Shown in pieces: positions 1-64,000 of a DNA stretch of 64,000 nucleotides (position 1 is its first letter; the number at the start of each line of letters is the position of its first letter). The stretch is from Candidatus Omnitrophota bacterium (GTDB lineage: Bacteria; Omnitrophota; Gorgyraeia; Duberdicusellales; 4484-171). The stretch spans positions 66,954 through 130,953 of the forward strand of contig JAAEQW010000256.1 in NCBI GenBank assembly GCA_024231025.1, in the 5' to 3' direction. Both the position numbers and the translations under genes were made by a program. The notes beneath the pieces are model-generated. The model was given only the letters and a program-made list of their open reading frames with translations, made no database searches and was not told where the DNA came from.

Positions 1-282
1 GCCAAAAATGGGCAGGGGCAGAAAATTTCTCTTTTTGGCCGTTGGAAAATCAACAAAACCAGATTAGAATTTTCAGTCGATAAGCAAACCCTACGTTTTA
101 TACTTAACAAAAAGCTAACCAACACTCGTGATATATGCTTTCGGTTGGTCGATAAGAAGAATGAACCTCTCGGTTATGAATTAATTTTCAGAAAAAAGAT
201 CCTCAAAACCTGCTCCTTCTACATAAAAGCCAAAACCGGCAAGAAAGAACAACTCCAAGTTGGCTTCCACTTCCCTTTCTAA
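1..282 (+). CDS. C-terminal fragment of an outer-membrane beta-barrel protein; the 5' end lies outside the window
   Basis: Frame 1 is open from position 1 to TAA at 280-282. The C-terminus ...LQVGFHFPF has alternating hydrophobics and a terminal Phe, the classic OMP beta-signal. Confidence 0.45.
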   Translation, partial: AKNGQGQKISLFGRWKINKTRLEFSVDKQTLRFILNKKLTNTRDICFRLVDKKNEPLGYELIFRKKILKTCSFYIKAKTGKKEQLQVGFHFPF

Positions 283-284
283 TA

Positions 285-360
285 AATTCGGGACACATCC
301 CAAATAAATCAACAACACTCTTTCCAACAACCTGCCTTTCAATGGCTTGCGCGTTTAATG
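285..360 (+). repeat. 75-bp repeat, copy 1 (contains REP1 core TTCGGGACACATCCCA); its direct-repeat partner is at 7725-7803
   Basis: About 90% identical to 7725-7803. Starts immediately after the upstream stop codon. Confidence 0.8.
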
Positions 361-473
361 GTTTATGCTATTAAAGTGTAATCAGTTATAGGCTGTAAGC
401 GCTTACAAAAAAGGGTAAATAAACGCTATATACTGTCGTTTTTTAAATATAGATATGGTATATATTATACGGT

Positions 474-3400
474 ATGGGCTATAGCTATGTTAATAGATCT
501 AGATTTATGATGAAAAAAGCTAAGATATCTTTTGAGTTAGTTTGCTTGGGGATTGTTTTTTGTTTTCTGACCGGCTTAGGTTTGTCGGGATTAATGAAAG
601 ATATCGCACTCAAGAAAGTTAACTCTGTTGCATTTCAGGATAATCTTGATCTTCCGGCCCCAGGAGCAATGGTAAAACAAACTTCCGATTTTGCTCCTGC
701 CAAACTCAAAGGCATTAAGATCTTTCCCGACAATCCGCTAAAATTCGATTTTGTTATTGATTGCGGAAACACCAACCTGGAAAGAAAAGAGTTAGAAGAA
801 GAATCCGCAAAGCTAATTAAATATTTTTTAGCTTCCTTAACCGTGCCGGAAAAGGAACTATGGGTTAACCTTTCACCTTATGAAGCAAATCGTGTTATCC
901 CCGAGAAGCTTGGTCAAACCGAAATGGGGAAAGATTTGTTAGCCCAGGATTATATCCTAAAACAACTTACCGCTTCTTTGATGTATCCCGAGGACGAAAT
1001 AGGTCAAACATTTTGGGACCGTGTTTACGCCAAAGCTAACGAGCTTTACGGCACAAGTAAGATTGCGGTTAACACCTTTCACAAGGTGTGGATTGTGCCG
1101 GATAAAGCGGTAGTTTATCAAAGCGGCGACACTGCTTTTATAATAGAGAGCCATTTGAAAGTAATGCTTGAAAGTGATTACCTTGCATTAGCAAATGCTG
1201 AATCTGTAGGGGCGGCTAGTCAGCCGCCCGCTGAAGAAACAAACGACATTTCATCAGAAGTCATGAGAGAGGTGATTCTTCCCGAAATAGAAAAAGAGAT
1301 AAATAGTGGAGAGAATTTCGCCAACCTGCGCCAGATTTATCAGTCTTTAATCTTAGCCGCATGGTTTAAACGCAATCTTAAAGAGAATTCATTGGCGAAA
1401 GTTTATGCTGACGAAAATAAAGTCGGCGGAGTTCAGATTAAGGACAAAACAATAAAGAAAAAGATATATGATCGATATGTTGAGGCTTATAAAAGAGGTG
1501 TGTATAACTACATTAAGAAAGATTATGACATAGCTTCAAAGAAATTTATTAAACGAAAGTATTTTTCCGGTGGTTTTGAAGGCAAAATGGATGATGCTTT
1601 AAGGGTTGAGGGCAAAAGTCAAGATGAGACCGCAGTTGCAGTTCGTGATACCCAAAAAGGCTCACTTGAGACAGTGTCGGTTACTTTAGATCCAGTGCGA
1701 AATTTAGATCGTCTACGCGAAAAATTAGTTGAGATTGCGCAAGACAAACGCAATGATTTGCCGCCTGATGCCAGCGAAGATCAAATTATGGTGCATATCA
1801 TTGATTCCCTAAAGGCGCGCCAATCGCGTGAGGGCGAGCTTATTCGAGAAGTTACCAAAAAAGATGGAACGATCGTTGTTGAAATCGACGACACAATAAA
1901 AGATGAACTTCTTGGCCGAGCAATTCAGAAAGAGGTTATTGACCGACCAGGGGGGGTTAAGGCGGTTAATTTTAAAGATTCAAATGATGTTTGGAGGGTT
2001 GTTGGTTTTTCTAGCGAATTAACAGAAGATCAACTTCGCGATGAACTTGAAGAAGTTCGGCTTCGTCGTGATAAAGGCATGAATTGGATACAGGCTTTTA
2101 ACGCGGTCAGGCGTAAATTCCATGGTGGCAAGGGCCAGATTGATCAAGGAAGAGCCCAAGAGTACGCGGTAGGCAGAAGAGATGTTTTAAGTGCAAGCGT
2201 AAGTGCCGCTGGTGGTAAGGAAAATATTGTTGCCTTTGGTAAAATAGTGTCAGCGCTTAGAAATCACATCGGCAAACCTGGGTCAACACTTTATGAGGAT
2301 ATAAAAGGTCGCATTTTAAAGGGAGGAACCCCCATTCGTAGCGGTGATAATATAGGCAATCAAAGTAGTGTTGCAACGATGGGGACATTTATTGATGAGC
2401 ATTTTTCTCTTCCAGAAGAAGCTATACGCGAAATTATCACCAATGCATATGATAGTATGCGTAGCGAGCCAAATCCCGAAAGCAGGGAAGTCCAGGTCCA
2501 AATTAATAATGGATATATGAGTGTATCTGATGACGGAAGTGGAATGAGCCTTGATACGATATTAAAGAAATTTTATCCCCCATTTGAAGGAGAAAAAAGT
2601 GGTGCAGTTTTGTCTCAAATAAGGGACATTATTAACGATGAAGAAGCAGATAAGATTTCGCGTATTCGCGAATTCATTAAATCACTAGTTCTTTCTGAGC
2701 TTTCGGATACCGAAAGAAATTCTATAAAAGATGTGCAAAGCAGGTTAGGTGGTTTGACTTCAGATGGTGGTCAGCTCATCAAGACCATTAACAGTCTTAT
2801 TACTTTTACAGGTCGTTTTGGGATCGGATTCGAATCACTTCTCTACTTTGTGAAATCTGAAGAGGATTTTATTGAAATTATTACCTCTACCGGTAAAGAA
2901 GCACATCGGATTAAATTTTTCTGGGTTAATGGAGAGCTGCAAACAGGCGTTGATGTTCTTGATCCTCAAACAACCGCTAAAGGCACGAAGGTAACCTTGC
3001 AAAGCAGTAGATTTAATAAAGATAATGCACGAGGGGTAGTCAATCGGTATCTTAGTTTTAATTCTAACGCAAGAATTAATGTCAGCGTTGATGGTCAAGC
3101 AGCCGAATTTATTAATCGAGAAGTGTTTGACCCAATGAATTTTACTCACGTAAGTGGCGATGCGCAGGTAGAGGCATTTTATTCAAAGGCAGAAAATACT
3201 ACCGGAAGGTCAACCGTGCGCATTAATGTTCATGGCGTAACTATTTTGACCAAAGAAATCGAAGGGTATGGATTACCATCCGAGGTTATTTTTAATTTTC
3301 CTGCACAAATTGGTTTGCCGATATCGCGCAATAAAATTCAGGTTAATGAGCTTTTCATTGAAAAGGCAAAGGATATGTTGCAAATGATTGCACCAGAACC

Positions 3401-6400
3401 TAAGTTGATGAGCGCGTTTTATCCTTTGATTGCGATACTAGAATCTAGCGCGAAAGCATCCGAACGTAATGTATTGGCTCAGGCTGCCGCTGATGCTGCT
3501 TATTCTGCATGGGAGGATGAATTTTTAGTTTATTTGCCTAATGGAGAAGAGCACTCTAAAGTAAAGCATGAAAATGTGGTTTTGGTAGATCCAAAATTAA
3601 TGCGTGTGTTATCTTTGAGAGGTTTTAGAAATTCTTATTTCGGCATAGCCGAATTACTAAAGCTTACTTCAGGAGAATATCCAAAAGTCGGAAACAAAAA
3701 TGTTTACATCGTTGATTTTGTCGATGAAACAAAAATGGTGACAACCAGCGATGCAATTTTGATTAATCGAAAATATGCTCCCCAAGTAGACGACGAAAAG
3801 GCTCTCTATAATGTCTTGTTAAAGCTAAACAAAGAAAAAGATCGCTTTGAATATAATTATCAGGAAGCAGCCGTCCAGAGACAAGAGGATGCTGATGCAA
3901 CGTTGGATCGTAGAATTGACGCATCTGATCCGATAGTAATTCAAGCATTGGATAGCCTGCCAGATGAAAGATCTAAAGAGCATTTTTTGAGCATAGTAAA
4001 TCGGTCTGAAAATGATGCTAAATTGGTAGGATATATTATGAATCCGGCAAGTTTTGTAAGTATCTATAACAGATTAAAAAGATTTTCGTTGCATGATGCT
4101 TTTGCGCTTAATTGGTCGGAATTTTACAGTAAGATTGTATGGAACGATCTTTCAGAAGACGATGATACTTTAGATTTTATTCTTGAAAATGAACGGATTG
4201 GAAAGTTGCAAGAATATTTTTTGGCACAAAACAGGTCAGAGTTTACCATGGAGCTGCTTAATATACTCATAGGTAAAAATTTTCATCCGAACAGAGAGAA
4301 TATTTCGAGGCAAGTATTGAATGATGAATTAGATAGATTGTGGGAATTGCGCGAATTTTTGAATAAAAAAACTGTTAATCTCATCATGCGTGCGACACTT
4401 CTTGATGCCGATACTTATCAGGAATTCAGAAATAGATTGGTAGCCGATAGAGATACGGGTGGAATTAAGCTTGACGATTTAAGCCAAACAGAATGGGAAG
4501 TATTAAATAAAGTTGATTGGAATAGTTTCGATTCATCAAGTGAGATCCCTTTTCAGTTGTTTTTGGATGGTAATCTTGCAGCGGTAAGAAGAATAGCAGA
4601 AATTTCTGCGAGATTGAATCGAGCATTTATGGAAAGAAGAGCCAATATTTCACTTGCGACTAGTATGTGCAACATGCTCGATGAGGAGATCGGGAGGTTT
4701 ATTAGTAGCGGAAAGTATATTGATATAAGTGAATTAGAGATGGGCTATGGGAATGTGTTTTGTCTTCCATATTATTTTCAGTTTTTCTATGGGGATGGTT
4801 GGAGAGAAAAACTTAACGTATATTTGGAATTAGAAATGAGAGGAAGAGAAATATGGAGTCTTGAGAAAATTATGGCGTCAACCATTCCAATAGAGCAGAA
4901 AATGAGGTTATTAGAAGCAGTGATAGAAAGTGTTAGTGCTTTAGAGAGTGAAGTAGATAGTTTTTTAGAGTTTCCGTTTGAATTTGATGGCGAATTGCTT
5001 CAGGAGATAGAAAATCCAGCGTTGTTTATTCAATTTATTTCAGGTTTTCCGTTATTTGATGAAGCGTTTCTTAACAGAAAGCATTTGTCTGATCAACAGA
5101 ATGAAAGCATTCCTTTTGGATATCAATACCTCTTAAGATATGAAAAAGAAATTTTGCGTAAAATTATTACGGTCTTTCATCATGTTAGCAATTTGCCAAA
5201 TGATGAATACGTGCGGACACAAGAAGACCTCAAGCGTTACTTCAAAAAGGGTTCTGTTACCGGTCGCATCGCGCCGTATGTCCAGTATCTTTTAAATGCC
5301 CAAGATGTTAAAGATGTCGAGGGGCGAGAATTAAAAGTTACCCCACAACGTAAGTTTGCTCTTGTTGATTTGTATGATACTTATCTTGAGAATTCATCAG
5401 AGCAAGAATCTCACGAAGAAACTGCTGGCCGAAATGGAGATTTCACTAGTGTTGATCAACGCGTCAGTAGGGCCGCTCAACGATCATCTGAGAAAAGAGA
5501 TGAAGAGAGGCAAAAATTACTGAGAAATACCTTTAGAGCTGCGGCCCAACAGTCTGTTGATGATCTGGTACTGATTCGTGAGGCCATCCAAAATGTTATT
5601 GATGAAACGCCTGCCGGTGCCGACGCACAAAAAGTTTCCATTAATGTTTATCGAAAACGAGTAGCTTTAGGTGAAGAGTTAACCGTTATCGATATCCAAG
5701 ATATGATTGGTATGAATGCTGAGCGGCTTTTTAATAAACTGCTTATGCCATTTTCGAGCAGTAAAAAGGATTCTAAAAAGTTTCTTGGCAAACAAGGTCA
5801 GGGGTTTTTTACTTTGCTTGCTAACTCAGAGTATGTAATGCTTAAGACTGTAAAAGATGGTAGGGTTTGTATTTTAAAGATAACGCCGGAGAAGCTCAAT
5901 GGTCAGGTGGTTGATTTTTTTGTCAAAGAAGAGCAAAGAGACGCCTTCGCCGACGAAAGCAATGGGACTCATATCCAAGCAACTGTAAGAGCTGATTTGC
6001 CAGGTCTTGAAGCAGTGAGGGTTAGTGTTGCTGGACAAAAATATGCTGCTTTGGTTGATCCAGAAAGGTTGGCGGTAGAGATTAATGGAGAGCAGGTCAA
6101 CGCCAATAGTGGCCGCAAACTTGCCGTGGAAGAAACACGTTATGGAGATGTGGAATTTTATTCGATTTCAGGCGAATCATTTATGGCGTTGGGGGGGCCT
6201 TTTGTGAAACCCATTGATGATGATTTCATGGCTTTAGTGCCGCCGGCTCTTCGTAAAGTTCTTTTGGAAAATGGTTTTGCCGTTAATTTACCATTTCAAA
6301 ATATTAGACGTATTCAAGGCGGCAGTGATATTGCTAATAAAGAGGAGATATATGAAAACATAGAAGATCCTGTGGCTAGAGGTACTATAAAGCTTGTTAT

Positions 6401-7727
6401 CGCTATGTTTGCCCGGGGCGACATTCAGTCTTTAGGCTTGTTTGGACATGATTACTATAATTGGGCTTATAATGACCAAGCAGCAGAAGATGCTCATGCG
6501 ATCATGGATGGTTCGGCAGACATTGATGTTATGAGAGCTAGATATTTTTCTTTAGATCGATCAAATCAACTGGCAAAGTTATTACTAGCTTTACCTTTGG
6601 ATTTTCTTAATGATATTTTGGGGACACCGATGTCTATGGCTGAGCTTTTTGATAATTTTATAAGAAACAGATCGATGTTTACCGCTGAAATTATAGAAAA
6701 ATTACCACAACCTATCAAGGATGTTTTTGCGTTAATCGAAGAAAAAGAACGAAAAGAACAAACGCAACAGGAAGTTGCTAGAAATTTGGGGGTTCCTGAT
6801 GAGCTAATTAGTAGGGATTTTTCTTTACCAAACGAACAAGGGGATGGGATGGGCGCCTATTGGGCATTCATTGAAATGAGTAACCAAATTGCAAATGTTG
6901 CGTTAACAAGTATATCGAGAGAAACTCCTACCGAAACGTTTGGTGTTTTTCGAGATAGACTAGAATATTTACAAAGAAATCCCACTCAAGCAGGATATTA
7001 TGCAGAAGCAAATAGAATGTCAACGGCGCACGCACAACGGGGAGGGATATTCTATGCGTGGAATCTATTAGAACAAGGTAGATTTCTGGATTTATTTTCT
7101 CAGTATATGGGAAGGCAAATTACCCTTAATGAATTTTTAAATAAAGCATTTGAAGAGATGCTTGATACCTTAACGCATGAATTAATTCATATTCTTGAAG
7201 AGAGCGATGAAGAGACTCACAACGAAGTGTTTTTCGAACGCCAAAAGATCTTAGTTTCCGTTTTAATAGGTGAAAAAGAGAGGGTCACTGACATTCTTGA
7301 AGAGATTATAAGTAGCTCTCAATACGCTGATAATTTAGGGGATGTCTCGGTTAAAAATTTTCTTGAGCACATTGCTGGTCAACAAGGCAGCCATCGTGTT
7401 GAATTCGATAGGGTTGTTATTCCAGAACCAGAAGCAGTTGATTCACTTGAGATGTCGCCAACACCAGAAAATTCTGTTGTTTCATCTGAACTTATAAATT
7501 CGCAAAAAGAAAGCACTGGCGGTATCAATCTTGACCCTAGTGAGCTAGACTTCCAAATGCAAGGTGCAGAGTCAACAATTAAGCCATCTGTCAACTATCA
7601 CCATATTATTCAAGAAATACCGATTAACGGCTTTTCTCCAATTATTTTTCAGATTGCCCCCACTAACCTACCTCTTTTCCTCCAAAATTCGGGACACATC
7701 CCACATAACCGCCGCACTTATCTTTAA
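474..7727 (+). CDS. Giant secreted or membrane-anchored protein (2417 aa). It has two HSP90/sacsin-like GHKL ATPase modules and a C-terminal HEXXH motif. The true start may be ATG 507 (MMKKAKISF..., signal-like).
   Basis: Single 7.25-kb ORF. The N-terminal hydrophobic segment is LVCLGIVFCFLTGLGL. Bergerat-fold motifs are ITNAYDSM...SVSDDGSGMS...GRFGIGFESL (around aa 640-760) and IQNVIDE...IDIQDMIGMN...GKQGQGFFTLLANS (around aa 1700-1790). LTHELIHILEE lies near aa 2240. Confidence 0.75.
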   Translation: MGYSYVNRSRFMMKKAKISFELVCLGIVFCFLTGLGLSGLMKDIALKKVNSVAFQDNLDLPAPGAMVKQTSDFAPAKLKGIKIFPDNPLKFDFVIDCGNTNLERKELEEESAKLIKYFLASLTVPEKELWVNLSPYEANRVIPEKLGQTEMGKDLLAQDYILKQLTASLMYPEDEIGQTFWDRVYAKANELYGTSKIAVNTFHKVWIVPDKAVVYQSGDTAFIIESHLKVMLESDYLALANAESVGAASQPPAEETNDISSEVMREVILPEIEKEINSGENFANLRQIYQSLILAAWFKRNLKENSLAKVYADENKVGGVQIKDKTIKKKIYDRYVEAYKRGVYNYIKKDYDIASKKFIKRKYFSGGFEGKMDDALRVEGKSQDETAVAVRDTQKGSLETVSVTLDPVRNLDRLREKLVEIAQDKRNDLPPDASEDQIMVHIIDSLKARQSREGELIREVTKKDGTIVVEIDDTIKDELLGRAIQKEVIDRPGGVKAVNFKDSNDVWRVVGFSSELTEDQLRDELEEVRLRRDKGMNWIQAFNAVRRKFHGGKGQIDQGRAQEYAVGRRDVLSASVSAAGGKENIVAFGKIVSALRNHIGKPGSTLYEDIKGRILKGGTPIRSGDNIGNQSSVATMGTFIDEHFSLPEEAIREIITNAYDSMRSEPNPESREVQVQINNGYMSVSDDGSGMSLDTILKKFYPPFEGEKSGAVLSQIRDIINDEEADKISRIREFIKSLVLSELSDTERNSIKDVQSRLGGLTSDGGQLIKTINSLITFTGRFGIGFESLLYFVKSEEDFIEIITSTGKEAHRIKFFWVNGELQTGVDVLDPQTTAKGTKVTLQSSRFNKDNARGVVNRYLSFNSNARINVSVDGQAAEFINREVFDPMNFTHVSGDAQVEAFYSKAENTTGRSTVRINVHGVTILTKEIEGYGLPSEVIFNFPAQIGLPISRNKIQVNELFIEKAKDMLQMIAPEPKLMSAFYPLIAILESSAKASERNVLAQAAADAAYSAWEDEFLVYLPNGEEHSKVKHENVVLVDPKLMRVLSLRGFRNSYFGIAELLKLTSGEYPKVGNKNVYIVDFVDETKMVTTSDAILINRKYAPQVDDEKALYNVLLKLNKEKDRFEYNYQEAAVQRQEDADATLDRRIDASDPIVIQALDSLPDERSKEHFLSIVNRSENDAKLVGYIMNPASFVSIYNRLKRFSLHDAFALNWSEFYSKIVWNDLSEDDDTLDFILENERIGKLQEYFLAQNRSEFTMELLNILIGKNFHPNRENISRQVLNDELDRLWELREFLNKKTVNLIMRATLLDADTYQEFRNRLVADRDTGGIKLDDLSQTEWEVLNKVDWNSFDSSSEIPFQLFLDGNLAAVRRIAEISARLNRAFMERRANISLATSMCNMLDEEIGRFISSGKYIDISELEMGYGNVFCLPYYFQFFYGDGWREKLNVYLELEMRGREIWSLEKIMASTIPIEQKMRLLEAVIESVSALESEVDSFLEFPFEFDGELLQEIENPALFIQFISGFPLFDEAFLNRKHLSDQQNESIPFGYQYLLRYEKEILRKIITVFHHVSNLPNDEYVRTQEDLKRYFKKGSVTGRIAPYVQYLLNAQDVKDVEGRELKVTPQRKFALVDLYDTYLENSSEQESHEETAGRNGDFTSVDQRVSRAAQRSSEKRDEERQKLLRNTFRAAAQQSVDDLVLIREAIQNVIDETPAGADAQKVSINVYRKRVALGEELTVIDIQDMIGMNAERLFNKLLMPFSSSKKDSKKFLGKQGQGFFTLLANSEYVMLKTVKDGRVCILKITPEKLNGQVVDFFVKEEQRDAFADESNGTHIQATVRADLPGLEAVRVSVAGQKYAALVDPERLAVEINGEQVNANSGRKLAVEETRYGDVEFYSISGESFMALGGPFVKPIDDDFMALVPPALRKVLLENGFAVNLPFQNIRRIQGGSDIANKEEIYENIEDPVARGTIKLVIAMFARGDIQSLGLFGHDYYNWAYNDQAAEDAHAIMDGSADIDVMRARYFSLDRSNQLAKLLLALPLDFLNDILGTPMSMAELFDNFIRNRSMFTAEIIEKLPQPIKDVFALIEEKERKEQTQQEVARNLGVPDELISRDFSLPNEQGDGMGAYWAFIEMSNQIANVALTSISRETPTETFGVFRDRLEYLQRNPTQAGYYAEANRMSTAHAQRGGIFYAWNLLEQGRFLDLFSQYMGRQITLNEFLNKAFEEMLDTLTHELIHILEESDEETHNEVFFERQKILVSVLIGEKERVTDILEEIISSSQYADNLGDVSVKNFLEHIAGQQGSHRVEFDRVVIPEPEAVDSLEMSPTPENSVVSSELINSQKESTGGINLDPSELDFQMQGAESTIKPSVNYHHIIQEIPINGFSPIIFQIAPTNLPLFLQNSGHIPHNRRTYL
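7686..7703 (+). repeat. REP1 copy inside the 3' end of the giant gene
   Basis: AATTCGGGACACATCCCA; it encodes ...NSGHIPH in the giant ORF tail. Confidence 0.7.
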
Positions 7728-7803
7728 TTCGGGACACATCCCAAATAAATCAGGAACACTCTTTCCAACAACCTGCCTCCCAATGGCTTACGTGTTTAAA
7801 TGC
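7725..7803 (+). repeat. 75-bp repeat, copy 2 (REP1 plus a conserved 55-bp extension)
   Basis: Direct repeat of 285-360; begins at the giant gene stop codon. Confidence 0.8.
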
Positions 7804-7910
7804 ATTATTTGCTCAATACCTCCAAAAATACATGCAAAATGGAGGTATGCGTTCCAAATTGAATAGATTAATAACCATAAATATTTGAAACGGGACATTT
7901 CTAAATTGGT

Positions 7911-7930
7911 TTAATTCGGGACACATCCCA
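7911..7930 (+). repeat. REP1 copy upstream of the RAYT gene
   Basis: TTAATTCGGGACACATCCCA, 40 bp before the RAYT start. Confidence 0.7.
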
Positions 7931-7971
7931 TTTTTCTTGAAAATGACTAATTTTGTGGTATAGTTCTTGCC

Positions 7972-8691
7972 ATGTCAAGAATAGCAAGGCTAGTTGCGGT
8001 TGATTATCCCCACCATATTATTCAAAGAGGAAATAATCGGAGAAATGTTTTTTTGTCTGATGACGACAGACAGCACTACTTAAGATTATTAGCTAAGTAT
8101 AGTGAAGAATGTGCATGCAAGGTGAAAGCCTTTTGCTTAATGAGTAACCATGTTCACTTGCTGTTAGTTCCAACCGACAAAACTGCACTGGCTAAAGCAA
8201 TGCAAAAAATAAGTTTAAGTTATACGCAATATGTAAATCGAAAATATAAACGAACTGGAAGGCTATGGGAATGTAGGTTTCATTCAAGTATTGTGGATGA
8301 TGATATATATTTATTGTCCGTATGCCGATACATTGAAAAGAATCCGACAAGGGCAGGTGTTGCAAAGAGGGCAGAATCTTATAGATGGTCTAGCGTAAGA
8401 GTGAATACCAATACCACTAGCAGAGAATATAAATTTTTAGACCCCATATGGCGGGATTATAATATAGATTGTCAGCAATATAAGAGCTTTTTAGAAGAAG
8501 ATGCGGCAGCTTATAGCATTAAAAATAAAAATATCACTCAATACACATACACGGGCAAACCATTAGGAAGTAAGGATTTTATAAAGAAGCTATCCGCAAC
8601 GCTAGGTCGAGAAATTTTAATTGAGAGGAAAAGGGGAAGGCCTGGGAAAAATGGGATGTGTCCCGAATTTAAACAGCAGTTGTCTTTTTAA
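7972..8691 (+). CDS. REP-associated tyrosine transposase (RAYT; IS200-like Y1 HUH transposase)
   Basis: HUH motif SNHVHLLLVP with the conserved N-terminal IQRGNNRRNVF. Inverted REP1 copies lie at 7913-7930 and 8653-8670. Confidence 0.8.
   Translation: MSRIARLVAVDYPHHIIQRGNNRRNVFLSDDDRQHYLRLLAKYSEECACKVKAFCLMSNHVHLLLVPTDKTALAKAMQKISLSYTQYVNRKYKRTGRLWECRFHSSIVDDDIYLLSVCRYIEKNPTRAGVAKRAESYRWSSVRVNTNTTSREYKFLDPIWRDYNIDCQQYKSFLEEDAAAYSIKNKNITQYTYTGKPLGSKDFIKKLSATLGREILIERKRGRPGKNGMCPEFKQQLSF
8653..8670 (-). repeat. REP1 copy in inverted orientation, inside the 3' end of the RAYT coding sequence
   Basis: GGGATGTGTCCCGAATTT is the reverse complement of the REP1 core; it encodes ...MCPEF. Confidence 0.7.
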
Positions 8692-8884
8692 TCTTAAATG
8701 ATATAATTTATATTACCTATTTCTCGCATGCTACTATCGCATTTAGCGGGATCCTGACACGTGGTAGGAATAACTTACGATCGTACAAGAACCAAAGTAT
8801 ATTTGGCACTTTGGGGCGGAACCCTCAGTGCCAATAAAATTTAGGGAATCACCCTAGATAATTACAATTTTATTGGAGAAAATT

Positions 8885-10558
8885 ATGAAAGGTTCAAAAA
8901 TCTTAGTTGAAAGTCTTATCAAAGAGGGTGTAGACACAATATTTGGCTATCCTGGAGGGTCAGTTATTCCATTTTTTGATTCTCTTTATGATGCGCCAAT
9001 AAAATTTTATCTTACACGTCATGAACAGGCAGCTTCTCATGCCGCCGATGGTTATGCGCGTTTAACTGGAAGAGTTGGGGTTTGTGTTGCGACTTCAGGT
9101 CCTGGCGCAACCAACTTAACTACCGGTATTGCTACTGCGCATATGGATTCAGTTCCAATGGTTGCGATTACCGGCCAGGTAAAAACATCGTTAATTGGAA
9201 ATGATGCTTTTCAGGAGGCCGATGTTACTGGAGTTACTCGTTCAGTATCAAAGCATAATTATTTGGTAAAGGACATAAAGGATCTCGCGCCAACGGTAAA
9301 AGAAGCTTTTCATATTGCTAAAACCGGACGGCCCGGGCCGGTAGTTATAGACTTGCCGGTAGATATACAAATTCAAGATGCCGAGTTTGATTATCCTCGC
9401 GAGATTAATTTAAGAAGTTACAAGCCTACTTACTTTGGTCATCCCGGACAAATTAAAAGAGCAATTAGGCTAATTAATAAAGCTAAAAAGCCAGTAATCA
9501 TCGCCGGAGGAGGAGTATTAATTGCAAATGCTGCGGGTCAGCTCTTGAAATTTGCGCAAAAAATTAAAGCTCCGGTTACAACTACACTTATGGGGTTGGG
9601 TGGTTTTCCTTCTACTCATCCATTGGCTTTGGGAATGCCGGGGATGCACGGAACAATTTATGCTAACTTGGCAATTACTGAGTGCGATCTTCTTATTTCA
9701 GCAGGTTGCCGTTTCGATGACAGAGTTACCGGACGTCTTGACGCTTTTGCGCCTGGTGCGAAAATAATTCATATTGATATTGATCCAACTTCGATCAGTA
9801 AAAATGTTAAGGTTGATGTTCCGATTGTTGGTGATGCCAAAAATATATTGGGTCAACTAACTGAAGAGATTGATAAAGAAAAATTACCGGATGTGTCTGC
9901 TTGGAATAAAAAAGTAACTAGCTGGAAAAAAAAGCATCCGCTCAGCTACAAAAAAGGCGGCAAGAGAATTAAGCCGCAATTTATTTTAGAAGAGATTTAC
10001 CGCCAAACTAAAGGTAAAGCGGTTATTGTTACTGAAGTTGGTCAAAACCAAATGTGGGCAGCGCAATTTTATAAGTATGATTATCCGCGCCATTTTTTAT
10101 CGAGTGGAGGCCTTGGCACAATGGGCTATGGTTTTCCCGCGGCAATTGGCGCAAAGATTGCCGATCCTTCAAAACAGGTTTTAGACATTGCCGGGGATGG
10201 TTCGATACAGATGAACATTCAAGAACTTGCTACGGTTGCTGCTTATGACATTGGAGTAAAAATAATCATTCTTAATAATAACTATTTGGGAATGGTTAGG
10301 CAGTGGCAAGAACTTTTTTATGATCGCAGATATTCCGGAACACCTTTGGCCAATCCTGATTTTGTAAAACTTGCCGCTGCTTGTGGCGTTAAGGGGGTAA
10401 GAGTTAAAAAAGATGCCGAAGTTAAAACAGCGATCAAAAGCATTTTAGCAGCTAAAGGTCCTGTATTGGCAGATTTTTGGATTGAAGAAGAAGAGAATGT
10501 TTTTCCTATGGTTCCTGCTGGTGAGGCGATTAACCGAATGATAGGAGGGATGGCTTAA
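8885..10558 (+). CDS. ilvB: Acetolactate synthase large subunit
   Basis: N-terminal [12 protein letters not shown] and the TPP-binding [14 protein letters not shown]. The ORF track begins at TTG 8873; ATG 8885 has the better RBS. Confidence 0.9.
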
Positions 10559-10580
10559 TTTAAAGTCATCGGGCCATTCT

Positions 10581-12023
10581 ATGGAAAAAGAAAGAAACGA
10601 CTGGATAAAGTCAAGTTATCTGCTTAGGATGTTTAATCTTTCCTTCGCGGTTTTTACAATGCTTCCGATGCTTGTGTTTCTGTATCTTTTTTCTAAATAT
10701 AATGGTAGTGATGCGATTGCGATCAGCAAGAGCCACTTATCTTCGTTGGTTAGCATTATCGCGGTGGCTTCTCTTTTGCTATTTGTGTTGCTGGGAAAAT
10801 TACTAAGAAAAATAACCATTCTTACCTATGGAATGAGAAAGGCTCTGTTCGGCAAGATAGACACTGACGTTATTTCTAAATTAGCAAAAGAAGATGGCGA
10901 AGTAGCTCAGTTGGCGCAAAGTTTTGAAGATATTATGATGCGTCTTGAAGACAACATAAAAGATCTTCAGGAAACCAAAAAAACACTTCACGACGTTCTT
11001 TCAAAAGTAGGCAAAGCGTTAACCTCAATGGAGAACTTTGATCTTTTGATTAATCTTATTTTAGAAACCGCAATTGATGCTCTGGGCTCTGTAAAGGGAG
11101 CTATTTTTTCTTTAGAAGGTGGCAAAGATTTTAAGCTAAAAGCTGCTGTAGGGTTGGATAGTATCTCTCAAAGAGAAATGCTTGAGAACGTAAAACCCTT
11201 AATGGACGAAACCATTCGTGGTCAGGAGAGCATAATTGATTCTGAGGCCGGGTCTTGCGGTCAGCAGTTGTTTCCACGGCCGCTGGTGTCTACGCCATTA
11301 GTTTGCCATCAAAAAACACAAGGGGTGATTATTCTAAGCGGTAAAAAGAAGGAAGGCAACTTCACCGAAGATGAGCTAACCATGTTAGCTAATCTAAGTT
11401 ATCAAGTTGCAATATCTTTTGAGAATGCCGCACTTAGCAAAGATGTTGAAAAAACGTATTTTGAAACAATGGCCGCATTAGCCTTAGCGGTTGAGGCAAA
11501 AGACTCTTATTCGCGAGGGCACTCTGAAAGAGTTGGCGATTATGCCGTAAAGATAGCACAAGAGCTCACAATGAAGGAAAAAGAAATTACAACTTTAAAA
11601 GATGCTTCTCGGCTCCATGATATTGGAAAAATTGGCATTGCTGATAAGATTCTCAATAAGAATGATGCGCTGTCTTCTGAGGAAAAAGATATCATGAGAA
11701 AACATTCTCTAATAGGAGAAAGCATTGTTTATCCGCTTAAGACATTTTCTCATTTGTTAGAGCCAATACGCCATCATCACGAATTTCTAGATGGTACTGG
11801 TTACCCTGACGGGGTATCCGGTGATAAGTTGCCTTTGGTGACTAGGGTTTTAACTGTTGCAGATATCTTTGATGCACTGTCAAGCGATCGCGTATATCGA
11901 AAGGCTTTGGGTATAAATAAAATTGTAGACGAACTTAAAGAAATGGTAGCTCAGGGCAAGCTTGACGGTAAAGTAGTGGACGCGCTTGCTAAAGTAGTGG
12001 GCGATAAGAAAATAAAATTGTAG
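10581..12023 (+). CDS. Membrane-anchored GAF / HD-GYP c-di-GMP phosphodiesterase
   Basis: N-terminal TM segments, a HAMP-like linker, HDIGKIG (HD) and HHHEFLDGTGYPDG (GYP). Confidence 0.85.
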   Translation: MEKERNDWIKSSYLLRMFNLSFAVFTMLPMLVFLYLFSKYNGSDAIAISKSHLSSLVSIIAVASLLLFVLLGKLLRKITILTYGMRKALFGKIDTDVISKLAKEDGEVAQLAQSFEDIMMRLEDNIKDLQETKKTLHDVLSKVGKALTSMENFDLLINLILETAIDALGSVKGAIFSLEGGKDFKLKAAVGLDSISQREMLENVKPLMDETIRGQESIIDSEAGSCGQQLFPRPLVSTPLVCHQKTQGVIILSGKKKEGNFTEDELTMLANLSYQVAISFENAALSKDVEKTYFETMAALALAVEAKDSYSRGHSERVGDYAVKIAQELTMKEKEITTLKDASRLHDIGKIGIADKILNKNDALSSEEKDIMRKHSLIGESIVYPLKTFSHLLEPIRHHHEFLDGTGYPDGVSGDKLPLVTRVLTVADIFDALSSDRVYRKALGINKIVDELKEMVAQGKLDGKVVDALAKVVGDKKIKL

Positions 12024-12059
12024 TTTTTAAAGGAATGTTCTAAAAAGCAGAGGTAAAAT

Positions 12060-12533
12060 ATGAAGCATACAATACAAGCATTAGTAGAAAATAAGTTTGG
12101 TGTTTTAGCAAGGATTGCGTCTTTATTTAGTGCCCGTGGTTATAATATTGAATCATTAGCCGTTGGTCAAACGCATGATGAGCTAGTTTCGTGCATGACA
12201 ATTGTTGTTGATGCTTCTGACGAAAGGGTTTTGGACCAAATAAAAAAACAGCTCAACAAGCTCATTGATGTTATTACCGTTACCGATTTTACCCGTCGTG
12301 AATATATTGATCGCGATCTGATGTTGATCAAAGTGTTTAAAAGAGGTAATGGCAAAAAATCAGTGGATAAAATTGTTAAAAAATTTCCGGCAAGGATTGC
12401 CGAGGAGAAAAAAACTTATTATCTTTTAGAAATTTGCGCTCAGCGCCATCAAGAAGATGAAATTTTAAAAGAATTAAAAAAAGCAGGAATAAAAGAATTA
12501 GTTCGCACAGGAAGAATAGCAATCGCTAAATAA
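12060..12533 (+). CDS. ilvN: Acetolactate synthase small (regulatory) subunit
   Basis: ACT domain [25 protein letters not shown]; sits between ilvB and ilvC. Confidence 0.85.
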
Positions 12534-12547
12534 AAGAGGAGGACGCG

Positions 12548-13537
12548 ATGACAAAAGTTTATTATTGTAAAGATGTTACAACCGACGTTTTAAAAGGTAA
12601 GACTGTTGCGATTGTTGGGTATGGCGCTCAAGGAAGGGCGCATGCACTTAATCTGCGAGATTCCAAAGTCAAAGTTGTAATCGCGGAGCTTGAAAAATCA
12701 GTTAATTATAAGCAAGCCGTAAAAGACGGCTTTAAGCCAATGAGTGCTTTTGCTGCGGCTAAGGCGGCTGATGTAATTCATATCTTAACCGAGGATCTAG
12801 TTCAGGCGAAAGTTTATAAAAATGAAATCGAACCTAATTTAAAAAAAGGAAAGGCAATTGGCTTTTCTCATGGATTTAATATTCATTTTCATCAAATAGT
12901 TCCGCCACCGTTTGTTGATGTTTATATGGTTGCCCCAAAAGGGCCAGGAACTTTGGTTCGCGATATGTATGAACAGAAAAAAGGCGTTCCTTGTCTTATT
13001 GCGGTTTATCAGGATGCAAGCAACAAGGCAAAAAAATTAGCCCTAAGTTATGCTAAAGCAATCGGCGGAACAAAAGCCGGCGTTTTAGAAACAACTTTTA
13101 AGGAAGAGACTGAAACCGATCTTTTTGGTGAACAAGTTGTTTTGTGCGGAGGTGTAAGCAAATTGGTTCAGCGTGGTTTTGAAACTTTAGTTGAAGCCGG
13201 ATACCAACCAGAAATTGCTTATTTTGAGTGTTTGCATGAATTAAAATTGATTACCGATTTAATTTACGCAAAAGGTATTTCCGGTATGCGTTATGTTGTT
13301 TCTGATACCGCTGAATATGGCGATTTTTCGCGTGGTAAGCGGATTGTTAATGACGACACTAAAAAAGAAATGAAGAAAATTCTTGGTGAAATTCAGTCAG
13401 GTGAATTTGCCCGGGAATGGATTTTAGAAAATCAAGCCGGCATGCCGGTTCTTAAAGCTGCTCGAAAAGAAGAGGGCGAACATATTATTGAAAAAGTTGG
13501 AGCAAAACTAAGAAAAATGATGTCTTGGATCAAGTAG
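12548..13537 (+). CDS. ilvC: Ketol-acid reductoisomerase
   Basis: [16 protein letters not shown] Rossmann motif. Confidence 0.9.
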
Positions 13538-13542
13538 CCACG

Positions 13543-13610
13543 TGATGCGCAACAGGCGCAAACGTGACAAGTTCACGTGATGCGCAACAGGCGCAAACGT
13601 GACAAGGAGT
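13543..13610. repeat. Tandem 34-bp direct repeat (2 units), each internally palindromic, in the ilvC-leuA spacer
   Basis: CACGTGATGCGCAACAGGCGCAAACGTGACAAG(T) occurs twice; ACGTGA/TCACGT inverted repeats span the junction. Confidence 0.8.
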
Positions 13611-13619
13611 TTTTAGAAA

Positions 13620-15128
13620 GTGAAAAAAGAAAAATTAATTGTTTTTGATACTACTTTGCGTGATGGCGAACAAGCTCCCGGGGCTTCGATGACATCTGAG
13701 CAAAAACTCGAAGTGGCTTTTCAGCTTGATAAGCTTGGAGTGGATTTTATTGAAGCAGGATTCCCTATTGCTAGCCCTGACGACTTTAAAGCAGTGAGCA
13801 TGGTTTCCTCCAGTATGAAGCGTTCAGGGGTGTGCGGTTTGGCAAGATGCCTAAAACCAGACATTGAAGCTGCGAGCAAAGCTTTAAAAAAAGCAAAGCA
13901 TCCGCGTATTCACATATTTCTTGCGACTTCTAAAATTCACCTTGAGCATAAATTCAGAAAAGTCGAAGACGAAATAGTTGCGCTCGCTAAGAAGGCAACC
14001 ACACTTACGAGAAATCTTTGTGATGATGTTGAATTCTCTCCTGAGGATGCAACCCGAACTAATCGGGATTTTTTGTTTAGAGTTATTGAAACTGCAATTG
14101 CTCATGGAGCGCGAACAATAAATATCCCAGATACTGTGGGTTATACTTATCCGGGCGAGATGCATTCTTTGATCGAAGACATTTTCAACAATGTCCCCAA
14201 TATTAACAAGGCAGTTATCGCGGTGCATTGCCATGATGACTTAGGAATGGCGGTTGCTAATTCGCTTTCGGCGGTATTGGCTGGAGCACGTCAGGTGCAT
14301 TGCACAATTAATGGTATTGGGGAACGTGCCGGAAATGCTTCTCTTGAAGAAACAATTATGGCAGTTAAAACGCGCAAAGATGTTTTTGGCCATCTTGTTA
14401 CGTCAATTAATACGAAAGAAATTTATCGGGCGTCACGATTGGTTAGTAACCTAACTGGTTTTGTTGTGCCACCGAACAAAGCAATTGTGGGAAGAAATGC
14501 TTTTCGTCATGAATCAGGTATTCATCAAGACGCAGTAATTAAAAAAAGAACTACTTATGAGATTATGAATCCTAAAGATGTTGGGATTGGTGCAAGTGAA
14601 CTTGTTTTAGGAAAGCATTCCGGGCGCCATGCTTTAATAAAAAGGCTTAAAGAACTTGGAGTAAAACTTGATGGTGATCGAGTTGCAGTAATTTTTACAA
14701 AATTTAAAGAACTTGCCGACAAGAAAAAGGAAGTTTTCGATGATGATTTACTTGCCTTGGTTGATCAGGAAACAAAACCCAAGAAAGAGGCGTATGCTCT
14801 TTTAACTTTGCGAGTCAATACCGGAACTGATATTGTTCCCCAAGCAATGGTTAAGCTTAAGGTTAAGCGTAAAACAATTGAAGCAACATCTTCCGGAGAC
14901 GGTCCGGTGGACGCTTGTTATAAAGCAATTGATAAGATTACAAAAATAAAAGTCAAACTTATCAATTACGAGTTAGAATCAATCACCAAAGGTAAAGACG
15001 CCCAGGGAATGGTTAAGGTAGAGTTAGAAGTGCGAAAGAAAGTTTTTTCAGGCAAAGGGGCAAGCACAGATATCCTCGAAGCTTCAGTAAGAGCTTATCT
15101 AGATGCCCTTAACAAAATAACAGCTTAA
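13620..15128 (+). CDS. leuA: 2-isopropylmalate synthase
   Basis: GTG start after an AGGAG RBS. FDTTLRDGEQAPG and the HxH metal site VHCHDDLGMAVANS. Confidence 0.85.
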   Translation: MKKEKLIVFDTTLRDGEQAPGASMTSEQKLEVAFQLDKLGVDFIEAGFPIASPDDFKAVSMVSSSMKRSGVCGLARCLKPDIEAASKALKKAKHPRIHIFLATSKIHLEHKFRKVEDEIVALAKKATTLTRNLCDDVEFSPEDATRTNRDFLFRVIETAIAHGARTINIPDTVGYTYPGEMHSLIEDIFNNVPNINKAVIAVHCHDDLGMAVANSLSAVLAGARQVHCTINGIGERAGNASLEETIMAVKTRKDVFGHLVTSINTKEIYRASRLVSNLTGFVVPPNKAIVGRNAFRHESGIHQDAVIKKRTTYEIMNPKDVGIGASELVLGKHSGRHALIKRLKELGVKLDGDRVAVIFTKFKELADKKKEVFDDDLLALVDQETKPKKEAYALLTLRVNTGTDIVPQAMVKLKVKRKTIEATSSGDGPVDACYKAIDKITKIKVKLINYELESITKGKDAQGMVKVELEVRKKVFSGKGASTDILEASVRAYLDALNKITA

Positions 15129-16048
15129 TGAAAATTTATGGCTTGATCGGATACCCCGTTAGACACAGCCTTTCGCCGGCAATGCATAATGCGGCCTTTG
15201 CTGCAGCCAAAATTGATGCGCAATACCGTTTATTTGCAATAAGACCAATTGAATTAAAGAAATTTCTTCTCGAAGGCGGCACTTCAATAGTTGATGCGAA
15301 TGATCAAATTGTTAACGCGAATGATATTTTGGGTTTTAATGTTACTATTCCGCATAAAATAGCTACTAAGGAAATTTTAGATAAAGCATATCCGGATTAT
15401 TACAAAGCTCGTTCGATAAGAAATAGTTGGTTTGTGCAAATTTGTGGTGCAGTTAACACAGTCATAAAGAGAGACACTGCAAAATATGGTCCGGTATTAG
15501 AGTATCACAATACTGATGGTTTGGGTTTTTGTCAGTCGTTGAAAGAGGATTTACAATTTAACCCTAAAGGGAAGAAGGTTCTCCTTCTTGGTTGTGGTGG
15601 AGCGGGGCGGTCTGTTGTTGGTGGCTTAACCTGGTCCGATGAAAGTGTGGATAAAATTTACATTTACGAAGAGGACGAGATGACCATGCGTATAATCGAT
15701 GATCATTTTAAAGCTATCGAAGATAAGTTTGAGGTTATTTCCAAAAAACTAATACCGGAGGTTATCGGAGATTGTTCCCTTTTGGTTAACGCAACGCCTC
15801 TTGGCATGAGAGATGGAGACCCTTCACCAATTGATAAAGAGTTACTTTTCAGTAATCTAGCGGTTTATGATGTAGTTTATAACCGTCAAACCCAACTTGT
15901 GATTGATGCTAATAACAAAGGGTGTCGAGCCGTAACGGGGCTAGGCATGCTTTTGCACCAAGGGGTTAAAGCTTGGGAGCTTTGGACGGGCATTGAGGCG
16001 CCGATTGATGTGATGCGTCAATCCTTGAAAATAGCAATGGAGGAGTAA
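15128..16048 (+). CDS. aroE: Shikimate 5-dehydrogenase
   Basis: N-terminal YGLIGYPVRHSLSPAMHNAAF. Start overlaps the leuA stop (TAATG). Confidence 0.8.
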   Translation: MKIYGLIGYPVRHSLSPAMHNAAFAAAKIDAQYRLFAIRPIELKKFLLEGGTSIVDANDQIVNANDILGFNVTIPHKIATKEILDKAYPDYYKARSIRNSWFVQICGAVNTVIKRDTAKYGPVLEYHNTDGLGFCQSLKEDLQFNPKGKKVLLLGCGGAGRSVVGGLTWSDESVDKIYIYEEDEMTMRIIDDHFKAIEDKFEVISKKLIPEVIGDCSLLVNATPLGMRDGDPSPIDKELLFSNLAVYDVVYNRQTQLVIDANNKGCRAVTGLGMLLHQGVKAWELWTGIEAPIDVMRQSLKIAMEE

Positions 16049-16866
16049 TGGAATTATTCATGATTTTTATTATTGGGTTGTGTTTTGGGAGTTTCTTGAA
16101 TGTATGCATTTATCGTTTGCCAAAAGAGCAGTCGATTGTAAAGCCTGGTTCGTTTTGTCCGAAGTGTAATACGCCAATAAAGTGGTATGACAACATTCCT
16201 TTGCTTGGCTATATAGCCTTAAGGGGGCAATGCCGCAGCTGTAAAGACAAAATATCGTTTCGTTATCCTTTTGTTGAACTTTTGACTGGACTTTTATTTT
16301 TGATTCTTTTTATGAAATTCAATTTAACCGCTGATTTCTATAAGTATGCTTTTTTCTTTTCTTTATTAATTGCTGTGTCGGTTATAGATATAGACTATCA
16401 TGCGATACCGGTATATTTTTGTTTTATTGGAATTGTTATCGGGTTGATGTTTAGCGTTTGGGAGACTGCTAAATTCTTGCGATTTGGCGTAACTGATTAT
16501 GCAATTTTGCCCATCGTTGAATCCTTTAAGGGAGTTGTTTTTGGTTTTGGCTTTGCGTATCTTTTTAAGTTTTTTGGAGATATACTTGTAAGTTTTTATC
16601 TTCAATTTCGCAAGCAGGAATCAATTGAAGGAGAAACTGAATCTTTAGGATTAGGTGATGTGGATTTTTTAGGGATGGTTGGTGTTTTTTTAGGGCTTAA
16701 GGGAGCGGTGCTGGTATTTTTTATCGCGCCTTTTATTGCTGTGATTTATGCCGTGTTTGCGATTACTTTTAAGAAGTCGCATCTTATTCCATATCTACCG
16801 TATTTGTCCTTAGCCACACTAGTTACATTTTTTTGGGGCAATGACATATTGAAACTAATATTTTAG
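16048..16866 (+). CDS. pilD: Type IV prepilin leader peptidase (A24 family) with an N-terminal Zn-finger
   Basis: CPKC...CRSC tetracysteine, multiple TM helices and a conserved Asp-containing core. Confidence 0.8.
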   Translation: MELFMIFIIGLCFGSFLNVCIYRLPKEQSIVKPGSFCPKCNTPIKWYDNIPLLGYIALRGQCRSCKDKISFRYPFVELLTGLLFLILFMKFNLTADFYKYAFFFSLLIAVSVIDIDYHAIPVYFCFIGIVIGLMFSVWETAKFLRFGVTDYAILPIVESFKGVVFGFGFAYLFKFFGDILVSFYLQFRKQESIEGETESLGLGDVDFLGMVGVFLGLKGAVLVFFIAPFIAVIYAVFAITFKKSHLIPYLPYLSLATLVTFFWGNDILKLIF

Positions 16867-16878
16867 TTAGGAGGCACA

Positions 16879-17994
16879 ATGCGTATATTAACTGCTGGTG
16901 AGTCACATGGCGAGTACGTATCGACAATAATAGAAGGTTTTCCTAAAGGCGTTCGCCTTGAGGGTGGCCTTATTGACCAGGAGTTAAAAAAGAGAATGTC
17001 TGGTGCTGGAAGGGGCCAGCGGATGAGCATTGAGTCAGACAAAGTTAGCATTGTTTCGGGGCTTCGCAATAAGATAACTTTAGGTAGTCCGATAACAATG
17101 TTGGTTAAAAATAAAGATGCACATATTTTTTCTCAAAAAAGCGATAAGCTTACTTGCCTTTCGGTGCCTCGTCCAGCGCATGCTGATCTGGCCGGAGCGC
17201 TTAAATATGGCGAAAAAGATATTCGAAATATTTTAGAACGTGCATCAGCCCGAGAGACTGTCGCTCGGGTGTGTGCCGGTGCGGCTTGTAGGCAGTTTCT
17301 TTCTAGCTTTGGTGTGAAAATCGCAGGTTTTACCATGAGTGTTGGCAGCATTGAATCAAGTAAAAAACCAAAAAGCATAAATGAGATCATAATAAAAACT
17401 AAGAAATCAAAGGTAAACTCTATTGATAAAGAAAAATTGATGCTTGGTGAAATTGCAAATGCTGACAAAAATAAAGACAGCTTAGGTGGAATAATTGAAA
17501 TTTGGATAGATGGCCTGTGCCCTGGATTAGGCAGCGTTATGCATTTTGATCAGCGCTTAGATGGGCAATTAGCCCAAAGCCTTATGAGTATTCCGGCGAT
17601 AAAAGGTGTCGAAGTTGGGTTAGGTTTTGAGTACGGTAAAAGAACAGGATCAACTTCCCATGACGAAATCTACTATAACGGTAAGTTTAGTCATAAAACT
17701 AATAATTCTGGTGGCATCGAAGGCGGTATCTCAAATGGTGAACCGATCGTTTTGCGAATTGCGATGAAGCCGATTGCTACAATTCGCAAACCCTTGCTTT
17801 CAGTAAACCTTTCTTCAAAGAAAAAAGCAAAAGCTGCCGTGATACGTTCCGACGTTTGCGCTTTAACTGCGTGTGCGGTTATTGCTGAAGGGATGTCGGC
17901 GACGGTAATTATGCAAGCTTTTTTAAACAAGTTTGGAGAAGATAGCCTTAAGGAAATCAAGACTAACTACAAAAATTATATCAAAACCCTTTGA
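16879..17994 (+). CDS. aroC: Chorismate synthase
   Basis: MRILTAGESHGEYVSTIIEGFPKG N-terminus. Confidence 0.9.
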   Translation: MRILTAGESHGEYVSTIIEGFPKGVRLEGGLIDQELKKRMSGAGRGQRMSIESDKVSIVSGLRNKITLGSPITMLVKNKDAHIFSQKSDKLTCLSVPRPAHADLAGALKYGEKDIRNILERASARETVARVCAGAACRQFLSSFGVKIAGFTMSVGSIESSKKPKSINEIIIKTKKSKVNSIDKEKLMLGEIANADKNKDSLGGIIEIWIDGLCPGLGSVMHFDQRLDGQLAQSLMSIPAIKGVEVGLGFEYGKRTGSTSHDEIYYNGKFSHKTNNSGGIEGGISNGEPIVLRIAMKPIATIRKPLLSVNLSSKKKAKAAVIRSDVCALTACAVIAEGMSATVIMQAFLNKFGEDSLKEIKTNYKNYIKTL

Positions 17995-18008
17995 GGCTTA
18001 AGTGACTC

Positions 18009-19247
18009 ATGAGCTTCGCACGCACGAAAAACTACCTCAACACTTTTGTTAATTATGAAAAAAATATTAACTTTTCTTACCAGAATGACCTCAACCTTAA
18101 TCGCGTAAAGAAGCTATTAAAAAATCTCAAGATACCATATCAAAAATTAAATGTAATCCATATTGCCGGAACAAAGGGCAAGGGTTCAACTGCTCATTTT
18201 TGCGCTAGCATCCTTAAAAAATCGGGATATAAAGTTGGCCTCTATACTTCTCCGCATTTTTTTGATGTTCGTGAAAGAATCAAAGTTTCCGATAAAGATA
18301 TTTCGCGTAAAGATTTTAGTCAAATCATAAATTGGATTAGGCGCAAGCGTTGCGATGATTGTTCATTTTTTGAGATTATAACAATCGCAGCTTTCAAATA
18401 TTTTATTGATAAAAAAGTTGATTTTGTTGTTTTAGAAACTGGCATGGGGGGCCGCCTTGACGCGACAAATGTTTCGTCGGCGGGAATTTCTATTATTACT
18501 CGTATCGGCTATGACCATACCGATAAATTAGGTACAACGCTTTTTAGCATTGCTAAAGAAAAGGCAGGAATCATCAAAAGAAAGGTGCCGGTTATAAGCG
18601 CCAAGCAACCTGCGTCTGCTGCGTTGGCGATAAAGAACCAATGCAATAAATTGAGTTCAAGGCTTTATTCGTTTGGCAGGGAAATTAAGGTAATTGACGG
18701 TAAAGATTTTTATTTTCAAAATAAATGTATAAAAAATTTAAAAACAAAATTGTTAGGCGATCATCAAATTGAAAATGCATCTCTTGCGATTGCGGCTCTT
18801 GTAAATTTAGAGCAAAGAGGAATTATTAAAAAACCGCTGATGGTTAAACCTGGGGTTAAGAGTGCCTTTTTGCCCGGACGTTTTGAGGTAGTAAAAAGAA
18901 AACCTTTAACTATTTTGGATATCGCCCATAATTCAACGGCGTTTGCTGTTTTACAAAACACTTTGGAGAAGCATTTTGCGAATAAAAAAATCATTTTGAT
19001 ATTTGCGGCCTCGTCTGATAAAAATATAAAAGGAATGCTTAAAAAAATACATTATTCCAAGCTTATATTGACGCAATTTGAGAATTCTCGCTGTTTTAAT
19101 CCGTCAAAAATAAAAGCTGATTTTATAAGTGATAATGTAGCCGTAGCATATTGCCAGGCGCGTAAGCTCTACACCAAAGATTCACTAATTCTAATTGCGG
19201 GTTCAATTTTTTTAGTGGCACAAGCCAAAAAAATGCTGAAACTTTGA
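18009..19247 (+). CDS. folC: Folylpolyglutamate synthase / dihydrofolate synthase (Mur ligase family)
   Basis: P-loop HIAGTKGKGST and Mur-ligase middle and C-terminal regions. Confidence 0.75.
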   Translation: MSFARTKNYLNTFVNYEKNINFSYQNDLNLNRVKKLLKNLKIPYQKLNVIHIAGTKGKGSTAHFCASILKKSGYKVGLYTSPHFFDVRERIKVSDKDISRKDFSQIINWIRRKRCDDCSFFEIITIAAFKYFIDKKVDFVVLETGMGGRLDATNVSSAGISIITRIGYDHTDKLGTTLFSIAKEKAGIIKRKVPVISAKQPASAALAIKNQCNKLSSRLYSFGREIKVIDGKDFYFQNKCIKNLKTKLLGDHQIENASLAIAALVNLEQRGIIKKPLMVKPGVKSAFLPGRFEVVKRKPLTILDIAHNSTAFAVLQNTLEKHFANKKIILIFAASSDKNIKGMLKKIHYSKLILTQFENSRCFNPSKIKADFISDNVAVAYCQARKLYTKDSLILIAGSIFLVAQAKKMLKL

Positions 19248-19289
19248 AAAGCTGGACTTTTTATTGATTTCTAATAAAATACCTTTTCT

Positions 19290-20660
19290 ATGAGGAGTTT
19301 TAAATTAAAAGATTACATTTTACGCGACACCATCGCTGCCGTCTCTACGTTTCCTTCTAAGTCTGCTTTAGGGGTAATTAAAATTTCCGGCAAACGCGCC
19401 TTAACCATTGCTAATAAAATATTTACGCCTAAGCACAAAAAAGATTTAAAAAAGGTTAAAAATTTCACAATTCATTATGGTTGGATAAAAGACATTGATG
19501 AAGTTTTAGTTAGCGTTATGCGTGGCCCGCATTCTTATACTACTGAAAATGTAATTGAGATATCTTCTCATGGCGGCGCAGTTGTTTTAAATAAAATTTT
19601 ACAAACCGTGTTAGATTGTGGTGCTCGTCTTGCTCTTGTCGGAGAGTTTACTTATCGGGCTCTTGTTTACGGCAGAATCGATCTTTTTCAAGCTCAAAGC
19701 ATTTGCAATATTGTTGAAGCGAGAAGCTCAGAGGGCTTAAAGCTTGCTCAGGCTCAATTACGCGGAGAGAGTTCGCAAACGATAAGCAAATTAAAAGAAG
19801 AAGTAAAAGATTTGTTTACTCAATTCGAAGCGTATATTAATTTTCCTGAGGATCAAATAAGCTTTTCTAAAAGCTTAATCAGAAAAAGATTAAAAAAAGC
19901 ATTTAATAAGATAGATCATATTTTAGATGGAAGTAAAGAGGCGAAGGTGTTGACTGAGGGGCTGCGTTGTGTGATTTGCGGCAGAGCCAACGTTGGTAAA
20001 TCTACTCTTTTTAATCGCTTGCTTAAGCAAGAGCGCGTGATTGTTAGCCATATTTCAGGAACAACTCGCGATGTAGTTGAAGAAACAATAAGTATAAAAG
20101 GGGTGCCCTTAAAAATTTACGATACTGCTGGTATTTTTGAGGGGAAAGATCTGATTACTAAGCGGGCGATTGAACATTCTCATCGGGCTTTTGATGAGGC
20201 AGACTTAATTATTCTGCTTTTAGATGGGTCAAAGCCATTAAGCAAAGACGATAACCTTTTGCTTAAGAAGATAGATGGGCGCAATGTGATAATTTGTATA
20301 AATAAAAGTGATTTAAAACAGAAAATAAACCTTAAAGCGATTAAAGGAAGAAAAGTTCGCCTAAGTGCTTTAAGGAATAAAGGAATCAAAGATTTAGAAG
20401 AAGCAGTTCATAAAGCAGTTTATAAAGACGGAATAAGTAGGCAAGACATGATTTTTTTGAGTCAACATCAGAGCAAAATGCTAAAAGAGGCAAAAAGTCA
20501 TATTTCTCAAGCCTGTGATTTTTTTGATCAAGGATACACGGTTGATTTTACCGCAACAGCATTAAAAAATTGCCTAGATTCCCTAGGTGCCCTAAGTGGC
20601 GATGTCTTATCGCAAGACATATTAAAAAGTATTTTCAGTAATTTCTGCATCGGCAAATAA
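19290..20660 (+). CDS. mnmE: tRNA modification GTPase MnmE
   Basis: G-domain GRANVGKSTLFN, DTAG, NKSD and the C-terminal CIGK motif. Confidence 0.85.
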   Translation: MRSFKLKDYILRDTIAAVSTFPSKSALGVIKISGKRALTIANKIFTPKHKKDLKKVKNFTIHYGWIKDIDEVLVSVMRGPHSYTTENVIEISSHGGAVVLNKILQTVLDCGARLALVGEFTYRALVYGRIDLFQAQSICNIVEARSSEGLKLAQAQLRGESSQTISKLKEEVKDLFTQFEAYINFPEDQISFSKSLIRKRLKKAFNKIDHILDGSKEAKVLTEGLRCVICGRANVGKSTLFNRLLKQERVIVSHISGTTRDVVEETISIKGVPLKIYDTAGIFEGKDLITKRAIEHSHRAFDEADLIILLLDGSKPLSKDDNLLLKKIDGRNVIICINKSDLKQKINLKAIKGRKVRLSALRNKGIKDLEEAVHKAVYKDGISRQDMIFLSQHQSKMLKEAKSHISQACDFFDQGYTVDFTATALKNCLDSLGALSGDVLSQDILKSIFSNFCIGK

Positions 20661-20748
20661 AAACCCGTGTACACCGCGTAGGTGTACACGGGTTAAGGCT
20701 TTAAACAAAGGGAATAAAATGTACACCGCGTAGGTGTACACGGGTTTT
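20661..20748. repeat. REP2 doublet: two palindromic units (CCCGTGTACACCGCGTAGGTGTACACGGG) separated by a 25-bp spacer
   Basis: Perfect 14-bp arms. Starts one base after the mnmE stop, so it may act as its terminator. Confidence 0.85.
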
Positions 20749-20807
20749 AGAGAGGAAATAGGTAAAAATTTAGTGTATAATAAAAGAATAAACAGGGCTA
20801 ATTACAG

Positions 20808-21155
20808 ATGAAAAATACTATTCTAATAATTTTTGTTGTTATGTGCGTGGGTTGCCAGGGAGTTATGAGTGATTTTAGGCAAGATTTTTCTTCTGCATTT
20901 TTTTCTCCACAAGATCCTAAAGCTATCGTAAGCGTTAAAGAAGCGAAAAAGATTGCCCTAGCTGCTTTTTGCAAAGATCCGGATAGGCATTTGTTTCGTT
21001 CATGGTGGCCAAATGTTAGTCAAACTGATGATTTTTGGATTGTAACGTATATACCCAAAGGAATTAATATTTTTGACACTAGATCGTTTAACGTTTATGT
21101 TGATAAGGTAACCGGTGTGGTTGATTCCAGTGGTCCTCGGCGACTTAAATATTAG
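20808..21155 (+). CDS. Small putative lipoprotein (115 aa)
   Basis: Signal plus lipobox MKNTILIIFVVMCVGC; lies inside the REP2-bounded unit. Confidence 0.45.
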   Translation: MKNTILIIFVVMCVGCQGVMSDFRQDFSSAFFSPQDPKAIVSVKEAKKIALAAFCKDPDRHLFRSWWPNVSQTDDFWIVTYIPKGINIFDTRSFNVYVDKVTGVVDSSGPRRLKY

Positions 21156-21173
21156 CTGGATGCGCTGAGAGCT

Positions 21174-21887
21174 TTGAATAGTAGAAAAAAAGGAGAAATT
21201 GTGTCTAGAAAAGAACCGTTGGTTGTAGGAAAAACTTATCACATTTTCAGTAAAAGCATTGCTAATTTTAAAGTATTTAATAGTTCTTTTGAATATGAGA
21301 GAATGGTTAAGATGATTCAATATTATCGACAAGAAAATCCTTCGCAAAGGTTTTCTCGTTTTATTGAACGTAGAGGGAGTGATAAAAAGACAGACGACCT
21401 GCGAACTCTTTCTTCGAATGAAAAAGCATTGGTAGAAATAATTTCATATTGCATAATGCCTACTCATTTTCATTTGGTATTGACCCAGATGAAAGATGGA
21501 GGTATATCAATTTTTGTGAATAATCTCCTAAACAGTTATACAAGATATTTCAATACCAAACTTAAAAGAAAAGGCCCTTTGTGGGAATCGAGGTTTAAGA
21601 GTGTTTTTGTTGGCACAGACGAGCAATTGCTTCACTTAACGCGCTATATACATCTTAACCCCGTTACCGCATATTTAGTTGATCAACCAGAAGATTGGGG
21701 ATTTTCTTCATATAACGAATATGTTGGCAACGCTCTTTCTGAAAATAAGATATGTGAATACGATAATGTTTTGGACATCACCCCTAGTTCCTATGGAGAT
21801 TTTGTAAAAGACAGAATCTCATACCAGAGGTCGTTAGGGTGGATAAAAAATGTGGCTCTTGAAGAAACCCAAATGTACACCGCGTAG
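21174..21887 (+). CDS. REP-associated tyrosine transposase (RAYT / IS200-like), family 2
   Basis: HUH motif MPTHFHLVL. The last codons (..MYTA*) are encoded by the REP2 palindrome. Confidence 0.8.
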   Translation: MNSRKKGEIVSRKEPLVVGKTYHIFSKSIANFKVFNSSFEYERMVKMIQYYRQENPSQRFSRFIERRGSDKKTDDLRTLSSNEKALVEIISYCIMPTHFHLVLTQMKDGGISIFVNNLLNSYTRYFNTKLKRKGPLWESRFKSVFVGTDEQLLHLTRYIHLNPVTAYLVDQPEDWGFSSYNEYVGNALSENKICEYDNVLDITPSSYGDFVKDRISYQRSLGWIKNVALEETQMYTA

Positions 21888-21953
21888 GTGTACACGGGTT
21901 AAGGCTTTAAACAAAGGGAATAAAGTGTACACCTACGCGGTGTACACGGGTAA
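21871..21953. repeat. REP2 doublet, second copy (second unit inverted)
   Basis: Same composite as 20661-20748, including the TAAGGCTTTAAACAAAGGGAATAAA spacer. Confidence 0.85.
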
Positions 21954-21974
21954 AAGTGTGTTGGGAGGGCTATT

Positions 21975-22529
21975 ATGGATAAGAAAAAGATAGAAAAAGC
22001 AGCGAGAATGATTTTGGAGGCGGTTGGTGCTGATTTAACAAAAAAAGACATTGCAAGTACGCCTAAACGCGTTGCTAGTATGTACGCGGAAGTTTTATCG
22101 GGACAGAATAAAAATCCCGAAAATGAGCTGGAAGTAATTCTGGAAGAAAAACATGATGAGATAATCTTACTAAAAAATATACCTTTATACAGCATGTGTG
22201 AACACCATCTTCTTCCGTTTATCGGCAAGGCAAGCGTTGCCTATATTCCTGACAAAAGAATAACCGGCCTTAGCAAGATAGCAAGAGTGGTTGAAGTTTT
22301 GGCTCGCCGTCTTCAGGTGCAAGAGCGCCTTACTGCTAAAGTCGCTGACGCAATTATGAAAAAATTAAAACCTAAGGGGGTGATGGTAGTAATTGAAGCC
22401 GAGCATCTTTGCATGACAATGAGAGGGGTGCAAAAACCCGGCGCAGTTACAGTAACCTCAGTTGTAAGAGGGGTTTTTAGAAGCAACCAGAAAACGCGTC
22501 AAGAAGCATTAGGGCTAATAAGAAATTAG
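21975..22529 (+). CDS. folE: GTP cyclohydrolase I
   Basis: CEHHLLPF active-site motif. Confidence 0.9.
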
Positions 22530-22559
22530 TTAAAAACGTAAAACTATAATTGGTTTTAA

Positions 22560-23000
22560 GTTATAAGCTGTGCCCTCAATAAATATGGTAAAATTATTTA
22601 TGATGAATGGATTAATACCGGTCAATTACGCAAGAATGTGTTAATGGATGTATCTGTTATAATGCCAAATCATATGCATGGTATTATTGCGATAAGTGAC
22701 ATCGGTAAGGAATCCGGAAAGCAGAAGGGGTTGGGAAGGGTACCTGCTGGATCATTAGCGGCAATTATCCGAGCATTTAAATCGTCGGTAACCAAGCGCG
22801 TTAATGAATCACATGATCTCTCGGGAGCGCCAATATGGCAGCGTAATTATTACGAACATATTATTCGTAATGATCAGGAATTGGATAAAATCCGTAAATA
22901 TATTATCGATAATCCCATAAATTGGATTAATGATGATGAAAACAATAAAAAGGGCACAGCGCGCTGTGCCCCTACTCGCTTACAACTGTACAAGGATTAA
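22560..23000 (+). pseudogene. 5'-truncated RAYT / IS200-like transposase gene (family 3). The N-terminal ~40 aa are missing.
   Basis: HUH motif MPNHMHGII present. The frame opens at a stop at 22557 with no start codon upstream of the HUH region. The 3' end overlaps REP3. Confidence 0.6.
22952..22972. repeat. REP3 palindrome GGGCACAGCGCGCTGTGCCCC
   Basis: Perfect 20-bp palindrome; encodes ..GTARCAPT at the RAYT3 C-terminus. A half-site lies at 22567-22575. Confidence 0.8.
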
Positions 23001-23087
23001 GAGATTATTGTGTAGACTTTTTTGATGGGGTTTGCGTCTAATTTGGTGAGAGTGAAAAGCAGTGATTATTGAAAAAAGGAGGTCAGA

Positions 23088-23870
23088 ATGGTGAAAAAAG
23101 TAGTTTTTTTAGTAGTTTTTTTAATCGTCGGTTCAGTTTATGCTCAAGATACTCAGCGTCAGACTCAAAAAAGTGAAAATCAGGCCTATCGCGAAACACA
23201 AGTGCAAGAACGCCAATCCTTTAGGGAATCTCAAAGAGATGAAAATCAAGCTTATCGCAAAGATCAAAAAGAGCAACGTCAGGATTTTAGATCTACACAA
23301 AAGCAAGAAAATCAAGCTTATCGAGACACCCAAAAGGGTGAGAATCAAGATTTCAAATCTACGCAAAAGCAAGAAAATCAAGATTTCAGGTCTACGCAAA
23401 AGCAAGAAAACCAAAATTATCGCCAATCTCAAAAAGCTAAAGATCAGGCTTTTATCGATGGTTTAAAAAATTCCGACATGACTCCTCGGCAAAAACAAGA
23501 GGCAGTAGCTCAATATAGGAAAGAGAAAAAAGGAGAAAACAAAGAATATCGCCAGTCACAACGCAAGGAAAACAAAGAGCACCAACAATCACAACGCGGT
23601 GAAAACAAAGAGTATCGTCAGTCACAACGCAAGGAAAGAAAAGATCACCGACAGTCACAACGTGGCGAAAACAAAGAGTATCGTCAGTCACAACGCAAGG
23701 AAAGAAAAGATCATCGACAGTCGCAACGTGGCGAAAAAAAAGAATATCGCCAGTCGCAACGCAAAGAGAACAAAGAATTTAGAAAGTCTCAAAAGTCTGA
23801 AAACAAGAGTCATAGAAAAACTCAAAAGTCAGAAAATCGATCCCATCGAAAATCAAAAAGAGGACGGTGA
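23088..23870 (+). CDS. Secreted low-complexity repeat protein (Q/E/N/K/R-rich; ENQAYRxTQ and QSQR[KG]ENKEYR repeats)
   Basis: Signal peptide MVKKVVFLVVFLIVGSVYA. Tandem 30-bp and 60-bp coding repeats account for the overlapping ORFs on the other frames. Confidence 0.6.
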   Translation: MVKKVVFLVVFLIVGSVYAQDTQRQTQKSENQAYRETQVQERQSFRESQRDENQAYRKDQKEQRQDFRSTQKQENQAYRDTQKGENQDFKSTQKQENQDFRSTQKQENQNYRQSQKAKDQAFIDGLKNSDMTPRQKQEAVAQYRKEKKGENKEYRQSQRKENKEHQQSQRGENKEYRQSQRKERKDHRQSQRGENKEYRQSQRKERKDHRQSQRGEKKEYRQSQRKENKEFRKSQKSENKSHRKTQKSENRSHRKSKRGR

Positions 23871-24520
23871 TTAAAATGAAGACGGCTCGGTTATGGTTAA
23901 TCGCAATTTTTTGCACAGTTTGTTTAAGCGCGTCGCTTTTTGCTCAGGAGGACCATGTGCTTTTTGAAGGTTTGTCTAAGGCCGATAAGGAGGAGATGGT
24001 TAAGCTAAAGAATGATGATCCTGAAAAGTTTCATGAAGCAATGCGTGCTAAGATGCAGGCAAAAAAGCAAGAGTTAAAAGCTTTAAAAGAGAGCGATCCC
24101 GAAAAGTTTAAGGCAATTATGAAGGGCCATCGTCAAAAAATAAAGCAACGTATGGACAAGCTGAAAAAAGAGAATCCTCAAAAATATGAGGAAATGACCA
24201 AAAAACACCGCGCTAAAAGAAGAGAGCGCGCCAAAAAACTTCGCAAAGAGGACCCCGAAAAATTTAAAGAAATGATGCAGAATCGTCGCCGCAAGATGAA
24301 GGCGCGTCTGGAGAAACTTAAAGAAAGCGATCCTAAAAAGTATGAGGAAATGAAAGCGAAGATCGAAAAAAGAAGGACCCAACGCCTTAAAAGAATTTGC
24401 GAAGAGGATCCCGATCGATGTGAAAAAATTAAAGCGAGAAGAAAAAAACGACGTCTTAAGCGCGATAGCCACCGAAAAACTGATAGTGATAATTTTAGCG
24501 GGAGTGAGCCTAGTGAGTAG
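23867..24520 (+). CDS. Secreted K/E/R-rich repeat protein (DPEKF...EEM repeats)
   Basis: Signal peptide MIKMKTARLWLIAIFCTVCLSASLFA and six repeats of about 30 aa. Confidence 0.6.
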   Translation: MIKMKTARLWLIAIFCTVCLSASLFAQEDHVLFEGLSKADKEEMVKLKNDDPEKFHEAMRAKMQAKKQELKALKESDPEKFKAIMKGHRQKIKQRMDKLKKENPQKYEEMTKKHRAKRRERAKKLRKEDPEKFKEMMQNRRRKMKARLEKLKESDPKKYEEMKAKIEKRRTQRLKRICEEDPDRCEKIKARRKKRRLKRDSHRKTDSDNFSGSEPSE

Positions 24521-24534
24521 TTGTTCTTTAAAAT

Positions 24535-25074
24535 ATGCTTTACAATAAAGAGGAAGAACTATTGGCAAAGTTGGATGAGCTTGCATCAGGCTCTGATGAG
24601 GCATTTGAGGATATTTTGCGCCTTGTGTATTCGGACATTTTAAATATTGCGCTGAAATATTTATTAAACTATGAAGACGCAAAAGATGTTTCTCAAGAGG
24701 TGTCCTTAAAGCTTTATCATAAGATCAAAACTTATCATCGGGCATCAAAGCTCTCAACATGGATATATCGAGTTGTTGTAAATGCTTGTATTGATTTTTT
24801 ACGGCGTAAAAAAAGCGTAGTTAGTTTTAATGATGCGATAAAAACAGATACAAAAGCAATGGACGAAGTAGAAAAAAGAGATAACCAGAATTTAATTAGC
24901 AAAGCGATTGCTAAATTGCCCAATCGACAAAAAAACGTAATTATACTAAAGCATTTTGAAGGATTAAAAATAGCTCAAATAAGTAAAGTTTTGCGTTGTT
25001 CGCAAAGTAGCGTAAAGACGCATTTGTATCGAGCGATAGACAGTTTAAGAAATGAGCTAGGAGGAATAATATGA
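24535..25074 (+). CDS. ECF-type RNA polymerase sigma factor (sigma-70 regions 2 and 4)
   Basis: Region 2 is DVSQEVSLKLYHKI...TWIYRVVVNACIDFLRRK; region 4 is LPNRQKNVIILKHFEGLKIAQISKVL. Confidence 0.8.
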   Translation: MLYNKEEELLAKLDELASGSDEAFEDILRLVYSDILNIALKYLLNYEDAKDVSQEVSLKLYHKIKTYHRASKLSTWIYRVVVNACIDFLRRKKSVVSFNDAIKTDTKAMDEVEKRDNQNLISKAIAKLPNRQKNVIILKHFEGLKIAQISKVLRCSQSSVKTHLYRAIDSLRNELGGII

Positions 25075-25574
25075 TTTGTCCTAAAAAAGAAGAAATTACC
25101 CTTTATTATTATCGTGAATTAAGTGCTAGCAAAGTAAAATTTGTAAAAAACCACTTAAAAATTTGTAAAAAATGCGCTAGCGAATATGCGGCGGTAGAGT
25201 CTTTTTTGAAAGGTTTAGATTTAGAGGGCGTTGTGCCTGAAGAGCTAGACTATTCACTTATAATGGACAAGGCAAAAGAGCCGCGCTTTAATCCGATACT
25301 TGATTTTGTTAATAATTTGCGCTTTGGCTTATCGTTTTCGCCAAGACTTGTTCCTGTTTTGGCAGTATTAATTTTAACTCTGGCGATATTTCCGTTCATC
25401 GGCAAAAAGGAAAGCAATTATAATTTAGAGATTTTACAAATTGAAATGGAGCTATCATTAGGCAGTGCATCAGCGCTTGATGAGTATTTTGATGATGAGG
25501 TTATAGAGGAGCTATCGAACCCCGAATATTCCATTCTTCAAAGCAATCAGGGTCCAGCTCATAAAGAAACTTAG
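25071..25574 (+). CDS. Putative zinc-finger anti-sigma factor with one TM segment
   Basis: Overlaps the sigma gene stop (ATGA). Has Cys pairs CPKK..HLKICKKC and the TM LVPVLAVLILTLAIF. Confidence 0.5.
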   Translation: MICPKKEEITLYYYRELSASKVKFVKNHLKICKKCASEYAAVESFLKGLDLEGVVPEELDYSLIMDKAKEPRFNPILDFVNNLRFGLSFSPRLVPVLAVLILTLAIFPFIGKKESNYNLEILQIEMELSLGSASALDEYFDDEVIEELSNPEYSILQSNQGPAHKET

Positions 25575-27456
25575 AGCCACGGGTTATAATCATTCCGCTT
25601 TTAAATGTATATTTGTTTTGTGGATAAGTTATGTAAAGATGTGACTTTGTGCGCGTAGCAGCAACATAAAATAAACGACGTTCCTCTTCCATTGCCTCGT
25701 CTGATTCAATCGCTTTTGGATGAGGAAAATCGTAATCATTGAATCCGATCAAAAACACAACTTTCCATTCCAAACCCTTTGCTTGATGAATAGTAGAGAG
25801 CACTAAAGTTTCTCCTTTTTCGGACGCCGACAGAATAGTCTCGCCTTTAAAGCCTTCGGTGTTTAAATCAAGAATGAAATTTTTTATCGTAGGGTATCCA
25901 TCAGCCATTTTTGCTAGCTCTTCTAAATCAAGAATGCGGTCTTGCGGATTTTCGAAAGAAAGTTGACAGTAATCTTTGTAGAATTCCAAAACTTCCTTAA
26001 TTGCCTTTTGCGGCTCTTTTATTTTTTGCAATGCCCCAAGAACAGACGCAAAATTTCTGAATCCTGTTTGCTGTTTTTTTGGGAGCTCTTTTATTATTGA
26101 GGCGGGTGTTTTTTTATCTTGGAGTTTGCGCCATATTTTATGAGCGTATCCACGGCCAATGCCTTGGTGCAGTGAAATTGCTCGTTTAAAAGATATTTCA
26201 TCGTGGTGGTTTACGAGTATTTTAAGATAGCTCATTACATCCTTAATGTGTGATTGTTCAAAGAAGCGCATACCGCCGCGTATCAAATATGGTATGTTGC
26301 GCTTGATCAGTTCCATTTCAAGTTCTAAAGCTTGAAAACGCGAACGAAATAATACTGCAATGTTGTTTATTGAAATGTTTTCTTGGTTTAATTCTAATAT
26401 TCTCTGGGTAACGAATTGTGCTTGTTGATAAACATCATTGGTTTTTACGGCAATGGGCAGGTTACCGTCGAGTTTTATTGCGCGTAGAGTTTTAGGAAAT
26501 TGATTTATGTTATGTTTAATTATCTCATTAGCCAGGCAAAGTATTTGTGGCGTTGAGCGATAGTTAATTTCAAGGCGAAATATTTTAGCTCCTTTAAAAA
26601 TTTGAGGGAAATCTAAAAGATTTTTTATTTGTGCTCCGCGAAAAGAATATATTGATTGGGCATCGTCACCAACAACTAAGATGTTATTGTGATGGGAAGA
26701 AAGTTTTTGTAATATTTGAAATTGAACTTTATTAGTATCCTGATATTCATCCACTAAAACATGAGTAAACATTTGTGAATACTTGTCGCAGATTTCTTTT
26801 TCTTTTAAAACATTTAAAAAGTTGATGAGCAAGTCATCAAAGTCCATGGTGTTAGCTTCTTTTTTCCTTTTTTCATAACGCGCTAAAACTTTTCTTATTT
26901 GAGGAATAAAATCTTCTAAATGCGGATAGAAGTTAATGATCAGGTCGCTAACTTTTTTTTGACTACTTGCTTGTAAGCTGCGGATGTTGGCGATTACATT
27001 TTTTTTGGGAGTGAGCTTACCTTGTTTAGAAAATTGCCCTTCTTCTAGGCACTCTTGAATTAGACTTAAAGAGTCTTGGCGGTCAACAATTGTAAAGTTT
27101 GAAGAATACCCCAACAAATGCGCCTCACGTCGTAAAATCATATTCGCAATATGGTGAAAAGTGCCCGCCCAAAGCCCCGTCAGATTAGATTTTAGCAGCA
27201 CTTCAGCACGATGAATCATTTCCTGGGCTGCCTTATTGGTGAAAGTTGCCAGGAGAATATTTGTTGGATGCACCCCTTGCTCTAGCAGATAAGCCAGGCG
27301 ATAGATTAAGACCCTGGTTTTTCCGCTTCCGGCACCGGCTAAAACAAGAGCGGGGCCGCTTGCCTCTTTGATTACTTTGAGTTGTTGGGAGTTTAAATTG
27401 TTGGCGTAATCTATTGTTGTTTTTCTTTGGAAAGATTGTAGCTGATAGTCCTTCAT
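25501..27456 (-). CDS. uvrD: UvrD/PcrA/Rep-family ATP-dependent DNA helicase
   Basis: Walker A LAGAGSGKT and UvrD motifs throughout. The ORF track start is 27537; the internal Met at 27456 (MKDYQLQSF) is the more likely start. Confidence 0.85.
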   Translation of the reverse strand: MKDYQLQSFQRKTTIDYANNLNSQQLKVIKEASGPALVLAGAGSGKTRVLIYRLAYLLEQGVHPTNILLATFTNKAAQEMIHRAEVLLKSNLTGLWAGTFHHIANMILRREAHLLGYSSNFTIVDRQDSLSLIQECLEEGQFSKQGKLTPKKNVIANIRSLQASSQKKVSDLIINFYPHLEDFIPQIRKVLARYEKRKKEANTMDFDDLLINFLNVLKEKEICDKYSQMFTHVLVDEYQDTNKVQFQILQKLSSHHNNILVVGDDAQSIYSFRGAQIKNLLDFPQIFKGAKIFRLEINYRSTPQILCLANEIIKHNINQFPKTLRAIKLDGNLPIAVKTNDVYQQAQFVTQRILELNQENISINNIAVLFRSRFQALELEMELIKRNIPYLIRGGMRFFEQSHIKDVMSYLKILVNHHDEISFKRAISLHQGIGRGYAHKIWRKLQDKKTPASIIKELPKKQQTGFRNFASVLGALQKIKEPQKAIKEVLEFYKDYCQLSFENPQDRILDLEELAKMADGYPTIKNFILDLNTEGFKGETILSASEKGETLVLSTIHQAKGLEWKVVFLIGFNDYDFPHPKAIESDEAMEEERRLFYVAATRTKSHLYITYPQNKYTFKSGMIITRGSKFLYELDPDCFEEWNIRGSIAPL

Positions 27457-27553
27457 AATTAAAGTATTATAGACAAAATGTGAAAAGAGACAATAGTTTT
27501 CTTTCCAGACAAAGGGTTTTGTGATAAAATAAGTCACAAGGGAGGTGGTTTAA

Positions 27554-27913
27554 ATGAGTAGCGATAGCAGAAAATTTGTAAGATTTGAAATACCACTTGA
27601 TGTAGCACTCAAAGAGCCCGGGCTCGAAAATGGCAAACGAGAGGCGCTTACTAAGGATTTTTCCCGTAAGGGTCTTTGTTTAACCTCTAACAGTTTTAAC
27701 TTTGACTTAAACTCAGTTGTTGAGCTGGAACTAATGGTTCCCGACAAGAAAGATCCTTTAAAAATTTCCGGTGAAGTTGTCTGGAAAAAGCAAGTTGACG
27801 ATAAGTGGGCAGTCGGGTTAGAATTTAAGGAAATTGATTCCGCATGCAAAATCGACATTTTAGAATTTGCATATAATAGCTGGCTGGCTAAGATACGCCG
27901 TCATGAGGCTTAA
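27554..27913 (+). CDS. PilZ-domain c-di-GMP binding protein
   Basis: RKFVR (RxxxR) and DFSRKG (DxSxxG) motifs. Confidence 0.7.
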   Translation: MSSDSRKFVRFEIPLDVALKEPGLENGKREALTKDFSRKGLCLTSNSFNFDLNSVVELELMVPDKKDPLKISGEVVWKKQVDDKWAVGLEFKEIDSACKIDILEFAYNSWLAKIRRHEA

Positions 27914-28006
27914 TTTTTGTTCTGTTTGAGTTGATTTTGCAACGTTACGATTAAACTGCAATGGACGATAATCCTTCCAATAATCTTGTTCCCGATGTGA
28001 GGAGTA

Positions 28007-29218
28007 ATGGTTAATTTTATTCTGTTTTTCGTTTTTATAGCTCTGTCAGCGTTTTTTTCAGCTTCAGAGACCGCACTTTTTTCCTTAAGTGATTTAAAGC
28101 TGCGTCGTTTGCAAGAACAAAAACCTCAAGCAAAAATAGTCAAAAAAATACTTAAAAAACCTACGCGTCTGCTTTCGGCGATTGTTTTTGGCAATATGCT
28201 GGTTAATATTGGTCTTGTTTCGCTTTCGACCGCTGTTTTTGTATCTCTTTGGGGTCAGCAAGGCCTAATCGTTTCAATTTTTCTAAGCGGTATTCTTATT
28301 CTTTTCTTCGGAGAGATTTTTCCAAAAACTCTTGCTATATATGCGGCTGATAAATTGTCTTTGGCATTTGCGCCAACATTGGATTTTTTCTCTAAAACGT
28401 TTTCCCCATTAGTTATGGTTATCGAAAAGATCGTTGCTTTTTTCTCATCTTATTTGATAAGGAGTTCACGCAAAAAACCATTAACCGACGAAGAGCTAAG
28501 AACTGCACTTCTTTTAGGCAAAGAAGAAGGGCAAATTACAGTTGAAGAAGAAGAGATGATTAGTCATGTTTTAGAGTTTAAAGATACCTGGGCCAGTGAA
28601 ATATTAACTGCGCGTATTGACATTGAAGGTATTGACATAAAATCAACTAAGTCCGAGGCGTTGGCAGCATTGCGCAAGAGCAAGCATTCGCGTTTTCCGG
28701 TTTATGAGAGCTCGTTGGATAACATCGTTGGTATCTTGCGGGTTAAGAAAGTGTTTCTTAATCCGGATAAGGATTGGCGTTTGTTTTTGCGTGAGCCGAT
28801 TTTTGTTCCTGAGAGCAAAAGGATCGACGATCTCCTAAAGTTATTTATGGATAAAAAAGAAAGAATCGCCATTGTTTTAGATGAGTACGGAGGCACCGAG
28901 GGACTGGTTACCTTAGAGGATATCGAGGAAGAGATCTTTGGCGAAATTTACGATGAATTTGAAACTCCAAAAGCTGCGATCGAAAAAATTGATGAAAACA
29001 CTTGGCGCCTTTATGGCAAGACGCCGCTTAAAAATGTGAACATGGAGTTAGATTTAGATTTACCGGAGCGAGAAAATAATGTTGCTGGATTTTTACTCTC
29101 CAAAATGGAAAAGATCCCTCGCTCTAAAGAAAAATATATCTCACAAAACATGGAGTTTACGATTGAGCGGGCAACAGCAAAGAGAATTACCAGCGTAATT
29201 TTAAAGTTAAAACGATGA
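28007..29218 (+). CDS. CNNM/CorC-family membrane protein (DUF21-CBS-CorC_HlyC)
   Basis: Four N-terminal TM helices, a CBS pair and a C-terminal transporter-associated domain. Confidence 0.75.
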   Translation: MVNFILFFVFIALSAFFSASETALFSLSDLKLRRLQEQKPQAKIVKKILKKPTRLLSAIVFGNMLVNIGLVSLSTAVFVSLWGQQGLIVSIFLSGILILFFGEIFPKTLAIYAADKLSLAFAPTLDFFSKTFSPLVMVIEKIVAFFSSYLIRSSRKKPLTDEELRTALLLGKEEGQITVEEEEMISHVLEFKDTWASEILTARIDIEGIDIKSTKSEALAALRKSKHSRFPVYESSLDNIVGILRVKKVFLNPDKDWRLFLREPIFVPESKRIDDLLKLFMDKKERIAIVLDEYGGTEGLVTLEDIEEEIFGEIYDEFETPKAAIEKIDENTWRLYGKTPLKNVNMELDLDLPERENNVAGFLLSKMEKIPRSKEKYISQNMEFTIERATAKRITSVILKLKR

Positions 29219-30174
29219 TTATATTATACTTACTAGGCAGTTTTTGTTTCATTATTTTGCAGGGATTTTTTGCCGCAAGCGAAATAAGTTTTATTTCCTC
29301 AAGTCTGCTTAAGTTGCGTCACCGTAAAGATAAGGGCGATAAGTTTTCAGCTGATGCATATCGGATAATGCTTTCTCCGGAGAAATTTTTAGCGACCACT
29401 TTGGTTGGCACCAATCTATCAGTAATTCTAAGCACAAGCTTGCTGACTTCGTTTTTAGTTAAAGCGGGAGTGCAGAACAGTAATGTTTGGATTACAATTT
29501 TCTTTACGCCGCTAATTGTTATTTTTGCTGAACTTATTCCTAAAAATATTGGAAGGTACTTTAAAGAAGATTTTAGTATTTGGGCAGTAAAGCCTTTTTC
29601 TATTTTTGAAAAGTTGTTTTCTCCGGTTGTGGTGAGTATTGAGGCGATCAGTAAATTTGTGATAAGAGTTTTTATTGGCAAAGTGCGTCCGCGCTCTTTG
29701 TTTGTAACCAAGGAAGAAATTAGATTGCTGATTAACGAAATTAAAAAAGAGGGAGGAATCGATAAAGGCGAGCAAGAGGCGATAGAAGAGGTGTTTGAAT
29801 TTAGAAGCAATAAAATTAAAGAAGTTTGCGTAGGTATTAAAAAAGTAGCCGCGGTTGATTATACTGACTCATATAAAAAGATTATTGAGGTAGTAAGTAA
29901 ATCCGGGTACACGCGTTATCCGGTGTTTAAAAATCGGGAGATAGCTGGTTATATAAATATTTACGATTTGTTTTATAATGAGCAAGAAAATTGGCATTCG
30001 TTTATCCGGCCAATCACAAAGGTTAGCGTTAACCAAAAACTTTATGAGGTTTTCAGTAGTTTAAGAAAGAAAAAAGAAAGCATGGCTCTGGTGTTTAAAG
30101 GAAAGCGTGTTTTCGGAATCATTACTTTGCAGGACCTTATCCGCGAAATAATCACTTCAATCGTCAAAATTTAA
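29215..30174 (+). CDS. DUF21-CBS membrane protein, paralogue of the preceding gene
   Basis: Overlapping start (ATGA); TM N-terminus plus a CBS pair. Confidence 0.65.
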   Translation: MIILYLLGSFCFIILQGFFAASEISFISSSLLKLRHRKDKGDKFSADAYRIMLSPEKFLATTLVGTNLSVILSTSLLTSFLVKAGVQNSNVWITIFFTPLIVIFAELIPKNIGRYFKEDFSIWAVKPFSIFEKLFSPVVVSIEAISKFVIRVFIGKVRPRSLFVTKEEIRLLINEIKKEGGIDKGEQEAIEEVFEFRSNKIKEVCVGIKKVAAVDYTDSYKKIIEVVSKSGYTRYPVFKNREIAGYINIYDLFYNEQENWHSFIRPITKVSVNQKLYEVFSSLRKKKESMALVFKGKRVFGIITLQDLIREIITSIVKI

Positions 30175-30221
30175 TCAAGCGAAGAGCGTATAAGTGGTAA
30201 GTGGTAAGTATTAAATTAGCG

Positions 30222-30475
30222 CAAAACTAAAAGCTAAAAACGCAAAACCATAGCGTAAAAGTTAGAATTAAACATGGCGCTGTTGCAAAATAAACACGTC
30301 ATTGCGAGGAACAAAGTGACGAAGCAATCTCTTATTTATCAAGGGTTTTGAGATTGCTTCGCTTCGCTCGCAATGACAAAAATGCATTTTGCAACAGCGC
30401 CAACATATCTTTTATTTCGGGAAAAACTTTTGAATTTTGAATTATGGTTTTTCGTTCTTAGCTTTTCATTTTTAG
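30222..30475. repeat. Hairpin-forming inverted-repeat element, copy A. Outer arms are CTAAAAACGCAAAACCATAGCGTAAAAG and its inverse; the centre is a 130-bp imperfect palindrome.
   Basis: The arms are reverse complements of each other. The central palindrome is 30276-30405 (TCATTGCGAGGAACAAAGTGACGAAGCAATCTC .. GAGATTGCTTCGCTTCGCTCGCAATGAC). Confidence 0.7.
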
Positions 30476-30489
30476 TTGACATGCGGTAG

Positions 30490-31062
30490 CTAGTCAATAA
30501 TTCCTTTTAATTCTTTGGCGGTTAAGCAGGCGATGCCCAATTTTTGAGCCCATTTCACGAGGCCGTTGTCTGAAGTTGCGATACAAGCACCCAATTCTTG
30601 TGCCAGAAGGATCAAGTCGAAGTCTTCTTTGCTGTCAATAATGCCTTCTCTTAAAGCGGTGCGAAATTCAACACGGAGACTTTTTATTGTTTCCTGTTCC
30701 TGATCGCTGGAAGCTTTTGTTCCTTTGCGAGTATATTTTTCAGCGATTCTTAAACCTTTATTGATTCGTGCGCGAACCTCTTCAATAAATTCATACACCA
30801 TTAGCGCCGGAACAGATGTTTGGTATGAGGAAGGAGGTTGTTTTTTAATCAATATTGATTTTTTTGCTTCCGGTTCTTTTTTTAAAAAGTTTGATAATTC
30901 TTCCCATATCGAAGGGGGCATATAGCAGTTAATTTCTTGTTTTTGGTGTAACTTGTCCAGAAAAAAGTCTAAAGCATTATCGGTGGTTTTCCCGAAAAAA
31001 TGCCGTGAGTCGGGATTTACAAAAATACTGGTATCAAGAATGATGTGTTTGATTTTTTTCAT
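30490..31062 (-). CDS. PIN-domain protein (predicted nuclease)
   Basis: N-terminal HIILDTSIF (PIN Asp) and acidic residues downstream. Confidence 0.5.
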   Translation of the reverse strand: MKKIKHIILDTSIFVNPDSRHFFGKTTDNALDFFLDKLHQKQEINCYMPPSIWEELSNFLKKEPEAKKSILIKKQPPSSYQTSVPALMVYEFIEEVRARINKGLRIAEKYTRKGTKASSDQEQETIKSLRVEFRTALREGIIDSKEDFDLILLAQELGACIATSDNGLVKWAQKLGIACLTAKELKGIID

Positions 31063-31096
31063 ATGTGTTTTGTTTCTTATGATCTGTGTTGAGAAT

Positions 31097-31268
31097 AACC
31101 AAAATATGTTTACAACTAAGAAGAAGCAAAAACCAATTTTCTTGGCACCACTTAAGTCATCCAGCGATGACTTTCGTTGGCGCTTCGGCCTTAAAAATCC
31201 TTCGCTTTACTCAGGATACCATGCTTTTAAGGCCTCAGGGCCTGCCTGGAAAACTGTTTTTACTTCTT
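31097..31268. repeat. ~170-bp structured repeat, copy A; its terminal inverted repeats are AAGAAGCAAAAACCAATTTTC and GGAAAACTGTTTTTACTTCTT
   Basis: About 88% identical to 51088-51259. An internal hairpin GGCCTTAAAA..TTTTAAGGCC covaries with the other copy. Confidence 0.75.
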
Positions 31269-31436
31269 GCCCCCTTGTCTCTTGTCTATGGTCTCTTGTC
31301 TATGGTCTATCCACATTTTGCAACTGACCTATTCTAAAGCATATTTTCTAATAAGGCAATTAAAAAAACAGAAATATTTAATTGACTTTTAAGCTAAAAA
31401 ATTTTACAATAGAACCATAATAAAAGGAGGCAATCA

Positions 31437-32351
31437 ATGAAATATTCCATGATTTTTGTGTGTGTTTTTGCGGTTTTTTTCTGTGGCTGTGATGAAATTC
31501 CTTTTCTTTCGAAAAAGGCGCCCAAGCAGCAAGTTGCTGTCTCTCAAAAGGTTGCCAAAGAAGAGGTAAAAATAAAAGGTCCTCTTTTGGCGAGGGTCAA
31601 CAGTTGGGCGATTGGTTTAGATGATTTTGACGGTTACTTAAACAGTTTACGCCCATTGGCCGAAGCACAGGAATTGCCAATTGATAATTACGAATTTAAA
31701 GCGAGGTTGTTAAACGATCTTGTTAAAAATCAGGTATTGGCGCAGATTGCCATCGAGCAAGGGCTGGACAAAGATGAAGATATCGCAAGAGCGATGCGCG
31801 ATTACAAAACCACACTTCTTTCTTCGAAAATAAGAGCTAGCTTAGAAAATACAGTGGTAGTTTCTTATACCGAGTTAGAAGAGTTTTACGAAAAGAATAA
31901 AGCGTTTTTACGGAAGCCTCAAGAAGTAGACGTAAGCGAAATTGCATTAAATAGCGAGTTTGAGGCTAAAGAGGTGTATATTAAAATATTACAAGGTGAA
32001 GAATTCTCTTCTCTAGCACGGCGTTTTTCGGTTCTTGATAGCGCGAAAGATGGGGGAGCTTTAGGATTTTTGACTTATGATCCAGAGATAAAGTTTCAAA
32101 AATTTTGGGAAACCGCCGCAGCGTTAAAAAAAGGCGCTACTTCAAATATTTTCCAGGATGAAGTAGAAGGCAAGTGGTATATTGTTAAACTAAACGATGT
32201 TCGAGGCGGGCAAGAGATTCCTCTTGCTGAAGTTGAAGAAAATTTAAAGGCAGGATTAAAAGCCAATAAAATAGAGGAACAAGTCACCAATATGGCTGAT
32301 TCGTTCAAGGCAAGGGCAAAGGTTGAAATAAACGAGGATTTAATAAACTAA
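31437..32351 (+). CDS. Secreted parvulin-type peptidyl-prolyl isomerase (SurA/PrsA-like)
   Basis: Signal peptide and a PpiC rotamase domain (FSSLARRFSVLDSAKDGGALGF). Confidence 0.7.
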   Translation: MKYSMIFVCVFAVFFCGCDEIPFLSKKAPKQQVAVSQKVAKEEVKIKGPLLARVNSWAIGLDDFDGYLNSLRPLAEAQELPIDNYEFKARLLNDLVKNQVLAQIAIEQGLDKDEDIARAMRDYKTTLLSSKIRASLENTVVVSYTELEEFYEKNKAFLRKPQEVDVSEIALNSEFEAKEVYIKILQGEEFSSLARRFSVLDSAKDGGALGFLTYDPEIKFQKFWETAAALKKGATSNIFQDEVEGKWYIVKLNDVRGGQEIPLAEVEENLKAGLKANKIEEQVTNMADSFKARAKVEINEDLIN

Positions 32352-32360
32352 GGTGGAAAA

Positions 32361-33338
32361 ATGAAAGATAAAATTGTACCGTTGGCGATCGGCATAATTC
32401 TTGCGGCAGTTGCCACATTTATGATTAAGTCATATTTGGATGAGCAAAAAAAAGAAATGATTCAGCAAACTCGCGAAACAGTGATCAGCATGCGCGAAAA
32501 TCAGTCTGCCGTGTTTGTTGCAAGGAGGGATATCCGCAAAGGCGTTCCCATTCAGGCTAGTTTAGTGGATACGGCAGTGCTTGATAAACGCAACGTTAAT
32601 CCAAAAGCAGTAAGGTATTTTAGTGAAATTGAGAATAAGTCAACAGCAAAAGCTATTCGTGCGGGTGAGCAAATCACAACCGATGCCCTAAGAACTACTC
32701 GCATAGAAGCCGGTGGTCCTGGTGGCGGTCCGGTTACTTTTTCGATGGTTATTCCCGAAGGCAAGCGGGCGGTTTCGGTTTCGGTTGATAACGTTGCTTC
32801 AATTGTGCATATGATGCGTCCCGGGGATCACGTTGACGTTTTTGCGATAATCGCTTTTCCTCTGCCGGGGCAGCAAGGCAAACAACTTATGAATATTCCT
32901 CTTTTTCAGGATGTGGAGGTTTTGGCAGTGGGCGACCAGTTTAGTGAATCCAAATTAGCCAAGGTTGGGTCAAGCATAAAAAAGCTAGTTAACGAGAAAA
33001 AGAAAGATGAAAAGAAAAAGAAAGCAGCTAATAACCCAGCGATTACCCTTGCCTTAGATCCTCAAGAGGCCAACATAATTTCTTTCGTTCAAGAAGAAGG
33101 CAAAGTAAGACTTGCTTTACGTTCGCCAAACGATACTAGTAAAGTTAATTACAGAGCGCAAGTTGCTCAACAGCAGGTGGCACCATTAGTTACTACGCAG
33201 TCGTTTTTTCAGTATTTAGCGGCTAATGGATTAGTTACTCTTCCTAAACCAAAACCAACAGCGCCACCAAAACCCAAAGGTCCTCAGGTCGAAATATATC
33301 GCGGCCAGGAGAAGGAGGTTAAAACACTTAGAAAATGA
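32361..33338 (+). CDS. cpaB: Flp/Tad pilus assembly protein CpaB/RcpC-like
   Basis: N-terminal TM then the SAF-like VARRDIRKGVPIQASLVD. Confidence 0.7.
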   Translation: MKDKIVPLAIGIILAAVATFMIKSYLDEQKKEMIQQTRETVISMRENQSAVFVARRDIRKGVPIQASLVDTAVLDKRNVNPKAVRYFSEIENKSTAKAIRAGEQITTDALRTTRIEAGGPGGGPVTFSMVIPEGKRAVSVSVDNVASIVHMMRPGDHVDVFAIIAFPLPGQQGKQLMNIPLFQDVEVLAVGDQFSESKLAKVGSSIKKLVNEKKKDEKKKKAANNPAITLALDPQEANIISFVQEEGKVRLALRSPNDTSKVNYRAQVAQQQVAPLVTTQSFFQYLAANGLVTLPKPKPTAPPKPKGPQVEIYRGQEKEVKTLRK

Positions 33339-34915
33339 GAAAAAAAACTATAATTACTCTTGGTATTATCGGATGTTTGCTTGGTGGTGTCTTAGGCCAT
33401 TCTCAGGATTTTATTGAAGAGATCACCCTAATTTCCGGAGAAACTGTTTCAGTACCGGTTTATTCCCCTAAGAAGGTGGGGGTTGCCGATCCTAATATTG
33501 CCGATATCGTAACCACAAGTGATAGGGAAGTTGTTTTAATCGGCAAAATGAAAGGAAGAACAAGCTTTTTTGTGAATGACAGCACCGGTGATTACACCTA
33601 TAAGGTGCAGGTTATTCCTGAAGATATGGATCATTTACTCAAACGTGTGCGCAGTATCCTTAAGGACATGAGCTTAAAGGACGTAAAAGTAAAACCAGTT
33701 GCCGACCAGGGTAAAGTTTTACTTATTGGAAGCGTGCGCACCGTAGAAGACAAAGAGCTTTTAGAGGTTGGTTTGGGGGAATTATTTCCTAAAGTAACCG
33801 ACTTGGTAAAGATCGAAGAAGCGGCTCTTGTTGAAATTTTAGTTGAAGTGTTAGAGATGAGCACCGGCGCAACCAAAGAACTTGGTTTTGTTCCGCCGCG
33901 AACGGTTACTTTTGCTGAAGCCGCCGTTCCTCCTGCTGGGATTTCAGCAACAAGTTTGGTAAGAATTGCTCCGCTGCAGCGTTCTGATGTATACAGTTGG
34001 AAGTGGGACATGCTCGAAAGCGAAGGAAAAGTAAAGGTTCTTTCACGTCCGCGGGTGATATGCCAGAGCGGTAAAGAAGCAGAAATTTTAGTTGGCGGCG
34101 AAGTGCCGATATTTACAACTTCGGTTGCTAGTGCCGGCGGAGAAGGAACAACAGTTGAATATAAGGAATACGGCATAAAGCTAAAGATCAATCCTACCGT
34201 AACCGCGACCGAAAGAGTTGAGTTGGGCTTGAAAATTGAGATAAGCGAACTAGGTGAGGCCGAATACATTGGTACAGCGCTTGACCCTACCGCCAGAGCT
34301 TATCCGATTAAAAAGAGAGATATCTCTACATCACTTCATCTTACCGATGGTTCGACTCTTGCTATTGGTGGGTTGATAAGACAAAAAACAAGCGAAGATT
34401 TAATCAAATTTCCTTGGTTATCTGAAGTCCCTGTTTTGGGTGCTTTTTTTCGTCATAAGAAAAGCGAAAGCGGTGAAGGTTCAACTGCAAAAGGCGACAC
34501 TGAACTTTACATAACCATTACGCCGAAGGTTGTTTACACTGCTGATCCTAAAAGCCTAGAAGAGAAGCGTGTGATCGCCCAAGAAGAAAAGTTTATTGAT
34601 AAGTACAAAAAGTCGGACATTCCCGAAGAGCTGCAAAATTATATTTTAGAAATTCAAAGAATGATTCTAGCTAATATTAGCTATCCTTCGGTGCTTGTTG
34701 GTACCGGATGGGAAGGCAATATTGCCTTAAGACTTACAATTGTAGAAACCGGAGAACTAAAAGAGGTGCAGGTTCTTAAAGCTTCAGGCTATAAGATTTT
34801 TGACGAGCAAGCCTTAAAGCTCGTTAACTCTTTAAAGTATGCTCCGTTTCCTTTTGATAAGCCGTTAGAAGAATTAAAAATTGATGTACCGATAGTTTAT
34901 CGCGAAGGAAATTAA
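33335..34915 (+). CDS. cpaC: Secretin (CpaC/RcpA-like) fused to a C-terminal TonB_C domain
   Basis: Secretin core LSRPRVICQSGKEAEILVGGEVPI. The C-terminal ~90 aa (YPSVLVGTGWEGNIALRLTIVETGELKEVQVLKASGYKIFDEQALKLVNSLKYAPFP) match the TonB C-terminal fold. Confidence 0.75.
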   Translation: MRKKTIITLGIIGCLLGGVLGHSQDFIEEITLISGETVSVPVYSPKKVGVADPNIADIVTTSDREVVLIGKMKGRTSFFVNDSTGDYTYKVQVIPEDMDHLLKRVRSILKDMSLKDVKVKPVADQGKVLLIGSVRTVEDKELLEVGLGELFPKVTDLVKIEEAALVEILVEVLEMSTGATKELGFVPPRTVTFAEAAVPPAGISATSLVRIAPLQRSDVYSWKWDMLESEGKVKVLSRPRVICQSGKEAEILVGGEVPIFTTSVASAGGEGTTVEYKEYGIKLKINPTVTATERVELGLKIEISELGEAEYIGTALDPTARAYPIKKRDISTSLHLTDGSTLAIGGLIRQKTSEDLIKFPWLSEVPVLGAFFRHKKSESGEGSTAKGDTELYITITPKVVYTADPKSLEEKRVIAQEEKFIDKYKKSDIPEELQNYILEIQRMILANISYPSVLVGTGWEGNIALRLTIVETGELKEVQVLKASGYKIFDEQALKLVNSLKYAPFPFDKPLEELKIDVPIVYREGN

Positions 34916-37056
34916 TGGCTCAAACCATTGTTTTGTTTAGTACCAAGGGAGGAACAGGTAAAACCCTGATTTCTGCCAATCTTGCCTTTAGCCTCGCTAA
35001 GCTTAAGAAAAAAGTTTTACTCATTGATGGCGATTTAGATGTTGTTGGCAATATGGCCTGGATGCTTAATGTCTCTCCAAACAGGTCTATGGCCGATGTT
35101 ATGTATCTTTTGAAAAGAAAGAAGGTGTTTGATATTGGCGAATATATCACAAAAAAATATCAAAATGTTCACTTTCTTCCCTGCATTCTTAAGCCTCAGC
35201 AAAGTTCGCATTTTGATCCCGATTTGATAAGAGAAGTTATTGAGCCGTTACGTGAAAATTATGACTACATAATTATTGATGGCGGAAAGGCTTTTAGTGA
35301 AAGTTTGATCAGATTTTTTGACGAAGCAAATCTATTTTCATTAATTGTTACACCGGATGTTATTTCGGTTTATCAAACCAAATGGGCATTGGATACATTA
35401 CAATCTTTGTATTTTCCTCTTAAAATGTTGAAAATTGTTCTAAACCGTGCCGAATCGCTTGCGAGCATAAGCTTGCAGGAGATAAAATTAGTTTTTCCTT
35501 GTGAAGTAATCGCTAAAGTTCCTTCCGAAGGTAAAACAGCGATGCTTTCGGTTAACAAGAAAGTTCTTCTAGTAAATGAATTTCCCTTTAGTAAGATAGC
35601 AGCTTCAATAAAGCAATTTGCTAAAGATTTAGTTGATCGATCAGATATTTTTCTTCAGCGTAAAGAGATAAAAACGATTAAAGGCGAATTCGCAAAGAAA
35701 AAAGATCTTTGGGAAAAGCAAGGCCTGAAAGGAAATTTGGAATCCGAACTCAAAGAAGACCAAGAGTATGACGAAATCTCAATGCTAAAGCAAAAAATCC
35801 ATCAAAAGTTAATTGAAAATCTTAATTTGAAAAAAATGGATTATGAGAGTTTTTCTGAAATCGGAAAAGCTAAAGAAATAAGAAAACGCGCCGAACGCCT
35901 TATTGGCGAATTTTTAGCCGGCGAAACACATTCTTTAATTGGCTCGGTCGAAACCAGAAAAAAGCTTACTCTTGAAATTATTGACGAAGCGCTAGGCTAT
36001 GGTCCGTTAGAAGATCTTCTAAAGAACCAAGACATAACTGATATTATGGTAAACAATAAAGATGAAATTTACATTGAAGAAAGAGGCAAATTACAGCTTA
36101 CCAGTAAAAGATTTGTTTCTAACGAACAGGTAAAAACAGTAATCGAACGAATTATAGCTCCGATTGGCCGGCGGATTGATGAAAGTTCTCCTTACGTTGA
36201 CGCGCGTCTTCCTGATGGATCGCGGGTTAACGCGATAATCTCTCCATTAGTTTTAACTGGTCCGACATTGACGATAAGAAAATTTAGAAAAGAGCGCTTT
36301 AAACTAAAAGAACTTATTGAATATGAAGCGTTAAGCGAAGACATGGGCAAATTTATTGAGGCGTGTGTTTTAGCACGAAAGAATATAATTGTTTCCGGTG
36401 GTACCGGAAGCGGCAAGACGACAGTGTTAAATATTTTGTCTTCTTTTATCCCTGACGATGAACGTATCATAACCATTGAAGATGCCGCAGAACTTAAGCT
36501 TGATCAGCGTCACTGGGTAAGACTCGAATCACGTCCGCCTAATATAGAAGGTAAGGGGGCAATCGCTATTCGGGATCTTTTTAAGAACACCTTACGAATG
36601 CGTCCGGATAGAATCATTGTTGGTGAGTGCCGCGGGGTTGAATCGTTAGACATGTTACAAGCAATGAATACCGGCCATGACGGCTCAATGACAACAATCC
36701 ATGCTAATTCTACCCATGATATTTTAACTCGTCTTGATTCAATGATTCTAATGAGTGGAGTGGAGTTGCCGCTGCGTGCGATACGTGAAATGATCGCTTC
36801 AGCAATTCACATCATTGTGCATACTCAGCGCCTAAGCGATGGAAGCCGAAAAGTTGTTCAGGTTACCGAATTAACAGAGCTTGACGATGATATGCATATA
36901 AGTCTTAAAGATGTATTCAAATTTAATCAAACCGGCCTTGGCGAAAATGGTGAAGTGCAGGGCTACTTTGGTCCTACCGGATATATTCCTTCCTTTTATG
37001 ATGAAATAAAGGTGAGGGGGATACCTCTTCTTGAAGAAATTTTCAAGCCTAAATGA
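34915..37056 (+). CDS. cpaF: Fusion of a ParA/MinD-like CpaE/TadZ domain to a CpaF/TadA secretion ATPase
   Basis: N-terminal deviant Walker A STKGGTGKT; C-terminal VirB11-like SGGTGSGKTT with Asp/His boxes. Confidence 0.8.
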   Translation: MAQTIVLFSTKGGTGKTLISANLAFSLAKLKKKVLLIDGDLDVVGNMAWMLNVSPNRSMADVMYLLKRKKVFDIGEYITKKYQNVHFLPCILKPQQSSHFDPDLIREVIEPLRENYDYIIIDGGKAFSESLIRFFDEANLFSLIVTPDVISVYQTKWALDTLQSLYFPLKMLKIVLNRAESLASISLQEIKLVFPCEVIAKVPSEGKTAMLSVNKKVLLVNEFPFSKIAASIKQFAKDLVDRSDIFLQRKEIKTIKGEFAKKKDLWEKQGLKGNLESELKEDQEYDEISMLKQKIHQKLIENLNLKKMDYESFSEIGKAKEIRKRAERLIGEFLAGETHSLIGSVETRKKLTLEIIDEALGYGPLEDLLKNQDITDIMVNNKDEIYIEERGKLQLTSKRFVSNEQVKTVIERIIAPIGRRIDESSPYVDARLPDGSRVNAIISPLVLTGPTLTIRKFRKERFKLKELIEYEALSEDMGKFIEACVLARKNIIVSGGTGSGKTTVLNILSSFIPDDERIITIEDAAELKLDQRHWVRLESRPPNIEGKGAIAIRDLFKNTLRMRPDRIIVGECRGVESLDMLQAMNTGHDGSMTTIHANSTHDILTRLDSMILMSGVELPLRAIREMIASAIHIIVHTQRLSDGSRKVVQVTELTELDDDMHISLKDVFKFNQTGLGENGEVQGYFGPTGYIPSFYDEIKVRGIPLLEEIFKPK

Positions 37057-37083
37057 AATTAAATAATTGGAGACAAACAGCTA

Positions 37084-37205
37084 TCTAACTAAAAATGTAA
37101 AACGCAAAGCGTAAAATCATAATTCAAAACTAAAAACTTATTCCGAATAGAGAATTTGTTTAATTTTGGATTTTAAGTTATGGTTTTGCATTTTTCGTTT
37201 TTAGT
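37084..37205. repeat. Hairpin-forming inverted-repeat element, copy B
   Basis: CTAAAAATGTAAAACGCAAAGCGTAAAATCATAATTCAAAA with an inverse arm 40 bp downstream. Confidence 0.65.
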
Positions 37206-37223
37206 TGTAGAAACCATGGATTA

Positions 37224-38645
37224 TTGATGCATCGACAAAAAGCGAAATTAAAAAATTTAATTTTAAAATCTTTTAAAAAGAATCCTTATTTTGGTGTACG
37301 TAAGATCGCCAAAGATTTAAAAGAGAAACACAATATCTTTGTTTCAAAAAGCTATGTTCACAAAATTCTAACCCAACAAGAGCCCGATGCGCAAACCGGC
37401 TGTAAAAAAAGTATTCTCGCCTATAAGAAAAAACACCTTGATGACTGCGGAGCGTTTTTGTTGCGGGCGATAGATTCGCACCTGGGATTATTCAACAATC
37501 TAACTAGCCTATTGCAGCCACATTTTCCTAAGTTGCAAGCGAAACTCCTTAAGAAAATTATTGTTTTCTTTTCACTTTCTTCATTTTTAGGATACGACCT
37601 AAACCAGGCATCAGAAGAAAAAAGCCTGCTTAGGGCCGCGGATTTATATGTTTATCCAGCTCGAAATATAAAATACTTCCTAGATCAGTTGAATGATTGC
37701 AAGCCGACGATCAGCCTTGACAATTTTGCTAAAAGCTTAGTTTCGGTGGCAAGCGTGAAATTTTCTTTTGTAAATGGCACAAAAAGCTATTGTGATGGGA
37801 GTTTTTCTTGTTTTTGGGGTAAACCTGCATTTATTGATGAATTTTTTGTTCCTTATAGTTTGGCACAAAAGAGAGTAAAGGCGATAATAAAGAATAAAAT
37901 CATCATGATCAACTATACTAAGAGTTTTGACTATCTTTCGTCGTTAACCACGAGTTTTATTGATGGTTTAGCAAGCGGAATAAAAACAATCGAACTTCTC
38001 GACAAAAAAGGTAATGTTTTGGAGGAATTTACTCCACCTCCGGTGAAAATGTCTTTTTTGATTGGATATTACCCCCAAATTCTCTCTAAAGGGGTGGTTT
38101 TTTTGCGTAAATCAGCCCGTTTTAAGAAATTTGACGCAATAGATGGCGATATCCACTATATTTCGGCCCTGGCTAGATTTTTACAACCAAAAGGGAGCAA
38201 AGGGCTTATATTAAATAGTGTACTTATTAACCGAAAACGTCAAAGTTTGCCTTCGTGGGGACTGCTTACCGATAAGCGGTCAAATTTCACTCTTTTTTTA
38301 AAAAGGTATCTTAATTCTTGGCCGTATATGGATAAGGTTTTTAAGGAGGAGATGGAGTTAGTTGAGAAGTTTTACACGCAAAGCAATAAAACAAAGGAGT
38401 TGGGCGATTTTGTGCCCGAGCACGTAGTTTTGAGTAAATTTGACGATTTCAAGGGAATTGGCGCTATTTTGGCGGCTGTTTTCAGGGATCGAGTGGCTCG
38501 GGTTGAATTGAGGGGCAAAAAGGGCCAAGTTGCCACCGGTAAAGATTATTTGCGAATTAAACTCTTAAGATTCTCTCCGGCATTTAAGAGGAAGTTCAAC
38601 AAATTCTCATTCTCAATTGATAAGCGCAATGTTTTCCTCATCTAG
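37224..38645 (+). CDS. Hypothetical protein with an N-terminal HTH-like region; candidate transposase-like cargo between two inverted-repeat elements
   Basis: A 473-aa ORF flanked by element copies B and C. Only the N-terminus (FGVRKIAKDLKEKHNIFVSKSYVHKIL) resembles transposase HTH modules. Confidence 0.45.
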   Translation: MMHRQKAKLKNLILKSFKKNPYFGVRKIAKDLKEKHNIFVSKSYVHKILTQQEPDAQTGCKKSILAYKKKHLDDCGAFLLRAIDSHLGLFNNLTSLLQPHFPKLQAKLLKKIIVFFSLSSFLGYDLNQASEEKSLLRAADLYVYPARNIKYFLDQLNDCKPTISLDNFAKSLVSVASVKFSFVNGTKSYCDGSFSCFWGKPAFIDEFFVPYSLAQKRVKAIIKNKIIMINYTKSFDYLSSLTTSFIDGLASGIKTIELLDKKGNVLEEFTPPPVKMSFLIGYYPQILSKGVVFLRKSARFKKFDAIDGDIHYISALARFLQPKGSKGLILNSVLINRKRQSLPSWGLLTDKRSNFTLFLKRYLNSWPYMDKVFKEEMELVEKFYTQSNKTKELGDFVPEHVVLSKFDDFKGIGAILAAVFRDRVARVELRGKKGQVATGKDYLRIKLLRFSPAFKRKFNKFSFSIDKRNVFLI

Positions 38646-38671
38646 AAACTGTTGCGTTTTTCAACAGTTTC
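38645..38671 (+). terminator. Stem-loop GAAACTGTTG-CGTTTTT-CAACAGTTTC just after the stop codon; no T-tract follows
   Basis: 10-bp perfect stem overlapping the TAG stop. Confidence 0.3.
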
Positions 38672-38746
38672 TGATTACGGAGATTGGAGAAAGATTACAA
38701 CGATTAGAAACATTGGTAAATGGTGATTAGGATCAATAAATTGGCT

Positions 38747-38871
38747 AAAAACGAAAAACTAAGAACGTAGAGCCATAATTCAAAATTGTTCCGGAAACAT
38801 TACAATTTATTACATTTTCAGTAATTTTTAATTTCACGCTATGGCTTTGCGTTTTGCGCTTTTAGCTTTGC
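38747..38871. repeat. Hairpin-forming inverted-repeat element, copy C
   Basis: GCTAAAAACGAAAAACTAAGAACGTAGAGCCATAATTCAAAAT with the inverse arm CACGCTATGGCTTTGCGTTTTGCGCTTTTAGC. Confidence 0.65.
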
Positions 38872-39014
38872 GCTAACGTGATATTTTCAATTGTACAAGA
38901 ATTATAAAAATATCCGCTGAAAACGTTTACAATTTAGGTGTGTTTTTTTGAATTTCGCCTTGCTTTTGCTTAAGAGTATATGGTATATTGAAATGGTACC
39001 GAGATTAAGAAATG

Positions 39015-39150
39015 GGGGGCGGCGAAAAGGCAATCTTAAACTCGCCCTAGAGTTTAAGCGCGCAAAGCCACGGGTCCTATAAGGGCAAAAGATCAGGACG
39101 GCCGGGCTACCGAAGGTCTCTTAGAGGCGAGGTGGGCCGGTTTTTGTATT
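39015..39150 (+). promoter_or_regulatory. c-di-GMP-I (GEMM) riboswitch-like leader, copy 1, upstream of the pilin operon
   Basis: GGCAA..P1 stem-loop..CGCGCAAAGCCACGGGTCC..GGCCGGGCTACCGAA matches the Vc2 core (GGGCAAACC-P1-GACGCAAAGCC-P2-GCGGGGUUACCGA). A promoter-like TTGCTT..TATATT lies upstream. Confidence 0.65.
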
Positions 39151-39163
39151 ATAGAGGTAATTA

Positions 39164-39339
39164 TGTTAATAAGGCGCAAAAAATTGTGTGCACAAACAGT
39201 TCTTGAGTATATTCTCTTGACGGCGGCGGCAGTAATTGCCATTGCGGGGTTCGGAAAGTTTTTTAATATAATTGTAGGAGATTCCGGTGCATTAACCCGG
39301 CATTTTAATGTGATGAAGCAAAGTATAACCGGACAATAA
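39164..39339 (+). CDS. Small pilin-like protein with a class-III-like signal (58 aa; not in the ORF track)
   Basis: RBS AGAGGT; N-terminus MLIRRKKLCAQTVLEYILLTAAAVIAIAG. Confidence 0.55.
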
Positions 39340-39342
39340 AGT

Positions 39343-39498
39343 ATGAAGCGCAGAACAAAAACTCAAAGCATCGTTGAATACGTAATGCTGTTTATGATTG
39401 TGTCAGCAGCAATTATGATGACTTATAAATACCTGAACCGCTCGATGAACGCTCGCTTAAAACAGGTTCAGGAAGAATTAGAATACGAAGCATACTAA
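39343..39498 (+). CDS. Small pilin-like protein (51 aa; not in the ORF track)
   Basis: N-terminus MKRRTKTQSIVEYVMLFMIVSAAIMM. Confidence 0.5.
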   Translation: MKRRTKTQSIVEYVMLFMIVSAAIMMTYKYLNRSMNARLKQVQEELEYEAY

Positions 39499-39694
39499 TG
39501 ATTTTTTAACAGGGAGGTATTAAAATTCCAAATAACAAATCCCAAATCACAAACAAATCACAATGATTAAAATTCAAAACAGGAAAAGACACGTTTTTGG
39601 TCATTTGATATTGGAATTTGGTAATTGTTTGTGATTTGTTTTTTGGAGCTTGTATTTTTTGACAATATGATTTCTTAATGGGGGAGGTGAAGGG

Positions 39695-39931
39695 ATGTTG
39701 ATACGCAAAAAAGCGCAAGGAATTTTGGAGTATACCCTGCTTTTAGGGGCAATCATCGCGGTGGTCGTTACGGTAATGATGAAAAAGGATAGCGGTGTAG
39801 CCGCTAGGGTTAAAAAGACTTATGAAAAAGCAGGGACGGCGATTGATAAAACAAATAAAGACTTAAACGTTGGCGTTTTTGCACCACCGGCGAGTACTGT
39901 TCCCGGAGAAGTAACCGTGCGGCGGCGCTGA
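39695..39931 (+). CDS. Pilin-like protein with a class-III-like signal
   Basis: RBS GGAGGTGAAGGG; N-terminus MLIRKKAQGILEYTLLLGAIIAVVV. Confidence 0.75.
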   Translation: MLIRKKAQGILEYTLLLGAIIAVVVTVMMKKDSGVAARVKKTYEKAGTAIDKTNKDLNVGVFAPPASTVPGEVTVRRR

Positions 39932-39975
39932 TGATGATTAGTATATGGTAATTACGTTTTTAAGGAGGTGAAGCA

Positions 39976-40167
39976 ATGTTGATACGCAAAAAAGCACAGG
40001 GAATTTTGGAGTACACCCTGCTTTTAGGGGCAATCATCGCGGTGGTTGTTACGGTGATGATGAAAGAAGGGGGCGTAGCAAGTAAAGTTTCAGATACTTA
40101 CGAGAAAGCAGCGACGGCAATTGAGACGACAACCGATGATTTAACGTCGGGTGTTTTTGGGCCTTGA
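39976..40167 (+). CDS. Pilin-like protein, a paralogue identical to the previous one over its N-terminal 30 aa
   Basis: N-terminus MLIRKKAQGILEYTLLLGAIIAVVV. Confidence 0.75.
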   Translation: MLIRKKAQGILEYTLLLGAIIAVVVTVMMKEGGVASKVSDTYEKAATAIETTTDDLTSGVFGP

Positions 40168-40206
40168 TCGATATATAGTAACCATGTTTTTAAGGAGGTG
40201 AAAGAA

Positions 40207-40617
40207 ATGTTATTACGAAAAAAAGCACAATCAACCGCGGAATATGCAATTACCATTGGTTTAGTAGTTGCGGTTGCCGCAGGCATCATGCAAGTTGCCC
40301 TAAAGAATGGAATGCGTCAAAAGAGCAAGGAAGCTAATGATATTTTGCGCCGAGCAGGTACCGCTGCGATGGGGAGTATGGACGTTGACACGACTATTTT
40401 TGGTGGTGCGTCAACGGGTCTTAACCCTGATGCACAAGGGGCGTTTAACGTTTACAACGAAAGTGCGCGCTCAACAGTGGTTGACCAAGAAAGCTATCTT
40501 GATAAAACTATTCTTGAGAAGGGCGGAGCCGAAAAGAAACTTCAACACCGTGAAACGGTAACTACGTCGATGGATGTCGATAATTTTGAAAATGTAAATA
40601 AAGATACTACGCCATAG
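40207..40617 (+). CDS. Pilin-like protein with a longer C-terminal domain
   Basis: N-terminus MLLRKKAQSTAEYAITIGLVVAVAAG. ATG 40207 has the same RBS spacing as its paralogues; the ORF track begins at GTG 40198. Confidence 0.7.
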   Translation: MLLRKKAQSTAEYAITIGLVVAVAAGIMQVALKNGMRQKSKEANDILRRAGTAAMGSMDVDTTIFGGASTGLNPDAQGAFNVYNESARSTVVDQESYLDKTILEKGGAEKKLQHRETVTTSMDVDNFENVNKDTTP

Positions 40618-40654
40618 AAAATGAATAATGAAACCTAAAAAGGGGGGTGAAAAA

Positions 40655-41143
40655 ATGTTTTTACGCAAACAAAGAAAGTCGCAATCTATCTTAGAGTACG
40701 CTCTTTTATTGGGGGTAATTGTTGCCGCGATTTTGATTATGCAAACATTCGTTAAAAGAGGTTTTCAAGGGCGAATGAAGGATTCCGCCGATAGAATCGG
40801 CGGCGGTGAAACATTTTCAACTAGTGATACCGCAATTATTAGCACCAATACGATGACTTCTGACCAAGTTATTGTTGACGTTAAGGGCACCGCAGGTGCA
40901 GATGGTGCGATGCATGGTTTACTCACCGATGCGATTGGTGCAAAGCTTGCCGATCAAGCCGTAGTCGATATCGTAGGAAAGGGTGCGGCCGCTGCGAACG
41001 CACGTTTTGGTGGTGACATGACTTCCGAGACATTGCAGAAAACTTCTGATGCAACCAGTGAAGCTTATCGTCAAGCGGATTACACCGAGGCTGTAGTTGA
41101 AGATTTTGAGGATGACGACATTATTGACGCATTTGGTGACTAA
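40655..41143 (+). CDS. Pilin-like protein with a C-terminal domain
   Basis: N-terminus MFLRKQRKSQSILEYALLLGVIVAAIL; the likely start is the internal ATG 40655. Confidence 0.7.
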   Translation: MFLRKQRKSQSILEYALLLGVIVAAILIMQTFVKRGFQGRMKDSADRIGGGETFSTSDTAIISTNTMTSDQVIVDVKGTAGADGAMHGLLTDAIGAKLADQAVVDIVGKGAAAANARFGGDMTSETLQKTSDATSEAYRQADYTEAVVEDFEDDDIIDAFGD

Positions 41144-41222
41144 ATAGGCCATTGCTTGCGTATAGAGCTTTAGCGGTTTTTGAGTGTGCGCTATGCGCGC
41201 GTGAGCAAAAGGGTAAAGGATT

Positions 41223-41591
41223 ATGAAACTTAGAAAAGGACAGAGCATTTTGGAGTATGCCGTTTTACTTGCGGTGATTATTGCGGCACTGGCGGTTATG
41301 CAGACTTACATTAAGCGAGCCTATCAGGGTCGCCTAAAGCGTGAGGCGGATAATTTGGGCCAGCAATATTCTCCGGGGCACACAGTTACATTAAACGCAA
41401 CTGTGACCGAAAGTGATTCGGTAACCTATAGTGGTGGCAAAACCGACCCTGATGATTCTGATCTTATCGATGGAGAAGTGGAAGTTCCCGATGGGGTAAG
41501 CGTAACCTTTACCAAAACCAGCACGCGTACCGAACGCAGAGAAGGAATAGATTCTTACGCTACAGAGTTTGACGACGAAGATGACGATTAA
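41223..41591 (+). CDS. Pilin-like protein with an acidic C-terminus
   Basis: N-terminus MKLRKGQSILEYAVLLAVIIAALAV. Confidence 0.7.
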   Translation: MKLRKGQSILEYAVLLAVIIAALAVMQTYIKRAYQGRLKREADNLGQQYSPGHTVTLNATVTESDSVTYSGGKTDPDDSDLIDGEVEVPDGVSVTFTKTSTRTERREGIDSYATEFDDEDDD

Positions 41592-41663
41592 GATAAGGTT
41601 GTAGCGATTGCATGCAGGTATAATCTTAGTAGATTATACCTGAAGATTATACCAGGAGGACGA

Positions 41664-42170
41664 GTGAGTATGTTTTTGCGCAGGGGCCATAGTGTGATTG
41701 GGTGGATGCTGGTCTTTTCAGTGTTAATTTCGGTTACGGCCCTATTTAGAGCATCTTTAAAGCGCGAAATCGATAAAAAAGCGCGCGCTACCTCTGACTA
41801 TATTTTCTGGACCGGTTGGAAAACCGCAGACGGGACCGAAAATATGGAAGTTCCCCGCGATGACGACATTTTCAAACGCGATAAAAATTCAAAAGCAAAA
41901 ATTGTTGCCCATAACGAACAGAAACAATCTGTCGTCGAACGGAAAAAAGATTTTGTCACGATCGATTACAGTAGAGATCTTGATGGTAAACTGCATTCTG
42001 ATGTGACGAGATATAAAAGGGGTATTAATTATAACTATGAGAATGAGGACGCAAGAAGGATAATTTCTGCAGGAACCGGGAAGAATCAAGAGTATCTTTT
42101 AGATCGATTTGATCTTAATCATGATAAGTTTAAAATGGATGCTTCAGAGGACTTTGACACTGATGAATAG
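41664..42170 (+). CDS. Minor pilin / pseudopilin-like protein
   Basis: N-terminal hydrophobic helix MLVFSVLISVTALF following a basic stretch; lies in the pilin array. Confidence 0.4.
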   Translation: MSMFLRRGHSVIGWMLVFSVLISVTALFRASLKREIDKKARATSDYIFWTGWKTADGTENMEVPRDDDIFKRDKNSKAKIVAHNEQKQSVVERKKDFVTIDYSRDLDGKLHSDVTRYKRGINYNYENEDARRIISAGTGKNQEYLLDRFDLNHDKFKMDASEDFDTDE

Positions 42171-42966
42171 TAAATTTAAAAAAAGAGTTAGGGCGCAAGC
42201 TATAGCGGAGCTGGCAATTATGGGCAGTTTGATTATGGTTGCCTTCAGTATGATTTTATCTTATGGCCATCGCTTAGACAGAATACAAAACTTAAAAATG
42301 AAAACGTTCAGAGAGGCTCTGCGCAAAGCTTATTATAAAAACAGCACAGTAAACGTTACCAAGCGGGTCGATAGCCGTTCGGTGGATTTATTTAATTTTG
42401 GTAAGGGTCAGCCTTCAACCGCGCAGGCATCGGCGGCGGTAATGTGGCACAAAGGTATGCCGGGTGCGCAAGACACAAATGATGCTGCATTTAGCTTTTA
42501 TAGCATAAATGGTGTATATATTGGAGAGTACGGGTTCGCTGAGACTACTGGGCTTCCTAGGTACCACAAAACAGTTATTGGTGCAACTGGGGCAGAGTCT
42601 GAAATTCATAGTCCGGTGAGCGTTTATCGTGAAGAGTCAAAAAGGTATAGTTTTTATTCTGGAAATAAAGAGAAATCGGAAAGCGAGGATGGCATAGAAA
42701 ACGTTCGCTATGCTGATTTGCGTGACGATCTTGATATAAAAGTTAAAACTCGTTTTGATGCTGCCAAATACGATTCACGATTGGGTCCGGATGATCCCGA
42801 GCAGGAGTCACCTAAATATACACAGCATAGAAAATATGATTTAAAACAAACCGCGGTCTTTGATCCTTTGCTTGATGATGATACAATAACTTACAAAGAT
42901 GTAGAGGATGTCGATAGTGATTATCATGGTATTCATGTTGAAAGAACTCGGCATACGCCAAATTAA
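42163..42966 (+). CDS. TadE-like pseudopilin
   Basis: N-terminus MNSKFKKRVRAQAIAELAIMGSLIMVAF resembles the TadE/TadF N-terminal motif. The start overlaps the previous stop (ATGAATAG). Confidence 0.5.
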   Translation: MNSKFKKRVRAQAIAELAIMGSLIMVAFSMILSYGHRLDRIQNLKMKTFREALRKAYYKNSTVNVTKRVDSRSVDLFNFGKGQPSTAQASAAVMWHKGMPGAQDTNDAAFSFYSINGVYIGEYGFAETTGLPRYHKTVIGATGAESEIHSPVSVYREESKRYSFYSGNKEKSESEDGIENVRYADLRDDLDIKVKTRFDAAKYDSRLGPDDPEQESPKYTQHRKYDLKQTAVFDPLLDDDTITYKDVEDVDSDYHGIHVERTRHTPN

Positions 42967-43199
42967 TGGCAACAAAAATTTTATAAAAATTGGATTGTAA
43001 TTTGTAGTTTGTATATTATAATTTGTTTGTAATTTGTAATTTGTAGTTTGTAAGTTTTAAGTCCGGAAAATTCCGTAAAACGGGAAATCCTTAATTCTTA
43101 TCACTTACGACTTACGACTTATAACTTTACTCACGGGAGGTAAATATCAGTAAAAGAAGGCACAGTAAAAAAGGTTTCAAGAGGTGGGGTCAATCCATT

Positions 43200-44825
43200 T
43201 TGGGTTTTGTTTTTGCCTTTATCGCTTTAATGCTTCTTGTAATCGGCCTTACTCGCATTTGGATATGGTTTAACGCTAATTATGCCGGTCGTGCGGTTGG
43301 TTATCAAAATAGTCGGCTTGTTGCCGGAGGTGGAGAGTTAAGATCGGAAGGTGTTGGCAGTAATGCGAAGTTAGCAGAAGCCTATATGAAGGAAAGTATT
43401 CATGGCGAGCAGGGTTACTACGGCACAGAAGGTTACCTGAAAGACTTCAATCGATTTTTTTTAACTAAGGACTGGGTATTTAGGGGGGTTTCTAGCGGTA
43501 CAATTGATGACGGTCTAAGTGGTGGAATCACCGAAGCTGAGATTAATGATTGTTGTGAGGGTTGTTGTTCGGCTACCTCCTATGATAATGATATCTGCTC
43601 TTGTAAGGATCCCGGTGATTGCGGTGTTGGCGATGATTATGATAGTAATTGCGTTTGCCATGCTCATTGTGCCTGTGATGCTTCGGTTGCGGCCCAAATT
43701 TGGCTCTTAGAGAATCAAGCAGGGCTTTTAATTGAACAGGGAAACTCCCTAGAGGATAATGCAAGGTCATTAAGAAAGGCGGCTGGTGAGTGTGATGACC
43801 CCTGGGAGTTGTGTTTTTGGGGTGATTGGGGCAAAACTCCTCGCGAGCTAAGAAGTGCAGCCGCTGAATTAGACGATATGGCCTTAGAATTGTTTCTTGA
43901 GGCTGGCGCTTGGAAGACTACGTTTCATGAGGGTGATAATCCGGCGCATAATGATCAAGGCTACTATACTTTTTCTGATTATCTAGATCATAGAGCTACA
44001 GTAGATGAAAGTATAATAGGCAAAGGCGGAATCACTGATAGGATGCGCGAATGTTGCAAAATAGATGACGCTCCGTCACAAAAAGAATGCATTAATGCTG
44101 CTCGAACCGAAGCAGGAGATAGCTGTGATAGTTTAGTTTACAACTATGAGCTTGAACTAGTTGGCGAGCAAAGAAAATATCTTGAAAAATTGAGTGATGC
44201 AAGAGAGATCCTTGAGGATTTAGAGCCGGCAGTAACTGAGTGTGGCGTGAGTGCTGCTAATGGGTGTAGATCTGCATGCATGGGCAAGTGTACCACTTTT
44301 TGCCGTGATGCTGAAGGTGTTCCCTATGAATGTGTAGATGACGCCTGTTATCGAAATTGCCTCGGTCCGGTTGATGAGTGCACCCACGGTGCTAATTGCT
44401 ATGAGACGTGTTACCCTATTAGAAAAGAGCAATGTTGCCGTGACTATTGCGGTCCGAATTGTAGCGACGGTAATGGGTGGGGAAGAAATTGCGATAGTGC
44501 AGCTCCAATTGAAGCAAGTAGGCAGCATGAAAATGGCTTTATCGGCGGTTTAATTGGTGATACTGATCCCTCTGATAGTGCTGAGGAAATTATTGGAGCT
44601 TTTATTCCCGCGGCAAAGGATCATCTTGAAACAATCATTAGCGCGAAAGAGGCAATAGCGACCTGTTGCGCACAAGAGGCAGAAGATGCGGAAGAGGCAC
44701 AAGAGTTTGAAATCAATGAATTTAGTGAACAAGTAGAGTGTATAAGTGAAAAATTAGGCAACGCGTTGCTTTCTCCGGAGACATTAAAAAAAGGAGAGTA
44801 TGACGAATTCATGGGTGAGGAGTAA
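43200..44825 (+). CDS. Cys-rich (>40 Cys) large protein with a pilin-like N-terminal TM segment; candidate pilus-associated adhesin or minor pilin
   Basis: The frame is open upstream to 43146 and encodes ..KKGFKRWGQSILGFVFAFIALMLLV after a GGAGG RBS (43136-43140), but there is no ATG; the candidate starts are ATC 43146 or TTG 43200. Cys clusters include CCEGCCSATSYDNDICSCKDPGDCG. Confidence 0.6.
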   Translation: MGFVFAFIALMLLVIGLTRIWIWFNANYAGRAVGYQNSRLVAGGGELRSEGVGSNAKLAEAYMKESIHGEQGYYGTEGYLKDFNRFFLTKDWVFRGVSSGTIDDGLSGGITEAEINDCCEGCCSATSYDNDICSCKDPGDCGVGDDYDSNCVCHAHCACDASVAAQIWLLENQAGLLIEQGNSLEDNARSLRKAAGECDDPWELCFWGDWGKTPRELRSAAAELDDMALELFLEAGAWKTTFHEGDNPAHNDQGYYTFSDYLDHRATVDESIIGKGGITDRMRECCKIDDAPSQKECINAARTEAGDSCDSLVYNYELELVGEQRKYLEKLSDAREILEDLEPAVTECGVSAANGCRSACMGKCTTFCRDAEGVPYECVDDACYRNCLGPVDECTHGANCYETCYPIRKEQCCRDYCGPNCSDGNGWGRNCDSAAPIEASRQHENGFIGGLIGDTDPSDSAEEIIGAFIPAAKDHLETIISAKEAIATCCAQEAEDAEEAQEFEINEFSEQVECISEKLGNALLSPETLKKGEYDEFMGEE

Positions 44826-44840
44826 TGAGGTGACTTTATT

Positions 44841-46259
44841 ATGATGGTATTTTTTTCAAAAAACAAAGCTAATTATCGCAAGGGTCAGATTTTTCCCTTT
44901 TTACTTGCCCTGGTTGTTGTGATTATGATTATGTTAATGATTACAGTTAATTTGGGTCGTATTGGTGTGTTTAAAACCGATGTGTCAAATGCTGCTGATG
45001 CCGGTGCATTGGCCGGTGCAAGTGTATTAAGTGCGACTTTGCTTGAAATGGGTCTTAAGAATGACAGTATTTTTGGTTATGCGTTAACAATGTTTGGCTG
45101 TATTATTGTTGCGATAATTGCTTTTATGTATGTTGCAGCAATTGCTTGTGCGATTTCGCTTTTAATAACAATGTGGTCGGAATACTTTATAGTCAAAGGG
45201 GCCGGTGTTGTTGGTTGGGGAAACGCTAAAAAAACAGCGATCCAATATGCTTTTCAGAATGCCGGTATTGATGAACCGCGGCCCAGCTTTAAGCATTTTT
45301 TAGTTAAGGGCTGCGGGTTCTCTGAAGCCGAAGTCACCGAACTTCCACCGAATACAATTTCTGATCGTTACGATGAATATATGAACCAAAAATCTCGTCG
45401 TTCCCGTGACCACGGACGCAGTGGTTTTGGTAGATTTTTGGCAGACGATGAAAATGGTTTTTGGCGCCACACTATTGCTCCGGGTGATCGTCCGCCTCAC
45501 AAAGTGCACGCTGAATACGCTTGGAATAAAGATGGCACCAATTGCTGGGATGACGGTATTTGTAATAACCAGCCATTTGATAGTTGCCCCACTAGAGATC
45601 GTACTGCTGACTCAAGTGATAATTCAATATCACCTGAGTCAGCCTCAGATTGCATGGATAATTACGACTACAGCGTTAAGGTTGAAGTTAGCGGTGTAAA
45701 AATGTATGGAATTAAAATGTGGAGTTTTTTGGAGGGTGCCGAGCTGGTTACTTGTATGATCAACTATGTTTTAGGTAAGATAAACTGGCCGAGTTGGCTG
45801 GAGTGGCTGGGTAGTATTTTAAAGTTTATTATGTCGATATTTGGTTGGTTTCTTAATAAACTAGTTGCTACAATTTCTCCTTCAGGTTTTCGGCTAATGG
45901 GCGGTGATATAGTACAAACTGCCAAAAGTCCCTTAACAGTAACGGTTATAAAAAGAACAAGAGGTGGGAATGTTGGCTTCTGGAATTTTGTCTATGGTAA
46001 TAGCGATAATGAAGTTAGGGCAAGATCATCCGCGGTTGCCGGCTGGAATGAAAATCCTAATAATCCCGGTTTTGATTTTGAAGGGTGCGGTTGTCGAAGC
46101 ATTATTCCCACAGGAGGGTATACAAATTGTAAGGGGGGGGACTTAAAAGTTACCGGATTGTGTAATATACTCGTTGGTCTTCTTAAGGGTGATGCCGATT
46201 GGCAATATATGAATACAAAATATCATTTATTTGAAACTCGTTTAACTGCGGCGCAATAA
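44841..46259 (+). CDS. TadG-like pilus-associated protein
   Basis: N-terminus RKGQIFPFLLALVVVIMIML...SNAADAGALAGASVLS resembles the Tad_N/TadG N-terminal module. Confidence 0.5.
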   Translation: MMVFFSKNKANYRKGQIFPFLLALVVVIMIMLMITVNLGRIGVFKTDVSNAADAGALAGASVLSATLLEMGLKNDSIFGYALTMFGCIIVAIIAFMYVAAIACAISLLITMWSEYFIVKGAGVVGWGNAKKTAIQYAFQNAGIDEPRPSFKHFLVKGCGFSEAEVTELPPNTISDRYDEYMNQKSRRSRDHGRSGFGRFLADDENGFWRHTIAPGDRPPHKVHAEYAWNKDGTNCWDDGICNNQPFDSCPTRDRTADSSDNSISPESASDCMDNYDYSVKVEVSGVKMYGIKMWSFLEGAELVTCMINYVLGKINWPSWLEWLGSILKFIMSIFGWFLNKLVATISPSGFRLMGGDIVQTAKSPLTVTVIKRTRGGNVGFWNFVYGNSDNEVRARSSAVAGWNENPNNPGFDFEGCGCRSIIPTGGYTNCKGGDLKVTGLCNILVGLLKGDADWQYMNTKYHLFETRLTAAQ

Positions 46260-46261
46260 TT

Positions 46262-47110
46262 ATGGATATAAAAAAGTTAGCCGTGATTTTAAGTTTGTTT
46301 ATTGTTGGTTCGGTTTTTGCGGTGGACTTCCCTATTCCTCAGCCGCCACAAGGGCAAATGATTGACACCCATAGTATTGCTATGGGGGGGATTAATGTTA
46401 CCTCTTATGTTTATAGAAGCAGCAAAAAAAAGAGTGAGTTGGTTGATTACTACAAAGAGTTGTTTGATAAAAAAGAATTCAAACTCATTTTAGATCAAAA
46501 AGATTCCTCACGCGACAAGCGGCTTCTGCGTTATCGGCGCGAAGATTTAGTGATGACAGTTGCGATTTTGCCCAAAGATGGCGAAACTGAAGTTGTAATC
46601 GCAAAGTATATTCAACCTGAAGGAACTGCACCGCCGGAGGAGCGTAAAATGTCTTTTCAGGAAATGCTTGGGCAAATGCCAAAAGAAGACGAGGCCGGGG
46701 GTGATTTGGATGTTGTTCCGCGACCGCCGGATAGTGTGCGCATTCATTCTTATGTTCGAGGAAATGTGGCAGTTATTATTTATAATAGCGCTATTTCAGT
46801 AGAATCGTTAAGGGATTTTTACGATAATCAAATGGGATTGCACGGTTGGAAAAAAAATAAAGATATCGCAACCGGCGAGGTGGCACGTTCTTATAATACT
46901 GAAAAAGGTTTAAAAAAGGCATCGCCGATGGGAATGAGCTTTGCTTCAGATGTAAATGTTGGACAACTTATGCAGGGCGGTCGCAAGTTGCTTTTTCATG
47001 GACGGATGGGTAGTGCCGATATCACCCTATTAAATGCCGGTTCTGAAGATGAACCGCTAACGATAGTAACGATTAATTACAGAGAAGACGAAGAAATATA
47101 CGGAGAGTAG
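46262..47110 (+). CDS. Secreted hypothetical protein
   Basis: Signal peptide MDIKKLAVILSLFIVGSVFA; tightly linked to the TadG-like gene. Confidence 0.5.
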   Translation: MDIKKLAVILSLFIVGSVFAVDFPIPQPPQGQMIDTHSIAMGGINVTSYVYRSSKKKSELVDYYKELFDKKEFKLILDQKDSSRDKRLLRYRREDLVMTVAILPKDGETEVVIAKYIQPEGTAPPEERKMSFQEMLGQMPKEDEAGGDLDVVPRPPDSVRIHSYVRGNVAVIIYNSAISVESLRDFYDNQMGLHGWKKNKDIATGEVARSYNTEKGLKKASPMGMSFASDVNVGQLMQGGRKLLFHGRMGSADITLLNAGSEDEPLTIVTINYREDEEIYGE

Positions 47111-47111
47111 C

Positions 47112-47306
47112 ATGTTGCCAAGAAAGAAAAAATTATCACAAGCTGTAATTGGCTATGCTATTTTATTCTGCCTTATAGTATCAGCTTTGCTTATTGTTGG
47201 CCGCTACGTGAGAAATGCTTTTTCCGGTAGAGTCCGCCAAGCCGGTGATTCATTCGGCAGCGGCGAAGTATACGCCCCCTACGGTCCCGATGCCAGTAGG
47301 GATTAG
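47112..47306 (+). CDS. Small pilin-like protein
   Basis: N-terminus MLPRKKKLSQAVIGYAILFCLIVSALLIV. Confidence 0.55.
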   Translation: MLPRKKKLSQAVIGYAILFCLIVSALLIVGRYVRNAFSGRVRQAGDSFGSGEVYAPYGPDASRD

Positions 47307-47447
47307 AAATAATTATAGAAACCATGCCAGGAAAACGTCGAACCATAAGATTAAAGAATTATAATTACGCCTAAAATGGGATATATTGTGTAACAATATG
47401 CGCGTATAATCGCAAATATTTATTTGGAAGGATAAAAAATAATTGTA

Positions 47448-47675
47448 GGGGCACAGCGTGCTGTGCCCTCAATAAATATGGTAAAATTATTTATGATGAA
47501 TTGTGGATTTAATCCGTAATATCCATTGAATAATTAATATCGTAGGGGCGAATAATTATTCGCCCGTAAAAACGTCTTCCTTACGTAATTAAAATCCGTA
47601 AATATATTATCGATAATCCCATAAATTGGATTAATGATGATGAAAACAATAAAGAGGGCACAGCACGCTGTGCCC
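47448..47675. repeat. Internally deleted RAYT3 remnant bounded by two REP3 palindromes
   Basis: REP3 at 47448-47469 and 47655-47675. A 5' fragment is homologous to 22576-22608, and a 3' fragment (47595-47654) is homologous to 22887-22951. A further palindrome GGGCGAATAATTATTCGCCC lies at 47545-47564. Confidence 0.75.
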
Positions 47676-47847
47676 CTACAGATAATCTCATTAAATAATT
47701 ATAAATCGGTTTATTTTTATTGCCCTTCTTTCACGTTCTTAATTACTCCATTCCCTGTTTTTGCTTTACATCCCACCTCTTCAAAAGTATAATGTAATAA
47801 GACTTGAGGGCTGTTGCAAAATACAATAGCCAATTAATAAATAACCT

Positions 47848-48690
47848 ATGACTACAGCAATTTATTTAGCAGTTTTTGTCTCGGCAGTCCTTATCTTTAA
47901 TGTTATCGCCACTTATTTGTTTACCACTTGGTTTAAATGGCAGGCGAAACAGGCAAAGATGATGACAAACAAGCTGGATGATTCCTTTATCTTTCTTGAA
48001 AAGAAAAAGGTAATTGTCTTAACCGCTGCCCCTTTGATTCTAGGCTTTATTACTTACCTTTTATTAGGTAACATATTTATTGCTATTGCCGGTGGCTCTA
48101 TCGGTTTGGCTGTACCAACACTAATCGCTAATGCTGCAAAACAAAAACGAATTAAGGATTTTCAGGATCAGCTAGTCGACACCTTGATGATTTTTTCTTC
48201 TTCTCTTAAGGGCGGTTTAAGTTTTATTCAAGCGCTGGAGATTGTTTGTGAAGAAATGCCCACTCCAACCAGCCAAGAGTTTGGCCTTATATTAAAGGAA
48301 AATAAGCTTGGTGTGGGTTTAGAGGATTCACTGGAAGGATTGCGCAAACGAATGCCTTTAGAAGAGGTTGGGCTTATTGTGAGTTCGATTTTAGTGGCTA
48401 AAGAAACCGGCGGTGAGTTAACCAGGGTTTTTAGCCGTTTGGTTGAGACCATTCGCGATAATGTTAAATTAAAAGAAAAAATAGCAACGCTTACTTTGCA
48501 AGGTAAATTGCAAGGCTACATTATGGCGTGCTTGCCATTTGTTTTTACCTTTTTCGTTTATAAACAGAATCCGGAGCATTTTAGTGTTATGCTGGAGTCT
48601 CAATTTGGCCAGATGCTTCTTGCTGGTGCGATTGTTTGGCAGATAATTGGTATGGTTTTAATCAGAGTAATGAGTAAATTAAAAGTATGA
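47848..48690 (+). CDS. tadB: Tad pilus inner-membrane platform protein TadB-like (T2SS F domain)
   Basis: T2SSF-type membrane topology; sits next to the tadC-like gene. Confidence 0.7.
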   Translation: MTTAIYLAVFVSAVLIFNVIATYLFTTWFKWQAKQAKMMTNKLDDSFIFLEKKKVIVLTAAPLILGFITYLLLGNIFIAIAGGSIGLAVPTLIANAAKQKRIKDFQDQLVDTLMIFSSSLKGGLSFIQALEIVCEEMPTPTSQEFGLILKENKLGVGLEDSLEGLRKRMPLEEVGLIVSSILVAKETGGELTRVFSRLVETIRDNVKLKEKIATLTLQGKLQGYIMACLPFVFTFFVYKQNPEHFSVMLESQFGQMLLAGAIVWQIIGMVLIRVMSKLKV

Positions 48691-49559
48691 TTTTTGTTGT
48701 AATTTTTGTTTTAATATTGGCGGCTACTTATATGATTATGAGCGGGATTAGCTCTTTTACATATGAGAAGAAGGAGCGTTTTTATGCTCACCTTCCTTCT
48801 AAATCCAAGACGAATATATTTACTACCGGTATTTTTAGAAACATTTCAACGTTGATTAATCGACCGTTTGCCGAGGTGCCTTATTTAAGGAGCATTAATG
48901 CAAAAGCCAAGTTCTTAAAACTTCCTTTTGGGTCGTTAGAGATATTGCTAATGAAAGAGCTTCTAATGGTAGGTGGGGGAGTTGCCGGGTTTATACTTTT
49001 TGAGCCGATGCACGGGGTTATTGGTGCTTTTGTTGGTTTTTTATTGCCTGATTTTGTGGTTAATAGTAAGGTTAATGGCAAAAAGGATGCTCTCTTGCGT
49101 GTATTTCCCGAAACGGTAGACATTATGGATTTGTGTATCGGTGCGGGGTTAGATTTTTTAGCGGCTTTGCGTTGGGTGGTTGAAAAATCAACACCGAGTC
49201 CTTTTATCGAACAGCTCGAGGTAGTTTTGAGCGAAATACAAGTTGGCAAAAGCCGAAGCGAGGCGCTGCGTGATATGGCTAAACGGGTTAAGCTTCCTGA
49301 TATAAATAGTTTTGTGCGAACGATAGTTCAGGCGGAGCGAATGGGTATTTCTATTGAAGAAGCCTTACGTAATTTGTCTGAAGATACACGGATGACCCGC
49401 TTTCAAAGAGGAGAGAGATATGCGATTAAAGCTGGTTTAAAAATGTTGATTCCTCTAATGTTATTTATTCTGCCTGTAATTTTGGTTGTAGTAGCCGGTC
49501 CGGTTATTATTCAATTCACCCAGGGCGATCTTATTCCCGGTTCAGGGGTAATGCAGTGA
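48687..49559 (+). CDS. tadC: Tad pilus inner-membrane platform protein TadC-like (T2SS F domain)
   Basis: Overlapping start; T2SSF domain. Confidence 0.7.
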   Translation: MIFVVIFVLILAATYMIMSGISSFTYEKKERFYAHLPSKSKTNIFTTGIFRNISTLINRPFAEVPYLRSINAKAKFLKLPFGSLEILLMKELLMVGGGVAGFILFEPMHGVIGAFVGFLLPDFVVNSKVNGKKDALLRVFPETVDIMDLCIGAGLDFLAALRWVVEKSTPSPFIEQLEVVLSEIQVGKSRSEALRDMAKRVKLPDINSFVRTIVQAERMGISIEEALRNLSEDTRMTRFQRGERYAIKAGLKMLIPLMLFILPVILVVVAGPVIIQFTQGDLIPGSGVMQ

Positions 49560-50080
49560 GAAAAAAAATAGTTTCGATCAGCGTAATTATTATAGCTTGC
49601 GTTGCGCTTAGCGGTTGTCATTTTTTGTGGATTAAATATAAGAATAAAGATAAAAAGTTCTCTATTTTGTTTTCTAGATTTTGGACAATCGAAGAAAACA
49701 AAGGACCGTTAGATGTTGTTTGTCACGCTCCTTTAAAAGGAAAAAATGATCTCTATCGTGAAAATATAAATGTAATTGCAGCAGAGCTGCCGAATCAGGA
49801 TGCGGTAGACACTTTTTTTCAGATGAATAAAGATGTTACAATGCGTGTTTTACCGGGGCTAAAGAGCAATGTGTCTGAAGGTGAGATATTTGCCGGCTCT
49901 CACCGCGGCCAATACTTTTCTTTTGAGACCAGCATGGAGGACCATAAAATAAAAATTAAAAGCGCAGTCTTTTTTAAGGGGCTTAAAGCTTATATCGTTA
50001 CCTGCAGTGCGCAGACTAGCCAGTACCATAAGTATAAAGATGTTTTTGAGAAATCCATCAAAAGCTTGCGGATTAAATAG
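49556..50080 (+). CDS. Lipoprotein, function unknown
   Basis: Lipobox VALSGC. Confidence 0.5.
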   Translation: MRKKIVSISVIIIACVALSGCHFLWIKYKNKDKKFSILFSRFWTIEENKGPLDVVCHAPLKGKNDLYRENINVIAAELPNQDAVDTFFQMNKDVTMRVLPGLKSNVSEGEIFAGSHRGQYFSFETSMEDHKIKIKSAVFFKGLKAYIVTCSAQTSQYHKYKDVFEKSIKSLRIK

Positions 50081-50092
50081 TACCTACCTCCA

Positions 50093-51025
50093 ATGAGTAA
50101 AAAATATTTTTTAATAATTAATCCTACCGCGCATTCCGGCCGGGCTCGCCGTGATGGCGAGAAAATAATCGCCTTATTCAAAGAGCGCGGGGCAGATTTT
50201 GATTTTGAGTGGACCAAGAAAAAAGAGGATGCAATTAGCATTGCTCATCAGGCTACTTGTAAGGGGTATCAAATTTTAGTGGCGATAGGCGGTGACGGCA
50301 CAATTTGCGAAGTAATCAGTGGTATTTTTGCAGCAGAAGTCACGTCTCGACCGAAATTAGGGGTTATTCATGTTGGCACCAGCCCTGATTTTAATAAAAA
50401 TCATGGGATTGCTCTTGATATAGAAGGTGCCGCTGAAGCCTTGTTTTCTAATAATACAAAAATAATCGATATCGGCAAAGTTACTTACCGGCAGGATTTA
50501 GAAGGTGGGCAACAAAGAATTGGATTTTTTGCCAGTAACGCTAATTTTGGTGTAGGACCGTTGGTTGTGGGTAAATCTAATTCGCGTTACCGCAAATATC
50601 TGGGTGATTTTTTAGGAACGTTAACCGCGTTGTTGGTGTCTTTGGTTGGCTTTCGAAAGGTTGATTTTTCGGTAGAAATCGAAGGCAAAAAAAGAACATT
50701 CAATAAGTTGATTAACCTTACTGTTGGTAAGGATCCCTACATTGGCTCAGGAATGCGAATTTTCAGTGAGATAAAGCCCGATGACGGAAAATTTTATATT
50801 TTTTCAATTGAGCGTAAGACCAGTTGGTCTAAGTTTTTAATGAGTATTCCCAAATTATACAATGGTAATTTCTTAGAGTATAGCGGCGCGGCCTTACAGT
50901 ACGCGTCAGAAATAACAATTAATGCTTGCCCGCAATACCCTTTTATCGAATGCGACGGCGACATAAAAGGATACCTACCCGCCAAAATCGAAATACTACC
51001 CAAAGCCCTTGCGATTGTTGTGTAA
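50093..51025 (+). CDS. Diacylglycerol/lipid kinase catalytic-domain protein (YegS/BmrU-like)
   Basis: FLIINPTAHSGRA ... VAIGGDGTICEV. Confidence 0.7.
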   Translation: MSKKYFLIINPTAHSGRARRDGEKIIALFKERGADFDFEWTKKKEDAISIAHQATCKGYQILVAIGGDGTICEVISGIFAAEVTSRPKLGVIHVGTSPDFNKNHGIALDIEGAAEALFSNNTKIIDIGKVTYRQDLEGGQQRIGFFASNANFGVGPLVVGKSNSRYRKYLGDFLGTLTALLVSLVGFRKVDFSVEIEGKKRTFNKLINLTVGKDPYIGSGMRIFSEIKPDDGKFYIFSIERKTSWSKFLMSIPKLYNGNFLEYSGAALQYASEITINACPQYPFIECDGDIKGYLPAKIEILPKALAIVV

Positions 51026-51087
51026 GGGGGCAAGGATTAAGGATTAAGAATCTCCCGTTTTTACAGGACCCCACTAAATAAAACAAT

Positions 51088-51259
51088 AACCAAGATATAT
51101 TTACAACTAACAAGAAGTAAAAACCAATTTCCCTGGCACCATTCAAATCATCCAGCGATGATTTTCTTTGGCGCTTCGACCTTAAAAATCCTTCACTTCG
51201 CTCAGGATACCATGCTTTTAAGGTCTCAGGGCCTGCCTGGAAAACTATTTTTACTTCTT
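51088..51259. repeat. ~170-bp structured repeat, copy B
   Basis: Homologous to 31097-31268; the internal hairpin here is GACCTTAAAA..TTTTAAGGTC, a compensatory pair relative to copy A. Confidence 0.75.
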
Positions 51260-51397
51260 GTCTTTATTTATTCCTGCTCAAAAGTATTCAATAACCAAAC
51301 TGTTTGATTATTGGATATTGAATATTGAAATTTGTTTGTATCTTGTGTCTTGTTTCTTGTATCTTGATTTGAAAATAACCAACTTGCTATTTAATCT

Positions 51398-52363
51398 TCA
51401 TGCATCGTAAACAACAAAGAGAAGATTGATTGCGATTAGGTTAAAGATAAAAAGAAACATCGCAGTGCATGGCGAGACTAGGCCAATTAGGGCTGCTTCA
51501 AAGCAGGCAGTTGCGATAATCGCCCACTTTAAAATATGATAAGCATTATCGCGTGGATTAATGATTAAGCTTATTGCGGTATATACAAAAATCAATGCTG
51601 ATAGAGTTATTAGCCCATAAAATATATCTTGGGAATAAGGTGCCAAAAACAAGGACTCCTTCAAGAGAAAAAATCTCACTAAAGTAAAAAGTATTGCCAC
51701 AAAAGGTAGGCTAAGATACTTGGCTCGATTCGGAGTAAGTAGAATAACTAAGTTGCGTATGCCCGCTGCTTTGTCTCCTTCGGCATCTTTGAAATTAGAG
51801 AAAAAGCAAAAGATAAAGTTTACAAACCAAACTAAAATTGCTGCCGCAGCGAGATCTTGCCTCCAAATGATCGCAAACCCGCTTGAACCGGCGCATAATG
51901 CCCCATAATAGACGCATAGAGCGATCAAAAGACCGTAGACGGCGTTTCCTAGGATTATCTTTTTAAATCGACTATAAGCGAAATTCATGGCAAATATAAG
52001 TACATAAACTACTACCGCGTACCCATTCAGAAAATAAGTAGCGATCGCCCCAATGATAAATAAAATGGCGCTTATTGCAATGGCATGTTTCACTTGTAAT
52101 GTTCCGGTAACCATTGCCCGACTTGGAGCATTTATGCGATCTTCAGTGAGACTTAAATAGTCGTTAACAACTTGGTTAACTCCCCAACCAGCAAACATAA
52201 TGATTAAAATCGCCATTTGCCGCAACAGATTTGGCTCAGGAACAATTAAATACATGCCCAAAAGCCCGGCCATTGCCGGAATGAAGCCGCAATACCAACG
52301 CATAGAAATAAAGTAGGCAGCAATGTTTTTCTTCATTTTAGAAGTAATTAAGCCAGAAAGCAA
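51398..52363 (-). CDS. UbiA-family prenyltransferase
   Basis: Eight or nine TM helices and the Asp-rich NDYLSLTEDRINAPSR motif. Confidence 0.55.
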   Translation of the reverse strand: MLSGLITSKMKKNIAAYFISMRWYCGFIPAMAGLLGMYLIVPEPNLLRQMAILIIMFAGWGVNQVVNDYLSLTEDRINAPSRAMVTGTLQVKHAIAISAILFIIGAIATYFLNGYAVVVYVLIFAMNFAYSRFKKIILGNAVYGLLIALCVYYGALCAGSSGFAIIWRQDLAAAAILVWFVNFIFCFFSNFKDAEGDKAAGIRNLVILLTPNRAKYLSLPFVAILFTLVRFFLLKESLFLAPYSQDIFYGLITLSALIFVYTAISLIINPRDNAYHILKWAIIATACFEAALIGLVSPCTAMFLFIFNLIAINLLFVVYDA

Positions 52364-53795
52364 GTACCGATAAAGTTACGGCGTGCAGGAAAAAGGCGTA
52401 TTTGTCTTTGTAATTGACAGAACTAACTAAATAGCATTGCAGTACTGCCAAAATCACCATAGGAAAAAATAGCAACGGATCCAATAATAACAGCGGCAAA
52501 ATCAAATAGGATATAAGAATAACAATGCCTATGAGTAATTTGCTTTTCTTCTTGCCGAACAGATTAAGAATCGACCATTTTTCCTTAGACTCCAGATCCA
52601 TAAAATTTAAGCATAGCGCGGGAAATATTAAAAAATAAAGCGAAAAAATATGGGGAAAACCGCGCAGCTCTCCACCGGCAAATAACCAACCAAGCAGCAC
52701 CAAAAGCAATAGGCCGGCCGATATTAAGAATTTAGAAAAAACCGGAACACGTTTTAATTGCAGTGGTGGCAATGAGTGCAAAGTGATCAGCGAGAGAGCG
52801 ATCAAGGCAAAGTAAAAGGTAGTGAAATTAACCGCTAAAGCACAGATCGCGGTGACTAAAAAAACAGCACCGATTACGCTTTTTGTGTTTTTGTGGTATG
52901 GGCGATTAAGCGTTATCGCCACAGAGTAGGTGCCGATGATTGCAAATATCGTTAATATAAAGGATGAAAAGTTTCTAATTAAGGTAGTGGTTATCAGATA
53001 TTGCCTTAAGGTGACGCCCAAAATGAAACAAAGAACAAGGCATATTGCTTTAGAGGGGTAAATGTTTTTAAAAATATTCTTATCCTTTAAATAAAGCAGA
53101 ATGAACACTTCTGCAAAAATAATTACGCAGAAAAAGCGAATTACTGGTATCGGTCGAGTAGTCAGTAAGCTTACCTTTAGTAACGCGGCAATTTTACCCA
53201 TAATTGTTGGTAGAATAAAGAAGATTAAAATTACAGCGTATGAACATAAAACTCCTAAAAGGGCGGTAGTAATTTTCTTTGTTTTAATTAGGCAGTAGCT
53301 GAAAATAACCGTAAGAAATAGTATGCCAGTTAGGAATTCACCCGGAGTTACTCCATGCGGTGGCAAAAACGCTGCCAACCCTGTGGGCGTAATGTAGTGA
53401 ATTTCAATTCCTTTGCCCGCGGATAAGATTAAATCAACAATCGGAGTTAACACGACAATTGGAGTTACCCCCAGCACGATCCGCAATGTCTTGTCGATTT
53501 TTCGGCGAGTAAGCAATGTTAAGATTATGGGAAATGCAAAAGCTACCGCGACCCACCAAAGACAATTATGGGTAAACCATATTGCAATGCTGGTGCCGGC
53601 AGAAAGAAAAGATTCGTGATTAAACGGAAATAGCTTAAAAGGAACCCAACCGGTATCTGAGAAAATTTCCAGAAAGTTTTCAATAGTTATGACGCCAAAG
53701 AATGTTAGAAAATAGTATATTGCAGGGATGCTTGTATCTTCGATTACCGAGACAAAATTTTTGATTTTTTGTGCGAGATTACCCATCAATACCAA
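52338..53795 (-). CDS. Polytopic integral membrane protein, function unknown
   Basis: At least 12 predicted TM helices; its 3' end overlaps the start of the UbiA gene. Confidence 0.5.
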   Translation of the reverse strand: MVLMGNLAQKIKNFVSVIEDTSIPAIYYFLTFFGVITIENFLEIFSDTGWVPFKLFPFNHESFLSAGTSIAIWFTHNCLWWVAVAFAFPIILTLLTRRKIDKTLRIVLGVTPIVVLTPIVDLILSAGKGIEIHYITPTGLAAFLPPHGVTPGEFLTGILFLTVIFSYCLIKTKKITTALLGVLCSYAVILIFFILPTIMGKIAALLKVSLLTTRPIPVIRFFCVIIFAEVFILLYLKDKNIFKNIYPSKAICLVLCFILGVTLRQYLITTTLIRNFSSFILTIFAIIGTYSVAITLNRPYHKNTKSVIGAVFLVTAICALAVNFTTFYFALIALSLITLHSLPPLQLKRVPVFSKFLISAGLLLLVLLGWLFAGGELRGFPHIFSLYFLIFPALCLNFMDLESKEKWSILNLFGKKKSKLLIGIVILISYLILPLLLLDPLLFFPMVILAVLQCYLVSSVNYKDKYAFFLHAVTLSVLAFWLNYF

Positions 53796-53837
53796 GTATA
53801 GGAGATTACCTATTTTTTGTCAAGCGATGGGGGCAGA

Positions 53838-53956
53838 TCGGGGACATGTACCGGAAGCCCCGAAGGGGATCGGTACGTGTCCCCGGAAGCCAAAAATAAT
53901 CGTAGGGGCACAGCGTGCTGTGCCCTCAATAAATAGGGATCGGTACGTGTCCCCGG
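53838..53956. repeat. REP cluster: REP3 (53905-53925) flanked by 25-bp direct repeats GGGATCGGTACGTGTCCCCGGAAGC, plus a GGGGACATGTACCGGAAGCCCC hairpin
   Basis: The direct repeats are at 53866-53890 and 53932-53956. Confidence 0.7.
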
Positions 53957-54198
53957 AAGCAGTAAATATGGTACCAATTAAATTCGTTTGGTTGATGCCT
54001 CCGGTAAAATAGCTATTTGTTGCTTCGCGCATGAGTCCTTTGAACGTAATCAATAAAAAGTCGATGGGCGAAATGCTCGAAACAAAGAACTCCACGGCTT
54101 CGCGCGTGGAGGCGAACCGGACATCAAGCCTTCGCAAAAATAGATTTCACCTGCGGCTAATTTTGCCTATCGTTTTGTTACCAAACCCGGAAAGAAAA

Positions 54199-54280
54199 TC
54201 CGTAAATATATTATCGATAATCCCATAAATTGGATTAATGATGATGAAAACGATAAAGAGGGCACAGCGCGCTGTGCCCC
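54199..54280. repeat. RAYT3 3'-end fragment plus a REP3 palindrome (54260-54280)
   Basis: Near-identical to 22887-22972 and 47595-47675. Confidence 0.75.
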
Positions 54281-54496
54281 TACGTATAATCTATGATTTA
54301 TTATTATCAAGAAAACATTTGTAGATTGTTCTGTTATAATGGGTTATGGATTGAAATGTCCAAAAATGATAGGAATTTTCACACTTTTTTCGGACACTCT
54401 TTTCAGGGGTTTTTGCGCTTTTTTTGGACACCCTTTATTGGAGGTATCTTGAAGAATGGCGTCTTTATATATTAAGAATTTATAAGTTAAATAGTG

Positions 54497-54527
54497 TTGA
54501 CATTTTACTCATAAAAATGTTATATTT
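54497..54527 (+). promoter_or_regulatory. Sigma-70-like promoter (TTGACA, 17-bp spacer, TTATAT) driving riboswitch copy 2
   Basis: TTGACA at 54497-54502 and TTATAT at 54520-54525. Confidence 0.5.
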
Positions 54528-54532
54528 GTATG

Positions 54533-54615
54533 GTAGCGAAGGGCAAACCTCGAGTAATCGAGTGGCGCAAAGCCACGGGCCCCGAATGTTTTGGGGCAGC
54601 CGGGTTGTGGGTATC
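54533..54615 (+). promoter_or_regulatory. c-di-GMP-I (GEMM) riboswitch-like leader, copy 2, upstream of the 2102-aa gene
   Basis: AGGGCAAACC-TCGAGTAATCGAG (P1 with a GUAA loop) - GGCGCAAAGCC - ACGGGCCCC..GGGGCAGCCGGGTT. Confidence 0.65.
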
Positions 54616-54652
54616 AAAAGTAGTTGAGTAGTTTGTTTTTAACATTAAAGTT

Positions 54653-57600
54653 ATGAAACAAAAAAGTAATAAAATGGGGAGTGGGGATAGGGGGAGGTTT
54701 TTAAACTTTTCTCTTAGCTCGTTTAAAGGTAAGAAAATAGTGAGTGCGATAGTCGCACTCATTTTTTTATTTAACGTCTGTACCCCTGCGTATGCTTGGC
54801 GTGACGGTAATCATAGCCATACAACTAGCGCTGCAGCTTTTGGTGGCGGAGCGCTCGGCGGACTCGTAACCGGTGTTTTTATTTTGATCGGTAATGGTGG
54901 CCTAACCAGTTGGGGATCGGTAGTTGCCGGTGCTGCGTCTGATATAACCGGAGCGATCATGTACTACGAAAGTTATGACACCTACGATGAGACGATGACC
55001 ATTGGCGGGGAAGAGCTTGATTGGAGTCTTGGCAAAGTTGACATAACGATTACTAAAGGTCAGTTTTGGAGTATGACTGCCGGAATAATTGCTGGCTGTA
55101 TAGTTGGTGTTGTCGGCGGTGTTGCTTCAGGAGTGAAAACCGCAGCCGCTGAAGCAGCTAAAGAAGGCGTGAAAGAAATATCGAGTGAGGCGATCAAAGA
55201 AGTCACAAAAACCGCAACTGACATTGCAGTAGAGACAATGAAGAATGTAGTTGTCGGATCGATGATTGGTGCCGTGGCCGGTGCCGCCGGAGGCGCGATA
55301 GTTGGGGCAATTAGCGATGGTAAGGAAGGCGCCCTTAAAGGCTTGGGAAAAGGTGCTGTTCTTGGTGCCGCGGCGGGGGCAGGCGGTGCGTTACTAACTG
55401 GTGTTTTGAGAGGTATTGAAAAGGTGCTTGCTTCAACGATGGGCGATTCTCTTGCCGGTACGATTGCTGAGAACGTTATTAATCATACTTTGCGCAACGC
55501 TTTAATTAAGCTTCCGGTTGACTTTGCTTGTGCTTTTGGAGCGCTAGTAGTTTCTCGTACCGTTGAAGAAGTGCTAGTTCAAAAACACGACATGGATCGA
55601 ACCCTTGCCGGGATGATTGGTGGCGTTGCCGGAATGGGGGCGCGTTTTCTTACCCAGCCGGTATTAATGCAAACGTGGACCCAGAACAATTATTACATGA
55701 GCAACCGAGGCATTGTGCTTAGCGCAGGTGAGAAAAAGCGACTGGACATGGTTGCGAATTTTAAAAAGACCCTCAAGAAATCCAAGGATAAAATCGAAGT
55801 TGGTCAAATTGACGCCAAAACCGGAGAAGTAACCCAAAGTAAGACCATTAGCGTCTCTCGTCTTGCTGATGCAAAATATATAGGTAGTGGAGTGTTTCAA
55901 TTGGAAAATGGAAGTCAAGTTGACATTAATTCTAACGGCATGAGGGGGTTATCTCCTGAAATAATGAAAGCGGTGAAGGGTTATGCCAACATAGTTGCGA
56001 GGGTGGATCCTTCAATGAGAATAACCGGCGACGTTGCGCGCACCTTTGGCGGAGGCGCGGTGCAGGATTCGTTTTTTGCTCCGATTCATTCGGTGGTGAG
56101 CGTTGGGCCGCGACCGATTATTTCAACAGCAACACAAGTTGCGATATTATATGCTTTGGATTATAAGACGTTTTACGGCCGGGGTGATTCAGAACGCGGC
56201 AAAAAGAAAAATTATCGCAATGCGCTTAAGATGGCGCTTGCGCGCAGCGCAGGTTCGCTTGCTGGTGAGCTGTCGACAGGTTGGTTAACGCAAGCTTATA
56301 ATCCTTGGAGTTCAAGGCCGCAAGATATGGCGGGTTTTAAAGGTTGGGCGCAACATACCGGCAGGGCGGTTGCGGTGGAAAGCGGCGGACTGCTAGCTGA
56401 CGTTGCTTTTGCTCGGATGACTTACGCTTGGAATTTAAATACTGCCTATGGCCTTCAAGGCCTGGTGCATTTGGGAATGAGTAGTCTTGTTGGTGGAACA
56501 TTGGATACCTTATTTAGAGAAGATCGAATGAAAGCCGAGAAAACAGTTTTCGTTGAGGTTAAAGATGAGCCCGAATACGTTGATGAAAAAAAACTTGTTA
56601 AGAAAGAGCCCGAAACGCTCAGCGAAGAAGAACACCGAGAAAGATATAGTGCCGCAAGAGGTTGGGAGCCCGATGAAAACGCGACTAAGCCATCAAAGGG
56701 TATCTACGTTTATACAAACACTAAAACCGATGAAACAAAAACTTATAAAAAGCAGCACAGCGTGGTGGATGTTCCTAAAGGCTATGAATCGGCCTATTCG
56801 AAGGCAAGCGTTGGCGCGCCACGAGTGGATATTTTCTTTATTTGTGTAGGAATGGATTTTGCTAATAACTTCAAAGAAGCATCAATTAACGCGGCACTGA
56901 TGCCTTATCCGTATCGTTCAACCGGCACTGGAATGGGGGCAATGGCCGCAAATTTTGAAAATCAAGATCGGTTTACTCGTCGCATAGCAATGCATATGCG
57001 CGGGGTTGGCCCAGTTCAAGCAAGGGCAATCGAGGCGGGCCAGGCTCTAAGCGGCCAGGCACGGGGACGTTTTGCTAATAGTTTCGGTTATTCAATTGCT
57101 AATACATGGCTTCCGTATCGGTACCAATCTTACGCGGCATTTATGCCGGACGTTGACGCGCACTTAGATGAAAACGTTTCTACGCCGGGTAGAGAATCTG
57201 AAAAGCTCTATAAGGATCGTAAGGAAACGAAAGAACAGCGCCAAAAAGTAAGACAAGAAACTCAGGAAGTAGAGAAAAAAATAGCAACAATTGAACTCTC
57301 CAACTTAGATAAAAAAAGTGATGATACTTTAGTTGCGTTACAAAAACGTTTAATTGAGCTAAAGGTACAAGATAAAGCATTGGGGAATAAACTTGCCCAA
57401 AATAAAAAAGATATTCAAAATCTCCGTACCAAAACGGTCAATGCGTACGGTGATTTGTCGCCAATATATTTTAATGGCGGGATCGTGAATTATTCAGTTG
57501 ACCGGCGTATCTCTGATTATGCGGTGGTAAGAGAATCAATTCAGTTTACCGGCGAAAGATCCGCTGAAGAAAAAGAAAACGCAATGATTCACAACGAAGA

Positions 57601-60600
57601 TCCTTCGCAATATAGATCAATTGAGGTAGAGGCAAAAGCAACGCTAGAGAGGGCGGGTGATGATGAGGAAATTGAAATATCTTCTTTTCAAGGAACGTAT
57701 AATCCTTCATTGGCCGGCCGACCGTTGGCAGTTGAGCACTACAGCACACAATTATCACATGGCGTTAGTGTTAATAACTTAGCCGGTGCTCTTGAAGGCG
57801 CTGAGCATCCGTTGATTGTGGGTGATGGCCTTACCATAACTAAGCCCGATCAACTTGATGAGGCTAAAAACAGGCTTTATGATATTATGGCAGACGATCC
57901 GGACGCGCCGATATATTATAAGGAGTTAAAAGCAGAGAAAGACTTAAACGATCAGGTAGTCGAGAAGCGGGCACAAGAGCAAGTTAAAGGTGCGAAAGCT
58001 TCAACTGAGAAAGTTAAGCCGATAATCCTGGTTACCGACAAGAAAAAGCGAGCCATCGCCGAAGAGATGACGGGTATTGTTGAGCGGCTTAATGGCGCGG
58101 TAAAGGGTGACGAAAACGCGAAACGTAATTTCGGTTCGGGTTTAATTGGCGTAATGGCCCTAAGAAGACAGGGTAATTCTTATTATCGGGCAACATGGGT
58201 TTTGGGTGAGGGCGATGAAAAGAAAGCAAAAGTTGCCAGAGTAATCGATGATTTAGGGGTTAGCCGTGGCGGTGGTATAAAATTGCAACATTCAGATAAG
58301 CCGTCTTTAACTGCCCGCACCACACGCGATATTTACGGCAGAAGTATTGAAACAAAAGAATACGGTTGGCATTATGATGTGAAAGAAGAAGAGATTGGGG
58401 TAAGTGATCCTCAAAGTAAAAGAAAGCCGGGTACAACAACACCTGAGAAGAAAAAAGTATCGGGTAACGGCGGGTATCGCCTTGTATCCCGTGATTTAGA
58501 AGGTGATGATAAGGTGTTAAAAGTCACTAAGCACGTTTATAAGGATTCGAAAGAAGCAAGAGAGGCTGCGATTGAGCTCAGTAAAAAGATGCCTAATTGG
58601 CATATTCAAATATACGAGAACGACGAAATTGCCGAAATCGAAGACGACAAGTTTCTTTTGGTTGAGGATTCCCCGGAACATTCTTTGATTGCGGCCATTT
58701 CGCCAGAAGCCGCGGCGGCAGGCCTAATCCCTTCTAAAATTCCTGATGATTATAAAATAAGAGCAGCTTATCCAAGAACCGAGACCACCGGAACCTGGAA
58801 AAACGTTGAAGTAGCAACCACCGAATACTATTATGGGCCGATGGGCCAGGCGATGTCAATAAGAAGCGAGGATCCAATAAAGTCACAACGCCGCAAAAAA
58901 GATTATAGTGCGGCGAATATAGTTGACGTTAGGCAATTAACTTTGCGTAAGCACGAGGATGAGACCGGGGCAATTAGAAAAGTAGAGCTCATCGAGAATG
59001 TTGATGGTGAGGAAAAAGTATTAAGTGAATTTAGAGGGAAAGAGGGAGAAAATCCTTTTGATGAAGCAGTAGCGTATGCGGCTACGCTCCAAAGCCCTGA
59101 TCCTACGATGGAGACAGTAGATTATGATTCGACAGGCGATCAACATTATATTGTGATGCGTGATCCAAAGACACAAAAGATAACTGGATTTGCCACGAAA
59201 GATTCTTATGCTAAGCATAAGGACGCATACGCTAAAGCCAATGAGCTTATTGATGGGCTTCTCCAAGGAGGTGGCGATGAAGCTTTACCTAAGGATACGA
59301 TTTTTGAAATATACATGGCTCATGAAATAGGTAAAACCAAAGACGGTCAACTGGTTATTTTAGATGATGAAGCAAGCGATGCCGCTTTGGCAGAAGCGCC
59401 AGTTGGAAAATATGCTTTGAAACCAAGCAGCCTTACCGGCAGAAAAGCGCCTAGTCAGGGGCCGGATGATCACAGCCCCGACGCGGTTGATTTTGGCAAG
59501 GCAACAGTTCAAGCGGCATCTGTTGCTAAAGGTGATGACCCGAACGTTACCTATGCGATAAGCATTTACGACACAAAAAGTGATCTTGAGTTTGTTAAGT
59601 CGTTAGGTGATGGCGGCTGGACGCGTTCGCCGTATGTTGGCGGTCCTAGCGGGCGATTAATTGCCCAAGACATACACCATGGTCCGCAGCTCTTATCAAA
59701 AAACGTACCGTATAATCCTAACATGCCCAGCAACCTTTTAAAAGTTGTGCGGATACATCTTGAAAATAGATTTCTCCAAGAAGCCGGCTTAAAAGAATTG
59801 GCAGTTGATGACATAGACGTTGACACAGAAGAAATTGTTGATGAGATGTATGATCGATTTGTTAAGAAAGCGCCGAAGTTTAAAGATCGGGTACTTGATG
59901 TGCGAGGCGCCAAAGGCAATAAGGAAGAGGCTTATAGCAAAGTAATGAGCAATTCGAATTACAATTTAGGCAAAATAGCTAACGAAACGTATAATGAAGT
60001 AGTTAATGAGCGCTTTAAAAGGGCGGGCCTAAACGATCAGGCTTGGAATACAATGATGCAAAGGCCAATAACAAGAATGGAGAGTTTTCAGTTTTTTGAA
60101 AATAAAAATATTGCCGGCAAAACATATTCGCTTCCAACCTGGGGCGCTAAGGCGGGGTATAATGCCGCTCGTCGTCCCAATAGGGATGTGGTTTATGATG
60201 CCCTAAGGCCGAATACAATGTTAAGCGCAACCGAAGATTATGTGCTACAATATGACGCAGGCGATCGGGTGATTGACATAACTGTTGTAGCCGGTGAAAC
60301 CATTGAAGATGCCTTAGCTAGAGAGGATATTTTTGTGTCACGCAAAGAGTATACCGCAAGCAAAGATGGGCGCAAATTTGCCGTTAATAAAGATAAAACT
60401 TTCAATGAGGCTGAGTATGAGGAAACCGGATTTTTATCGAAGCCTAAAGAGCGTAACATTGTGCTTGGCGGCGACAAAGCGATAAGGGTTGGACCGTCTC
60501 AGAGCCCACAAGAAGCCTTGAAAGAGCACGAGATAATCGGCACAACTTTTATTAGTGAAGAGGATTTTGTAAATAGAGTTGTTGCGCCTAATGAGGAGAT

Positions 60601-60961
60601 GTTTACTGTGATGGTTGATGGCGAACTGCCAAGCAGTGCTGATGGTGGAATGCGCTTTGTGAAGAGTAGTTTCTATGATTATCGTCCCGAACAAGTAAGA
60701 GCTGCTCATGCTCAACGCATCGAAGCGGCTAAAAAGCGTGGCGATAGCGCGGCGCTCAATTATTGGAAGAGCTCGGCGGTGATAGATGTTGATGGAGTAG
60801 CAATGGTGGTTGAACCCGGTGAAGCCGGGGTTAACCCAATGTATCGCTATGAAATTCAAACCTTATTCGACGATTACATGGATACAATGATTGGCATAAC
60901 CCGTAGTGGTGCAGGAACTGGACCAACGATACAGATGCGGCCGAATGGGATCGGAAAATAG
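54653..60961 (+). CDS. Giant membrane-anchored protein (2102 aa). The N-terminus carries Gly/Ala-rich glycine-zipper-like hydrophobic segments; a coiled-coil region lies mid-protein.
   Basis: Single 6.3-kb ORF. Segments such as GGGALGGLVTGVFILIGNGG and IGAVAGAAGGAIVGAI; no recognisable enzymatic motif. Confidence 0.75.
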   Translation: MKQKSNKMGSGDRGRFLNFSLSSFKGKKIVSAIVALIFLFNVCTPAYAWRDGNHSHTTSAAAFGGGALGGLVTGVFILIGNGGLTSWGSVVAGAASDITGAIMYYESYDTYDETMTIGGEELDWSLGKVDITITKGQFWSMTAGIIAGCIVGVVGGVASGVKTAAAEAAKEGVKEISSEAIKEVTKTATDIAVETMKNVVVGSMIGAVAGAAGGAIVGAISDGKEGALKGLGKGAVLGAAAGAGGALLTGVLRGIEKVLASTMGDSLAGTIAENVINHTLRNALIKLPVDFACAFGALVVSRTVEEVLVQKHDMDRTLAGMIGGVAGMGARFLTQPVLMQTWTQNNYYMSNRGIVLSAGEKKRLDMVANFKKTLKKSKDKIEVGQIDAKTGEVTQSKTISVSRLADAKYIGSGVFQLENGSQVDINSNGMRGLSPEIMKAVKGYANIVARVDPSMRITGDVARTFGGGAVQDSFFAPIHSVVSVGPRPIISTATQVAILYALDYKTFYGRGDSERGKKKNYRNALKMALARSAGSLAGELSTGWLTQAYNPWSSRPQDMAGFKGWAQHTGRAVAVESGGLLADVAFARMTYAWNLNTAYGLQGLVHLGMSSLVGGTLDTLFREDRMKAEKTVFVEVKDEPEYVDEKKLVKKEPETLSEEEHRERYSAARGWEPDENATKPSKGIYVYTNTKTDETKTYKKQHSVVDVPKGYESAYSKASVGAPRVDIFFICVGMDFANNFKEASINAALMPYPYRSTGTGMGAMAANFENQDRFTRRIAMHMRGVGPVQARAIEAGQALSGQARGRFANSFGYSIANTWLPYRYQSYAAFMPDVDAHLDENVSTPGRESEKLYKDRKETKEQRQKVRQETQEVEKKIATIELSNLDKKSDDTLVALQKRLIELKVQDKALGNKLAQNKKDIQNLRTKTVNAYGDLSPIYFNGGIVNYSVDRRISDYAVVRESIQFTGERSAEEKENAMIHNEDPSQYRSIEVEAKATLERAGDDEEIEISSFQGTYNPSLAGRPLAVEHYSTQLSHGVSVNNLAGALEGAEHPLIVGDGLTITKPDQLDEAKNRLYDIMADDPDAPIYYKELKAEKDLNDQVVEKRAQEQVKGAKASTEKVKPIILVTDKKKRAIAEEMTGIVERLNGAVKGDENAKRNFGSGLIGVMALRRQGNSYYRATWVLGEGDEKKAKVARVIDDLGVSRGGGIKLQHSDKPSLTARTTRDIYGRSIETKEYGWHYDVKEEEIGVSDPQSKRKPGTTTPEKKKVSGNGGYRLVSRDLEGDDKVLKVTKHVYKDSKEAREAAIELSKKMPNWHIQIYENDEIAEIEDDKFLLVEDSPEHSLIAAISPEAAAAGLIPSKIPDDYKIRAAYPRTETTGTWKNVEVATTEYYYGPMGQAMSIRSEDPIKSQRRKKDYSAANIVDVRQLTLRKHEDETGAIRKVELIENVDGEEKVLSEFRGKEGENPFDEAVAYAATLQSPDPTMETVDYDSTGDQHYIVMRDPKTQKITGFATKDSYAKHKDAYAKANELIDGLLQGGGDEALPKDTIFEIYMAHEIGKTKDGQLVILDDEASDAALAEAPVGKYALKPSSLTGRKAPSQGPDDHSPDAVDFGKATVQAASVAKGDDPNVTYAISIYDTKSDLEFVKSLGDGGWTRSPYVGGPSGRLIAQDIHHGPQLLSKNVPYNPNMPSNLLKVVRIHLENRFLQEAGLKELAVDDIDVDTEEIVDEMYDRFVKKAPKFKDRVLDVRGAKGNKEEAYSKVMSNSNYNLGKIANETYNEVVNERFKRAGLNDQAWNTMMQRPITRMESFQFFENKNIAGKTYSLPTWGAKAGYNAARRPNRDVVYDALRPNTMLSATEDYVLQYDAGDRVIDITVVAGETIEDALAREDIFVSRKEYTASKDGRKFAVNKDKTFNEAEYEETGFLSKPKERNIVLGGDKAIRVGPSQSPQEALKEHEIIGTTFISEEDFVNRVVAPNEEMFTVMVDGELPSSADGGMRFVKSSFYDYRPEQVRAAHAQRIEAAKKRGDSAALNYWKSSAVIDVDGVAMVVEPGEAGVNPMYRYEIQTLFDDYMDTMIGITRSGAGTGPTIQMRPNGIGK

Positions 60962-61089
60962 ATGCATAGTTCAAATAAAGAGAGCATAAGTGATTGATTG
61001 TCAAATAGTTATGAGACGAAATGTCCTTTTTTATAAAAAGATGTAAATTTACTTGTTTTTTACTAATATAAGTGTTATAAATGGGTGAA

Positions 61090-61249
61090 GTACGAAAAGG
61101 CAAACCCCGAGTGATCGGGGGGCGCAAAGCCACGGGTCCTGAAGTTAGGTGTATTCTCGCAGATTGCCTAAGGGTGATCTGTCTGTGCACATTTAGTTTG
61201 ACGATAGCCGGGTTACCGAATATTATTGATATTTAGTAACCCGGTTTTC
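61090..61249 (+). promoter_or_regulatory. c-di-GMP-I (GEMM) riboswitch-like element, copy 3, ending in an intrinsic terminator
   Basis: AGGCAAACC-CCGAGTGATCGGGG (P1 with a GUGA GNRA loop) - GGCGCAAAGCC - ACGGGTCC..AGCCGGGTTACCGAA. Terminator CCGGGTTAC..GTAACCCGG plus TTTT at 61208-61249. Confidence 0.7.
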
Positions 61250-61428
61250 ATTTTTCCGCCTTAAGCGGGAAAATGACCCTGAGCACCTCGACCTTGCTCG
61301 GCATAAACTCCGTCGAAGGGTCTTGAGACTTGGTTTCTAAGCGATTGAAACTAAGATTAAAGCGGTTGTGGTAATAGTGTTTTTTGATTGTAGATAGCGG
61401 AAAGTGGAAAAAAGACGTTAAAATCGGC

Positions 61429-61460
61429 GGAAAATGCTTTTGAAAGCATTTTCATTTTTT
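61429..61460 (+). terminator. Intrinsic terminator hairpin GAAAATGCTTT-TGA-AAGCATTTTC plus ATTTTTT
   Basis: 11-bp stem followed by a T-run, between the duplicated riboswitch units. Confidence 0.5.
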
Positions 61461-61524
61461 GCCAAAAAAACGTCTTTTTGGCTTGCTTTCACTTATCTAT
61501 AAATGTTATATATGTATTGCAGAC

Positions 61525-61678
61525 AGCGGTACGAAAAGGCAAACCTCGAGTGATCGGGGGGCGCAAAACCACGGGTCCCAAAATTACGGTTAAAGTAAGA
61601 AATAGCTTTTGGCTGGATTTTGCATTAGGGATAGCCGGGTTACCGAATATTATTGATATTTAGTAACCCGGTTTTTTA
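61525..61678 (+). promoter_or_regulatory. c-di-GMP-I (GEMM) riboswitch-like element, copy 4, with a terminator-type expression platform
   Basis: Same core as copy 3 (GCAAACCTCGAGTGATCGGGGGGCGCAAAACCACGGGTCC). Terminator 61635-61678. Confidence 0.7.
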
Positions 61679-61802
61679 ATGAGACTTGCATTCTGGTAGT
61701 TCAGAATGCGTAGCCGAATTAATCCCGTTTTACGGGATAAGTGAGACTTGGTTTCTAAGCGATTGAAATTGAGATTACAACGATTCGACGATTGTGACTG
61801 CT

Positions 61803-64000
61803 ATGAGAGAAAAACTTAACAATAGAGCGAACTGTGGGGGAAAGGGGGAGGTTTTGAGCCTCTCAATTCCGTTAAAAGAAGAGAACCTCAAAGTTTCCGT
61901 ATCCTTCAAACAGGACACTCCCAACCCCGATGAACCGTACGTAAGCGCTTGGCAAAAGTTTAAAAAGTCACCGCTTTTTAAAGTTGTTGCTTTCACGGTG
62001 CTGTTTATTTTTGTTTTTGAAGACATAACTCGTGCCGCTGGTTTAAGCGCGCCAATTATTCCTGTTCAATCATCTCCAATGATGATGGCTAGCGCTCCTT
62101 TGCCGTTGCGCTTGCTGCCTTTGGTTCATGCTTCTTTTGAAGACGGGGACAGTTCGGGCTGGTCGGCAGTCAACGATTACCAAGATTTTCAAACAACTCC
62201 CTACAGCTACGATGTTTCAATGAGCGGATACCAAATGCAATCTAATAATTTGAGTGCTCAGGACCTGCAACATTCCGAGAATATTCCGCTGGGAGTTACT
62301 TACACCACCCATGGTGCTAATGGTCAGGTTGAATGGATGGGTCAAAGCGTTGCTGGAAAACAGATAATTAACACCTACACCGCTGCTGATGGTCTTGAAA
62401 GGACCACCGGCATAAACATATATTATGACGACCCGGCTAGTATCCAGCAGGATGGTGGCGTGGTTACTTCGGCTCGTTTAGGCGAAGTTTTAATGACACC
62501 TGAGGGCGGCGAAGTCAAAATTGGTTTTAGCGGAAACAGTTATTGGAAGTCTGAAGACGGTGCGCAAGGCTCTACCGCGTTTAAGGTGTCTAAAGAGGAC
62601 GGAGCAGCAACGTTATGGATCGCAGAAAATGGTGGGCTCAGATTTCATGGTAAGCCAACGCAGGACTCTTTTTACCAAATGGATCACAGCGCGATTCGTG
62701 GTGGTGATTTTTCTAGTGCGCCGACTACTTCGTGGAACGCGATCATGGATACGGTTCGCAATCCTGATCCGATAAGAAAACAAGGTGGCGGTTACACCCC
62801 CCATAGCGGTGCTGATCACATTTCAACATTTTCTGTTGTACCGGTTGCCGGTCAAGATGGTAGCGGATTGCAACACATGATTCCGTTTCAAACGAAAGAG
62901 ATGGATAAGTCGGTAATGGCAATTGATATTACCGATGCCGGAGTAACCGTTGGTGCCGGTAGCACGATTGGTTGGGGTTATGGCCCTGGAAAGTCGGTAA
63001 ACGTGGTAGATAATTTTGGCTTTAGGACCAAAGGCGTGGGGATAAAAAACGGGATTGTTGACGGCTCTGTTAGTTTTCATCCGCAAGCAATGCCGGGGCA
63101 GTCTTTGGTTATGCAGACACATAATTTAACCGCGATTAACACCGGTAGAAGTGACCTTTCCTGGGTTGCACGTACTTATGAGACAAATGCTTCCGGCGGT
63201 TTTAGTGATACAACAGCGTACGTTGAATTGGAGGATCACTTTAGCATTGATTCGAACATTGACGGAGCGCTTTATGTGAAAGACTTAAATAAGGCAGCAA
63301 GGGGAGGACAGTCGAATTACGGTGATATTATAAGTAAGAGATTTGATACAAACCAAGTTGGTCATTTGAAAATCACCGAATTTAAAGCAGATACTCAAGG
63401 GTATATGCGGGCAATCGTTGGTCGAGAAGGCCAATACATTGGTGCTCAGGGGATAGATGTAATGCAAAACCGAGTCGGACTCACCGGAGCTGTTAACCGT
63501 GAAGCCGAATACAATAAAACAACGGATATTCTGGATGCGCCAGCGGTGGCTACTTTTGGGAATCTAACCAACAATACCGGTTCATTTGCGGCTAATGACC
63601 CTGACGAATATATAACGTTTACTCCTTATGCTAAATCGCTTGCCCTTGAAGACGGAGCGAAAATTACCTTGCTGGATCCAATTGGTGATGACGCCGATAA
63701 AATTCATTTTATGAACCTAACGGCAAAAGATAACCATGGTTTTATTGACGGTGATCTTATAACTATTGATTACCGTGCCGATAGCGGGATTAGATTAGAA
63801 AATAGTAACACGAGGAGAGAGCTGGTTAATTTTAGAGACATTAATCACGTGGTAACAGTTATCAACCGAGATGTTACGGAGTTGCAGGGGTTTTCTTCAA
63901 TTAAGGTGGGGGCCGAATTTACGCTTTTGAATAACTTAGTTGACGGCGAAGTTGAATATGGAGAAGTTATTAACGCGCCGGTGCACGAAATTGGCAAAAC
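61803..64000 (+). CDS. Large secreted or membrane-anchored protein, 5' partial; it continues beyond the window and is absent from the ORF track
   Basis: ATG 61803 opens a frame with no stop through 64000 (more than 730 codons). There is a signal-anchor VVAFTVLFIFVF, and it lies downstream of riboswitch copy 4. Confidence 0.6.
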   Translation, partial: MREKLNNRANCGGKGEVLSLSIPLKEENLKVSVSFKQDTPNPDEPYVSAWQKFKKSPLFKVVAFTVLFIFVFEDITRAAGLSAPIIPVQSSPMMMASAPLPLRLLPLVHASFEDGDSSGWSAVNDYQDFQTTPYSYDVSMSGYQMQSNNLSAQDLQHSENIPLGVTYTTHGANGQVEWMGQSVAGKQIINTYTAADGLERTTGINIYYDDPASIQQDGGVVTSARLGEVLMTPEGGEVKIGFSGNSYWKSEDGAQGSTAFKVSKEDGAATLWIAENGGLRFHGKPTQDSFYQMDHSAIRGGDFSSAPTTSWNAIMDTVRNPDPIRKQGGGYTPHSGADHISTFSVVPVAGQDGSGLQHMIPFQTKEMDKSVMAIDITDAGVTVGAGSTIGWGYGPGKSVNVVDNFGFRTKGVGIKNGIVDGSVSFHPQAMPGQSLVMQTHNLTAINTGRSDLSWVARTYETNASGGFSDTTAYVELEDHFSIDSNIDGALYVKDLNKAARGGQSNYGDIISKRFDTNQVGHLKITEFKADTQGYMRAIVGREGQYIGAQGIDVMQNRVGLTGAVNREAEYNKTTDILDAPAVATFGNLTNNTGSFAANDPDEYITFTPYAKSLALEDGAKITLLDPIGDDADKIHFMNLTAKDNHGFIDGDLITIDYRADSGIRLENSNTRRELVNFRDINHVVTVINRDVTELQGFSSIKVGAEFTLLNNLVDGEVEYGEVINAPVHEIGK

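Follow-up and report, generated by a model that had tools for sequence, protein, structure and literature searches.

The TadE/TadF pseudopilins of Tad (Flp) pili, encoded by tadE/tadF in Aggregatibacter and by cpaJ/cpaK in Caulobacter, are roughly 150-200 aa long. In Myxococcus, pilus formation by the Kil system depends on TadE/F/G-like minor pilins, which assemble into tip complexes rich in predicted disulfides and show low transcription, and these minor-pilin tips decide the recognition by the predatory Tad pilus (PMC12075869). A predatory or parasitic way of life has been associated with the Tad loci of Omnitrophota, and Tad pili are leading candidates for host or prey attachment by uncultured ultra-small members of this group (PMC10066038). 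Here, we analysed a gene for a cysteine-rich protein in a 64,000-nt stretch of DNA (the window) from a Candidatus Omnitrophica MAG. Our results make it likely that this gene encodes a Tad/Flp minor pilin (pseudopilin) with a disulfide-stapled accessory domain, which would be weakly translated from an AUC codon.

The window holds a Tad (Flp) pilus locus with RcpC/CpaB, a secretin, a TadZ-TadA fusion, TadB/TadC and a PF13400 TadG-like protein. A transposase-like ORF was also observed inside this locus, and no prepilin peptidase was detected among the ~30 window ORFs scanned. The target gene lies within the locus, adjoining tadG and other pseudopilin genes (Table 1). Its downstream neighbour exceeds the gathering score of PF13400 (E = 1.8e-07) and is the only gene of the window that matches this family; the target protein itself gave no match to this model even at E ≤ 1. 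The arrangement recurs beyond the window: a QAxxELA pseudopilin gene stands directly upstream of the homologue in 13 of 17 loci and a TadG-like gene directly downstream in 14 of them, and the trio of pseudopilin, Cys-rich-gene family member and TadG-like gene is thus found in 13-14/17 loci. Profile-profile comparison of the target family by hhalign gave no significant result with the TadG-like family (probability 2.8%) and likewise none with the upstream pseudopilin family. Like the missing prepilin peptidase gene among the scanned ORFs, this weighs against the pseudopilin assignment.

Table 1. Features of the Cys-rich gene and its surroundings (window positions).
Feature	Position	Strand	Remarks
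Upstream partner gene	42166..42966	+	Pseudopilin, about 266-270 aa; N-terminus MNSKFKKRVRA↓QAIAELAI... (arrow: prepilin-type site)
Long AT-rich spacer 5' of the gene	42967..43134	+	Heptad array 42995-43062; promoter-like site 42995-43022
Shine-Dalgarno site GGGAGGT	43135..43141	+	GGAGG at 43136-43140; spacer TAAAT (5 nt), then ATC
Cys-rich pseudopilin CDS, re-interpreted	43146..44825	+	559 codons plus stop; frame open from 43125
ATC, proposed near-cognate start	43146..43148	+	ATG/GTG at this place in homologues
Basic leader peptide ISKRRHSKKGFKRWG	43146..43190	+	15 residues, Gly at -1
Hydrophobic N-terminal helix of the mature protein QSILGFVFAFIALMLLVIGLT	43191..43253	+	From alignments; followed by conserved RIWIWFNANYA
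TTG, annotated start	43200..43202	+	+4 of the mature pilin-like sequence
Cys-rich, acidic, mostly helical ectodomain	43551..44741	+	Cys136 to Cys532, 36 Cys
Signature motif CDDPWELCFWGDWG	43791..43832	+	Family-wide; short beta-hairpin turn between two long helices
Downstream partner gene	44841..46259	+	TadG-like; Pfam Tad PF13400, KTDVSNAADA motif

The annotated protein (NCBI GY858_06100, 541 aa) begins at TTG 43200, but its reading frame, which lies between an in-frame TAA at 43122-43124 and the next in-frame stop at 44823-44825, continues further upstream. The N-terminal extension encoded there, ISKRRHSKKGFKRWG followed by QSILGFVFAFIAL, matches the N-termini encoded by two pilin genes, KGQSILEYA at 41223 and KSQSILEYA at 40655. 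Together with QSILGFVFAFIALMLLVIGLT, it has the layout of a class III signal peptide, i.e., a short basic leader that ends in a small residue (-1), and behind it ~20 hydrophobic residues. A word-indexed search yielded 15 homologues of the protein, and a profile search 332 cluster representatives at E ≤ 1e-3, with 77 at 1e-30 or better. All 86 homologues with a placeable N-terminus carry a Met and a basic leader, the motif (A/S/G)↓QSIL(D/E/G)F and a hydrophobic helix, which puts the leader and QSIL pattern beyond chance and bears out the pilin-like N-terminus (K/R-rich, GQSIL, hydrophobic) proposed in a preliminary description of this DNA. Leader length in the family varies from 4 to 40 aa, the residue at -1 is almost always small (A 32, S 29, G 23, T 2; A/S/G in 84/86) and +1 is Q in 79 and E in 7 members. 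At +5, where pilins have an acidic residue, Asp or Glu is found in 65/86 homologues (D 54, E 11), while the window protein has Gly. This glycine speaks against the assignment as a pilin, although it is common to 17 of the 86 family members, and some tip-located minor pseudopilins likewise lack Glu5.

With a start at TTG 43200, the whole leader would be lost, and the conserved motif would lack its first three residues. Apart from the window protein as annotated, only one fragment is N-terminally truncated in the family. Since leader and QSIL motif are kept in 86 homologues, translation must start before 43191, and since a canonical start stands upstream of Gln+1 in each of the 15 readable homologue loci (ATG 14, GTG 1), the annotated 541-aa protein is, by comparison with its family, N-terminally truncated. 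The choice of TTG is an artefact of gene calling that accepts only ATG, GTG and TTG as starts. Such gene callers cut off the signal peptide here, and pilin-like proteins are consequently missed by surveys based on signal peptides. In related loci, a neighbouring pilin is also truncated by gene callers despite an available ATG. We rejected recurrent non-canonical starts as a feature of the pilin cassette, as the apparent truncated starts in loci L001, L002 and L003 all have an upstream ATG.

Which codon could initiate the full-length protein? ATG, GTG and TTG are absent in frame from 43125 to 43199, and ATC at 43146 is the sole in-frame ATN or NTG codon between the stop at 43122 and Gln+1. The preliminary description was therefore right in naming this ATC and the TTG as the only candidate starts; it had also given 54 nt as the length of open frame before the TTG, whereas the open stretch covers 75 nt and 54 nt is the distance to the ATC itself. 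A frameshift or indel that hides the true start was ruled out, because none of the three frames offers a canonical start between the Shine-Dalgarno site and 43184. The GGAGG ribosome-binding site lies 5 nt before the ATC, as the preliminary description had stated, and this distance is the same as in the clear genes of the window (e.g., 12548, 16048, 16879, 23088, 23957, 41664), which usually carry GGAGG or GAGG at a distance of 4-6 nt from their start codon. In this genome, only the rare ATC codon would serve as a start and retain the leader, with AUC predicted to be used in vivo, and the TTG at 43200 may act as a minor secondary start. In E. coli, AUC supports initiation at ~1-2% of the level of AUG (range 0.02-3%), and the N-terminal residue found was Met (bioRxiv 10.1101/063800). 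The possible non-AUG initiation suggested in the preliminary description does not extend to the family, as ATG or GTG occupies this position in 15 of 15 homologue loci, and the ATC would thus be an error or the outcome of an ATG-to-ATC change specific to this lineage.

As the ATC was seen only in this genome, it could stem from a base error or from a mutation that abolished the start; AUC also initiates poorly in E. coli. In the former case, sequencing or assembly would have introduced the C at 43148, or this C would be a minority variant; the true codon would be ATG and the gene an ordinary family member. We consider this unlikely, even though it agrees with the canonical starts of the homologue loci and the sequence comes from a MAG of unknown coverage. 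A single substitution would restore ATG, and the Shine-Dalgarno site and spacer are intact and similar to those of locus L001, with caGGTAAAAT-ATG (GGTAAAAT-ATG) in L001 and gaGGTAAAT-ATC (GGTAAAT-ATC) in the window. Yet the gene shows no other sign of sequence damage, with 559 intact codons and every family-invariant residue kept, and consensus substitution errors are rare per base in short-read assemblies. For a second assembly of this population covering base 43148, the cluster in the protein collection contained one sequence from one contig, and two exact-pattern scans of JGI metagenome contigs for the same strain gave 0 hits.

The family shares a core of ~100 residues, which comprises the basic leader, (A/S/G)↓QSIL(D/E/G)F, the hydrophobic helix, RIWIWFNANYA..YQ.SR and PLDLTEDWVF, whereas the C-terminal module behind it varies. 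The module of the target protein is acidic, helical and ~430 residues long. Short forms of the trio's middle gene (~80-310 aa) with 0-6 Cys exist, and the Cys-rich part is therefore an accessory module. The AlphaFold model of the target (mean pLDDT 75, core blocks 85-95) shows an N-terminal helix of 50 residues (residues 12-61, pLDDT ~68-90) and then long helical hairpins, with no alpha-beta head; around CDDPWELCFWGDWG, strands 223-225 and 228-230 lie between helices 170-215 and 232-256. Structure prediction of the Cys-rich domain, which had been proposed as a check, thus revealed helical hairpins, but no fold match to this ectodomain was found in the PDB.

Database searches with the target protein gave no match in Pfam (at E ≤ 0.1), NCBIfam or PHROGs, and TadE (PF07811) was not among the Pfam families matched by 16 aligned members at E ≤ 1. 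The WXG100, DUF6381 and Prefoldin matches of these 16 members were weak and of coiled-coil type, and were rejected as homology; WXG100/ESAT-6-like (PF06013) was matched by 6/16 members below the gathering score (best E = 4.5e-04) and not by the window protein, and we read these matches as a coiled-coil or hairpin resemblance around the W-G-D-W-G turn. A sequence search of the PDB with the family profile returned only non-significant matches to helical bundles, Cox17 (E = 0.028) and HA2. The family is, as its homologues indicate, a conserved, unannotated and undescribed component of the Omnitrophota Tad locus.

Its cysteine content sets the target protein apart from all other window genes, with a Cys share of 6.4% (n = 36) against 2.6% or less, and the five other pilin-like window genes tabulated have zero Cys. 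The preliminary description had overestimated this number at more than 40. The CxC and CC clusters which it described are present (3 and 5, respectively), but the main spacing is CX3C with 10 instances. On helices, such CX3C repeats typically mark disulfide-stapled hairpins, as in twin-CX3C and CX9C proteins. Across homologues, the Cys count is even in 24/31 (p = 0.0017), and variable Cys columns co-occur in pairs with phi values of 0.84-1.0 that are confounded by shared insertions and phylogeny. Even counts, the gain and loss of variable cysteines in pairs and the extracytoplasmic location of the domain all favour disulfides, which makes the initially suggested disulfide-rich character the better-supported reading of the cysteines; the module is probably stapled by ~18 disulfides.

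It seems improbable that the protein acts outside the pilus, as a bitopic inner-membrane or periplasmic factor for Tad assembly or anchoring, or that its cysteines bind metal (Zn, Fe-S, Cu). The missing pilin-type alpha-beta head in the model and the Gly at +5 would suit a role outside the pilus, but this role conflicts with the conserved prepilin-type site of the family, with its small -1 and mostly acidic +5 residues, and with the fixed position of the gene between two other pseudopilin-type genes. Metal binding could be suggested by an additional CPxC pair near residues 91-99 in 12/31 homologues and by the weak, non-significant match to the Cu chaperone Cox17, and many Omnitrophota are anaerobic, where disulfide formation is less certain. 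Nevertheless, the even parity and the paired gain and loss are better explained by disulfides than by metal clusters, as are the helical CX3C repeats.

The 180-nt repeat-rich stretch upstream of the gene is unusual, as the equivalent spacer measures 16-18 nt in homologue loci; a search of 42900-43260 revealed no Rfam RNA family. A real start loss, which would leave the gene either silent (an incipient pseudogene) or translated only from TTG 43200 into a leaderless protein (from ~+4/+5 of the mature sequence) that bypasses the prepilin peptidase, is very unlikely in our view: while this repeat-rich insertion just 5' of the gene, a GAGGTG at 43182-43187 before the TTG and the transposase-like ORF suggest that this copy of the locus was rearranged, the ORF has retained all its codons and conserved residues, the strong Shine-Dalgarno site is well spaced for ATC, the 12 nt between GAGGTG and TTG are long compared with the 4-6 nt typical here, and the TTG product would have no positive charge N-terminal to its membrane helix, an arrangement found in 0 homologues.

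We thus favour the Tad minor pilin with weak AUC initiation. In this scenario, translation would begin at 43146 with initiator Met behind the strong Shine-Dalgarno site and supply a low-abundance prepilin, which would enter the inner membrane with its N-terminus inside. A TadV/CpaA-type peptidase encoded elsewhere would then cut after Gly15, and the ectodomain would be oxidised in the periplasm. Together with the flanking 266-aa pseudopilin and the TadG-like protein, the mature protein could form a priming or tip complex, which the Flp filament would push through the secretin, exposing the Cys-rich domain for contact with host or prey cells. By analogy with TadE/F/G tip complexes, the protein may sit at the pilus tip and have the role of a tip adhesin. 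With its variable, Cys-rich, structurally novel and predicted exposed domain, it is a candidate specificity determinant, and the gene offers a concrete candidate for expression, antibody labelling and structure work. More speculatively, and with considerable doubt on our part, the family could represent an unrecognised class of Tad tip proteins in ultra-small, host-dependent Omnitrophota, in which a pseudopilin stem carries an exchangeable, disulfide-knotted helical module of new fold (0 to ~1000 residues, up to 109 Cys) that sets which host or prey surface is bound; here, AUC, the strong Shine-Dalgarno site and the gene's own repeat-containing promoter region might keep its dosage deliberately low.

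Known systems parallel individual traits of this gene. The AUU starts of E. coli infC and pcnB are likewise AUH codons behind a good Shine-Dalgarno sequence, an arrangement that would give low, IF3-sensitive initiation; the infC AUU, however, is conserved and regulatory, whereas the ATC described here occurs in one genome only and its counterparts in the homologue loci are canonical. Small Tim proteins and Cox17/CHCH proteins (twin-CX3C/CX9C) share the repeated CX3C on predicted helices and the helix-turn-helix hairpins. With a non-significant profile match and unlike compartment, size and context, this is a resemblance only.

TadE and TadF are similar in genomic setting and N-terminal design: their genes, too, lie in a tad locus beside a TadG-like gene, with the target gene in the TadF position by order, and they also have a short basic leader, a small -1 residue and a hydrophobic helix. 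As in the Flp-type site G↓XXXXE(Y/F), the family consensus has an acidic +5 residue, then Phe or Tyr. In contrast to TadE/TadF, Ala or Ser stands at -1 of the family as often as Gly does, and the target protein has Gly at +5, matches neither the TadE nor the Tad model of Pfam, is far larger at 559 aa and carries a ~430-aa Cys-rich helical domain without known relative. The Kil system of Myxococcus xanthus, whose KilL, KilM and KilN are TadE/F/G homologues, differs in its beta-stranded head, where the target ectodomain is helical, and in bearing the variable domain on the TadG homologue KilN and not on the middle gene; the likeness between the two is one of organisation and predicted features rather than of demonstrated sequence homology, and the target is known from its sequence alone. 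Both are nevertheless Tad pili of a probable predator or parasite, with several minor pilins and small Flp-like adapter pilins in one locus. Kil minor pilins are low-expressed, as weak AUC initiation would make the target, and the many intramolecular disulfides predicted for Kil tip proteins resemble those proposed here. In both systems, finally, a conserved helical base carries a variable C-terminal domain that is exposed or, in our case, predicted to be exposed.

Judged from its homologues, the annotated start of the Cys-rich pilin-like gene (TTG 43200; NCBI GY858_06100, 541 aa, Candidatus Omnitrophica bacterium MAG) is wrong, and the 18 codons 5' of it should be read as coding, because the homologues carry a Met, a leader and a conserved motif there. 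This mis-annotated N-terminus is the chief consequence of the start-codon anomaly. The frame opens after a TAA at 43122-43124 and continues to the stop at 44823-44825. As the preliminary description had stated, it has no canonical start upstream of TTG 43200: ATG, GTG and TTG are absent from in-frame codons 43125-43199. The sole in-frame ATN/NTG codon upstream of the motif is ATC 43146, behind the ribosome-binding site recognized in that description (Shine-Dalgarno GGGAGGT, 43135-43141, spacer TAAAT); in the window's clear genes, GGAGG/GAGG usually lies 4-6 nt ahead of the start codon. Since no frame offers a canonical start between the Shine-Dalgarno site and 43184, an indel would not restore one.

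A word-indexed search yielded 15 homologues (25-36% identity), none with a Pfam domain, and a profile search of 1.84 billion cluster representatives yielded 332 at E <= 1e-3, 77 of them at 1e-30 or better. All 86 homologues with a placeable N-terminus begin with Met and a leader of 4-40 residues (median ~8), followed by Q-S-I-L-(D/E/G)-F..AFIA…G(I/L)xRIWxWFNANYA, so that the proposed pilin-like leader is a family feature. Counted from the predicted cleavage site, position -1 carries Ala in 32, Ser in 29, Gly in 23 and Thr in 2 of them, position +1 carries Gln in 79 and Glu in 7, and position +5 is mostly Asp (54), Gly (17) or Glu (11). Only the annotated window protein and one fragment start inside the hydrophobic helix. 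At the DNA level, a canonical start codon precedes Gln+1 in all 15 readable homologue loci (14 ATG, 1 GTG), the window being the only exception. Its initiation context, gaGGTAAAT-ATC, matches caGGTAAAAT-ATG of homologue locus L001, which indicates that ATC stands where the ancestral ATG was. The search for ATG-starting homologues thus speaks against family-wide non-AUG initiation; by this comparison, the non-AUG start is peculiar to the window genome.

Confined to one genome, the ATC represents a near-cognate start or else an error. We favour a genuine ATC that still yields some protein, and consider it clearly more probable than a base error: a strong Shine-Dalgarno site precedes it at the right distance, the frame runs unbroken through 559 codons with every family-invariant residue kept, and consensus substitution errors are generally rare in assemblies. 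In the 90% cluster of the protein there is a single sequence, from a single contig, and exact-pattern scans of JGI metagenome contigs gave no match to the same strain. In E. coli, AUC initiates at ~1-2% of AUG (0.02-3% by construct), with N-terminal Met found (bioRxiv 10.1101/063800). Minor pilins are required, and transcribed, at low levels (PMC12075869), so a weak start is tolerable; to regard it as adaptive would be speculation. TTG 43200 may serve as a secondary start with GAGGTG 12 nt upstream, but a protein begun there would have neither the leader nor any positive charge at its N-terminus, a form seen in no homologue.

The spacer before the gene measures 180 nt versus 16-18 nt in homologue loci, and its heptad array, confined to this one site within the window, might represent an internal promoter that was inserted, or else what is left of a rearrangement.

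Features of the window around the Tad (Flp, type IVc) pilus locus
Feature	Position	Remark
Giant ORF	474-7727	2417 aa
IS200/Y1-type transposase	7972-8691
IS200/Y1-type transposase	21174-21887
PpiC-type rotamase	31437	first in Tad locus order
RcpC/CpaB	32361
Secretin	33335
TadZ-TadA fusion ATPase	34915
HTH/transposase-like ORF	37224-38645	473 aa; between TadZ-TadA and flp genes
About eight small/mid-size proteins	39163-41591	Flp-type N-termini (K/R)x(A/S/G)↓Q(S/G)I(L/V)EY
Larger pilin-like gene	41664
Larger pilin-like gene	42166
Spacer	42967-43145
Imperfect AT-rich heptad array	42995-43062	TTGTAAT/TTGTAGT
Promoter-like element	42995-43022	TTGTAA-16-TATAAT
ACTTACG repeat	43103-43121	x2.7
Cys-rich larger pilin-like gene	43146-44825	+ strand
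TadG-like protein	44841	Pfam PF13400 match
Lipoprotein	46262
Additional small pilin	47112-47306
TadB	47848
TadC	48687
PsbP-like lipoprotein	49556-50080	after TadC
UbiA-family membrane protein pair	51398-53795	minus strand
Giant ORF	54653-60961	2102 aa

The gene lies within a Tad locus whose order from rotamase to TadC recurs almost unchanged in three homologue contigs with full annotation. In 14 of 17 loci the next gene downstream is TadG-like (KTDxSNAADA), and in 13 of 17 the gene immediately upstream encodes a ~270-aa pseudopilin (GQAxVELA), exceptions falling mostly at contig ends. Compared with the classical tadE-tadF-tadG order, the gene occupies the tadF position. In some contigs the shared order runs beyond TadC and takes in an oppositely oriented UbiA-family gene; a PsbP-like gene and/or a 505-aa UbiA gene adjoin the Tad locus in homologue contigs too. 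No A24/TadV-type prepilin peptidase was found among ~30 window ORFs scanned or the annotated parts of homologue loci, and the enzyme that processes the 12 or more class III signal peptides here must be encoded elsewhere.

The Flp-type pilin genes form an unusually large repertoire of about nine (51-162 aa), with near-identical tandem copies at 39695 and 39976. Their predicted residue -1 is Ala, Ser or Thr as often as Gly, a looser site than the classical Flp G↓XXXXEY. Homologues of pilin 41223 (L001 8510, L002 8491, L003 415) are called from inside the hydrophobic helix at GTG, TTG or an internal ATG, with ATG and a proper leader (e.g. MLMFTKKG↓QSIVEY) just upstream; gene callers appear to truncate class III signal peptides systematically. 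The HTH ORF has an N-terminal HTH with weak HTH_21 and transposase-HTH matches. Instead of a transposase, this ORF may encode a regulator of the locus, because a 306-aa protein in homologue locus L002 (5802-6722) has a similar N-terminus at the equivalent place; L001 lacks it. The two transposase genes indicate that the genome carries mobile elements, and the flanking giant ORFs, a noted Omnitrophota feature (PMC10066038), contain almost no Cys.

With 36 Cys (6.4%), fewer than the more than 40 first reported, the protein is a clear outlier in the window, where every other gene has <=2.6% and five other tabulated pilin-like genes have none. The described CC and CxC clusters exist (5 and 3), but CX3C (10) dominates. 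Across species, the middle gene ranges from ~80-310 aa with 0-6 Cys to >1000 aa with ~39-109 Cys, which points to a conserved pseudopilin core in the N-terminal ~100 residues, followed by a C-terminal module that varies. At the position of this gene, loci L008, L014, L015 and L016 (match at ~3000) encode the core with a short tail, 78-261 aa in all past the cleavage site and with few Cys or none; homologues P0080 and P0099 have 959-1233 aa and 102-109 Cys. The mature protein is acidic (pI 4.3). An AlphaFold2 model built with a 57-sequence alignment (mean pLDDT 75, pTM 0.50; core blocks 85-95) shows a 50-residue N-terminal helix (12-61), a poorly predicted linker and long helical hairpins (170-215 with 232-256; 327-381; 479-507) connected through short beta-hairpins, of which one bears the signature CDDPWELCFWGDWG. 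Foldseek of this model against PDB gave no match (best E = 0.95), and a sequence-profile search of PDB gave only insignificant helical-bundle, Cox17 and HA2 matches. Of 31 full-length homologues, 24 have an even Cys count (binomial p = 0.0017), and variable Cys columns are gained or lost in pairs (phi 0.84-1.0; for example a CPxC pair, present in 12 and missing in 19); the pairing is supportive rather than decisive, since shared insertions and common ancestry confound it in part. Both patterns favour disulfides over metal clusters; of the two options initially offered, the Cys thus likely form disulfides.

The conserved prepilin-type N-terminus and fixed place among Tad pseudopilin genes support the original minor-pilin assignment, and the protein would work like a Tad pseudopilin. 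It matches neither the TadE nor the TadG Pfam model, profile-profile comparison with neighbour families is not significant, and membership in these families is not demonstrable. Its variable, Cys-rich, extracytoplasmic domain has no known relative. We found no literature description of a Cys-rich Tad minor pilin or of this Omnitrophota family; the known Tad minor-pilin system here includes a conserved accessory domain that is undescribed and has no recognized fold.

We propose that the prepilin, whose leader has eight K, R or H residues, enters the inner membrane, where a TadV-type peptidase would cut after Gly15. The domain would be oxidised in the periplasm, possibly with help of the conserved rotamase heading the locus, and the protein could form a priming or tip complex with neighbouring pseudopilins and the TadG-like protein, driven through the secretin by the Flp filament. 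Some pseudopilins at the tip lack Glu5, and Gly+5 would fit a subunit in the outermost tip position; we give this little weight because most family members have Asp/Glu there. A tip adhesin is plausible by analogy, and this model agrees with the predatory or parasitic role proposed for Tad pili in Omnitrophota (PMC10066038). It parallels the Myxococcus Kil Tad pilus, whose tip model is established genetically and whose TadE/F/G homologues make up tips rich in disulfides, on which a variable, exposed domain tunes prey range (PMC12075869).

Follow-up and report, generated by a model that had tools for sequence, protein, structure and literature searches.

A c-di-GMP-I-class aptamer leads the gene for a giant membrane protein in an Omnitrophota giant-gene locus and may act on its start codon

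Upstream in the window (the whole 64-kb stretch of DNA that was analysed) lie genes for a Rotamase_2 protein, an RcpC/CpaB protein, a secretin and a TadZ-TadA-like ATPase, after which comes the first of several RNA aptamers (copy 1); past it are encoded about seven Flp-type pilins, a TadE/G-like protein and two T2SS-F (TadB/C) proteins. Next come PsbP-like and DAGK proteins and UbiA on the minus strand, then aptamer copy 2 and the gene for a protein of 2102 amino acids. Aptamer copies 3 and 4, followed by an ORF that runs off the window, occupy its end. A GAF-HD-GYP protein encoded at 10581-12023 adds a gene for c-di-GMP turnover. In the giant-gene locus described for Omnitrophota, genes for rotamase, RcpC, secretin, ATPase, class-III pilins and TadB/C precede the giant gene (10.1101/2023.11.21.568195) and, judged by its gene order, the window is a canonical locus of this kind.

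The whole window was scanned with Rfam at gathering thresholds (35 bits for RF01051), which returned four aptamers of the c-di-GMP-I clan, all on the plus strand, placing cyclic-dinucleotide aptamers at the starts of transcription units of a giant-gene locus (Table 1). One paper on Omnitrophota giant genes mentions PilZ and GGDEF links; the word 'riboswitch' is absent from the papers on these genes that were text-searched, including 10.1101/2023.11.21.568195, and aptamers on the locus appear to be unreported in them. As c-di-GMP-I aptamers are common, one further match is ordinary, and the value of these lies in their context: aptamer leaders provide a concrete regulatory input for giant genes of uncultured bacteria, whose function and expression are otherwise out of reach. 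Copy 2, as a natural duplicated riboswitch in which both a pocket base and the apparent output have changed, is additionally useful for the evolution of riboswitch logic and of ligand threshold.

Table 1. Positions within the window of the aptamers and of the elements around copy 2, with the evidence for each.
Feature	Position	Strand	Evidence
c-di-GMP-I-clan aptamer, copy 1	39019-39114	+	42.5 bits
Sigma-70-type promoter, TTGACA + 18-nt spacer + TG-n-TATATT (extended -10)	54497-54526	+	consensus match, syntenic conservation
c-di-GMP-I-class aptamer, copy 2	54532-54615	+	RF01051 57.7 bits, RF03168 62.2 bits
Aptamer 5' strand AAGGGCAAACCUCGA (J1/1a including G20, and P1a 5' arm), predicted partner of the switching segment	54539-54553	+	minimum-energy fold
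Predicted U-rich switching segment UUGAGUAGUUUGUUUUU	54624-54640	+	folding, duplex energies; aligns with copy-4 terminator 3' strand and U-tract
Predicted start-codon-sequestering hairpin (54632-43 with 54650-62, loop AUUAAA, AUG at 54653-55 in the stem)	54632-54662	+	centroid fold
Giant membrane protein ORF, 2102 aa (NCBI hypothetical protein GY858_06150, Candidatus Omnitrophica MAG)	54653-60961	+	ORF, identical protein
Intrinsic-terminator-like element: A-tract, 11-bp stem with 3-nt loop (54739-54763), then UUUUUUUAUUU	54739-54772	+	-15.2 kcal/mol
c-di-GMP-I-clan aptamer, copy 3	61090-61221	+	59.8 bits
c-di-GMP-I-clan aptamer, copy 4	61528-61647	+	59.6 bits

Copy 2 is almost certainly a genuine aptamer of the c-di-GMP-I (GEMM-I) class, forming the very start of the mRNA that encodes the 2102-aa protein. 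An earlier note made from the sequence of this DNA had proposed a GEMM-like element in the 5' UTR of the giant gene and named cmsearch as the check: RF01051 matches 54532-54612 on the plus strand over its full model (1-87) with an E-value of 1.1e-8, at 57.7 bits against the 35 of its gathering score. The best-scoring model in a local E-value scan was RF03168 (c-di-GMP-I-UAU), at 62.2 bits under a family threshold of 65.9. Promoter (54497-54526), aptamer (54532-54615) and ATG (54653) follow one another on the strand of the gene, with 38-41 nt between aptamer end and ATG, in keeping with the gap of about 40 nt given in the note. The P1a hairpin (CUCGA-GUAA-UCGAG) is capped by a GNRA-type tetraloop, the P2 hairpin has 14 canonical or G-U pairs and a short G-C-rich tip, and every modelled pair of either helix is canonical or G-U. 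The docking site of the tetraloop is a plain continuous G-C helix and not an 11-nt receptor, which agrees with the RF03168 consensus. P1, as read from the sequence, is irregular: GGUA (54532-35) faces UAUC (54612-15) through the pairs G54532-C54615, G-U, U-A and A-U, and the helix continues past an internal loop with C54537 opposite G54609 or G54610.

Transcription of this leader is attributed to a promoter whose -35 box (TTGACA, 54497-54502) and -10 box (TATATT, 54521-54526) together match 11 of 12 positions in a consensus scan and are accompanied by an extended -10. On the two strands of the 64-kb window, seven promoter-like sites reach at least 11/12, where shuffled sequence gives 2.5 +/- 1.4; of the seven, the present site alone bears the TG. 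The strong site and its TTGACA box, as described before, stand, but the -10 parse then chosen (TTATAT, 54520-25, after a 17-nt spacer) matches TATAAT at just three of six positions and is replaced here by TG-n-TATATT after 18 nt. Three relatives of the locus could be placed on contigs: L018 (Logan SRR22388041), L019 (JGI 3300031712) and L020 (ENA ERZ27245409). These loci are syntenic and come from unrelated samples, and each has TTGAC[A/T], an A-rich spacer, TA[T/C]ATT and then tgt[a/t]tGG at the equivalent place before the orthologous gene; such conservation is stronger evidence for the promoter than the consensus match. The style TG-n-TATAxx is common to the promoters of copy 2, of the neighbouring aptamers and of the aptamers in the three relatives. 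The predicted +1, at about 54532-54533, coincides with the first base of the aptamer.

The encoded product is an orphan. No Pfam domain was found in the 2102-aa protein at E <= 0.01, and an exhaustive HMMER search, run with its C-terminal 1200 aa against 1.84 billion representatives, recovered only four distant relatives (1223-3686 aa, E 1e-14 to 1e-20); word-index searches added no relative and no named homologue, a profile search of 5.8 billion proteins yielded no further family members, and the window's own protein has no record in the contig index. The N-termini of P0004 and P0005 are homologous (MKNKTT.../MKQNQ..., then KIISAILVLVFLVNIC...RDGN...GGAIGG), which supports ATG 54653 as the start and marks the hydrophobic N-terminal segment as a conserved signal or anchor. 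Hydropathy places this segment at residues 29-47, followed up to residue 301 by about five Gly/Ala-rich, glycine-zipper-like hydrophobic segments and then by some 1800 hydrophilic, charged, Cys-free residues, and the count of segments is compatible with either side of the membrane for this last part. The conserved C-terminal 464 aa, modelled with AlphaFold2 from a five-sequence alignment, gave an unusable model (pLDDT 41.6). The description of the 6.3-kb ORF (54653-60961) as encoding a giant membrane protein is thus supported by its signal or anchor and hydrophobic segments, whereas nothing speaks for the adhesin or biofilm-matrix role also suggested in the note: Pfam domains, adhesin repeats and named homologues are lacking and the topology is ambiguous.

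What copy 2 would sense depends on its pocket. In Vc2 numbering, G20 lies at 54542 and A47 at 54569, position 92 is a U (54608) and position 93 a G, so that U replaces C92 in the usual ligand-contact set G20/A47/C92. Copy 2 also departs from both variant families: it shares A47 and U92 with RF03168 but has G in place of U at position 20 (and 62.2 bits against 65.9), and it has G20 and U92 where the GEMM-Ib cGAMP definition has A20 and retains C92. On sequence, and with the UAU class taken as its Rfam model defines it, copy 2 is a G-A-U hybrid outside the two definitions; we know of no established ligand for the c-di-GMP-I-UAU class. The same state recurs elsewhere. A scan of 185,579 species genomes with the pattern CGCAAAGCCACGGG...AGCCGGGTTGT found G91-U92 at 17 loci in at least eight phyla, including Geobacter, Alicyclobacillus, Shewanella, Alteromonas, Planctomycetes, Armatimonadetes, Myxococcales and two Omnitrophota; every one of the 17 has G20 and the tail GUUGUCGAA or GUUGUCGG, and ordinary terminators or Shine-Dalgarno platforms lie behind several of them. 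One of the Geobacter aptamers precedes a gene for a secreted subtilase. G20/A47/U92 is, by this survey, a rare natural pocket variant.

In c-di-GMP-I aptamers, G20 reads one guanine of c-di-GMP by its Hoogsteen edge and C92 pairs with the other; these are the two base-specific contacts, and G20A turns the GEMM-I scaffold into a cGAMP sensor. In Vc2 the C92U change lowers the response to c-di-GMP and leaves part of it in place (10.1101/617340), and the G20A/C92U double mutant binds c-di-AMP (PDB 3MUV). By analogy, the pocket of copy 2 is probably functional, with a weaker affinity for c-di-GMP or a shifted specificity. One could go further and propose that G20/A47/U92 senses 3'3'-cGAMP, its G read by G20 and its A paired to U92, or that it responds only at c-di-GMP levels far above those needed by copies 1, 3 and 4, in either of which cases the locus would have a second input or a second threshold. 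The mutant data just cited and the recurrence of G20/U92 in nature lend this some appeal; yet a look for published binding measurements on natural G20/U92 aptamers found none, the window's genes showed no cGAMP synthase, and it is simpler to expect a G-U wobble with c-di-GMP. We regard a different signal as improbable.

How the aptamer might be coupled to the gene was approached by folding transcripts of increasing length. As long as the transcript ends no later than 54625, its minimum-energy fold consists of the aptamer hairpins. When it reaches 54645, a 15-bp helix of AAGGGCAAACCUCGA (54539-54553) with UUGAG..GUUUGUUUUU (54624-54640) wins (-40.0 vs -32.9 kcal/mol), and by 54670 the hairpin that buries the AUG (54632-43 with 54650-62) is nearly isoenergetic, at -40.5 kcal/mol. 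The U-rich segment thus has two possible partners: 54539-54553, with which it forms an anti-aptamer helix, and the start-codon region, to which it pairs by way of 54632-54643. In the minimum-energy folds of the 114-nt and 189-nt transcripts it is the former pairing, with AAGGGCAAACCUCGA, that is present. In silico, and for this one sequence, the platform pairing and the aptamer are mutually exclusive. The duplex between linker and aptamer, at -14.3 kcal/mol, was equalled by 3 of 1000 dinucleotide-shuffled linkers (-6.6 +/- 1.9), and the AUG hairpin, at -6.8 kcal/mol, by 42 of 1000 (-3.4 +/- 1.8).

Opening the stretch from -12 to +15 around the AUG was predicted to cost 7.5 kcal/mol when the native aptamer was enforced as a mimic of the ligand-bound state, 1.8 kcal/mol when the anti-aptamer helix was enforced and 2.9 kcal/mol when the fold was unconstrained, all in ViennaRNA energies that disregard tertiary structure and ligand. 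The start site is thus costlier to open when the aptamer is locked, at 7.5 kcal/mol against about 2-3, and from this translational OFF is predicted. In the mechanism that we propose, the U-rich segment at 54624-54640 would, in the absence of ligand, pair with the 5' ligand-binding strand of the aptamer (54539-54553), leaving the A/U-rich start region open and allowing translation to proceed; with a cyclic dinucleotide bound, the 5' strand would be locked within the aptamer and the freed U-rich segment would pair with 54650-54662, burying the AUG. Ligand-free, the anti-aptamer state leads the combination of native aptamer and hairpin by about 6 kcal/mol (-40.0 vs -34.2), a gap that could be paid by nanomolar ligand binding. 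One must consider, too, that the AUG hairpin is weak and that in unconstrained equilibrium ensembles it is mostly formed anyway, the start A and G having an unpaired probability of 0.14-0.30 against 0.14 under constraint; because the hairpin is populated without the aptamer constraint, the predicted dynamic range hinges on kinetics and on competition with the ribosome. Control at the level of translation is, on these models, somewhat favoured, and OFF polarity with ligand comes a little short of even odds.

The surroundings of the start codon bear on the first of these points. No terminator-like site was found between 54612 and 54653, as the earlier note had also concluded, and the run UUUGUUUUU was rejected as a terminator before the ATG, having no usable hairpin ahead of it. 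The note had looked instead to translational control by sequestration of the ribosome-binding site, and had proposed folding with and without aptamer constraints; an alternative pairing that covers the start codon was indeed found, with start-site opening at 7.5 vs 2.9 kcal/mol, but no Shine-Dalgarno lies before 54653 to be sequestered and the paired element is the AUG with its A-rich flank. The orthologous genes likewise have no strong Shine-Dalgarno, and other genes here have GGAGGTGA. The G-rich run at 54675-54697 (GGGGAGUGGGGAUAGGGGGAGG) was rejected as a true Shine-Dalgarno or regulatory element, there being no start codon at a workable distance; it encodes the peptide motif G[DG][KR]G..L, whose conservation is one of protein sequence, the very large proteins of the three relatives having it at their N-termini.

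The origin of copy 2 can be traced among its neighbours. Its 5' half (GGUA to CACGGG) shares 88% identity with copy 4 and 85% with copy 3, against 64% with copy 1 and 75-79% with the orthologous aptamers. The distal part of its P2 is a short, clean hairpin, in contrast to the long insert at this place in copies 3 and 4, and past CCGGGUU the sequences are unrelated (GUGGGUAUC against ACCGAAUAU). The linker of copy 2 (UUGAGUAGUUUGUUUUUAAC) can be aligned to UUUAGUAACCCGGUUUUUUAAU, the terminator 3' strand and U-tract of copy 4. From the high 5'-half identity to copy 4 and the alignment of linker with terminator, we infer that this 5' UTR received a duplicate of a copy-3/4-type unit, whose terminator was lost afterwards; copy 2 looks like a lineage-specific paralogue of the aptamer before the neighbouring very large gene.

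In each of the three relatives, a UbiA-type or 460-490-aa gene on the opposite strand is followed by the giant membrane protein and then by a further ORF, of 12,946 aa in L018, 19,762 aa in L019 and cut by the contig end in L020. A c-di-GMP-I aptamer with its own promoter stands before this very large ORF in all three, the 5' arm of its terminator being the aptamer's 3' strand, whereas before the membrane-protein gene none of the three has an aptamer-like Rfam match even at E <= 1, the leader there being merely about 25-70 nt with the promoter kept. The L020 leader (GAAAAGCAA...CACAAAGG) is by eye suggestive of a degenerate aptamer remnant, with no Rfam match at E <= 1. Riboswitch control of the very large gene is hence conserved, and copy 2 is specific to the lineage of the window; on this distribution, riboswitch control is not a property of the family of the 2102-aa protein. 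A metagenome scan with the tail ...GGGTTGTGG brought no second copy of the copy-2 leader and a protein-guided one brought only the known JGI contig, so that the platform is represented by a single sequence.

Such a history raises the prospect that copy 2 is a decaying relic: a recent duplicate of copy 3 or 4, caught between promoter and gene, that has lost its terminator, C92 and the 3' strand of P1 and regulates nothing, its complementarities being by-products of the decay of a U-rich terminator. Orthologues that manage without an aptamer would fit, as would a linker that aligns with a mutated terminator strand, a 3' tail unrelated after CCGGGUU, the departure of C92 and the C93 pair from the pocket and an AUG hairpin of only marginal significance. 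Decay is harder to reconcile with a bit score on a par with intact copies (57.7 vs 59.6) or with a shortening of P2 so clean that all pairs are retained. G91-U92 is, furthermore, a minority state of 17 aptamers in at least eight phyla with normal platforms, two of them in Omnitrophota, as well as the RF03168 consensus, and only 3 in 1000 shuffles equal the complementarity to the aptamer 5' strand. A relic seems to us a poor bet.

If copy 2 does switch, its polarity must be set beside that of its neighbours. In copies 1, 3 and 4 a terminator overlaps the aptamer, with the aptamer's own P2/P1 3' strand as its 5' arm and a U-run behind, and these copies, which precede the Tad pilin genes and the very large downstream ORF, are read as transcriptional ON switches. 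The predicted logic of copy 2, with a start site costlier to open in the bound state (7.5 kcal/mol), is OFF, contrary to what the c-di-GMP-gated surface protein of the earlier note implies, and most likely opposite to that of its three ON-type neighbours, if the folding models hold. An OFF copy is then the odd one out, which counts against the model. There is precedent in Vc2, a c-di-GMP-I riboswitch without a working terminator, which is reported as an OFF switch (10.1101/617340).

Vc2 also offers the opposite precedent, as c-di-GMP-dependent control of RNA stability by its aptamer has been reported (10.1101/617340). Copy 2 could by that route be an ON switch or a stabiliser, the bound aptamer sequestering the 5' end through P1 (GGUA/UAUC) and shielding the 6.3-kb mRNA from 5'-end-dependent decay, or otherwise raising expression; high c-di-GMP would in that case induce the gene together with those for the Tad pilins and its very large neighbour. 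An aptamer that starts at the predicted +1 suits this idea, as do the three neighbouring aptamers and the three orthologous ones before the very large ORF, all ON-type. No structural element predicts ON, however, and the sole significant alternative pairing is one that frees the start codon when the aptamer unfolds. P1 is moreover short and irregular, and shielding of the mRNA would presuppose RNases in this organism that act from the 5' end. An ON or stabilising role is accordingly judged unlikely, although less so than a relic or a different signal, and translational OFF is retained as the working model.

A more speculative second step may follow from translational OFF. Within the ORF, 86 nt from its start and in codons 29-40 of the signal or anchor segment, lies the intrinsic-terminator-like element of Table 1; with no ribosome behind the polymerase, the hairpin at 54739-54772 would form and transcription would stop before the 6.3-kb gene is made. 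Of 5000 synonymous recodings with the codon usage of the window, 4995 are no more stable than the 57-nt region around the hairpin (-19.3 kcal/mol). By eye, no other of the window's terminator-like matches is a regular single hairpin that has a U-run directly behind it and lies within a sense-strand ORF. No comparable hairpin was found at the equivalent place in the orthologous genes of the three relatives. An antiterminator pairing between aptamer and intragenic terminator was discarded, as merely five contiguous pairs (GAGUG/CACUC), judged by eye, would join them. The coupling of translational OFF to this terminator, drawn from models, is doubtful.

Taken as a whole, the explanation in which a paralogous aptamer turns translation OFF, with the intragenic terminator as a second step, is given a probability of roughly 0.45. 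A combined and more elaborate reading would have G20/A47/U92 confer another threshold or ligand (e.g. 3'3'-cGAMP via a U92-A pair) on a copy that went from switching transcription ON to switching translation OFF, with a ribosome-sensitive intrinsic terminator in the signal-peptide codons as reinforcement. Were it true, regulation of the membrane protein would run in the opposite sense to that of the Tad pili and the very large protein of the same giant-gene locus; this reading has, in our estimation, the longest odds of the readings discussed here.

Several known systems stand close to copy 2. Vc2, from the Vibrio cholerae tfoY leader and the prototype of RF01051, has the same fold and core (GGCAAAC, CGCAAAGCCACGG, AGCCGGG, G20 and A47), and is alike in its 5'-UTR site, the GNRA tetraloop on P1a and the lack of a functional terminator before the gene. 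Copy 2 differs from it in having U and not C at 92, G and not C at 93 and an irregular P1, in a GUAA loop with a plain G-C helix in place of the Vc2-type GAAA with 11-nt receptor, and in its Omnitrophota host and the orphan giant membrane protein that it would regulate. The UAU class of RF03168 has, like copy 2, U92 with a G91 tail (UGU), a GUAA tetraloop and a short continuous P2, whereas copy 2 has G and not U at position 20 and scores below the threshold. The GEMM-Ib 3'3'-cGAMP riboswitches of Geobacter (e.g. Gs1761) are built on the same scaffold with a specificity altered by a single pocket substitution; in the Gs1761 type G20 becomes A and C92 is kept, while in copy 2 G20 is kept and position 92 is U. 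Nearest to hand, the other three aptamers of the window and those before the 12,946- and 19,762-aa ORFs and their L020 counterpart are of the copy-2 class, but with terminator-bearing, ON-type transcriptional control, in contrast to which copy 2 has no terminator and appears to act on the start codon. Finally, translational riboswitches whose OFF state also stops transcription within the ORF are known from Rho-dependent polarity (Escherichia coli ribB and thiM, Salmonella mgtA), and ribosome-coupled attenuation is known from pyrBI. As in the logic proposed for copy 2, a terminator near the beginning of the coding region can act when the leader is not translated; the candidate at this locus, by comparison, is neither a Rho site nor a leader-peptide attenuator, and would be an intrinsic hairpin with a U-tract set in codons 29-40 of the giant gene itself.

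Four Omnitrophota loci, namely the window and the syntenic loci L018 (Logan SRR22388041), L019 (JGI 3300031712) and L020 (ENA ERZ27245409), share a conserved arrangement in which a very large ORF, encoding 12,946 aa in L018 and 19,762 aa in L019, is directly preceded by a c-di-GMP-I aptamer. Each of these aptamers has its own promoter and an ON-type terminator that overlaps the aptamer, being built from the aptamer's own 3' strand. The word 'riboswitch' is absent from the text of the papers searched on Omnitrophota giant genes. In the window, a whole unit, made up of promoter, aptamer and terminator together with part of the 5' UTR (GAGACTTGGTTTCTAAGCGATTGAAA...), is duplicated in tandem to give copies 3 and 4, each with a separate TG-n-TATAxx promoter; the orthologous loci carry a single aptamer.

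The first of the duplicated aptamers (copy 3) and those of L018–L020 are labelled by Rfam as the variant c-di-GMP-I-GGC (RF03167), with scores barely over threshold. Identity with this variant was rejected: the position that defines RF03167 is A rather than G in all of them (GCGC-A-AAG), and their pockets are the ordinary G20/A47/C92 (Vc2 numbering). The label arises because related Rfam models compete.

The very large proteins of the four loci also have in common an N-terminal motif, G[DG][KR]G[EGR][VAF]L, some 10–20 residues past the start, whose RNA-level form is GGGGAnAGGGGGAGG. The 2102-aa membrane protein downstream of aptamer copy 2 carries the motif too, as GDRGRFL, only in the window's genome. 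Within the ORF for this protein lies a canonical-looking intrinsic terminator, the hairpin of which is at least as stable as 99.9% of synonymous recodings; orthologues of the ORF lack a counterpart. As the element is palindromic, it is also terminator-like on the minus strand.

Coordinates of features in the window and at the syntenic loci
Feature	Window	Other loci	Remarks
Aptamer copy 1 and terminator	39019-39145		42.5 bits; terminator CCGGGCUACC...GGUGGGCCGGUUUUU
Aptamers before very large ORFs	61090-61221, 61528-61647	L018 11053-11146; L019 14386-14514; L020 12628-12756	
Tandem units (copies 3 and 4)	61040-61480, 61480-61800		5'-UTR segment at ~61326 and ~61745
G[DG][KR]G[EGR][VAF]L motif	54683-54700, 61836-61853	very large ORF starts in L018–L020	
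Intrinsic terminator, canonical-looking	54739-54772		codons 29-40 of 2102-aa ORF; A-tract, 11-bp stem, U7
Palindrome GGGCACAGCNNGCTGTGCCC	22952, 47449, 47656, 53906, 54260		intergenic
TGTCCA/TGGACA	54365-54372, 54427-54432, 61022-61027	L019 2869; L020 2825; L018 10569	
ORF of 2417 aa	474-7727		two HATPase_c-type domains

Two kinds of short repeat were observed around the locus. A 20-nt palindrome occurs five times in the window against zero copies expected by chance, with two of the five bracketing the small-ORF region immediately upstream of the promoter of copy 2; these palindromes resemble REP-type repeats or else terminators that work in both directions. The motif TGTCCA/TGGACA recurs across loci upstream of the promoters of riboswitch-controlled genes, in part as inverted repeats with A/T-rich spacers, and may serve as the operator of a regulator specific to the locus. 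The window's second very long gene, the 2417-aa ORF, adjoins an IS200-like transposase and bears no relation to the riboswitch of copy 2.

Copy 1, together with its terminator, precedes a row of roughly seven genes for Flp-type pilins, which have class III signal peptides, as well as the TadE/G and TadB/C genes. From this arrangement, c-di-GMP appears to induce the Tad pilin operon.

Beyond these loci, c-di-GMP-I aptamers combining G20 with G91-U92, in place of A/G91-C92, were found in at least 17 species genomes from many phyla (L001–L017). No data on the ligand that such a pocket binds were found. The expression platforms of these natural aptamers are ordinary, and in Geobacter hydrogenophilus such an aptamer is present twice, upstream of a secreted subtilase with Ig domains.

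Follow-up and report, generated by a model that had tools for sequence, protein, structure and literature searches.

Giant A, a predicted zipper-anchored envelope protein encoded upstream of Omnitrophota supergiant genes and headed by a c-di-GMP-I aptamer

We propose that the 2102-aa protein described here, whose family we named giant A, is exported by Sec, held in the envelope by an N-terminal glycine zipper and induced by c-di-GMP as the partner of a supergiant protein and a Tad attachment apparatus. We put the probability of this reading, which is drawn from sequence, at roughly 0.55. The gene lies in a window of 64,000 nt (one strand of a Candidatus Omnitrophota bacterium, GCA_024231025.1 JAAEQW010000256.1:66954-130953; Table 1), and re-translation reproduced exactly the coordinates and length given in the first-pass annotation, together with the two N-terminal strings quoted there (GGALGGLVTGVFILIGNGG, aa 65-83, and GAVAGAAGGAIVGAI, aa 206-220). 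The several c-di-GMP riboswitches at the locus give a hint of when giant proteins are switched on in the Omnitrophota, which are tiny and probably predatory bacteria.

Giant A appears to be a previously unannotated family that is specific to the Omnitrophota. The remote homology search that had been called for earlier, carried out exhaustively with HMMER, returned 27 relatives (E = 1e-56 to 1e-6), and for the window protein itself there was no library or Foldseek match. The relatives are 1.3-3.8 kaa in length, except for P0026 (460 aa), and those with a named organism are all Ca. Omnitrophota entries labelled 'hypothetical protein', the one exception being from a MAG labelled only 'bacterium'. 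The family blocks (signal peptide, zipper ladder, B, C and C-terminal islands) follow one another in collinear order between residues 13 and 2090, and the window protein has the order that defines the family, namely an N-module (ALIFLFN..PAWA/REGNYG, where the slash marks cleavage, GSxASD..MYY..Y..YGET and KGQFWSMxAG) followed by block B and then block C. An OmpA-like module is found at the C-terminus of the two shortest relatives, P0005 (E = 3e-15) and P0013 (E = 2e-19), a Peptidase_M23 module in P0012 (E = 2e-10) and a HopBA1/Tiki-like module in P0014. Since some relatives carry such modules, it is likely that the bulk of the protein lies outside the cytoplasm, and the OmpA-like and M23 modules together with the conserved cleavable signal peptide support the envelope location suggested at first. 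The window protein itself has neither an OmpA-like (PF00691) nor an M23 (PF01551) domain.

The position of the gene is also conserved. In the window and in loci L081, L083, L087 and L088, giant A is found directly upstream of an archaeovorin-type supergiant gene and downstream of UbiA or Tad-like genes, the supergiants being 12,946 (L081), 19,762 (L083), 11,961 (L088) and >4,062 aa (L087) in length. The ORF at 61803 is homologous to the N-termini of the first three of these, and over 734 aa it is 30% identical to the beginning of the 19,762-aa ORF. What had been left as a factor of unknown type can now be described more sharply, as the conserved partner encoded just upstream of the Omnitrophota supergiant. 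An earlier study describes the same Tad/rotamase locus upstream of giant genes in the Omnitrophota and places PilZ genes on their downstream side (bioRxiv 10.1101/2023.11.21.568195). Giants of the archaeovorin type (West-Roberts et al., bioRxiv 10.1101/2023.11.21.568195; Seymour et al. 2023, PMC10066038) come from the same phylum and the same locus, with rotamase, RcpC, secretin, ATPase, GspF-like and class-III-signal pilin genes upstream of the supergiant ORF, and like giant A they are poorly annotated and have a signal peptide plus hydrophobic helices. Giant A is ten times shorter than they are (2.1 kaa vs >10 kaa) and is encoded by a gene of its own, which lies after the secretion locus and before the supergiant. 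Membership of the supergiant/archaeovorin class (ORF >20 kb, C39 or S8, SecA-DEAD-like, many TM helices) was considered and rejected, the ORF being 6.3 kb with no such domains. The texts of bioRxiv 10.1101/2023.11.21.568195 and PMC10066038 mention neither the giant-A family nor any riboswitch.

By inspection, the N-terminus has the features of a Sec (SPase I) signal, consisting of a basic n-region (K24-K28), a hydrophobic h-region (IVSAIVALIFLF) and AXA at -3/-1 (A46-Y-A48), and the family consensus is ALIFLFNxCxPAWA/REGNYG with F38, P45, A48, R50 and G52 invariant. A lipoprotein was considered and rejected, there being no lipobox and no conserved Cys. The Gly/Ala-rich, GxxxG-bearing N-terminus noted at first was borne out. 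Over the first three blocks of 100 aa, Gly plus Ala make up 28, 23 and 40% of the residues, and aa 49-340 contain 18 GxxxG motifs against 8.0 +/- 2.4 in 2000 composition-preserving shuffles, and 56 [GAS]xxx[GAS] motifs against 38.5 +/- 3.9 in the same shuffles. The density of GxxxG is 6.2 per 100 aa in this region vs 0.57 elsewhere in giant A, and since the motif exceeds its frequency in the shuffles, there is periodicity beyond composition. Hydrophobic Gly/Ala segments occupy aa 61-84, 140-161, 199-217, 234-252 and 283-301, preceded by a signal-peptide-like segment at aa 29-48. In the ladder G136-S140-G144-G148-G152-G156, a small residue is present in 21-25 of 25 sequences at each position, so that small residues recur at i, i+4 and i+8, in excess over composition and conserved, as in a glycine zipper. 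The '~300-aa glycine-zipper region' of the first-pass annotation stands with a refinement: the ladder is true and family-conserved, but only the zipper helices at aa 59-80 and 135-161 are conserved family-wide, while the rest is a variable low-complexity linker whose segments at aa 199-220, 234-252 and 283-301 are not kept as hydrophobic in most relatives. AF2 places N-terminal helices at aa 59-80, 84-106 and 135-169 (pLDDT 60-88).

Glycine zippers are known from the N-terminus of VacA, from membrane proteins of the MscL/KcsA type and from Gly-zipper_Omp/YMGG lipoproteins such as SlyB or YiaD, and YiaD-type proteins combine the zipper with OmpA. Giant A is similar in its family-conserved (G/A/S)xxxGxxxG ladder of 6-7 helical turns, and in its two shortest relatives the zipper N-module is combined with an OmpA domain at the C-terminus, in the manner of YiaD. 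The window protein differs in that it is not a lipoprotein, is >10x larger, has family-specific helical domains and does not match the Pfam Gly-zipper families (PF13441, PF13488, PF05433) even at E <= 1; relative P0002 gives Pfam Gly-zipper matches, at sub-threshold level only.

The remaining ~1800 aa had been thought to lack motifs. This holds for known domains, the 2102-aa sequence having no match in Pfam, NCBIfam, PHROGs or PDB sequences, but not within the family itself, where several blocks are conserved (Table 1). Foldseek found no structural relative of the giant-A models, whose pLDDT is moderate to low (65.6 and 54.5). Giant A gave no self-matches indicative of internal repeats, and is mostly helical in the models, unlike classical adhesins.

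Table 1. Features of the giant-A gene and its surroundings, in window coordinates.
Feature	Position	Strand	Basis or remark
Tad/T2SS-like locus: rotamase, RcpC, secretin, CpaE-CpaF fusion, Flp-type pilins, TadE/G-like, TadB, TadC	31437..49559	+	upstream
c-di-GMP-I riboswitch in front of Flp-type pilin cluster	39019-39114	+	covariance model
sigma-70-like promoter (TTGACA, 18 nt spacer, TG-TATATT)	54497..54526	+	11/12 consensus matches; consensus match alone
c-di-GMP-I riboswitch aptamer (RF01051), full model 1-87 of 87	54532..54612	+	covariance model
giant-A gene, 2102 aa	54653..60961	+	ATG start; alternative in-frame ATG at 54674
G-rich Shine-Dalgarno-like tract ATGGGGAGTGGGGATAGGGGGAGG	54674..54697	+	degenerate copy of family 5'-end motif
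signal-peptide h- and c-regions IVSAIVALIFLFNVCTPAYA, predicted cleavage AYA/W	54737..54796	+	inspection, without SignalP
11-bp hairpin and T7 run within signal-peptide codons	54739..54773	+	retained in relatives, with synonymous changes that compensate
zipper helix 1 (aa 61-80), small residues 62/66/70/74	54833..54892	+	G66, G70 small in 25/25
motif GSxASDxxGxxMYYxxYxxYGET (aa 88-114), second helix of hairpin and aromatic loop	54914..54994	+	conserved
zipper helix 2 (aa 133-161), family motif (S/T)KGQFWSMxAG	55049..55135	+	conserved ladder
variable Gly/Ala/Glu-rich linker (aa 162-340)	55136..55672	+	extra hydrophobic zipper segments
helical block B (aa 457-628)	56021..56536	+	conserved; GPRPxxS, YxTxYG, YxNxxKMAxA, NPW, HLxxSS..D..FRxD
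helical block C (aa 726-833)	56828..57151	+	conserved; DFxNNF, RSxGTG, QDRF, G.xPxQA, SYAAFxP
long helical hairpin or coiled coil (aa ~840-929), K/E/Q-rich	57170..57439	+	model helices 461-504, 512-550
C-terminal ~1150 aa, family-conserved islands	57473..60922	+	tail aligned to aa 2090
islands GGIVxYxVxR (aa 941-952), TYxPSxAGxP (aa 1015-1032), YD-like RTxxDxYGR..T..Y (aa 1220-1242)
islands YYGPxG (aa 1391-1407), GPNxxY..SPYxGPSxR..DIxxGP (aa 1629-1681)
first tandem riboswitch 3' of giant A, c-di-GMP-I-GGC (RF03167)	61090..61221	+	terminator overlaps aptamer 3' strand, z = -5.8
second tandem c-di-GMP-I aptamer	61528..61647	+	overlapping terminator, z = -6.9
partner supergiant gene, 5' end	61803..64000	+	behind tandem riboswitches; extends beyond window edge

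The 'riboswitch-like leader' mentioned in the first-pass annotation turned out to be a full-length c-di-GMP-I aptamer (57.7 bits against a gathering score of 35, E = 1.1e-8), which lies downstream of the promoter-like site and ends 41 nt 5' of the giant-A start. A c-di-GMP-I aptamer is also found upstream of giant A in L084, L085, L086 and L087, and c-di-GMP-I-GGC precedes the supergiant in L081, L082, L083, L093 and the window. Counted over 12 distinct related loci, a c-di-GMP-I-type aptamer is present in the giant-A gene unit in about 8-9 and is neither upstream of giant A nor elsewhere in the unit in about 3-4. A terminator overlapping the 3' strand of the aptamer is seen in L084, L085, L087 and both supergiant leaders of the window (z = -2.4 to -6.9). 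Next to the giant-A aptamer of the window neither a terminator (folding z = +0.68) nor a sequestered ribosome-binding site is recognisable, the only alternative pairing being a weak one between the aptamer 5' strand and the U-rich 54620-54636, and the sign of regulation therefore has to be taken from the relatives. The earlier suggestion of c-di-GMP regulation thus retains a predicted aptamer that recurs at related loci, but the terminator-type platform of the relatives is absent from the window copy.

Riboswitches of the c-di-GMP-I class control surface structures in other bacteria, such as the CD2831 adhesin and pilA1 of Clostridioides difficile and gbpA of Vibrio cholerae. As in those regulons, a GEMM-I aptamer here heads pilus and large envelope genes, with terminator-type ON control predicted in the relatives; the differences are the phylum, the new protein family, the tandem aptamers before a >30 kb gene and the unrecognisable platform of the window copy.

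Taking the relatives as a guide, we propose that at high c-di-GMP the aptamer would fold and take the strand needed for the terminator, allowing transcription to proceed. The Flp pilin cluster and the supergiant, each with its own c-di-GMP aptamer, would be induced together with giant A. Giant A would be exported across the inner membrane by Sec and cleaved after AYA at residue 48, and the zipper helices (aa 59-80 and 135-161), whose pattern is observed, would pack tightly, probably as oligomers, and hold the N-terminus in the membrane. A stalk, either periplasmic or at the surface, may be made up of the helical B-C domain together with the coiled coil, and the C-terminal ~1150 aa would be extracytoplasmic, as it is in this part that relatives carry their OmpA-like, M23 or Tiki/HopBA1-like modules. 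From there giant A may anchor, scaffold or help to deploy the supergiant and the Tad apparatus during attachment to a host or prey cell.

The zipper segments are marginally hydrophobic (rough Hessa-type sum +1.2 to +2.8 kcal/mol) and may therefore not form stable transmembrane helices; in several relatives the signal peptide alone passes the Hessa-type threshold. This raises the alternative, which we consider doubtful, that giant A is a secreted pore-forming or wall-attacking effector that leaves by Sec and possibly then by a T2SS/Tad-like secretin, with zippers entering the prey or host membrane as in VacA or T3SS translocators and a C-terminal part acting on the target wall. Marginal zippers, together with a signal peptide that is the sole constitutive TM-like segment in many relatives, would fit 'latent' inserting helices. 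The variable enzyme-like modules of relatives (M23, Tiki/HopBA1) and the adjoining secretin-containing system are also consistent with an effector, as is the prey cell-wall degradation proposed for the Tad/giant-gene locus (bioRxiv 10.1101/2023.11.21.568195). However, the OmpA-like modules of the two shortest relatives suggest that the protein is tethered to peptidoglycan and not released, the C-terminal regions mostly align collinearly and are conserved family-wide, without the polymorphism expected of toxin tips, and giant A has no match to known pore-formers.

It is improbable that giant A is a classical surface adhesin, a narrow form of the adhesion factor first suggested, in which a long extracellular host-binding fibre would be anchored by the N-terminus. 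The c-di-GMP aptamers common to giant A and the Flp pilins (a predicted co-regulation) would suit such a role, and a part in adhesion has been suggested for giant proteins of the Omnitrophota (Seymour et al. 2023, PMC10066038), but the domain search found no adhesin, Ig-like, cadherin, discoidin or dockerin domain, internal repeats were not found, and the modelled part consists of helical bundles rather than beta-rich repeats. Giant A shares with LapA/RTX and Bap-like adhesins its giant size, its predicted envelope role and a link to c-di-GMP. It differs in having no repeats, retention module or Ca-binding repeats, in carrying a Sec signal peptide instead of the T1SS C-terminal signal of LapA/RTX and in having a riboswitch instead of LapD/LapG proteolysis, and assignment to the repetitive giant adhesins (RTX/LapA/Bap) was rejected as neither tandem repeats nor adhesin domains were found.

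There is a similarly slim chance that giant A is a membrane scaffold facing the cytoplasm, with an odd number of spans and the ~1750-aa remainder inside, perhaps serving supergiant export as an assembly platform. Directly after the last hydrophobic segments, aa 336-400 are Lys/Arg-rich (12 K/R vs 6 D/E), which by the positive-inside rule would favour the cytoplasmic side after an odd number of spans, and many long Omnitrophota proteins are predicted to be transmembrane-anchored with their bulk in the cytoplasm (bioRxiv 10.64898/2026.06.07.730766). Against this, the OmpA-like and M23 modules of relatives act on peptidoglycan, outside the cytoplasm, and the family conserves both the AXA cleavage site and the N-terminus of the mature protein (RxGNxG). 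A pseudogene or assembly artefact, which the first-pass annotation had named as what would overturn its reading, is effectively refuted already by a 6.3 kb open frame at 45% GC, the codon usage of the genome (RSCU r = 0.83 with neighbouring genes vs -0.01 for an off-frame control), a window with no ambiguous bases and homology collinear up to aa 2090 of 2102, despite four homopolymers of 7-8 bases inside the ORF and a leader that lacks the terminator and SD-TTG start of the relatives.

The proposal of an envelope partner can be extended, tentatively and with a good chance of being wrong, to one in which giant A would be a dedicated anchor or conduit for the surface deployment of 10-40-kaa supergiants in ultra-small predatory Omnitrophota, with Flp pilins, giant A and the supergiant forming one c-di-GMP riboswitch regulon. 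A second layer of control may then be provided by the SD-like G-tract and the covarying hairpin-plus-U-run, which would cut short or pause any transcript not being translated and targeted. Relatives and supergiant genes carry the full motif GGGGNNARGGGGGAR, with TTG 5 nt after its AAGGGGG core, at their 5' ends. The hairpin within the signal-peptide codons has 95.5% of cells paired and 2 covarying pairs (2/500 shuffles).

The open reading frame of giant A (our name for this 2102-aa protein and its family) runs from an ATG at 54653 to 60961 on the plus strand of the window, exactly where the first-pass annotation had placed it, and both peptide strings quoted there were located in the protein. 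Since its codon usage correlates with that of the housekeeping neighbours at r = 0.83, whereas an off-frame control gives -0.01, the sequence contains zero ambiguous bases and its relatives align collinearly up to residue 2090, the gene is not an artefact, and the suspicion that it might be one, or a pseudogene, can be set aside. The window contains no paralogue of giant A, and the protein shows no internal repeats. The Gly/Ala richness ascribed to the N-terminal region is borne out by Gly+Ala contents of 23-40% per 100-aa block over residues 1-300. Since residues 49-340 hold 18 GxxxG motifs against 8.0 ± 2.4 in shuffled sequences, and 56 small-xxx-small motifs against 38.5 ± 3.9, the i/i+4 periodicity that had been claimed is real. 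The region 54000-64000, covering giant A and the start of the supergiant gene (an archaeovorin-type ORF of 12-20 kaa in related loci), has a GC content of 43-45%, where most of the window has 36-40%, and the GC3 of giant A is 0.40 against 0.34 in reference genes; amino-acid composition accounts for part of the raised GC, and a distinct evolutionary history may also contribute.

Giant A is an intact member of a new conserved family with a conserved signal peptide and a glycine-zipper ladder. Scanned exhaustively with HMMER, using residues 301-1500 as query, 1.84 billion representatives yielded 27 relatives (E = 1e-56 to 2e-6), which are 1.3-3.8 kaa long with the sole exception of P0026 (460 aa). 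Those with an organism name are all hypothetical proteins of Candidatus Omnitrophota, save one from a MAG labelled only "bacterium"; one relative, P0012, is named for its M23 domain. The ketol-acid reductoisomerase of the window has its best identities (67-69%) to MAGs, Omnitrophota being the commonest among them, so the DNA probably comes from an Omnitrophota lineage that lacks a near reference genome. No meaningful match to the window protein was found in Pfam, NCBIfam or PHROGs, and PDB sequences matched neither the protein nor the family profiles A1 and A3. With the whole protein as query, a word-indexed homology search returned the self-match alone, and with the A1 and A3 alignments it came back empty, probably since low-complexity candidates flooded the list. 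When genome and metagenome contigs were scanned by pattern for the whole protein, no relatives emerged, and the back-translated DNA pattern of ALIFL[LF]NxCxPAWA matched only 5 metagenome loci.

Mapping by BLAST and alignments showed that the family blocks are all collinear (Table). The signal peptide is unusually conserved across the family, with the consensus ALIFLFNxCxPAWA/REGNYG (the stroke marking cleavage) and invariant F38, P45, A48, R50 and G52. Zipper positions 66 and 70 carry a small residue in 25/25 family sequences, and positions 136, 140, 144, 148, 152 and 156 do so in 21-25/25, giving a ladder of six to seven turns; the family median of the small-xxx-small z-score is 2.9. In the window protein, the remainder of the "Gly/Ala-rich" region is the linker, with additional zipper-like segments. 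We rejected the idea that the conserved Cys of FLFNxC marks a lipoprotein, as the lipobox is non-canonical and the Cys is missing in several relatives. A phage tape-measure protein, suggested by the Gly-rich hydrophobic segments, was likewise rejected given the chromosomal housekeeping and Tad context and the absence of a PHROG match.

Features of the giant-A protein family and its loci (aa, residues of the window giant A unless a relative is named; other coordinates are window nucleotides unless a related locus, L081-L093, is named)
Feature	Location	Detail
Putative Sec signal peptide	aa 24-48	n-region KGKK, hydrophobic core IVSAIVALIFLF, cleavage AYA/W
Hydrophobic Gly/Ala segments	aa 61-84, 140-161, 199-217, 234-252, 283-301	after signal peptide
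N-module (N-terminal conserved part)	aa ~13-170	35-45% identity between members
N-module helix 1		FxxGALxGxVT
N-module motif after helix 1		GSxASDxxGxxMYYxxYxxYGET
N-module helix 2		(S/T)KGQFWSMxAG
Linker	after N-module	length highly variable in family alignments; low complexity (Ala, Glu, Thr, Ser)
Block B	aa 457-628	conserved
Block C	aa 726-833	conserved
K/E-rich helical hairpin	aa ~840-929	
C-terminal islands	on to C-terminus	GGIVxYxVxR; YD-like RTxxDxYGR...Y; YYGPxG; GPNxxY...SPYxGPSxR...DIxxGP
OmpA-like peptidoglycan-binding domain	P0005 aa 1113-1208	C-terminal end; one of two shortest relatives
OmpA-like peptidoglycan-binding domain	P0013 aa 1052-1136	C-terminal end; other of two shortest relatives
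Peptidase_M23	P0012	near C-terminus
HopBA1/Tiki-superfamily segment	P0014	
Tad/T2SS-like locus	window	rotamase, RcpC, secretin, CpaE-CpaF fusion, Flp pilins, TadE/G-like protein, TadB, TadC, PsbP-like protein
Gene order	L083	TadB, TadC, PsbP, UbiA, giant A, 19,762-aa ORF
Gene order	L081	UbiA, giant A, 12,946-aa ORF
Gene order	L088	TadB/C, giant A, 11,961-aa ORF
Gene order	L087	giant A, ORF >4,062 aa starting only 3 nt later
Gene order	L084	DAGK, UbiA, giant A with M23, protein with C39 peptidase domain
PsbP-like gene	49556-50080 (+)	L083 counterpart 2174-2737
2417-aa gene	474-7727 (+)	HATPase_c-type domains, aa ~648-717 and 1704-1809 of its product
IS200-like Y1 transposase genes	7972-8691, 21174-21887 (+)	
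GAF + HD_5 (HD-GYP-type) gene	10581-12023 (+)	
c-di-GMP-I aptamer	39019-39114 (+)	42.5 bits; directly before Flp-type pilin gene run
Tandem aptamer 1	61090-61221 (+)	scores as c-di-GMP-I-GGC (RF03167); directly downstream of giant A
Tandem aptamer 2	61528-61647 (+)	scores as c-di-GMP-I
Hairpin in signal-peptide codons	54739-54773 (+)	
G-rich motif	61836-61855 (+); L082-L088	5' gene ends
G-rich motif, degenerate	54674-54697 (+)	outside the 8 occurrences
MITE-like insertion	L086 ~870-1390	~600 nt, terminal inverted repeats
Intergenic repeated elements	~53820-53965, 54255-54285	between UbiA-like gene and giant A

The AF2 model of residues 380-930, built with the family alignment, is mostly helical (mean pLDDT 65.6, helices 70-89) and terminates with a long helical hairpin. 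That of the N-module is weaker (pLDDT 54.5 overall, 60-88 for residues 60-150); its elements are the signal helix, two helices paired as a hairpin (59-80, 84-106), one small beta-hairpin and one long helix (135-169). A Foldseek search of the PDB with both models gave nothing below E = 0.5, and generic helical hairpins only.

The OmpA-like, M23 and HopBA1/Tiki modules of the relatives are all absent from the window protein. Since these modules act outside the cytoplasm and the family has a conserved cleavable signal peptide, we argue that the bulk of the family proteins would be periplasmic or on the surface. This speaks against one of the main alternatives, that giant A is a scaffold facing the cytoplasm. 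Crude hydropathy and charge counts, too coarse to establish topology, show zipper segments of only marginal hydrophobicity with a K/R-rich stretch after them.

The position of giant A, between a Tad-like locus and a supergiant gene, is conserved. In the window, which also encodes the housekeeping genes ilvBNC, leuA, aroE, aroC, mnmE and folE, the Tad/T2SS-like locus comes after these and is followed by DAGK, two UbiA-family genes on the minus strand, giant A, and an ORF that runs from 61803 past the window end. This ORF is homologous to the N-termini of the supergiants (across 734 aa it is 30% identical to the 19,762-aa ORF of L083). This is the locus of West-Roberts et al. (bioRxiv 10.1101/2023.11.21.568195), who described Omnitrophota giant genes as preceded by a T2SS-like system, rcpC, Rotamase_2 and class-III signal peptides and followed by PilZ genes. 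Their text mentions neither the intermediate gene, giant A, nor riboswitches, and the same holds for a 2026 complete-genome preprint (bioRxiv 10.64898/2026.06.07.730766). The PsbP-like gene lies right after TadC, a position kept in at least one related contig, and a protein of this kind is unusual beside a Tad system. The second large gene of the window encodes a 2417-aa protein with two HATPase_c-type domains and no similarity to giant A, and two IS200-like transposase genes lie among the housekeeping genes.

Aptamers of c-di-GMP-I type occur throughout the giant-A locus, with at least one in the giant-A/supergiant unit in 9 of 12 distinct loci. What the first-pass annotation had called a riboswitch-like leader proved to be a full-length c-di-GMP-I aptamer (54532-54612; 57.7 bits against an Rfam gathering score of 35), 41 nt upstream of the ATG and just past a promoter-like TTGACA-18-TATATT. 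A c-di-GMP-I aptamer lies 5' of giant A in L084, L085, L086 and L087 as well; none was found there in L081-L083, even in relaxed Rfam scans, or in L088 and L089-L092. In L081, L082, L083 and L093 the junction of giant A and the supergiant gene holds a c-di-GMP-I-GGC aptamer. The window holds three more aptamers of the clan (Table). Since one of them is directly upstream of at least six small genes (39163-41591) with Flp-type class-III signal peptides (e.g. MLIRKKAQGILEYTLLLGAIIAVVV, with starts like MLIRKKAQGILEY), the Tad pilins appear to be under riboswitch control as well. The other two stand in tandem before the supergiant 5' end with near-identical overlapping terminators (CCGGGTTACC...GTAACCCGG and a T-run).

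In both of these supergiant leaders, and in L084, L085 and L087, the 3' strand of the aptamer (GCCGGGYURCC) is shared with a strong terminator hairpin, whose 5' arm it forms and which is followed by a U-run (z-scores of -2.4 to -6.9). In such an arrangement the ligand classically prevents termination, so these leaders would be ON switches. After the giant-A aptamer of the window no terminator was found (z = +0.68), and the only alternative is a weak predicted pairing of the aptamer 5' strand with a U-rich stretch; for this leader, therefore, it is the aptamer alone that is established. The window, with its four c-di-GMP aptamers, also encodes a GAF + HD_5 protein, likely a c-di-GMP phosphodiesterase.

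We propose that giant A would be exported via Sec and cleaved at residue 48, with its zipper helices forming a membrane anchor, possibly oligomeric, and its remainder extracytoplasmic. It may be induced by c-di-GMP and cooperate with the Tad pili and the supergiant when a host or prey cell is attached to. The other main alternatives are that giant A is a released effector, pore-forming or wall-attacking, or that it is a plain adhesin. Giant envelope proteins of Omnitrophota and the control of surface structures by c-di-GMP riboswitches are already known; the giant-A family, its invariant pairing with the supergiant gene and the way riboswitches are wired into the locus are undescribed in the libraries and papers searched, and we found no paper joining Omnitrophota giant genes with riboswitches. 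The supergiants are among the largest known proteins, and giant A is a conserved and far smaller partner that is realistic to express and study. Since aptamers before the pilins, giant A and the supergiant constitute a concrete regulatory input, when and how the giant machinery turns on becomes testable. The very regular, conserved glycine zipper of the family could also inform how huge polypeptides anchor in or cross bacterial envelopes.

Several further elements were observed at the 5' ends of these genes. An RNA hairpin inside the signal-peptide coding region, at the codons for (M/V)SAxxALI, is conserved at equivalent codons in L084-L092, and in several loci it is followed by a run of U5-7. 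Its covariation is synonymous and at third positions (AGT/GCA vs AGC/GCG; ATG/CTC vs ATC/CTG), and 95.5% of cells are paired over 11 sequences against 88.4 ± 1.9 in shuffles, a comparison confounded by protein-level constraint on the same codons. The hairpin may serve as an attenuator coupled to translation, or as a pause element. A G-rich motif, GGGGNNA(A/G)GGGGGA(A/G), has 8 copies in 238 kb, all of them at the 5' ends of giant-A or supergiant genes and on the coding strand. Since it falls in differing reading frames (GGKGE, GERGN; GDRGR in the degenerate giant-A copy of the window), the constraint acts on nucleotides. In 5/8 motifs the AAGGGGG core is followed 5 nt later by a TTG, and the degenerate copy has none; the pairing suggests a true RBS and start, in which case the annotated N-termini may be overlong. 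In L086, the MITE-like insertion lies between the giant-A signal-peptide codons and the riboswitch, start and G-rich motif. Finally, the spacer that separates the UbiA-like gene from giant A contains GGGATCGGTACGTGTCCCCGGAAGC twice together with a related inverted copy, and the REP-element- or terminator-like palindrome GGGCACAGCG(T/C)GCTGTGCCC, also twice.

Follow-up and report, generated by a model that had tools for sequence, protein, structure and literature searches.

Riboswitches of the c-di-GMP-I class form the most numerous type of riboswitch tandem, with 347 doublets and 12 triplets catalogued (PMC9481103). The triple-tandem Bc3-5 riboswitches of Bacillus thuringiensis have been described and tested experimentally as transcriptional ON switches (PMC4759541). 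In Bc3-5 and the catalogued doublets, highly similar units lie 5′ of a cell-surface gene and are considered to work in series in a single 5′ untranslated region (UTR). A tandem of an adenine riboswitch and a T-box(Tyr) in Clostridium botulinum has promoters both upstream of and between its elements, and its downstream element can act alone (PMC9481103). Riboswitches may also control noncoding RNAs. The merRNA of Bdellovibrio bacteriovorus is a 445-nt noncoding RNA that starts with a c-di-GMP riboswitch and is not followed by a conserved open reading frame (ORF) (PMC3627812). EutX/Rli55 of Enterococcus and Listeria is a decoy RNA under the control of an AdoCbl riboswitch (PMC5821096), the terminator of which sets whether a short or a long RNA is made, and the long form copies a leader structure of the regulated mRNA.

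Members of the Omnitrophota have been proposed to be predators or parasites (PMC10066038), and they encode giant, poorly conserved ORFs together with Tad/type IV pili for which a role in host cell attachment has been proposed (PMC10066038; bioRxiv 10.64898/2026.06.07.730766). Neither of these two genome papers mentions c-di-GMP or riboswitches. Here, we describe two c-di-GMP-I aptamers arranged head to tail on the plus strand, 5′ of a giant membrane protein gene of an uncultured member of the Omnitrophota, within a 64-kb stretch of DNA that was analyzed as a whole (the window). We consider it probable, from the predicted signals, that the locus consists of two neighboring, independently promoted c-di-GMP-I ON riboswitch units, the first giving rise to a noncoding RNA and the second controlling the gene.

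RESULTS

Class and ligand of the two aptamers

Covariance model searches bore out the initial view that both copies are riboswitch aptamers. Each scored about 60 bits within the c-di-GMP-I (GEMM-I) clan of Rfam (CL00126), and both cleared the family gathering threshold (35 for RF01051 and 59 for RF03167). Aptamer 1 was listed under RF03167 (59.8 bits; E value, 1.4e-11) and aptamer 2 (61528 to 61647/8) under RF01051 (59.6 bits; E value, 3.8e-09), but the two families scored nearly equally for each copy, and aptamer 1 had a second, lower-scoring match in the same clan that was also above threshold and was masked by clan competition. In both aptamers, folding and the cmscan structure lines place a P1a helix with a GUGA (GNRA-type) loop next to a long P1b, closed by a short P1. 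The P1b extension is unusually long, with a distal hairpin insert of ∼55 nt in aptamer 1 and an unrelated insert of ∼43 nt in aptamer 2. Two substitutions separate the aptamer cores, and both preserve pairing: a C-G pair of P1a becomes U-G, and a G-U pair at the P1b base becomes A-U. The coordinates of all features are collected in Table 1.

In the cmscan alignments, both aptamers read AAAAG-GC (G20), CGC-A-AA (A47), and GGGUUA-C-CGAA (C92), which are the canonical ligand contact nucleotides in Vc2 numbering. The RF03167 and RF01051 consensus sequences differ visibly at one position here, CGCGAA versus CGCAAA. The GGC variant label of RF03167 was ruled out by the A at position 47 (CGCAAA) in both copies, and metagenome aptamers that are likewise ranked under RF03167 (L006, L022, L026/L035, and L036) also carry CGCAAA. 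The RF03167 label of aptamer 1 is, judged from this position, an effect of clan competition. Position 20 selects c-di-GMP when it is G and c-AMP-GMP when it is A (PMC9481103). All four aptamers of the window have G there, ruling out a c-AMP-GMP (GEMM-Ib) identity, and G20 in both copies likewise rules out a two-ligand gate. The two-input gate offered in the preliminary description is not supported, since G20, A47, and C92 are the same in both aptamers. Both are predicted to bind c-di-GMP and should sense this one ligand.

TABLE 1 Features of the tandem c-di-GMP-I locus (positions in the window)
Feature	Position	Strand	Details
Promoter, unit 1	61053-61081	+	-35 TTGTTT (61053-61058), 17-nt spacer, extended -10 TGtTATAAA (61073-61081)
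Aptamer 1, c-di-GMP-I	61090-61221	+	Rfam, 59.8 bits; folding
Terminator 1 (expression platform)	61206-61255	+	Hairpin 61206-61246, then UUUUCAUUUUU
Unit 1 spacer	61250-61323	+	Two hairpins, 61250-61274 and about 61279-61300 (folding)
Leader block D3, copy 1	61324-61367	+	Hairpin 61329-61355: CUUGGUUUC / 9-nt loop UAAGCGAUU / GAAACUAAG
Middle terminator, Tmid	61409-61482	+	Inner hairpin 61430-61453 and AUUUUUUG (to 61460); terminator scan and folding
Tmid outer stem	61409-61419 pairing with 61469-61479	+	Encloses inner hairpin
Promoter, unit 2	61483-61512	+	-35 TTGCTT (61483-61488), 18-nt spacer, extended -10 TGtTATATA (61504-61512)
Aptamer 2, c-di-GMP-I	61528-61648	+	Rfam, 59.6 bits (RF01051), 58.9 bits (RF03167); folding
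Terminator 2	61633-61679	+	Hairpin 61633-61673, then UUUUUUAAU
Unit 2 posttermination leader	61676-61741	+	GA element 61676-61722; second hairpin AUCCCGU...ACGGGAU 61722-61738
Leader block D3, copy 2	61742-61785	+	Hairpin 61747-61773, 3′ strand GAAAUUGAG
Regulated gene, 5′ part	61803-64000	+	ATG at 61803; extends past the window

Repeat structure of the two units

At the sequence level the repeat is a mosaic, in which promoter, aptamer core, terminator, and leader block D3 are kept amid stretches that show no relationship between the copies. Three direct repeats were identified: 58 nt at 91% identity covering the 5′ half of the aptamer (61090/61529), 46 nt at 100% identity (46/46) covering the aptamer 3′ strand, the terminator, and TTTT (61203/61630), and 44 nt at 89% identity covering D3 (61324/61742). 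Their start-to-start spacings are 439, 427, and 418 nt. Promoter, aptamer core, terminator, and D3 are 89 to 100% identical between the units, and the promoter regions resemble each other with a z score of 3.6 versus shuffled sequence. The P1b inserts (61148 to 61202 versus 61587 to 61629) are as alike as shuffled sequence (z below 1), the spacers from terminator to leader (61250 to 61323 versus 61676 to 61741) have no similarity (z of -0.4), and beyond the 3′ end of D3 the copies match no better than shuffled sequence does (z below 1). A MAFFT alignment hinted at residual homology between the Tmid region and the ORF start, which was not significant (z of 0.5).

The simple tandem duplication of ∼420 bp claimed in the preliminary description thus gives way to four functional blocks kept amid unrelated sequence. 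Of its duplicated stretches, 61090 to 61370 and 61525 to 61800, the aptamer core, the terminator, and the leader stood, the last as the 44-nt D3 repeat, and the sequence between them did not. The mosaic conservation and the pairing-preserving substitutions fit selection on both units; the near-identity of the blocks could instead reflect gene conversion or a recent duplication.

Terminators and switch logic

The hairpins of terminator 1 (-24.5 kcal/mol; z of -7.4) and terminator 2 (-21.9 kcal/mol; z of -6.7) are each followed by a U-tract, and a terminator 37-mer occurs exactly twice in the 64-kb window, versus 0 occurrences expected by chance. In both copies the terminator 5′ arm, AGCCGGGUUAC-C-GAAUAU, is the aptamer 3′ strand, comprising the 3′ strand of P1b, C92 of the binding pocket, and P1. 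When aptamer and terminator are folded together, the terminator displaces P1b in the structure of lowest energy, and the aptamer by itself folds canonically, in line with the mutually exclusive arrangement that had been proposed for the locus. The predicted overlap of terminator arm and aptamer strand is the standard transcriptional ON-switch design, and the ON logic would presumably hold in vivo. A C/A mismatch inside the stem is the only reason why a simple terminator scan called neither terminator 1 nor terminator 2. The aptamer/terminator junction, AGCCGGGTTACCGAA ... GTAACCCGG, is common to 38 metagenome contigs, which indicates that the design is a common one.

Promoters and transcription units

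The motif TTGnnn-N14/15-TGnTATAnn has exactly four sites on the two strands of the 64-kb window (1.5 expected), at 38960, 54497, 61053, and 61483, each of them just 5′ of one of the four c-di-GMP aptamers. The motif was defined from these four sites themselves, a circularity that the following test on metagenome contigs reduces and does not remove: in unrelated contigs it lies 5′ of 8 of 19 aptamers, with 36 matches in 461 kb overall. In contig L027, a tight tandem with aptamers 116 nt apart, the motif stands before the first aptamer only. Homology (z of 4.0) further links the unit 2 promoter to the one of the riboswitch unit at 54532. The latter is intergenic, and since the listed ORFs upstream of it are on the opposite strand, it is most likely a working promoter. 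A generic sigma-70 scan called the promoter of neither unit; the -10 hexamers, TATAAA in unit 1 and TATATA in unit 2, do not have the usual T in the last position. Transcription is predicted to start at about 61088 in unit 1, at the 5′ edge of aptamer 1, and at about 61520 in unit 2.

The second terminator and TATATAT box (61506 to 61512) that had been noticed between the copies were both recovered, and the terminator, Tmid, was matched by the terminator scan and folds better than shuffled sequence. Its inner hairpin has a folding energy of -10.7 to -14.2 kcal/mol (z of -3.5), and the composite structure from 61409 to 61479 reaches -25 kcal/mol. Tmid is unregulated and A/U rich, and with only 3 G-C pairs it may leak, in which case the locus would in part also behave as a classic tandem. 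No plus-strand ORF of at least 20 amino acids (aa) was found from 61250 to 61430. A 17-codon ATG ORF spotted by eye in unit 1 (61276 to 61329) was rejected as a small protein gene; its weak GGGA is buried in a hairpin, and it has no counterpart in unit 2.

The locus holds two complete riboswitches that share class and orientation and are not separated by an ORF, as in a tandem, but a predicted terminator (61430 to 61460) and a promoter motif (61483 to 61512) intervene, which sets it apart from a tandem in a single 5′ UTR. Unit 1 has the predicted parts of a riboswitch-controlled noncoding RNA, namely its own promoter, an aptamer, a noncoding stretch, and its own terminator. Tmid, the separate unit 2 promoter, and the lack of an ORF in unit 1 together favor two transcription units, with copy 1 as a stand-alone RNA, one of the options initially raised. 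Use of the unit 2 promoter in vivo and efficient termination at Tmid are presumed in this reading.

Leader hairpin D3 and the unit 2 leader

D3 is a 9-bp hairpin with a 9-nt loop (-9.3 kcal/mol in copy 1 and -6.0 kcal/mol in copy 2). Its 5′ strand and loop are identical in both copies (a core of about 26 to 27 nt), and the 3′ strand of copy 2 has C replaced by U and A by G, which turns a G-C and a U-A pair into G-U and U-G with pairing retained. The 26-nt core occurs exactly twice in the window, versus 0 expected by chance. D3 is retained in unit 1, where no ORF follows, while the adjoining spacers have diverged beyond recognition; this argues for constraint or homogenization, two copies being too few for proof.

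No Rfam family matched the leader or the spacers, D3 included, up to an E value of 5, and D3 showed no significant similarity to the leader of either remaining riboswitch unit in the window. Beyond the window, the 26-nt core was absent from the genome and metagenome contigs searched, and D3, the spacers, and the middle region were found in 0 of the 38 metagenome contigs that share the aptamer/terminator junction. The window holds no complement of D3, and antisense matches in it to the D3 loop or to the tail of unit 1 did not exceed chance expectation. The GA element of the unit 2 leader consists of an outer stem (UUAAU/AUUAA), a GA opposite GA, and an inner hairpin. It also occurs directly 3′ of the terminator in three metagenome contigs (L022, L026, and L035), in one of which the outer stem covaries.

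Regulated gene, genomic context, and relatives

The large ORF that the preliminary description had found missing from its ORF list begins at the ATG at 61803 and went unlisted because it exits the end of the window. It is 100% identical to residues 1 to 732 of MCP4652951.1 (P0001; GY858_06155), a partial protein of 4,668 aa encoded on a 142,758-bp contig of a "Candidatus Omnitrophota" metagenome-assembled genome, so that the full protein has at least 4,668 aa. Near its N terminus lies a hydrophobic segment (about residues 59 to 73), and no Pfam domain was detected in the protein. The window aptamers outside the tandem lie 5′ of small Flp-pilin-like genes in a Tad locus (RcpC, secretin, CpaE/F fusion, TadE/G-like protein, and TadB/C) and of a gene for a 2,102-aa membrane protein. 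The Flp-pilin-like assignment was made by eye, with no hit in Pfam. No homology was found between the two large ORFs.

Relatives of the regulated protein were found neither in GTDB species genomes nor in a search of 5.8 billion proteins. A full HMMER scan of 1.84 billion representatives returned, besides the protein itself, a single distant relative (31% identity), whose contig lacks an intergenic region upstream, and the 2,102-aa protein upstream matched only itself. The databases searched held no syntenic relatives of the locus. Contigs L022, L026/L035, and L032, which have very similar aptamers and downstream protein N termini that look alike by eye, carry a single riboswitch, which suggests that the duplication is lineage specific.

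DISCUSSION

The riboswitch mechanism is textbook and the tandem type is the commonest known, so the core finding adds one example to it. As in Bc3-5 and the catalogued doublets, class I aptamers are each followed by their own terminator, which uses the binding-site C, P1, and part of the 3′ strand of the second hairpin and would give ON control. The unusual feature would be the orphan first unit. Like merRNA, the predicted unit 1 RNA, about 370 nt long, would start with a c-di-GMP-I aptamer that no ORF follows. Unlike merRNA, which was defined by its massive expression in RNA sequencing, unit 1 is known from its sequence, and it lies directly 5′ of a paralogous riboswitch-gene unit with which it shares a leader hairpin. 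The tandem of adenine riboswitch and T-box(Tyr) is similar in having promoters upstream and between; its two elements, however, respond to different ligands, and the review mentions no terminator and no repeated leader separating them (PMC9481103).

In the mechanism that we propose, RNA polymerase would start a few bases 5′ of the aptamer in each unit. At low c-di-GMP, the aptamer 3′ strand AGCCGGGUUACCGAAUAU would pair with the downstream arm GUAACCCGG to form the terminator, and transcription would halt at the long hairpin and U-tract after about 160 nt. With c-di-GMP bound, this strand would be held in P1b, P1, and the binding pocket (C92), the terminator would be blocked, and transcription would proceed. 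In unit 2, expression of the membrane-anchored protein (at least 4,668 aa) would thereby be switched on by c-di-GMP. Read-through in unit 1 would add about 170 nt of structured noncoding RNA with a D3 copy and end at Tmid, yielding a c-di-GMP-dependent noncoding RNA. Any transcripts leaking through Tmid would pass two c-di-GMP checkpoints and contribute a minor, steeper component of the response.

Any function of the unit 1 RNA is putative. We hypothesize, as an idea that we ourselves think unlikely, that it may be a c-di-GMP-gated decoy, which would display D3 when c-di-GMP is high and titrate a factor acting on the D3 of the mRNA, for instance a small RNA, an RNase, or a protein that works as a repressor. 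Such a decoy and riboswitch 2 would together make up a feed-forward loop, and the giant surface protein would be induced more sharply, an EutX-like scheme driven by a second messenger. The parallel to EutX/Rli55, the nearest analogue, lies in a riboswitch terminator that sets a short or a long noncoding RNA and in a long form that copies a leader structure of the regulated mRNA. The ligand differs, however, and works in the opposite direction, with AdoCbl shortening EutX; moreover, EutV and its dual-hairpin site are established there, and D3 does not resemble an ANTAR site.

Other explanations place less weight on an independent unit 1. Both aptamers might lie in one long 5′ UTR read from the first promoter, with two terminators giving a steeper, more digital induction, as in Bc3-5. 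The complete, same-class units in one orientation with no ORF between them would suit this account, as would the prevalence of such tandems and the A/U-rich Tmid, which could leak; the promoters upstream of and between the adenine and T-box elements also imply that both modes can coexist (PMC9481103). We nevertheless regard it as unlikely, because an unregulated terminator and a full promoter motif separate the units and terminator 1 is followed by a structured RNA stretch of about 170 nt that has a D3 copy. The period is 438 nt, with structured RNA, terminator, and complete promoter in between, versus 116 nt in L027, which has no internal promoter. Rather improbable, in our estimate, is the notion that unit 1 is a decaying, functionless by-product of a segmental duplication of promoter, riboswitch, and leader, so that only unit 2 matters. 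The absence of an ORF after unit 1 and of relatives sharing D3 or the tandem agrees with it, as do the single riboswitches of related contigs with similar aptamers and protein N termini and the promoter-aptamer cassettes, which are clearly paralogous within this genome. Yet neutral decay should blur all parts equally, whereas promoter, core, terminator (46/46), and D3 core (27/27) are intact and the stem substitutions are compatible with pairing.

Unit 1 might also act as a sponge or reservoir for c-di-GMP, an aptamer RNA expressed at high levels that would buffer the free second messenger instead of controlling anything 3′ of it, as has been proposed for merRNA; a sponge had also been mentioned in the preliminary description. 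The orphan aptamer of unit 1, which has a promoter and a terminator to itself, is what such an RNA would look like, and merRNA of the predatory Bdellovibrio is a precedent (PMC3627812), the lifestyle being among those proposed for the Omnitrophota (PMC10066038). We consider this very improbable: there is no sign of high expression, the short terminated form would lock the binding strand in a hairpin so that only the read-through RNA would hold ligand, and the conserved D3 hairpin would be left unexplained. Two independently promoted units, the first making a noncoding RNA, are thus our preferred reading.

The locus would illustrate that consecutive riboswitches do not necessarily amount to a tandem gate. 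A terminator and promoter placed between them would make the upstream copy an orphan, ligand-controlled noncoding RNA, of which there are very few examples (merRNA and EutX). The four aptamers in 64 kb precede gene types that have been proposed to serve host attachment in the Omnitrophota. If this reading is true, c-di-GMP would provide a concrete regulatory signal for when Omnitrophota cells deploy their giant proteins.

Further c-di-GMP-I riboswitches in the window

Two c-di-GMP-I riboswitches were identified in the window beyond the adjacent pair (units 1 and 2). The third riboswitch, at 39019, has a terminator in which GGCCGGGCUACC is paired with GGUGGGCCGG, followed by UUUUU, and as read from the sequence it is an ON design, as in units 1 and 2. 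Directly 3' of it lie several small genes (39164-40300) that by eye resemble Flp pilins, and these are embedded in a Tad locus; the one gene tested among them had no Pfam match. A separate site at 38691-38707 (AGATTACAACGATTAGA), ∼250 nt 5' of the promoter of this riboswitch, is identical in 16 of 17 bases to the unit 2 leader at 61771-61787, just 3' of the hairpin of D3 (a leader block that both units carry). The match has a z-score of 4.7 to 6.2 against shuffles, and the site may be a remnant of a further leader copy.

The fourth riboswitch, at 54532, is separated by 40 nt from the gene for a 2,102-aa membrane protein (GY858_06150) without a Pfam domain. Because inspection by eye revealed no terminator hairpin 3' of the aptamer, this riboswitch may control translation. 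No significant structure (z-score, 0.23) was found between the stop of GY858_06150 (60961) and the unit 1 promoter, and read-through from this gene into unit 1 is therefore possible. Contig L010 carries a c-di-GMP-I riboswitch at 1492-1609 with an ORF behind it from 1745, and by eye the encoded protein looks similar to the N-terminal region of the 2,102-aa protein (ASDITGxxMYY ... ITKGxFxSMxAGIxAG). If this likeness is true, the pairing of riboswitch and gene is conserved outside this genome.

Coordinates of riboswitches, neighboring genes, and recurrent elements in the window and on the comparison contigs (L numbers)
Feature	Location	Details
39019 riboswitch, aptamer	39019-39114	42.5 bits
39019 riboswitch, promoter	38960-38989	
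39019 riboswitch, terminator	about 39101-39145	-25.8 kcal/mol
Tad locus, RcpC	32361	
Tad locus, secretin	33335	
Tad locus, CpaE/F fusion	34915	
Tad locus, TadE/G-like gene	44841	
Tad locus, TadB/C	47848/48687	
54532 riboswitch, aptamer	54532-54612	57.7 bits
54532 riboswitch, promoter	54497-54526	
54532 riboswitch, downstream ORF	54653-60961	GY858_06150, 2,102-aa membrane protein
GA element	61676-61722	window
GA element	2624-2685	L022, + strand
GA element	about 740-800	L022, - strand
GA element	9344-9367	L026
GA element	10000-10023	L035
G-rich motif	61836-61858	window
G-rich motif	54683-54705	window
G-rich motif	about 7915-7937	L032, - strand
P1b insert/long aptamer	61148-61202; 61587-61629	window
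P1b insert/long aptamer	8005-8193	L032
P1b insert/long aptamer	2411-2594	L022
RF03167-labeled aptamer with A at position 47	61090-61221	window
RF03167-labeled aptamers with A at position 47		L006, L013, L025, L034, L036, and others
c-di-GMP-I tandem	1454-1652	L027, - strand

Architecture of the aptamers and recurrent flanking elements

The P1b tip in this group of aptamers holds long hairpin insertions (40 to 110 nt), so that the aptamers reach 120 to 190 nt; the Rfam model is about 87 nt long. The inserted sequences are unrelated, even between the unit 1 and unit 2 aptamers. Aptamers with the canonical A at position 47 are often listed as RF03167 (the "GGC" variant) as a result of Rfam clan competition, and this label on its own should not be taken as grounds to infer a variant ligand pocket. 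As a contrast case for the spacing of units in the window (438 nt), we used L027, a textbook tight tandem in which one extended -10 promoter is followed by two aptamer-terminator units, spaced by 116 nt, and then an ORF.

A structured element, here called the GA element, recurs immediately 3' of riboswitch terminators and matched no Rfam family. It consists of an outer stem (UUAAU/AUUAA), GA facing GA, and an inner hairpin whose length differs widely between copies; the outer stem of the L022 minus-strand copy is UAGU/ACUA, a compensatory change. A descriptor scan found 5 matches beside 42 terminators, versus about 0.5 expected. The 9-mer UGAGACUUG is common to this element and D3.

Three copies of a G-rich motif, GGGG[GA][AT]A[AG]GGGGGAG(G)TTTT, are present in 294 kb, each of them 24 to 33 nt 3' of the first ATG after a c-di-GMP-I riboswitch. 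Since the reading frame differs among the copies (GGKGEV versus GDRGRF) and the L032 copy sits in a 21-codon upstream ORF, the end of which is the main start codon, the motif seems to be conserved as RNA. Within the window, pairing is possible between this motif and CCUCUC just 3' of it.

Possible signaling partners

The 2,417-aa ORF at 474-7727, with two HATPase_c-type domains, fits the "signal-transduction" class described among very long Omnitrophota proteins (bioRxiv 10.64898/2026.06.07.730766), and no riboswitch was found 5' of it within the window. The protein encoded at 10581-12023 contains GAF and HD_5/HD domains and may be an HD-GYP-type c-di-GMP phosphodiesterase; if so, it might belong to the same c-di-GMP signaling circuit.
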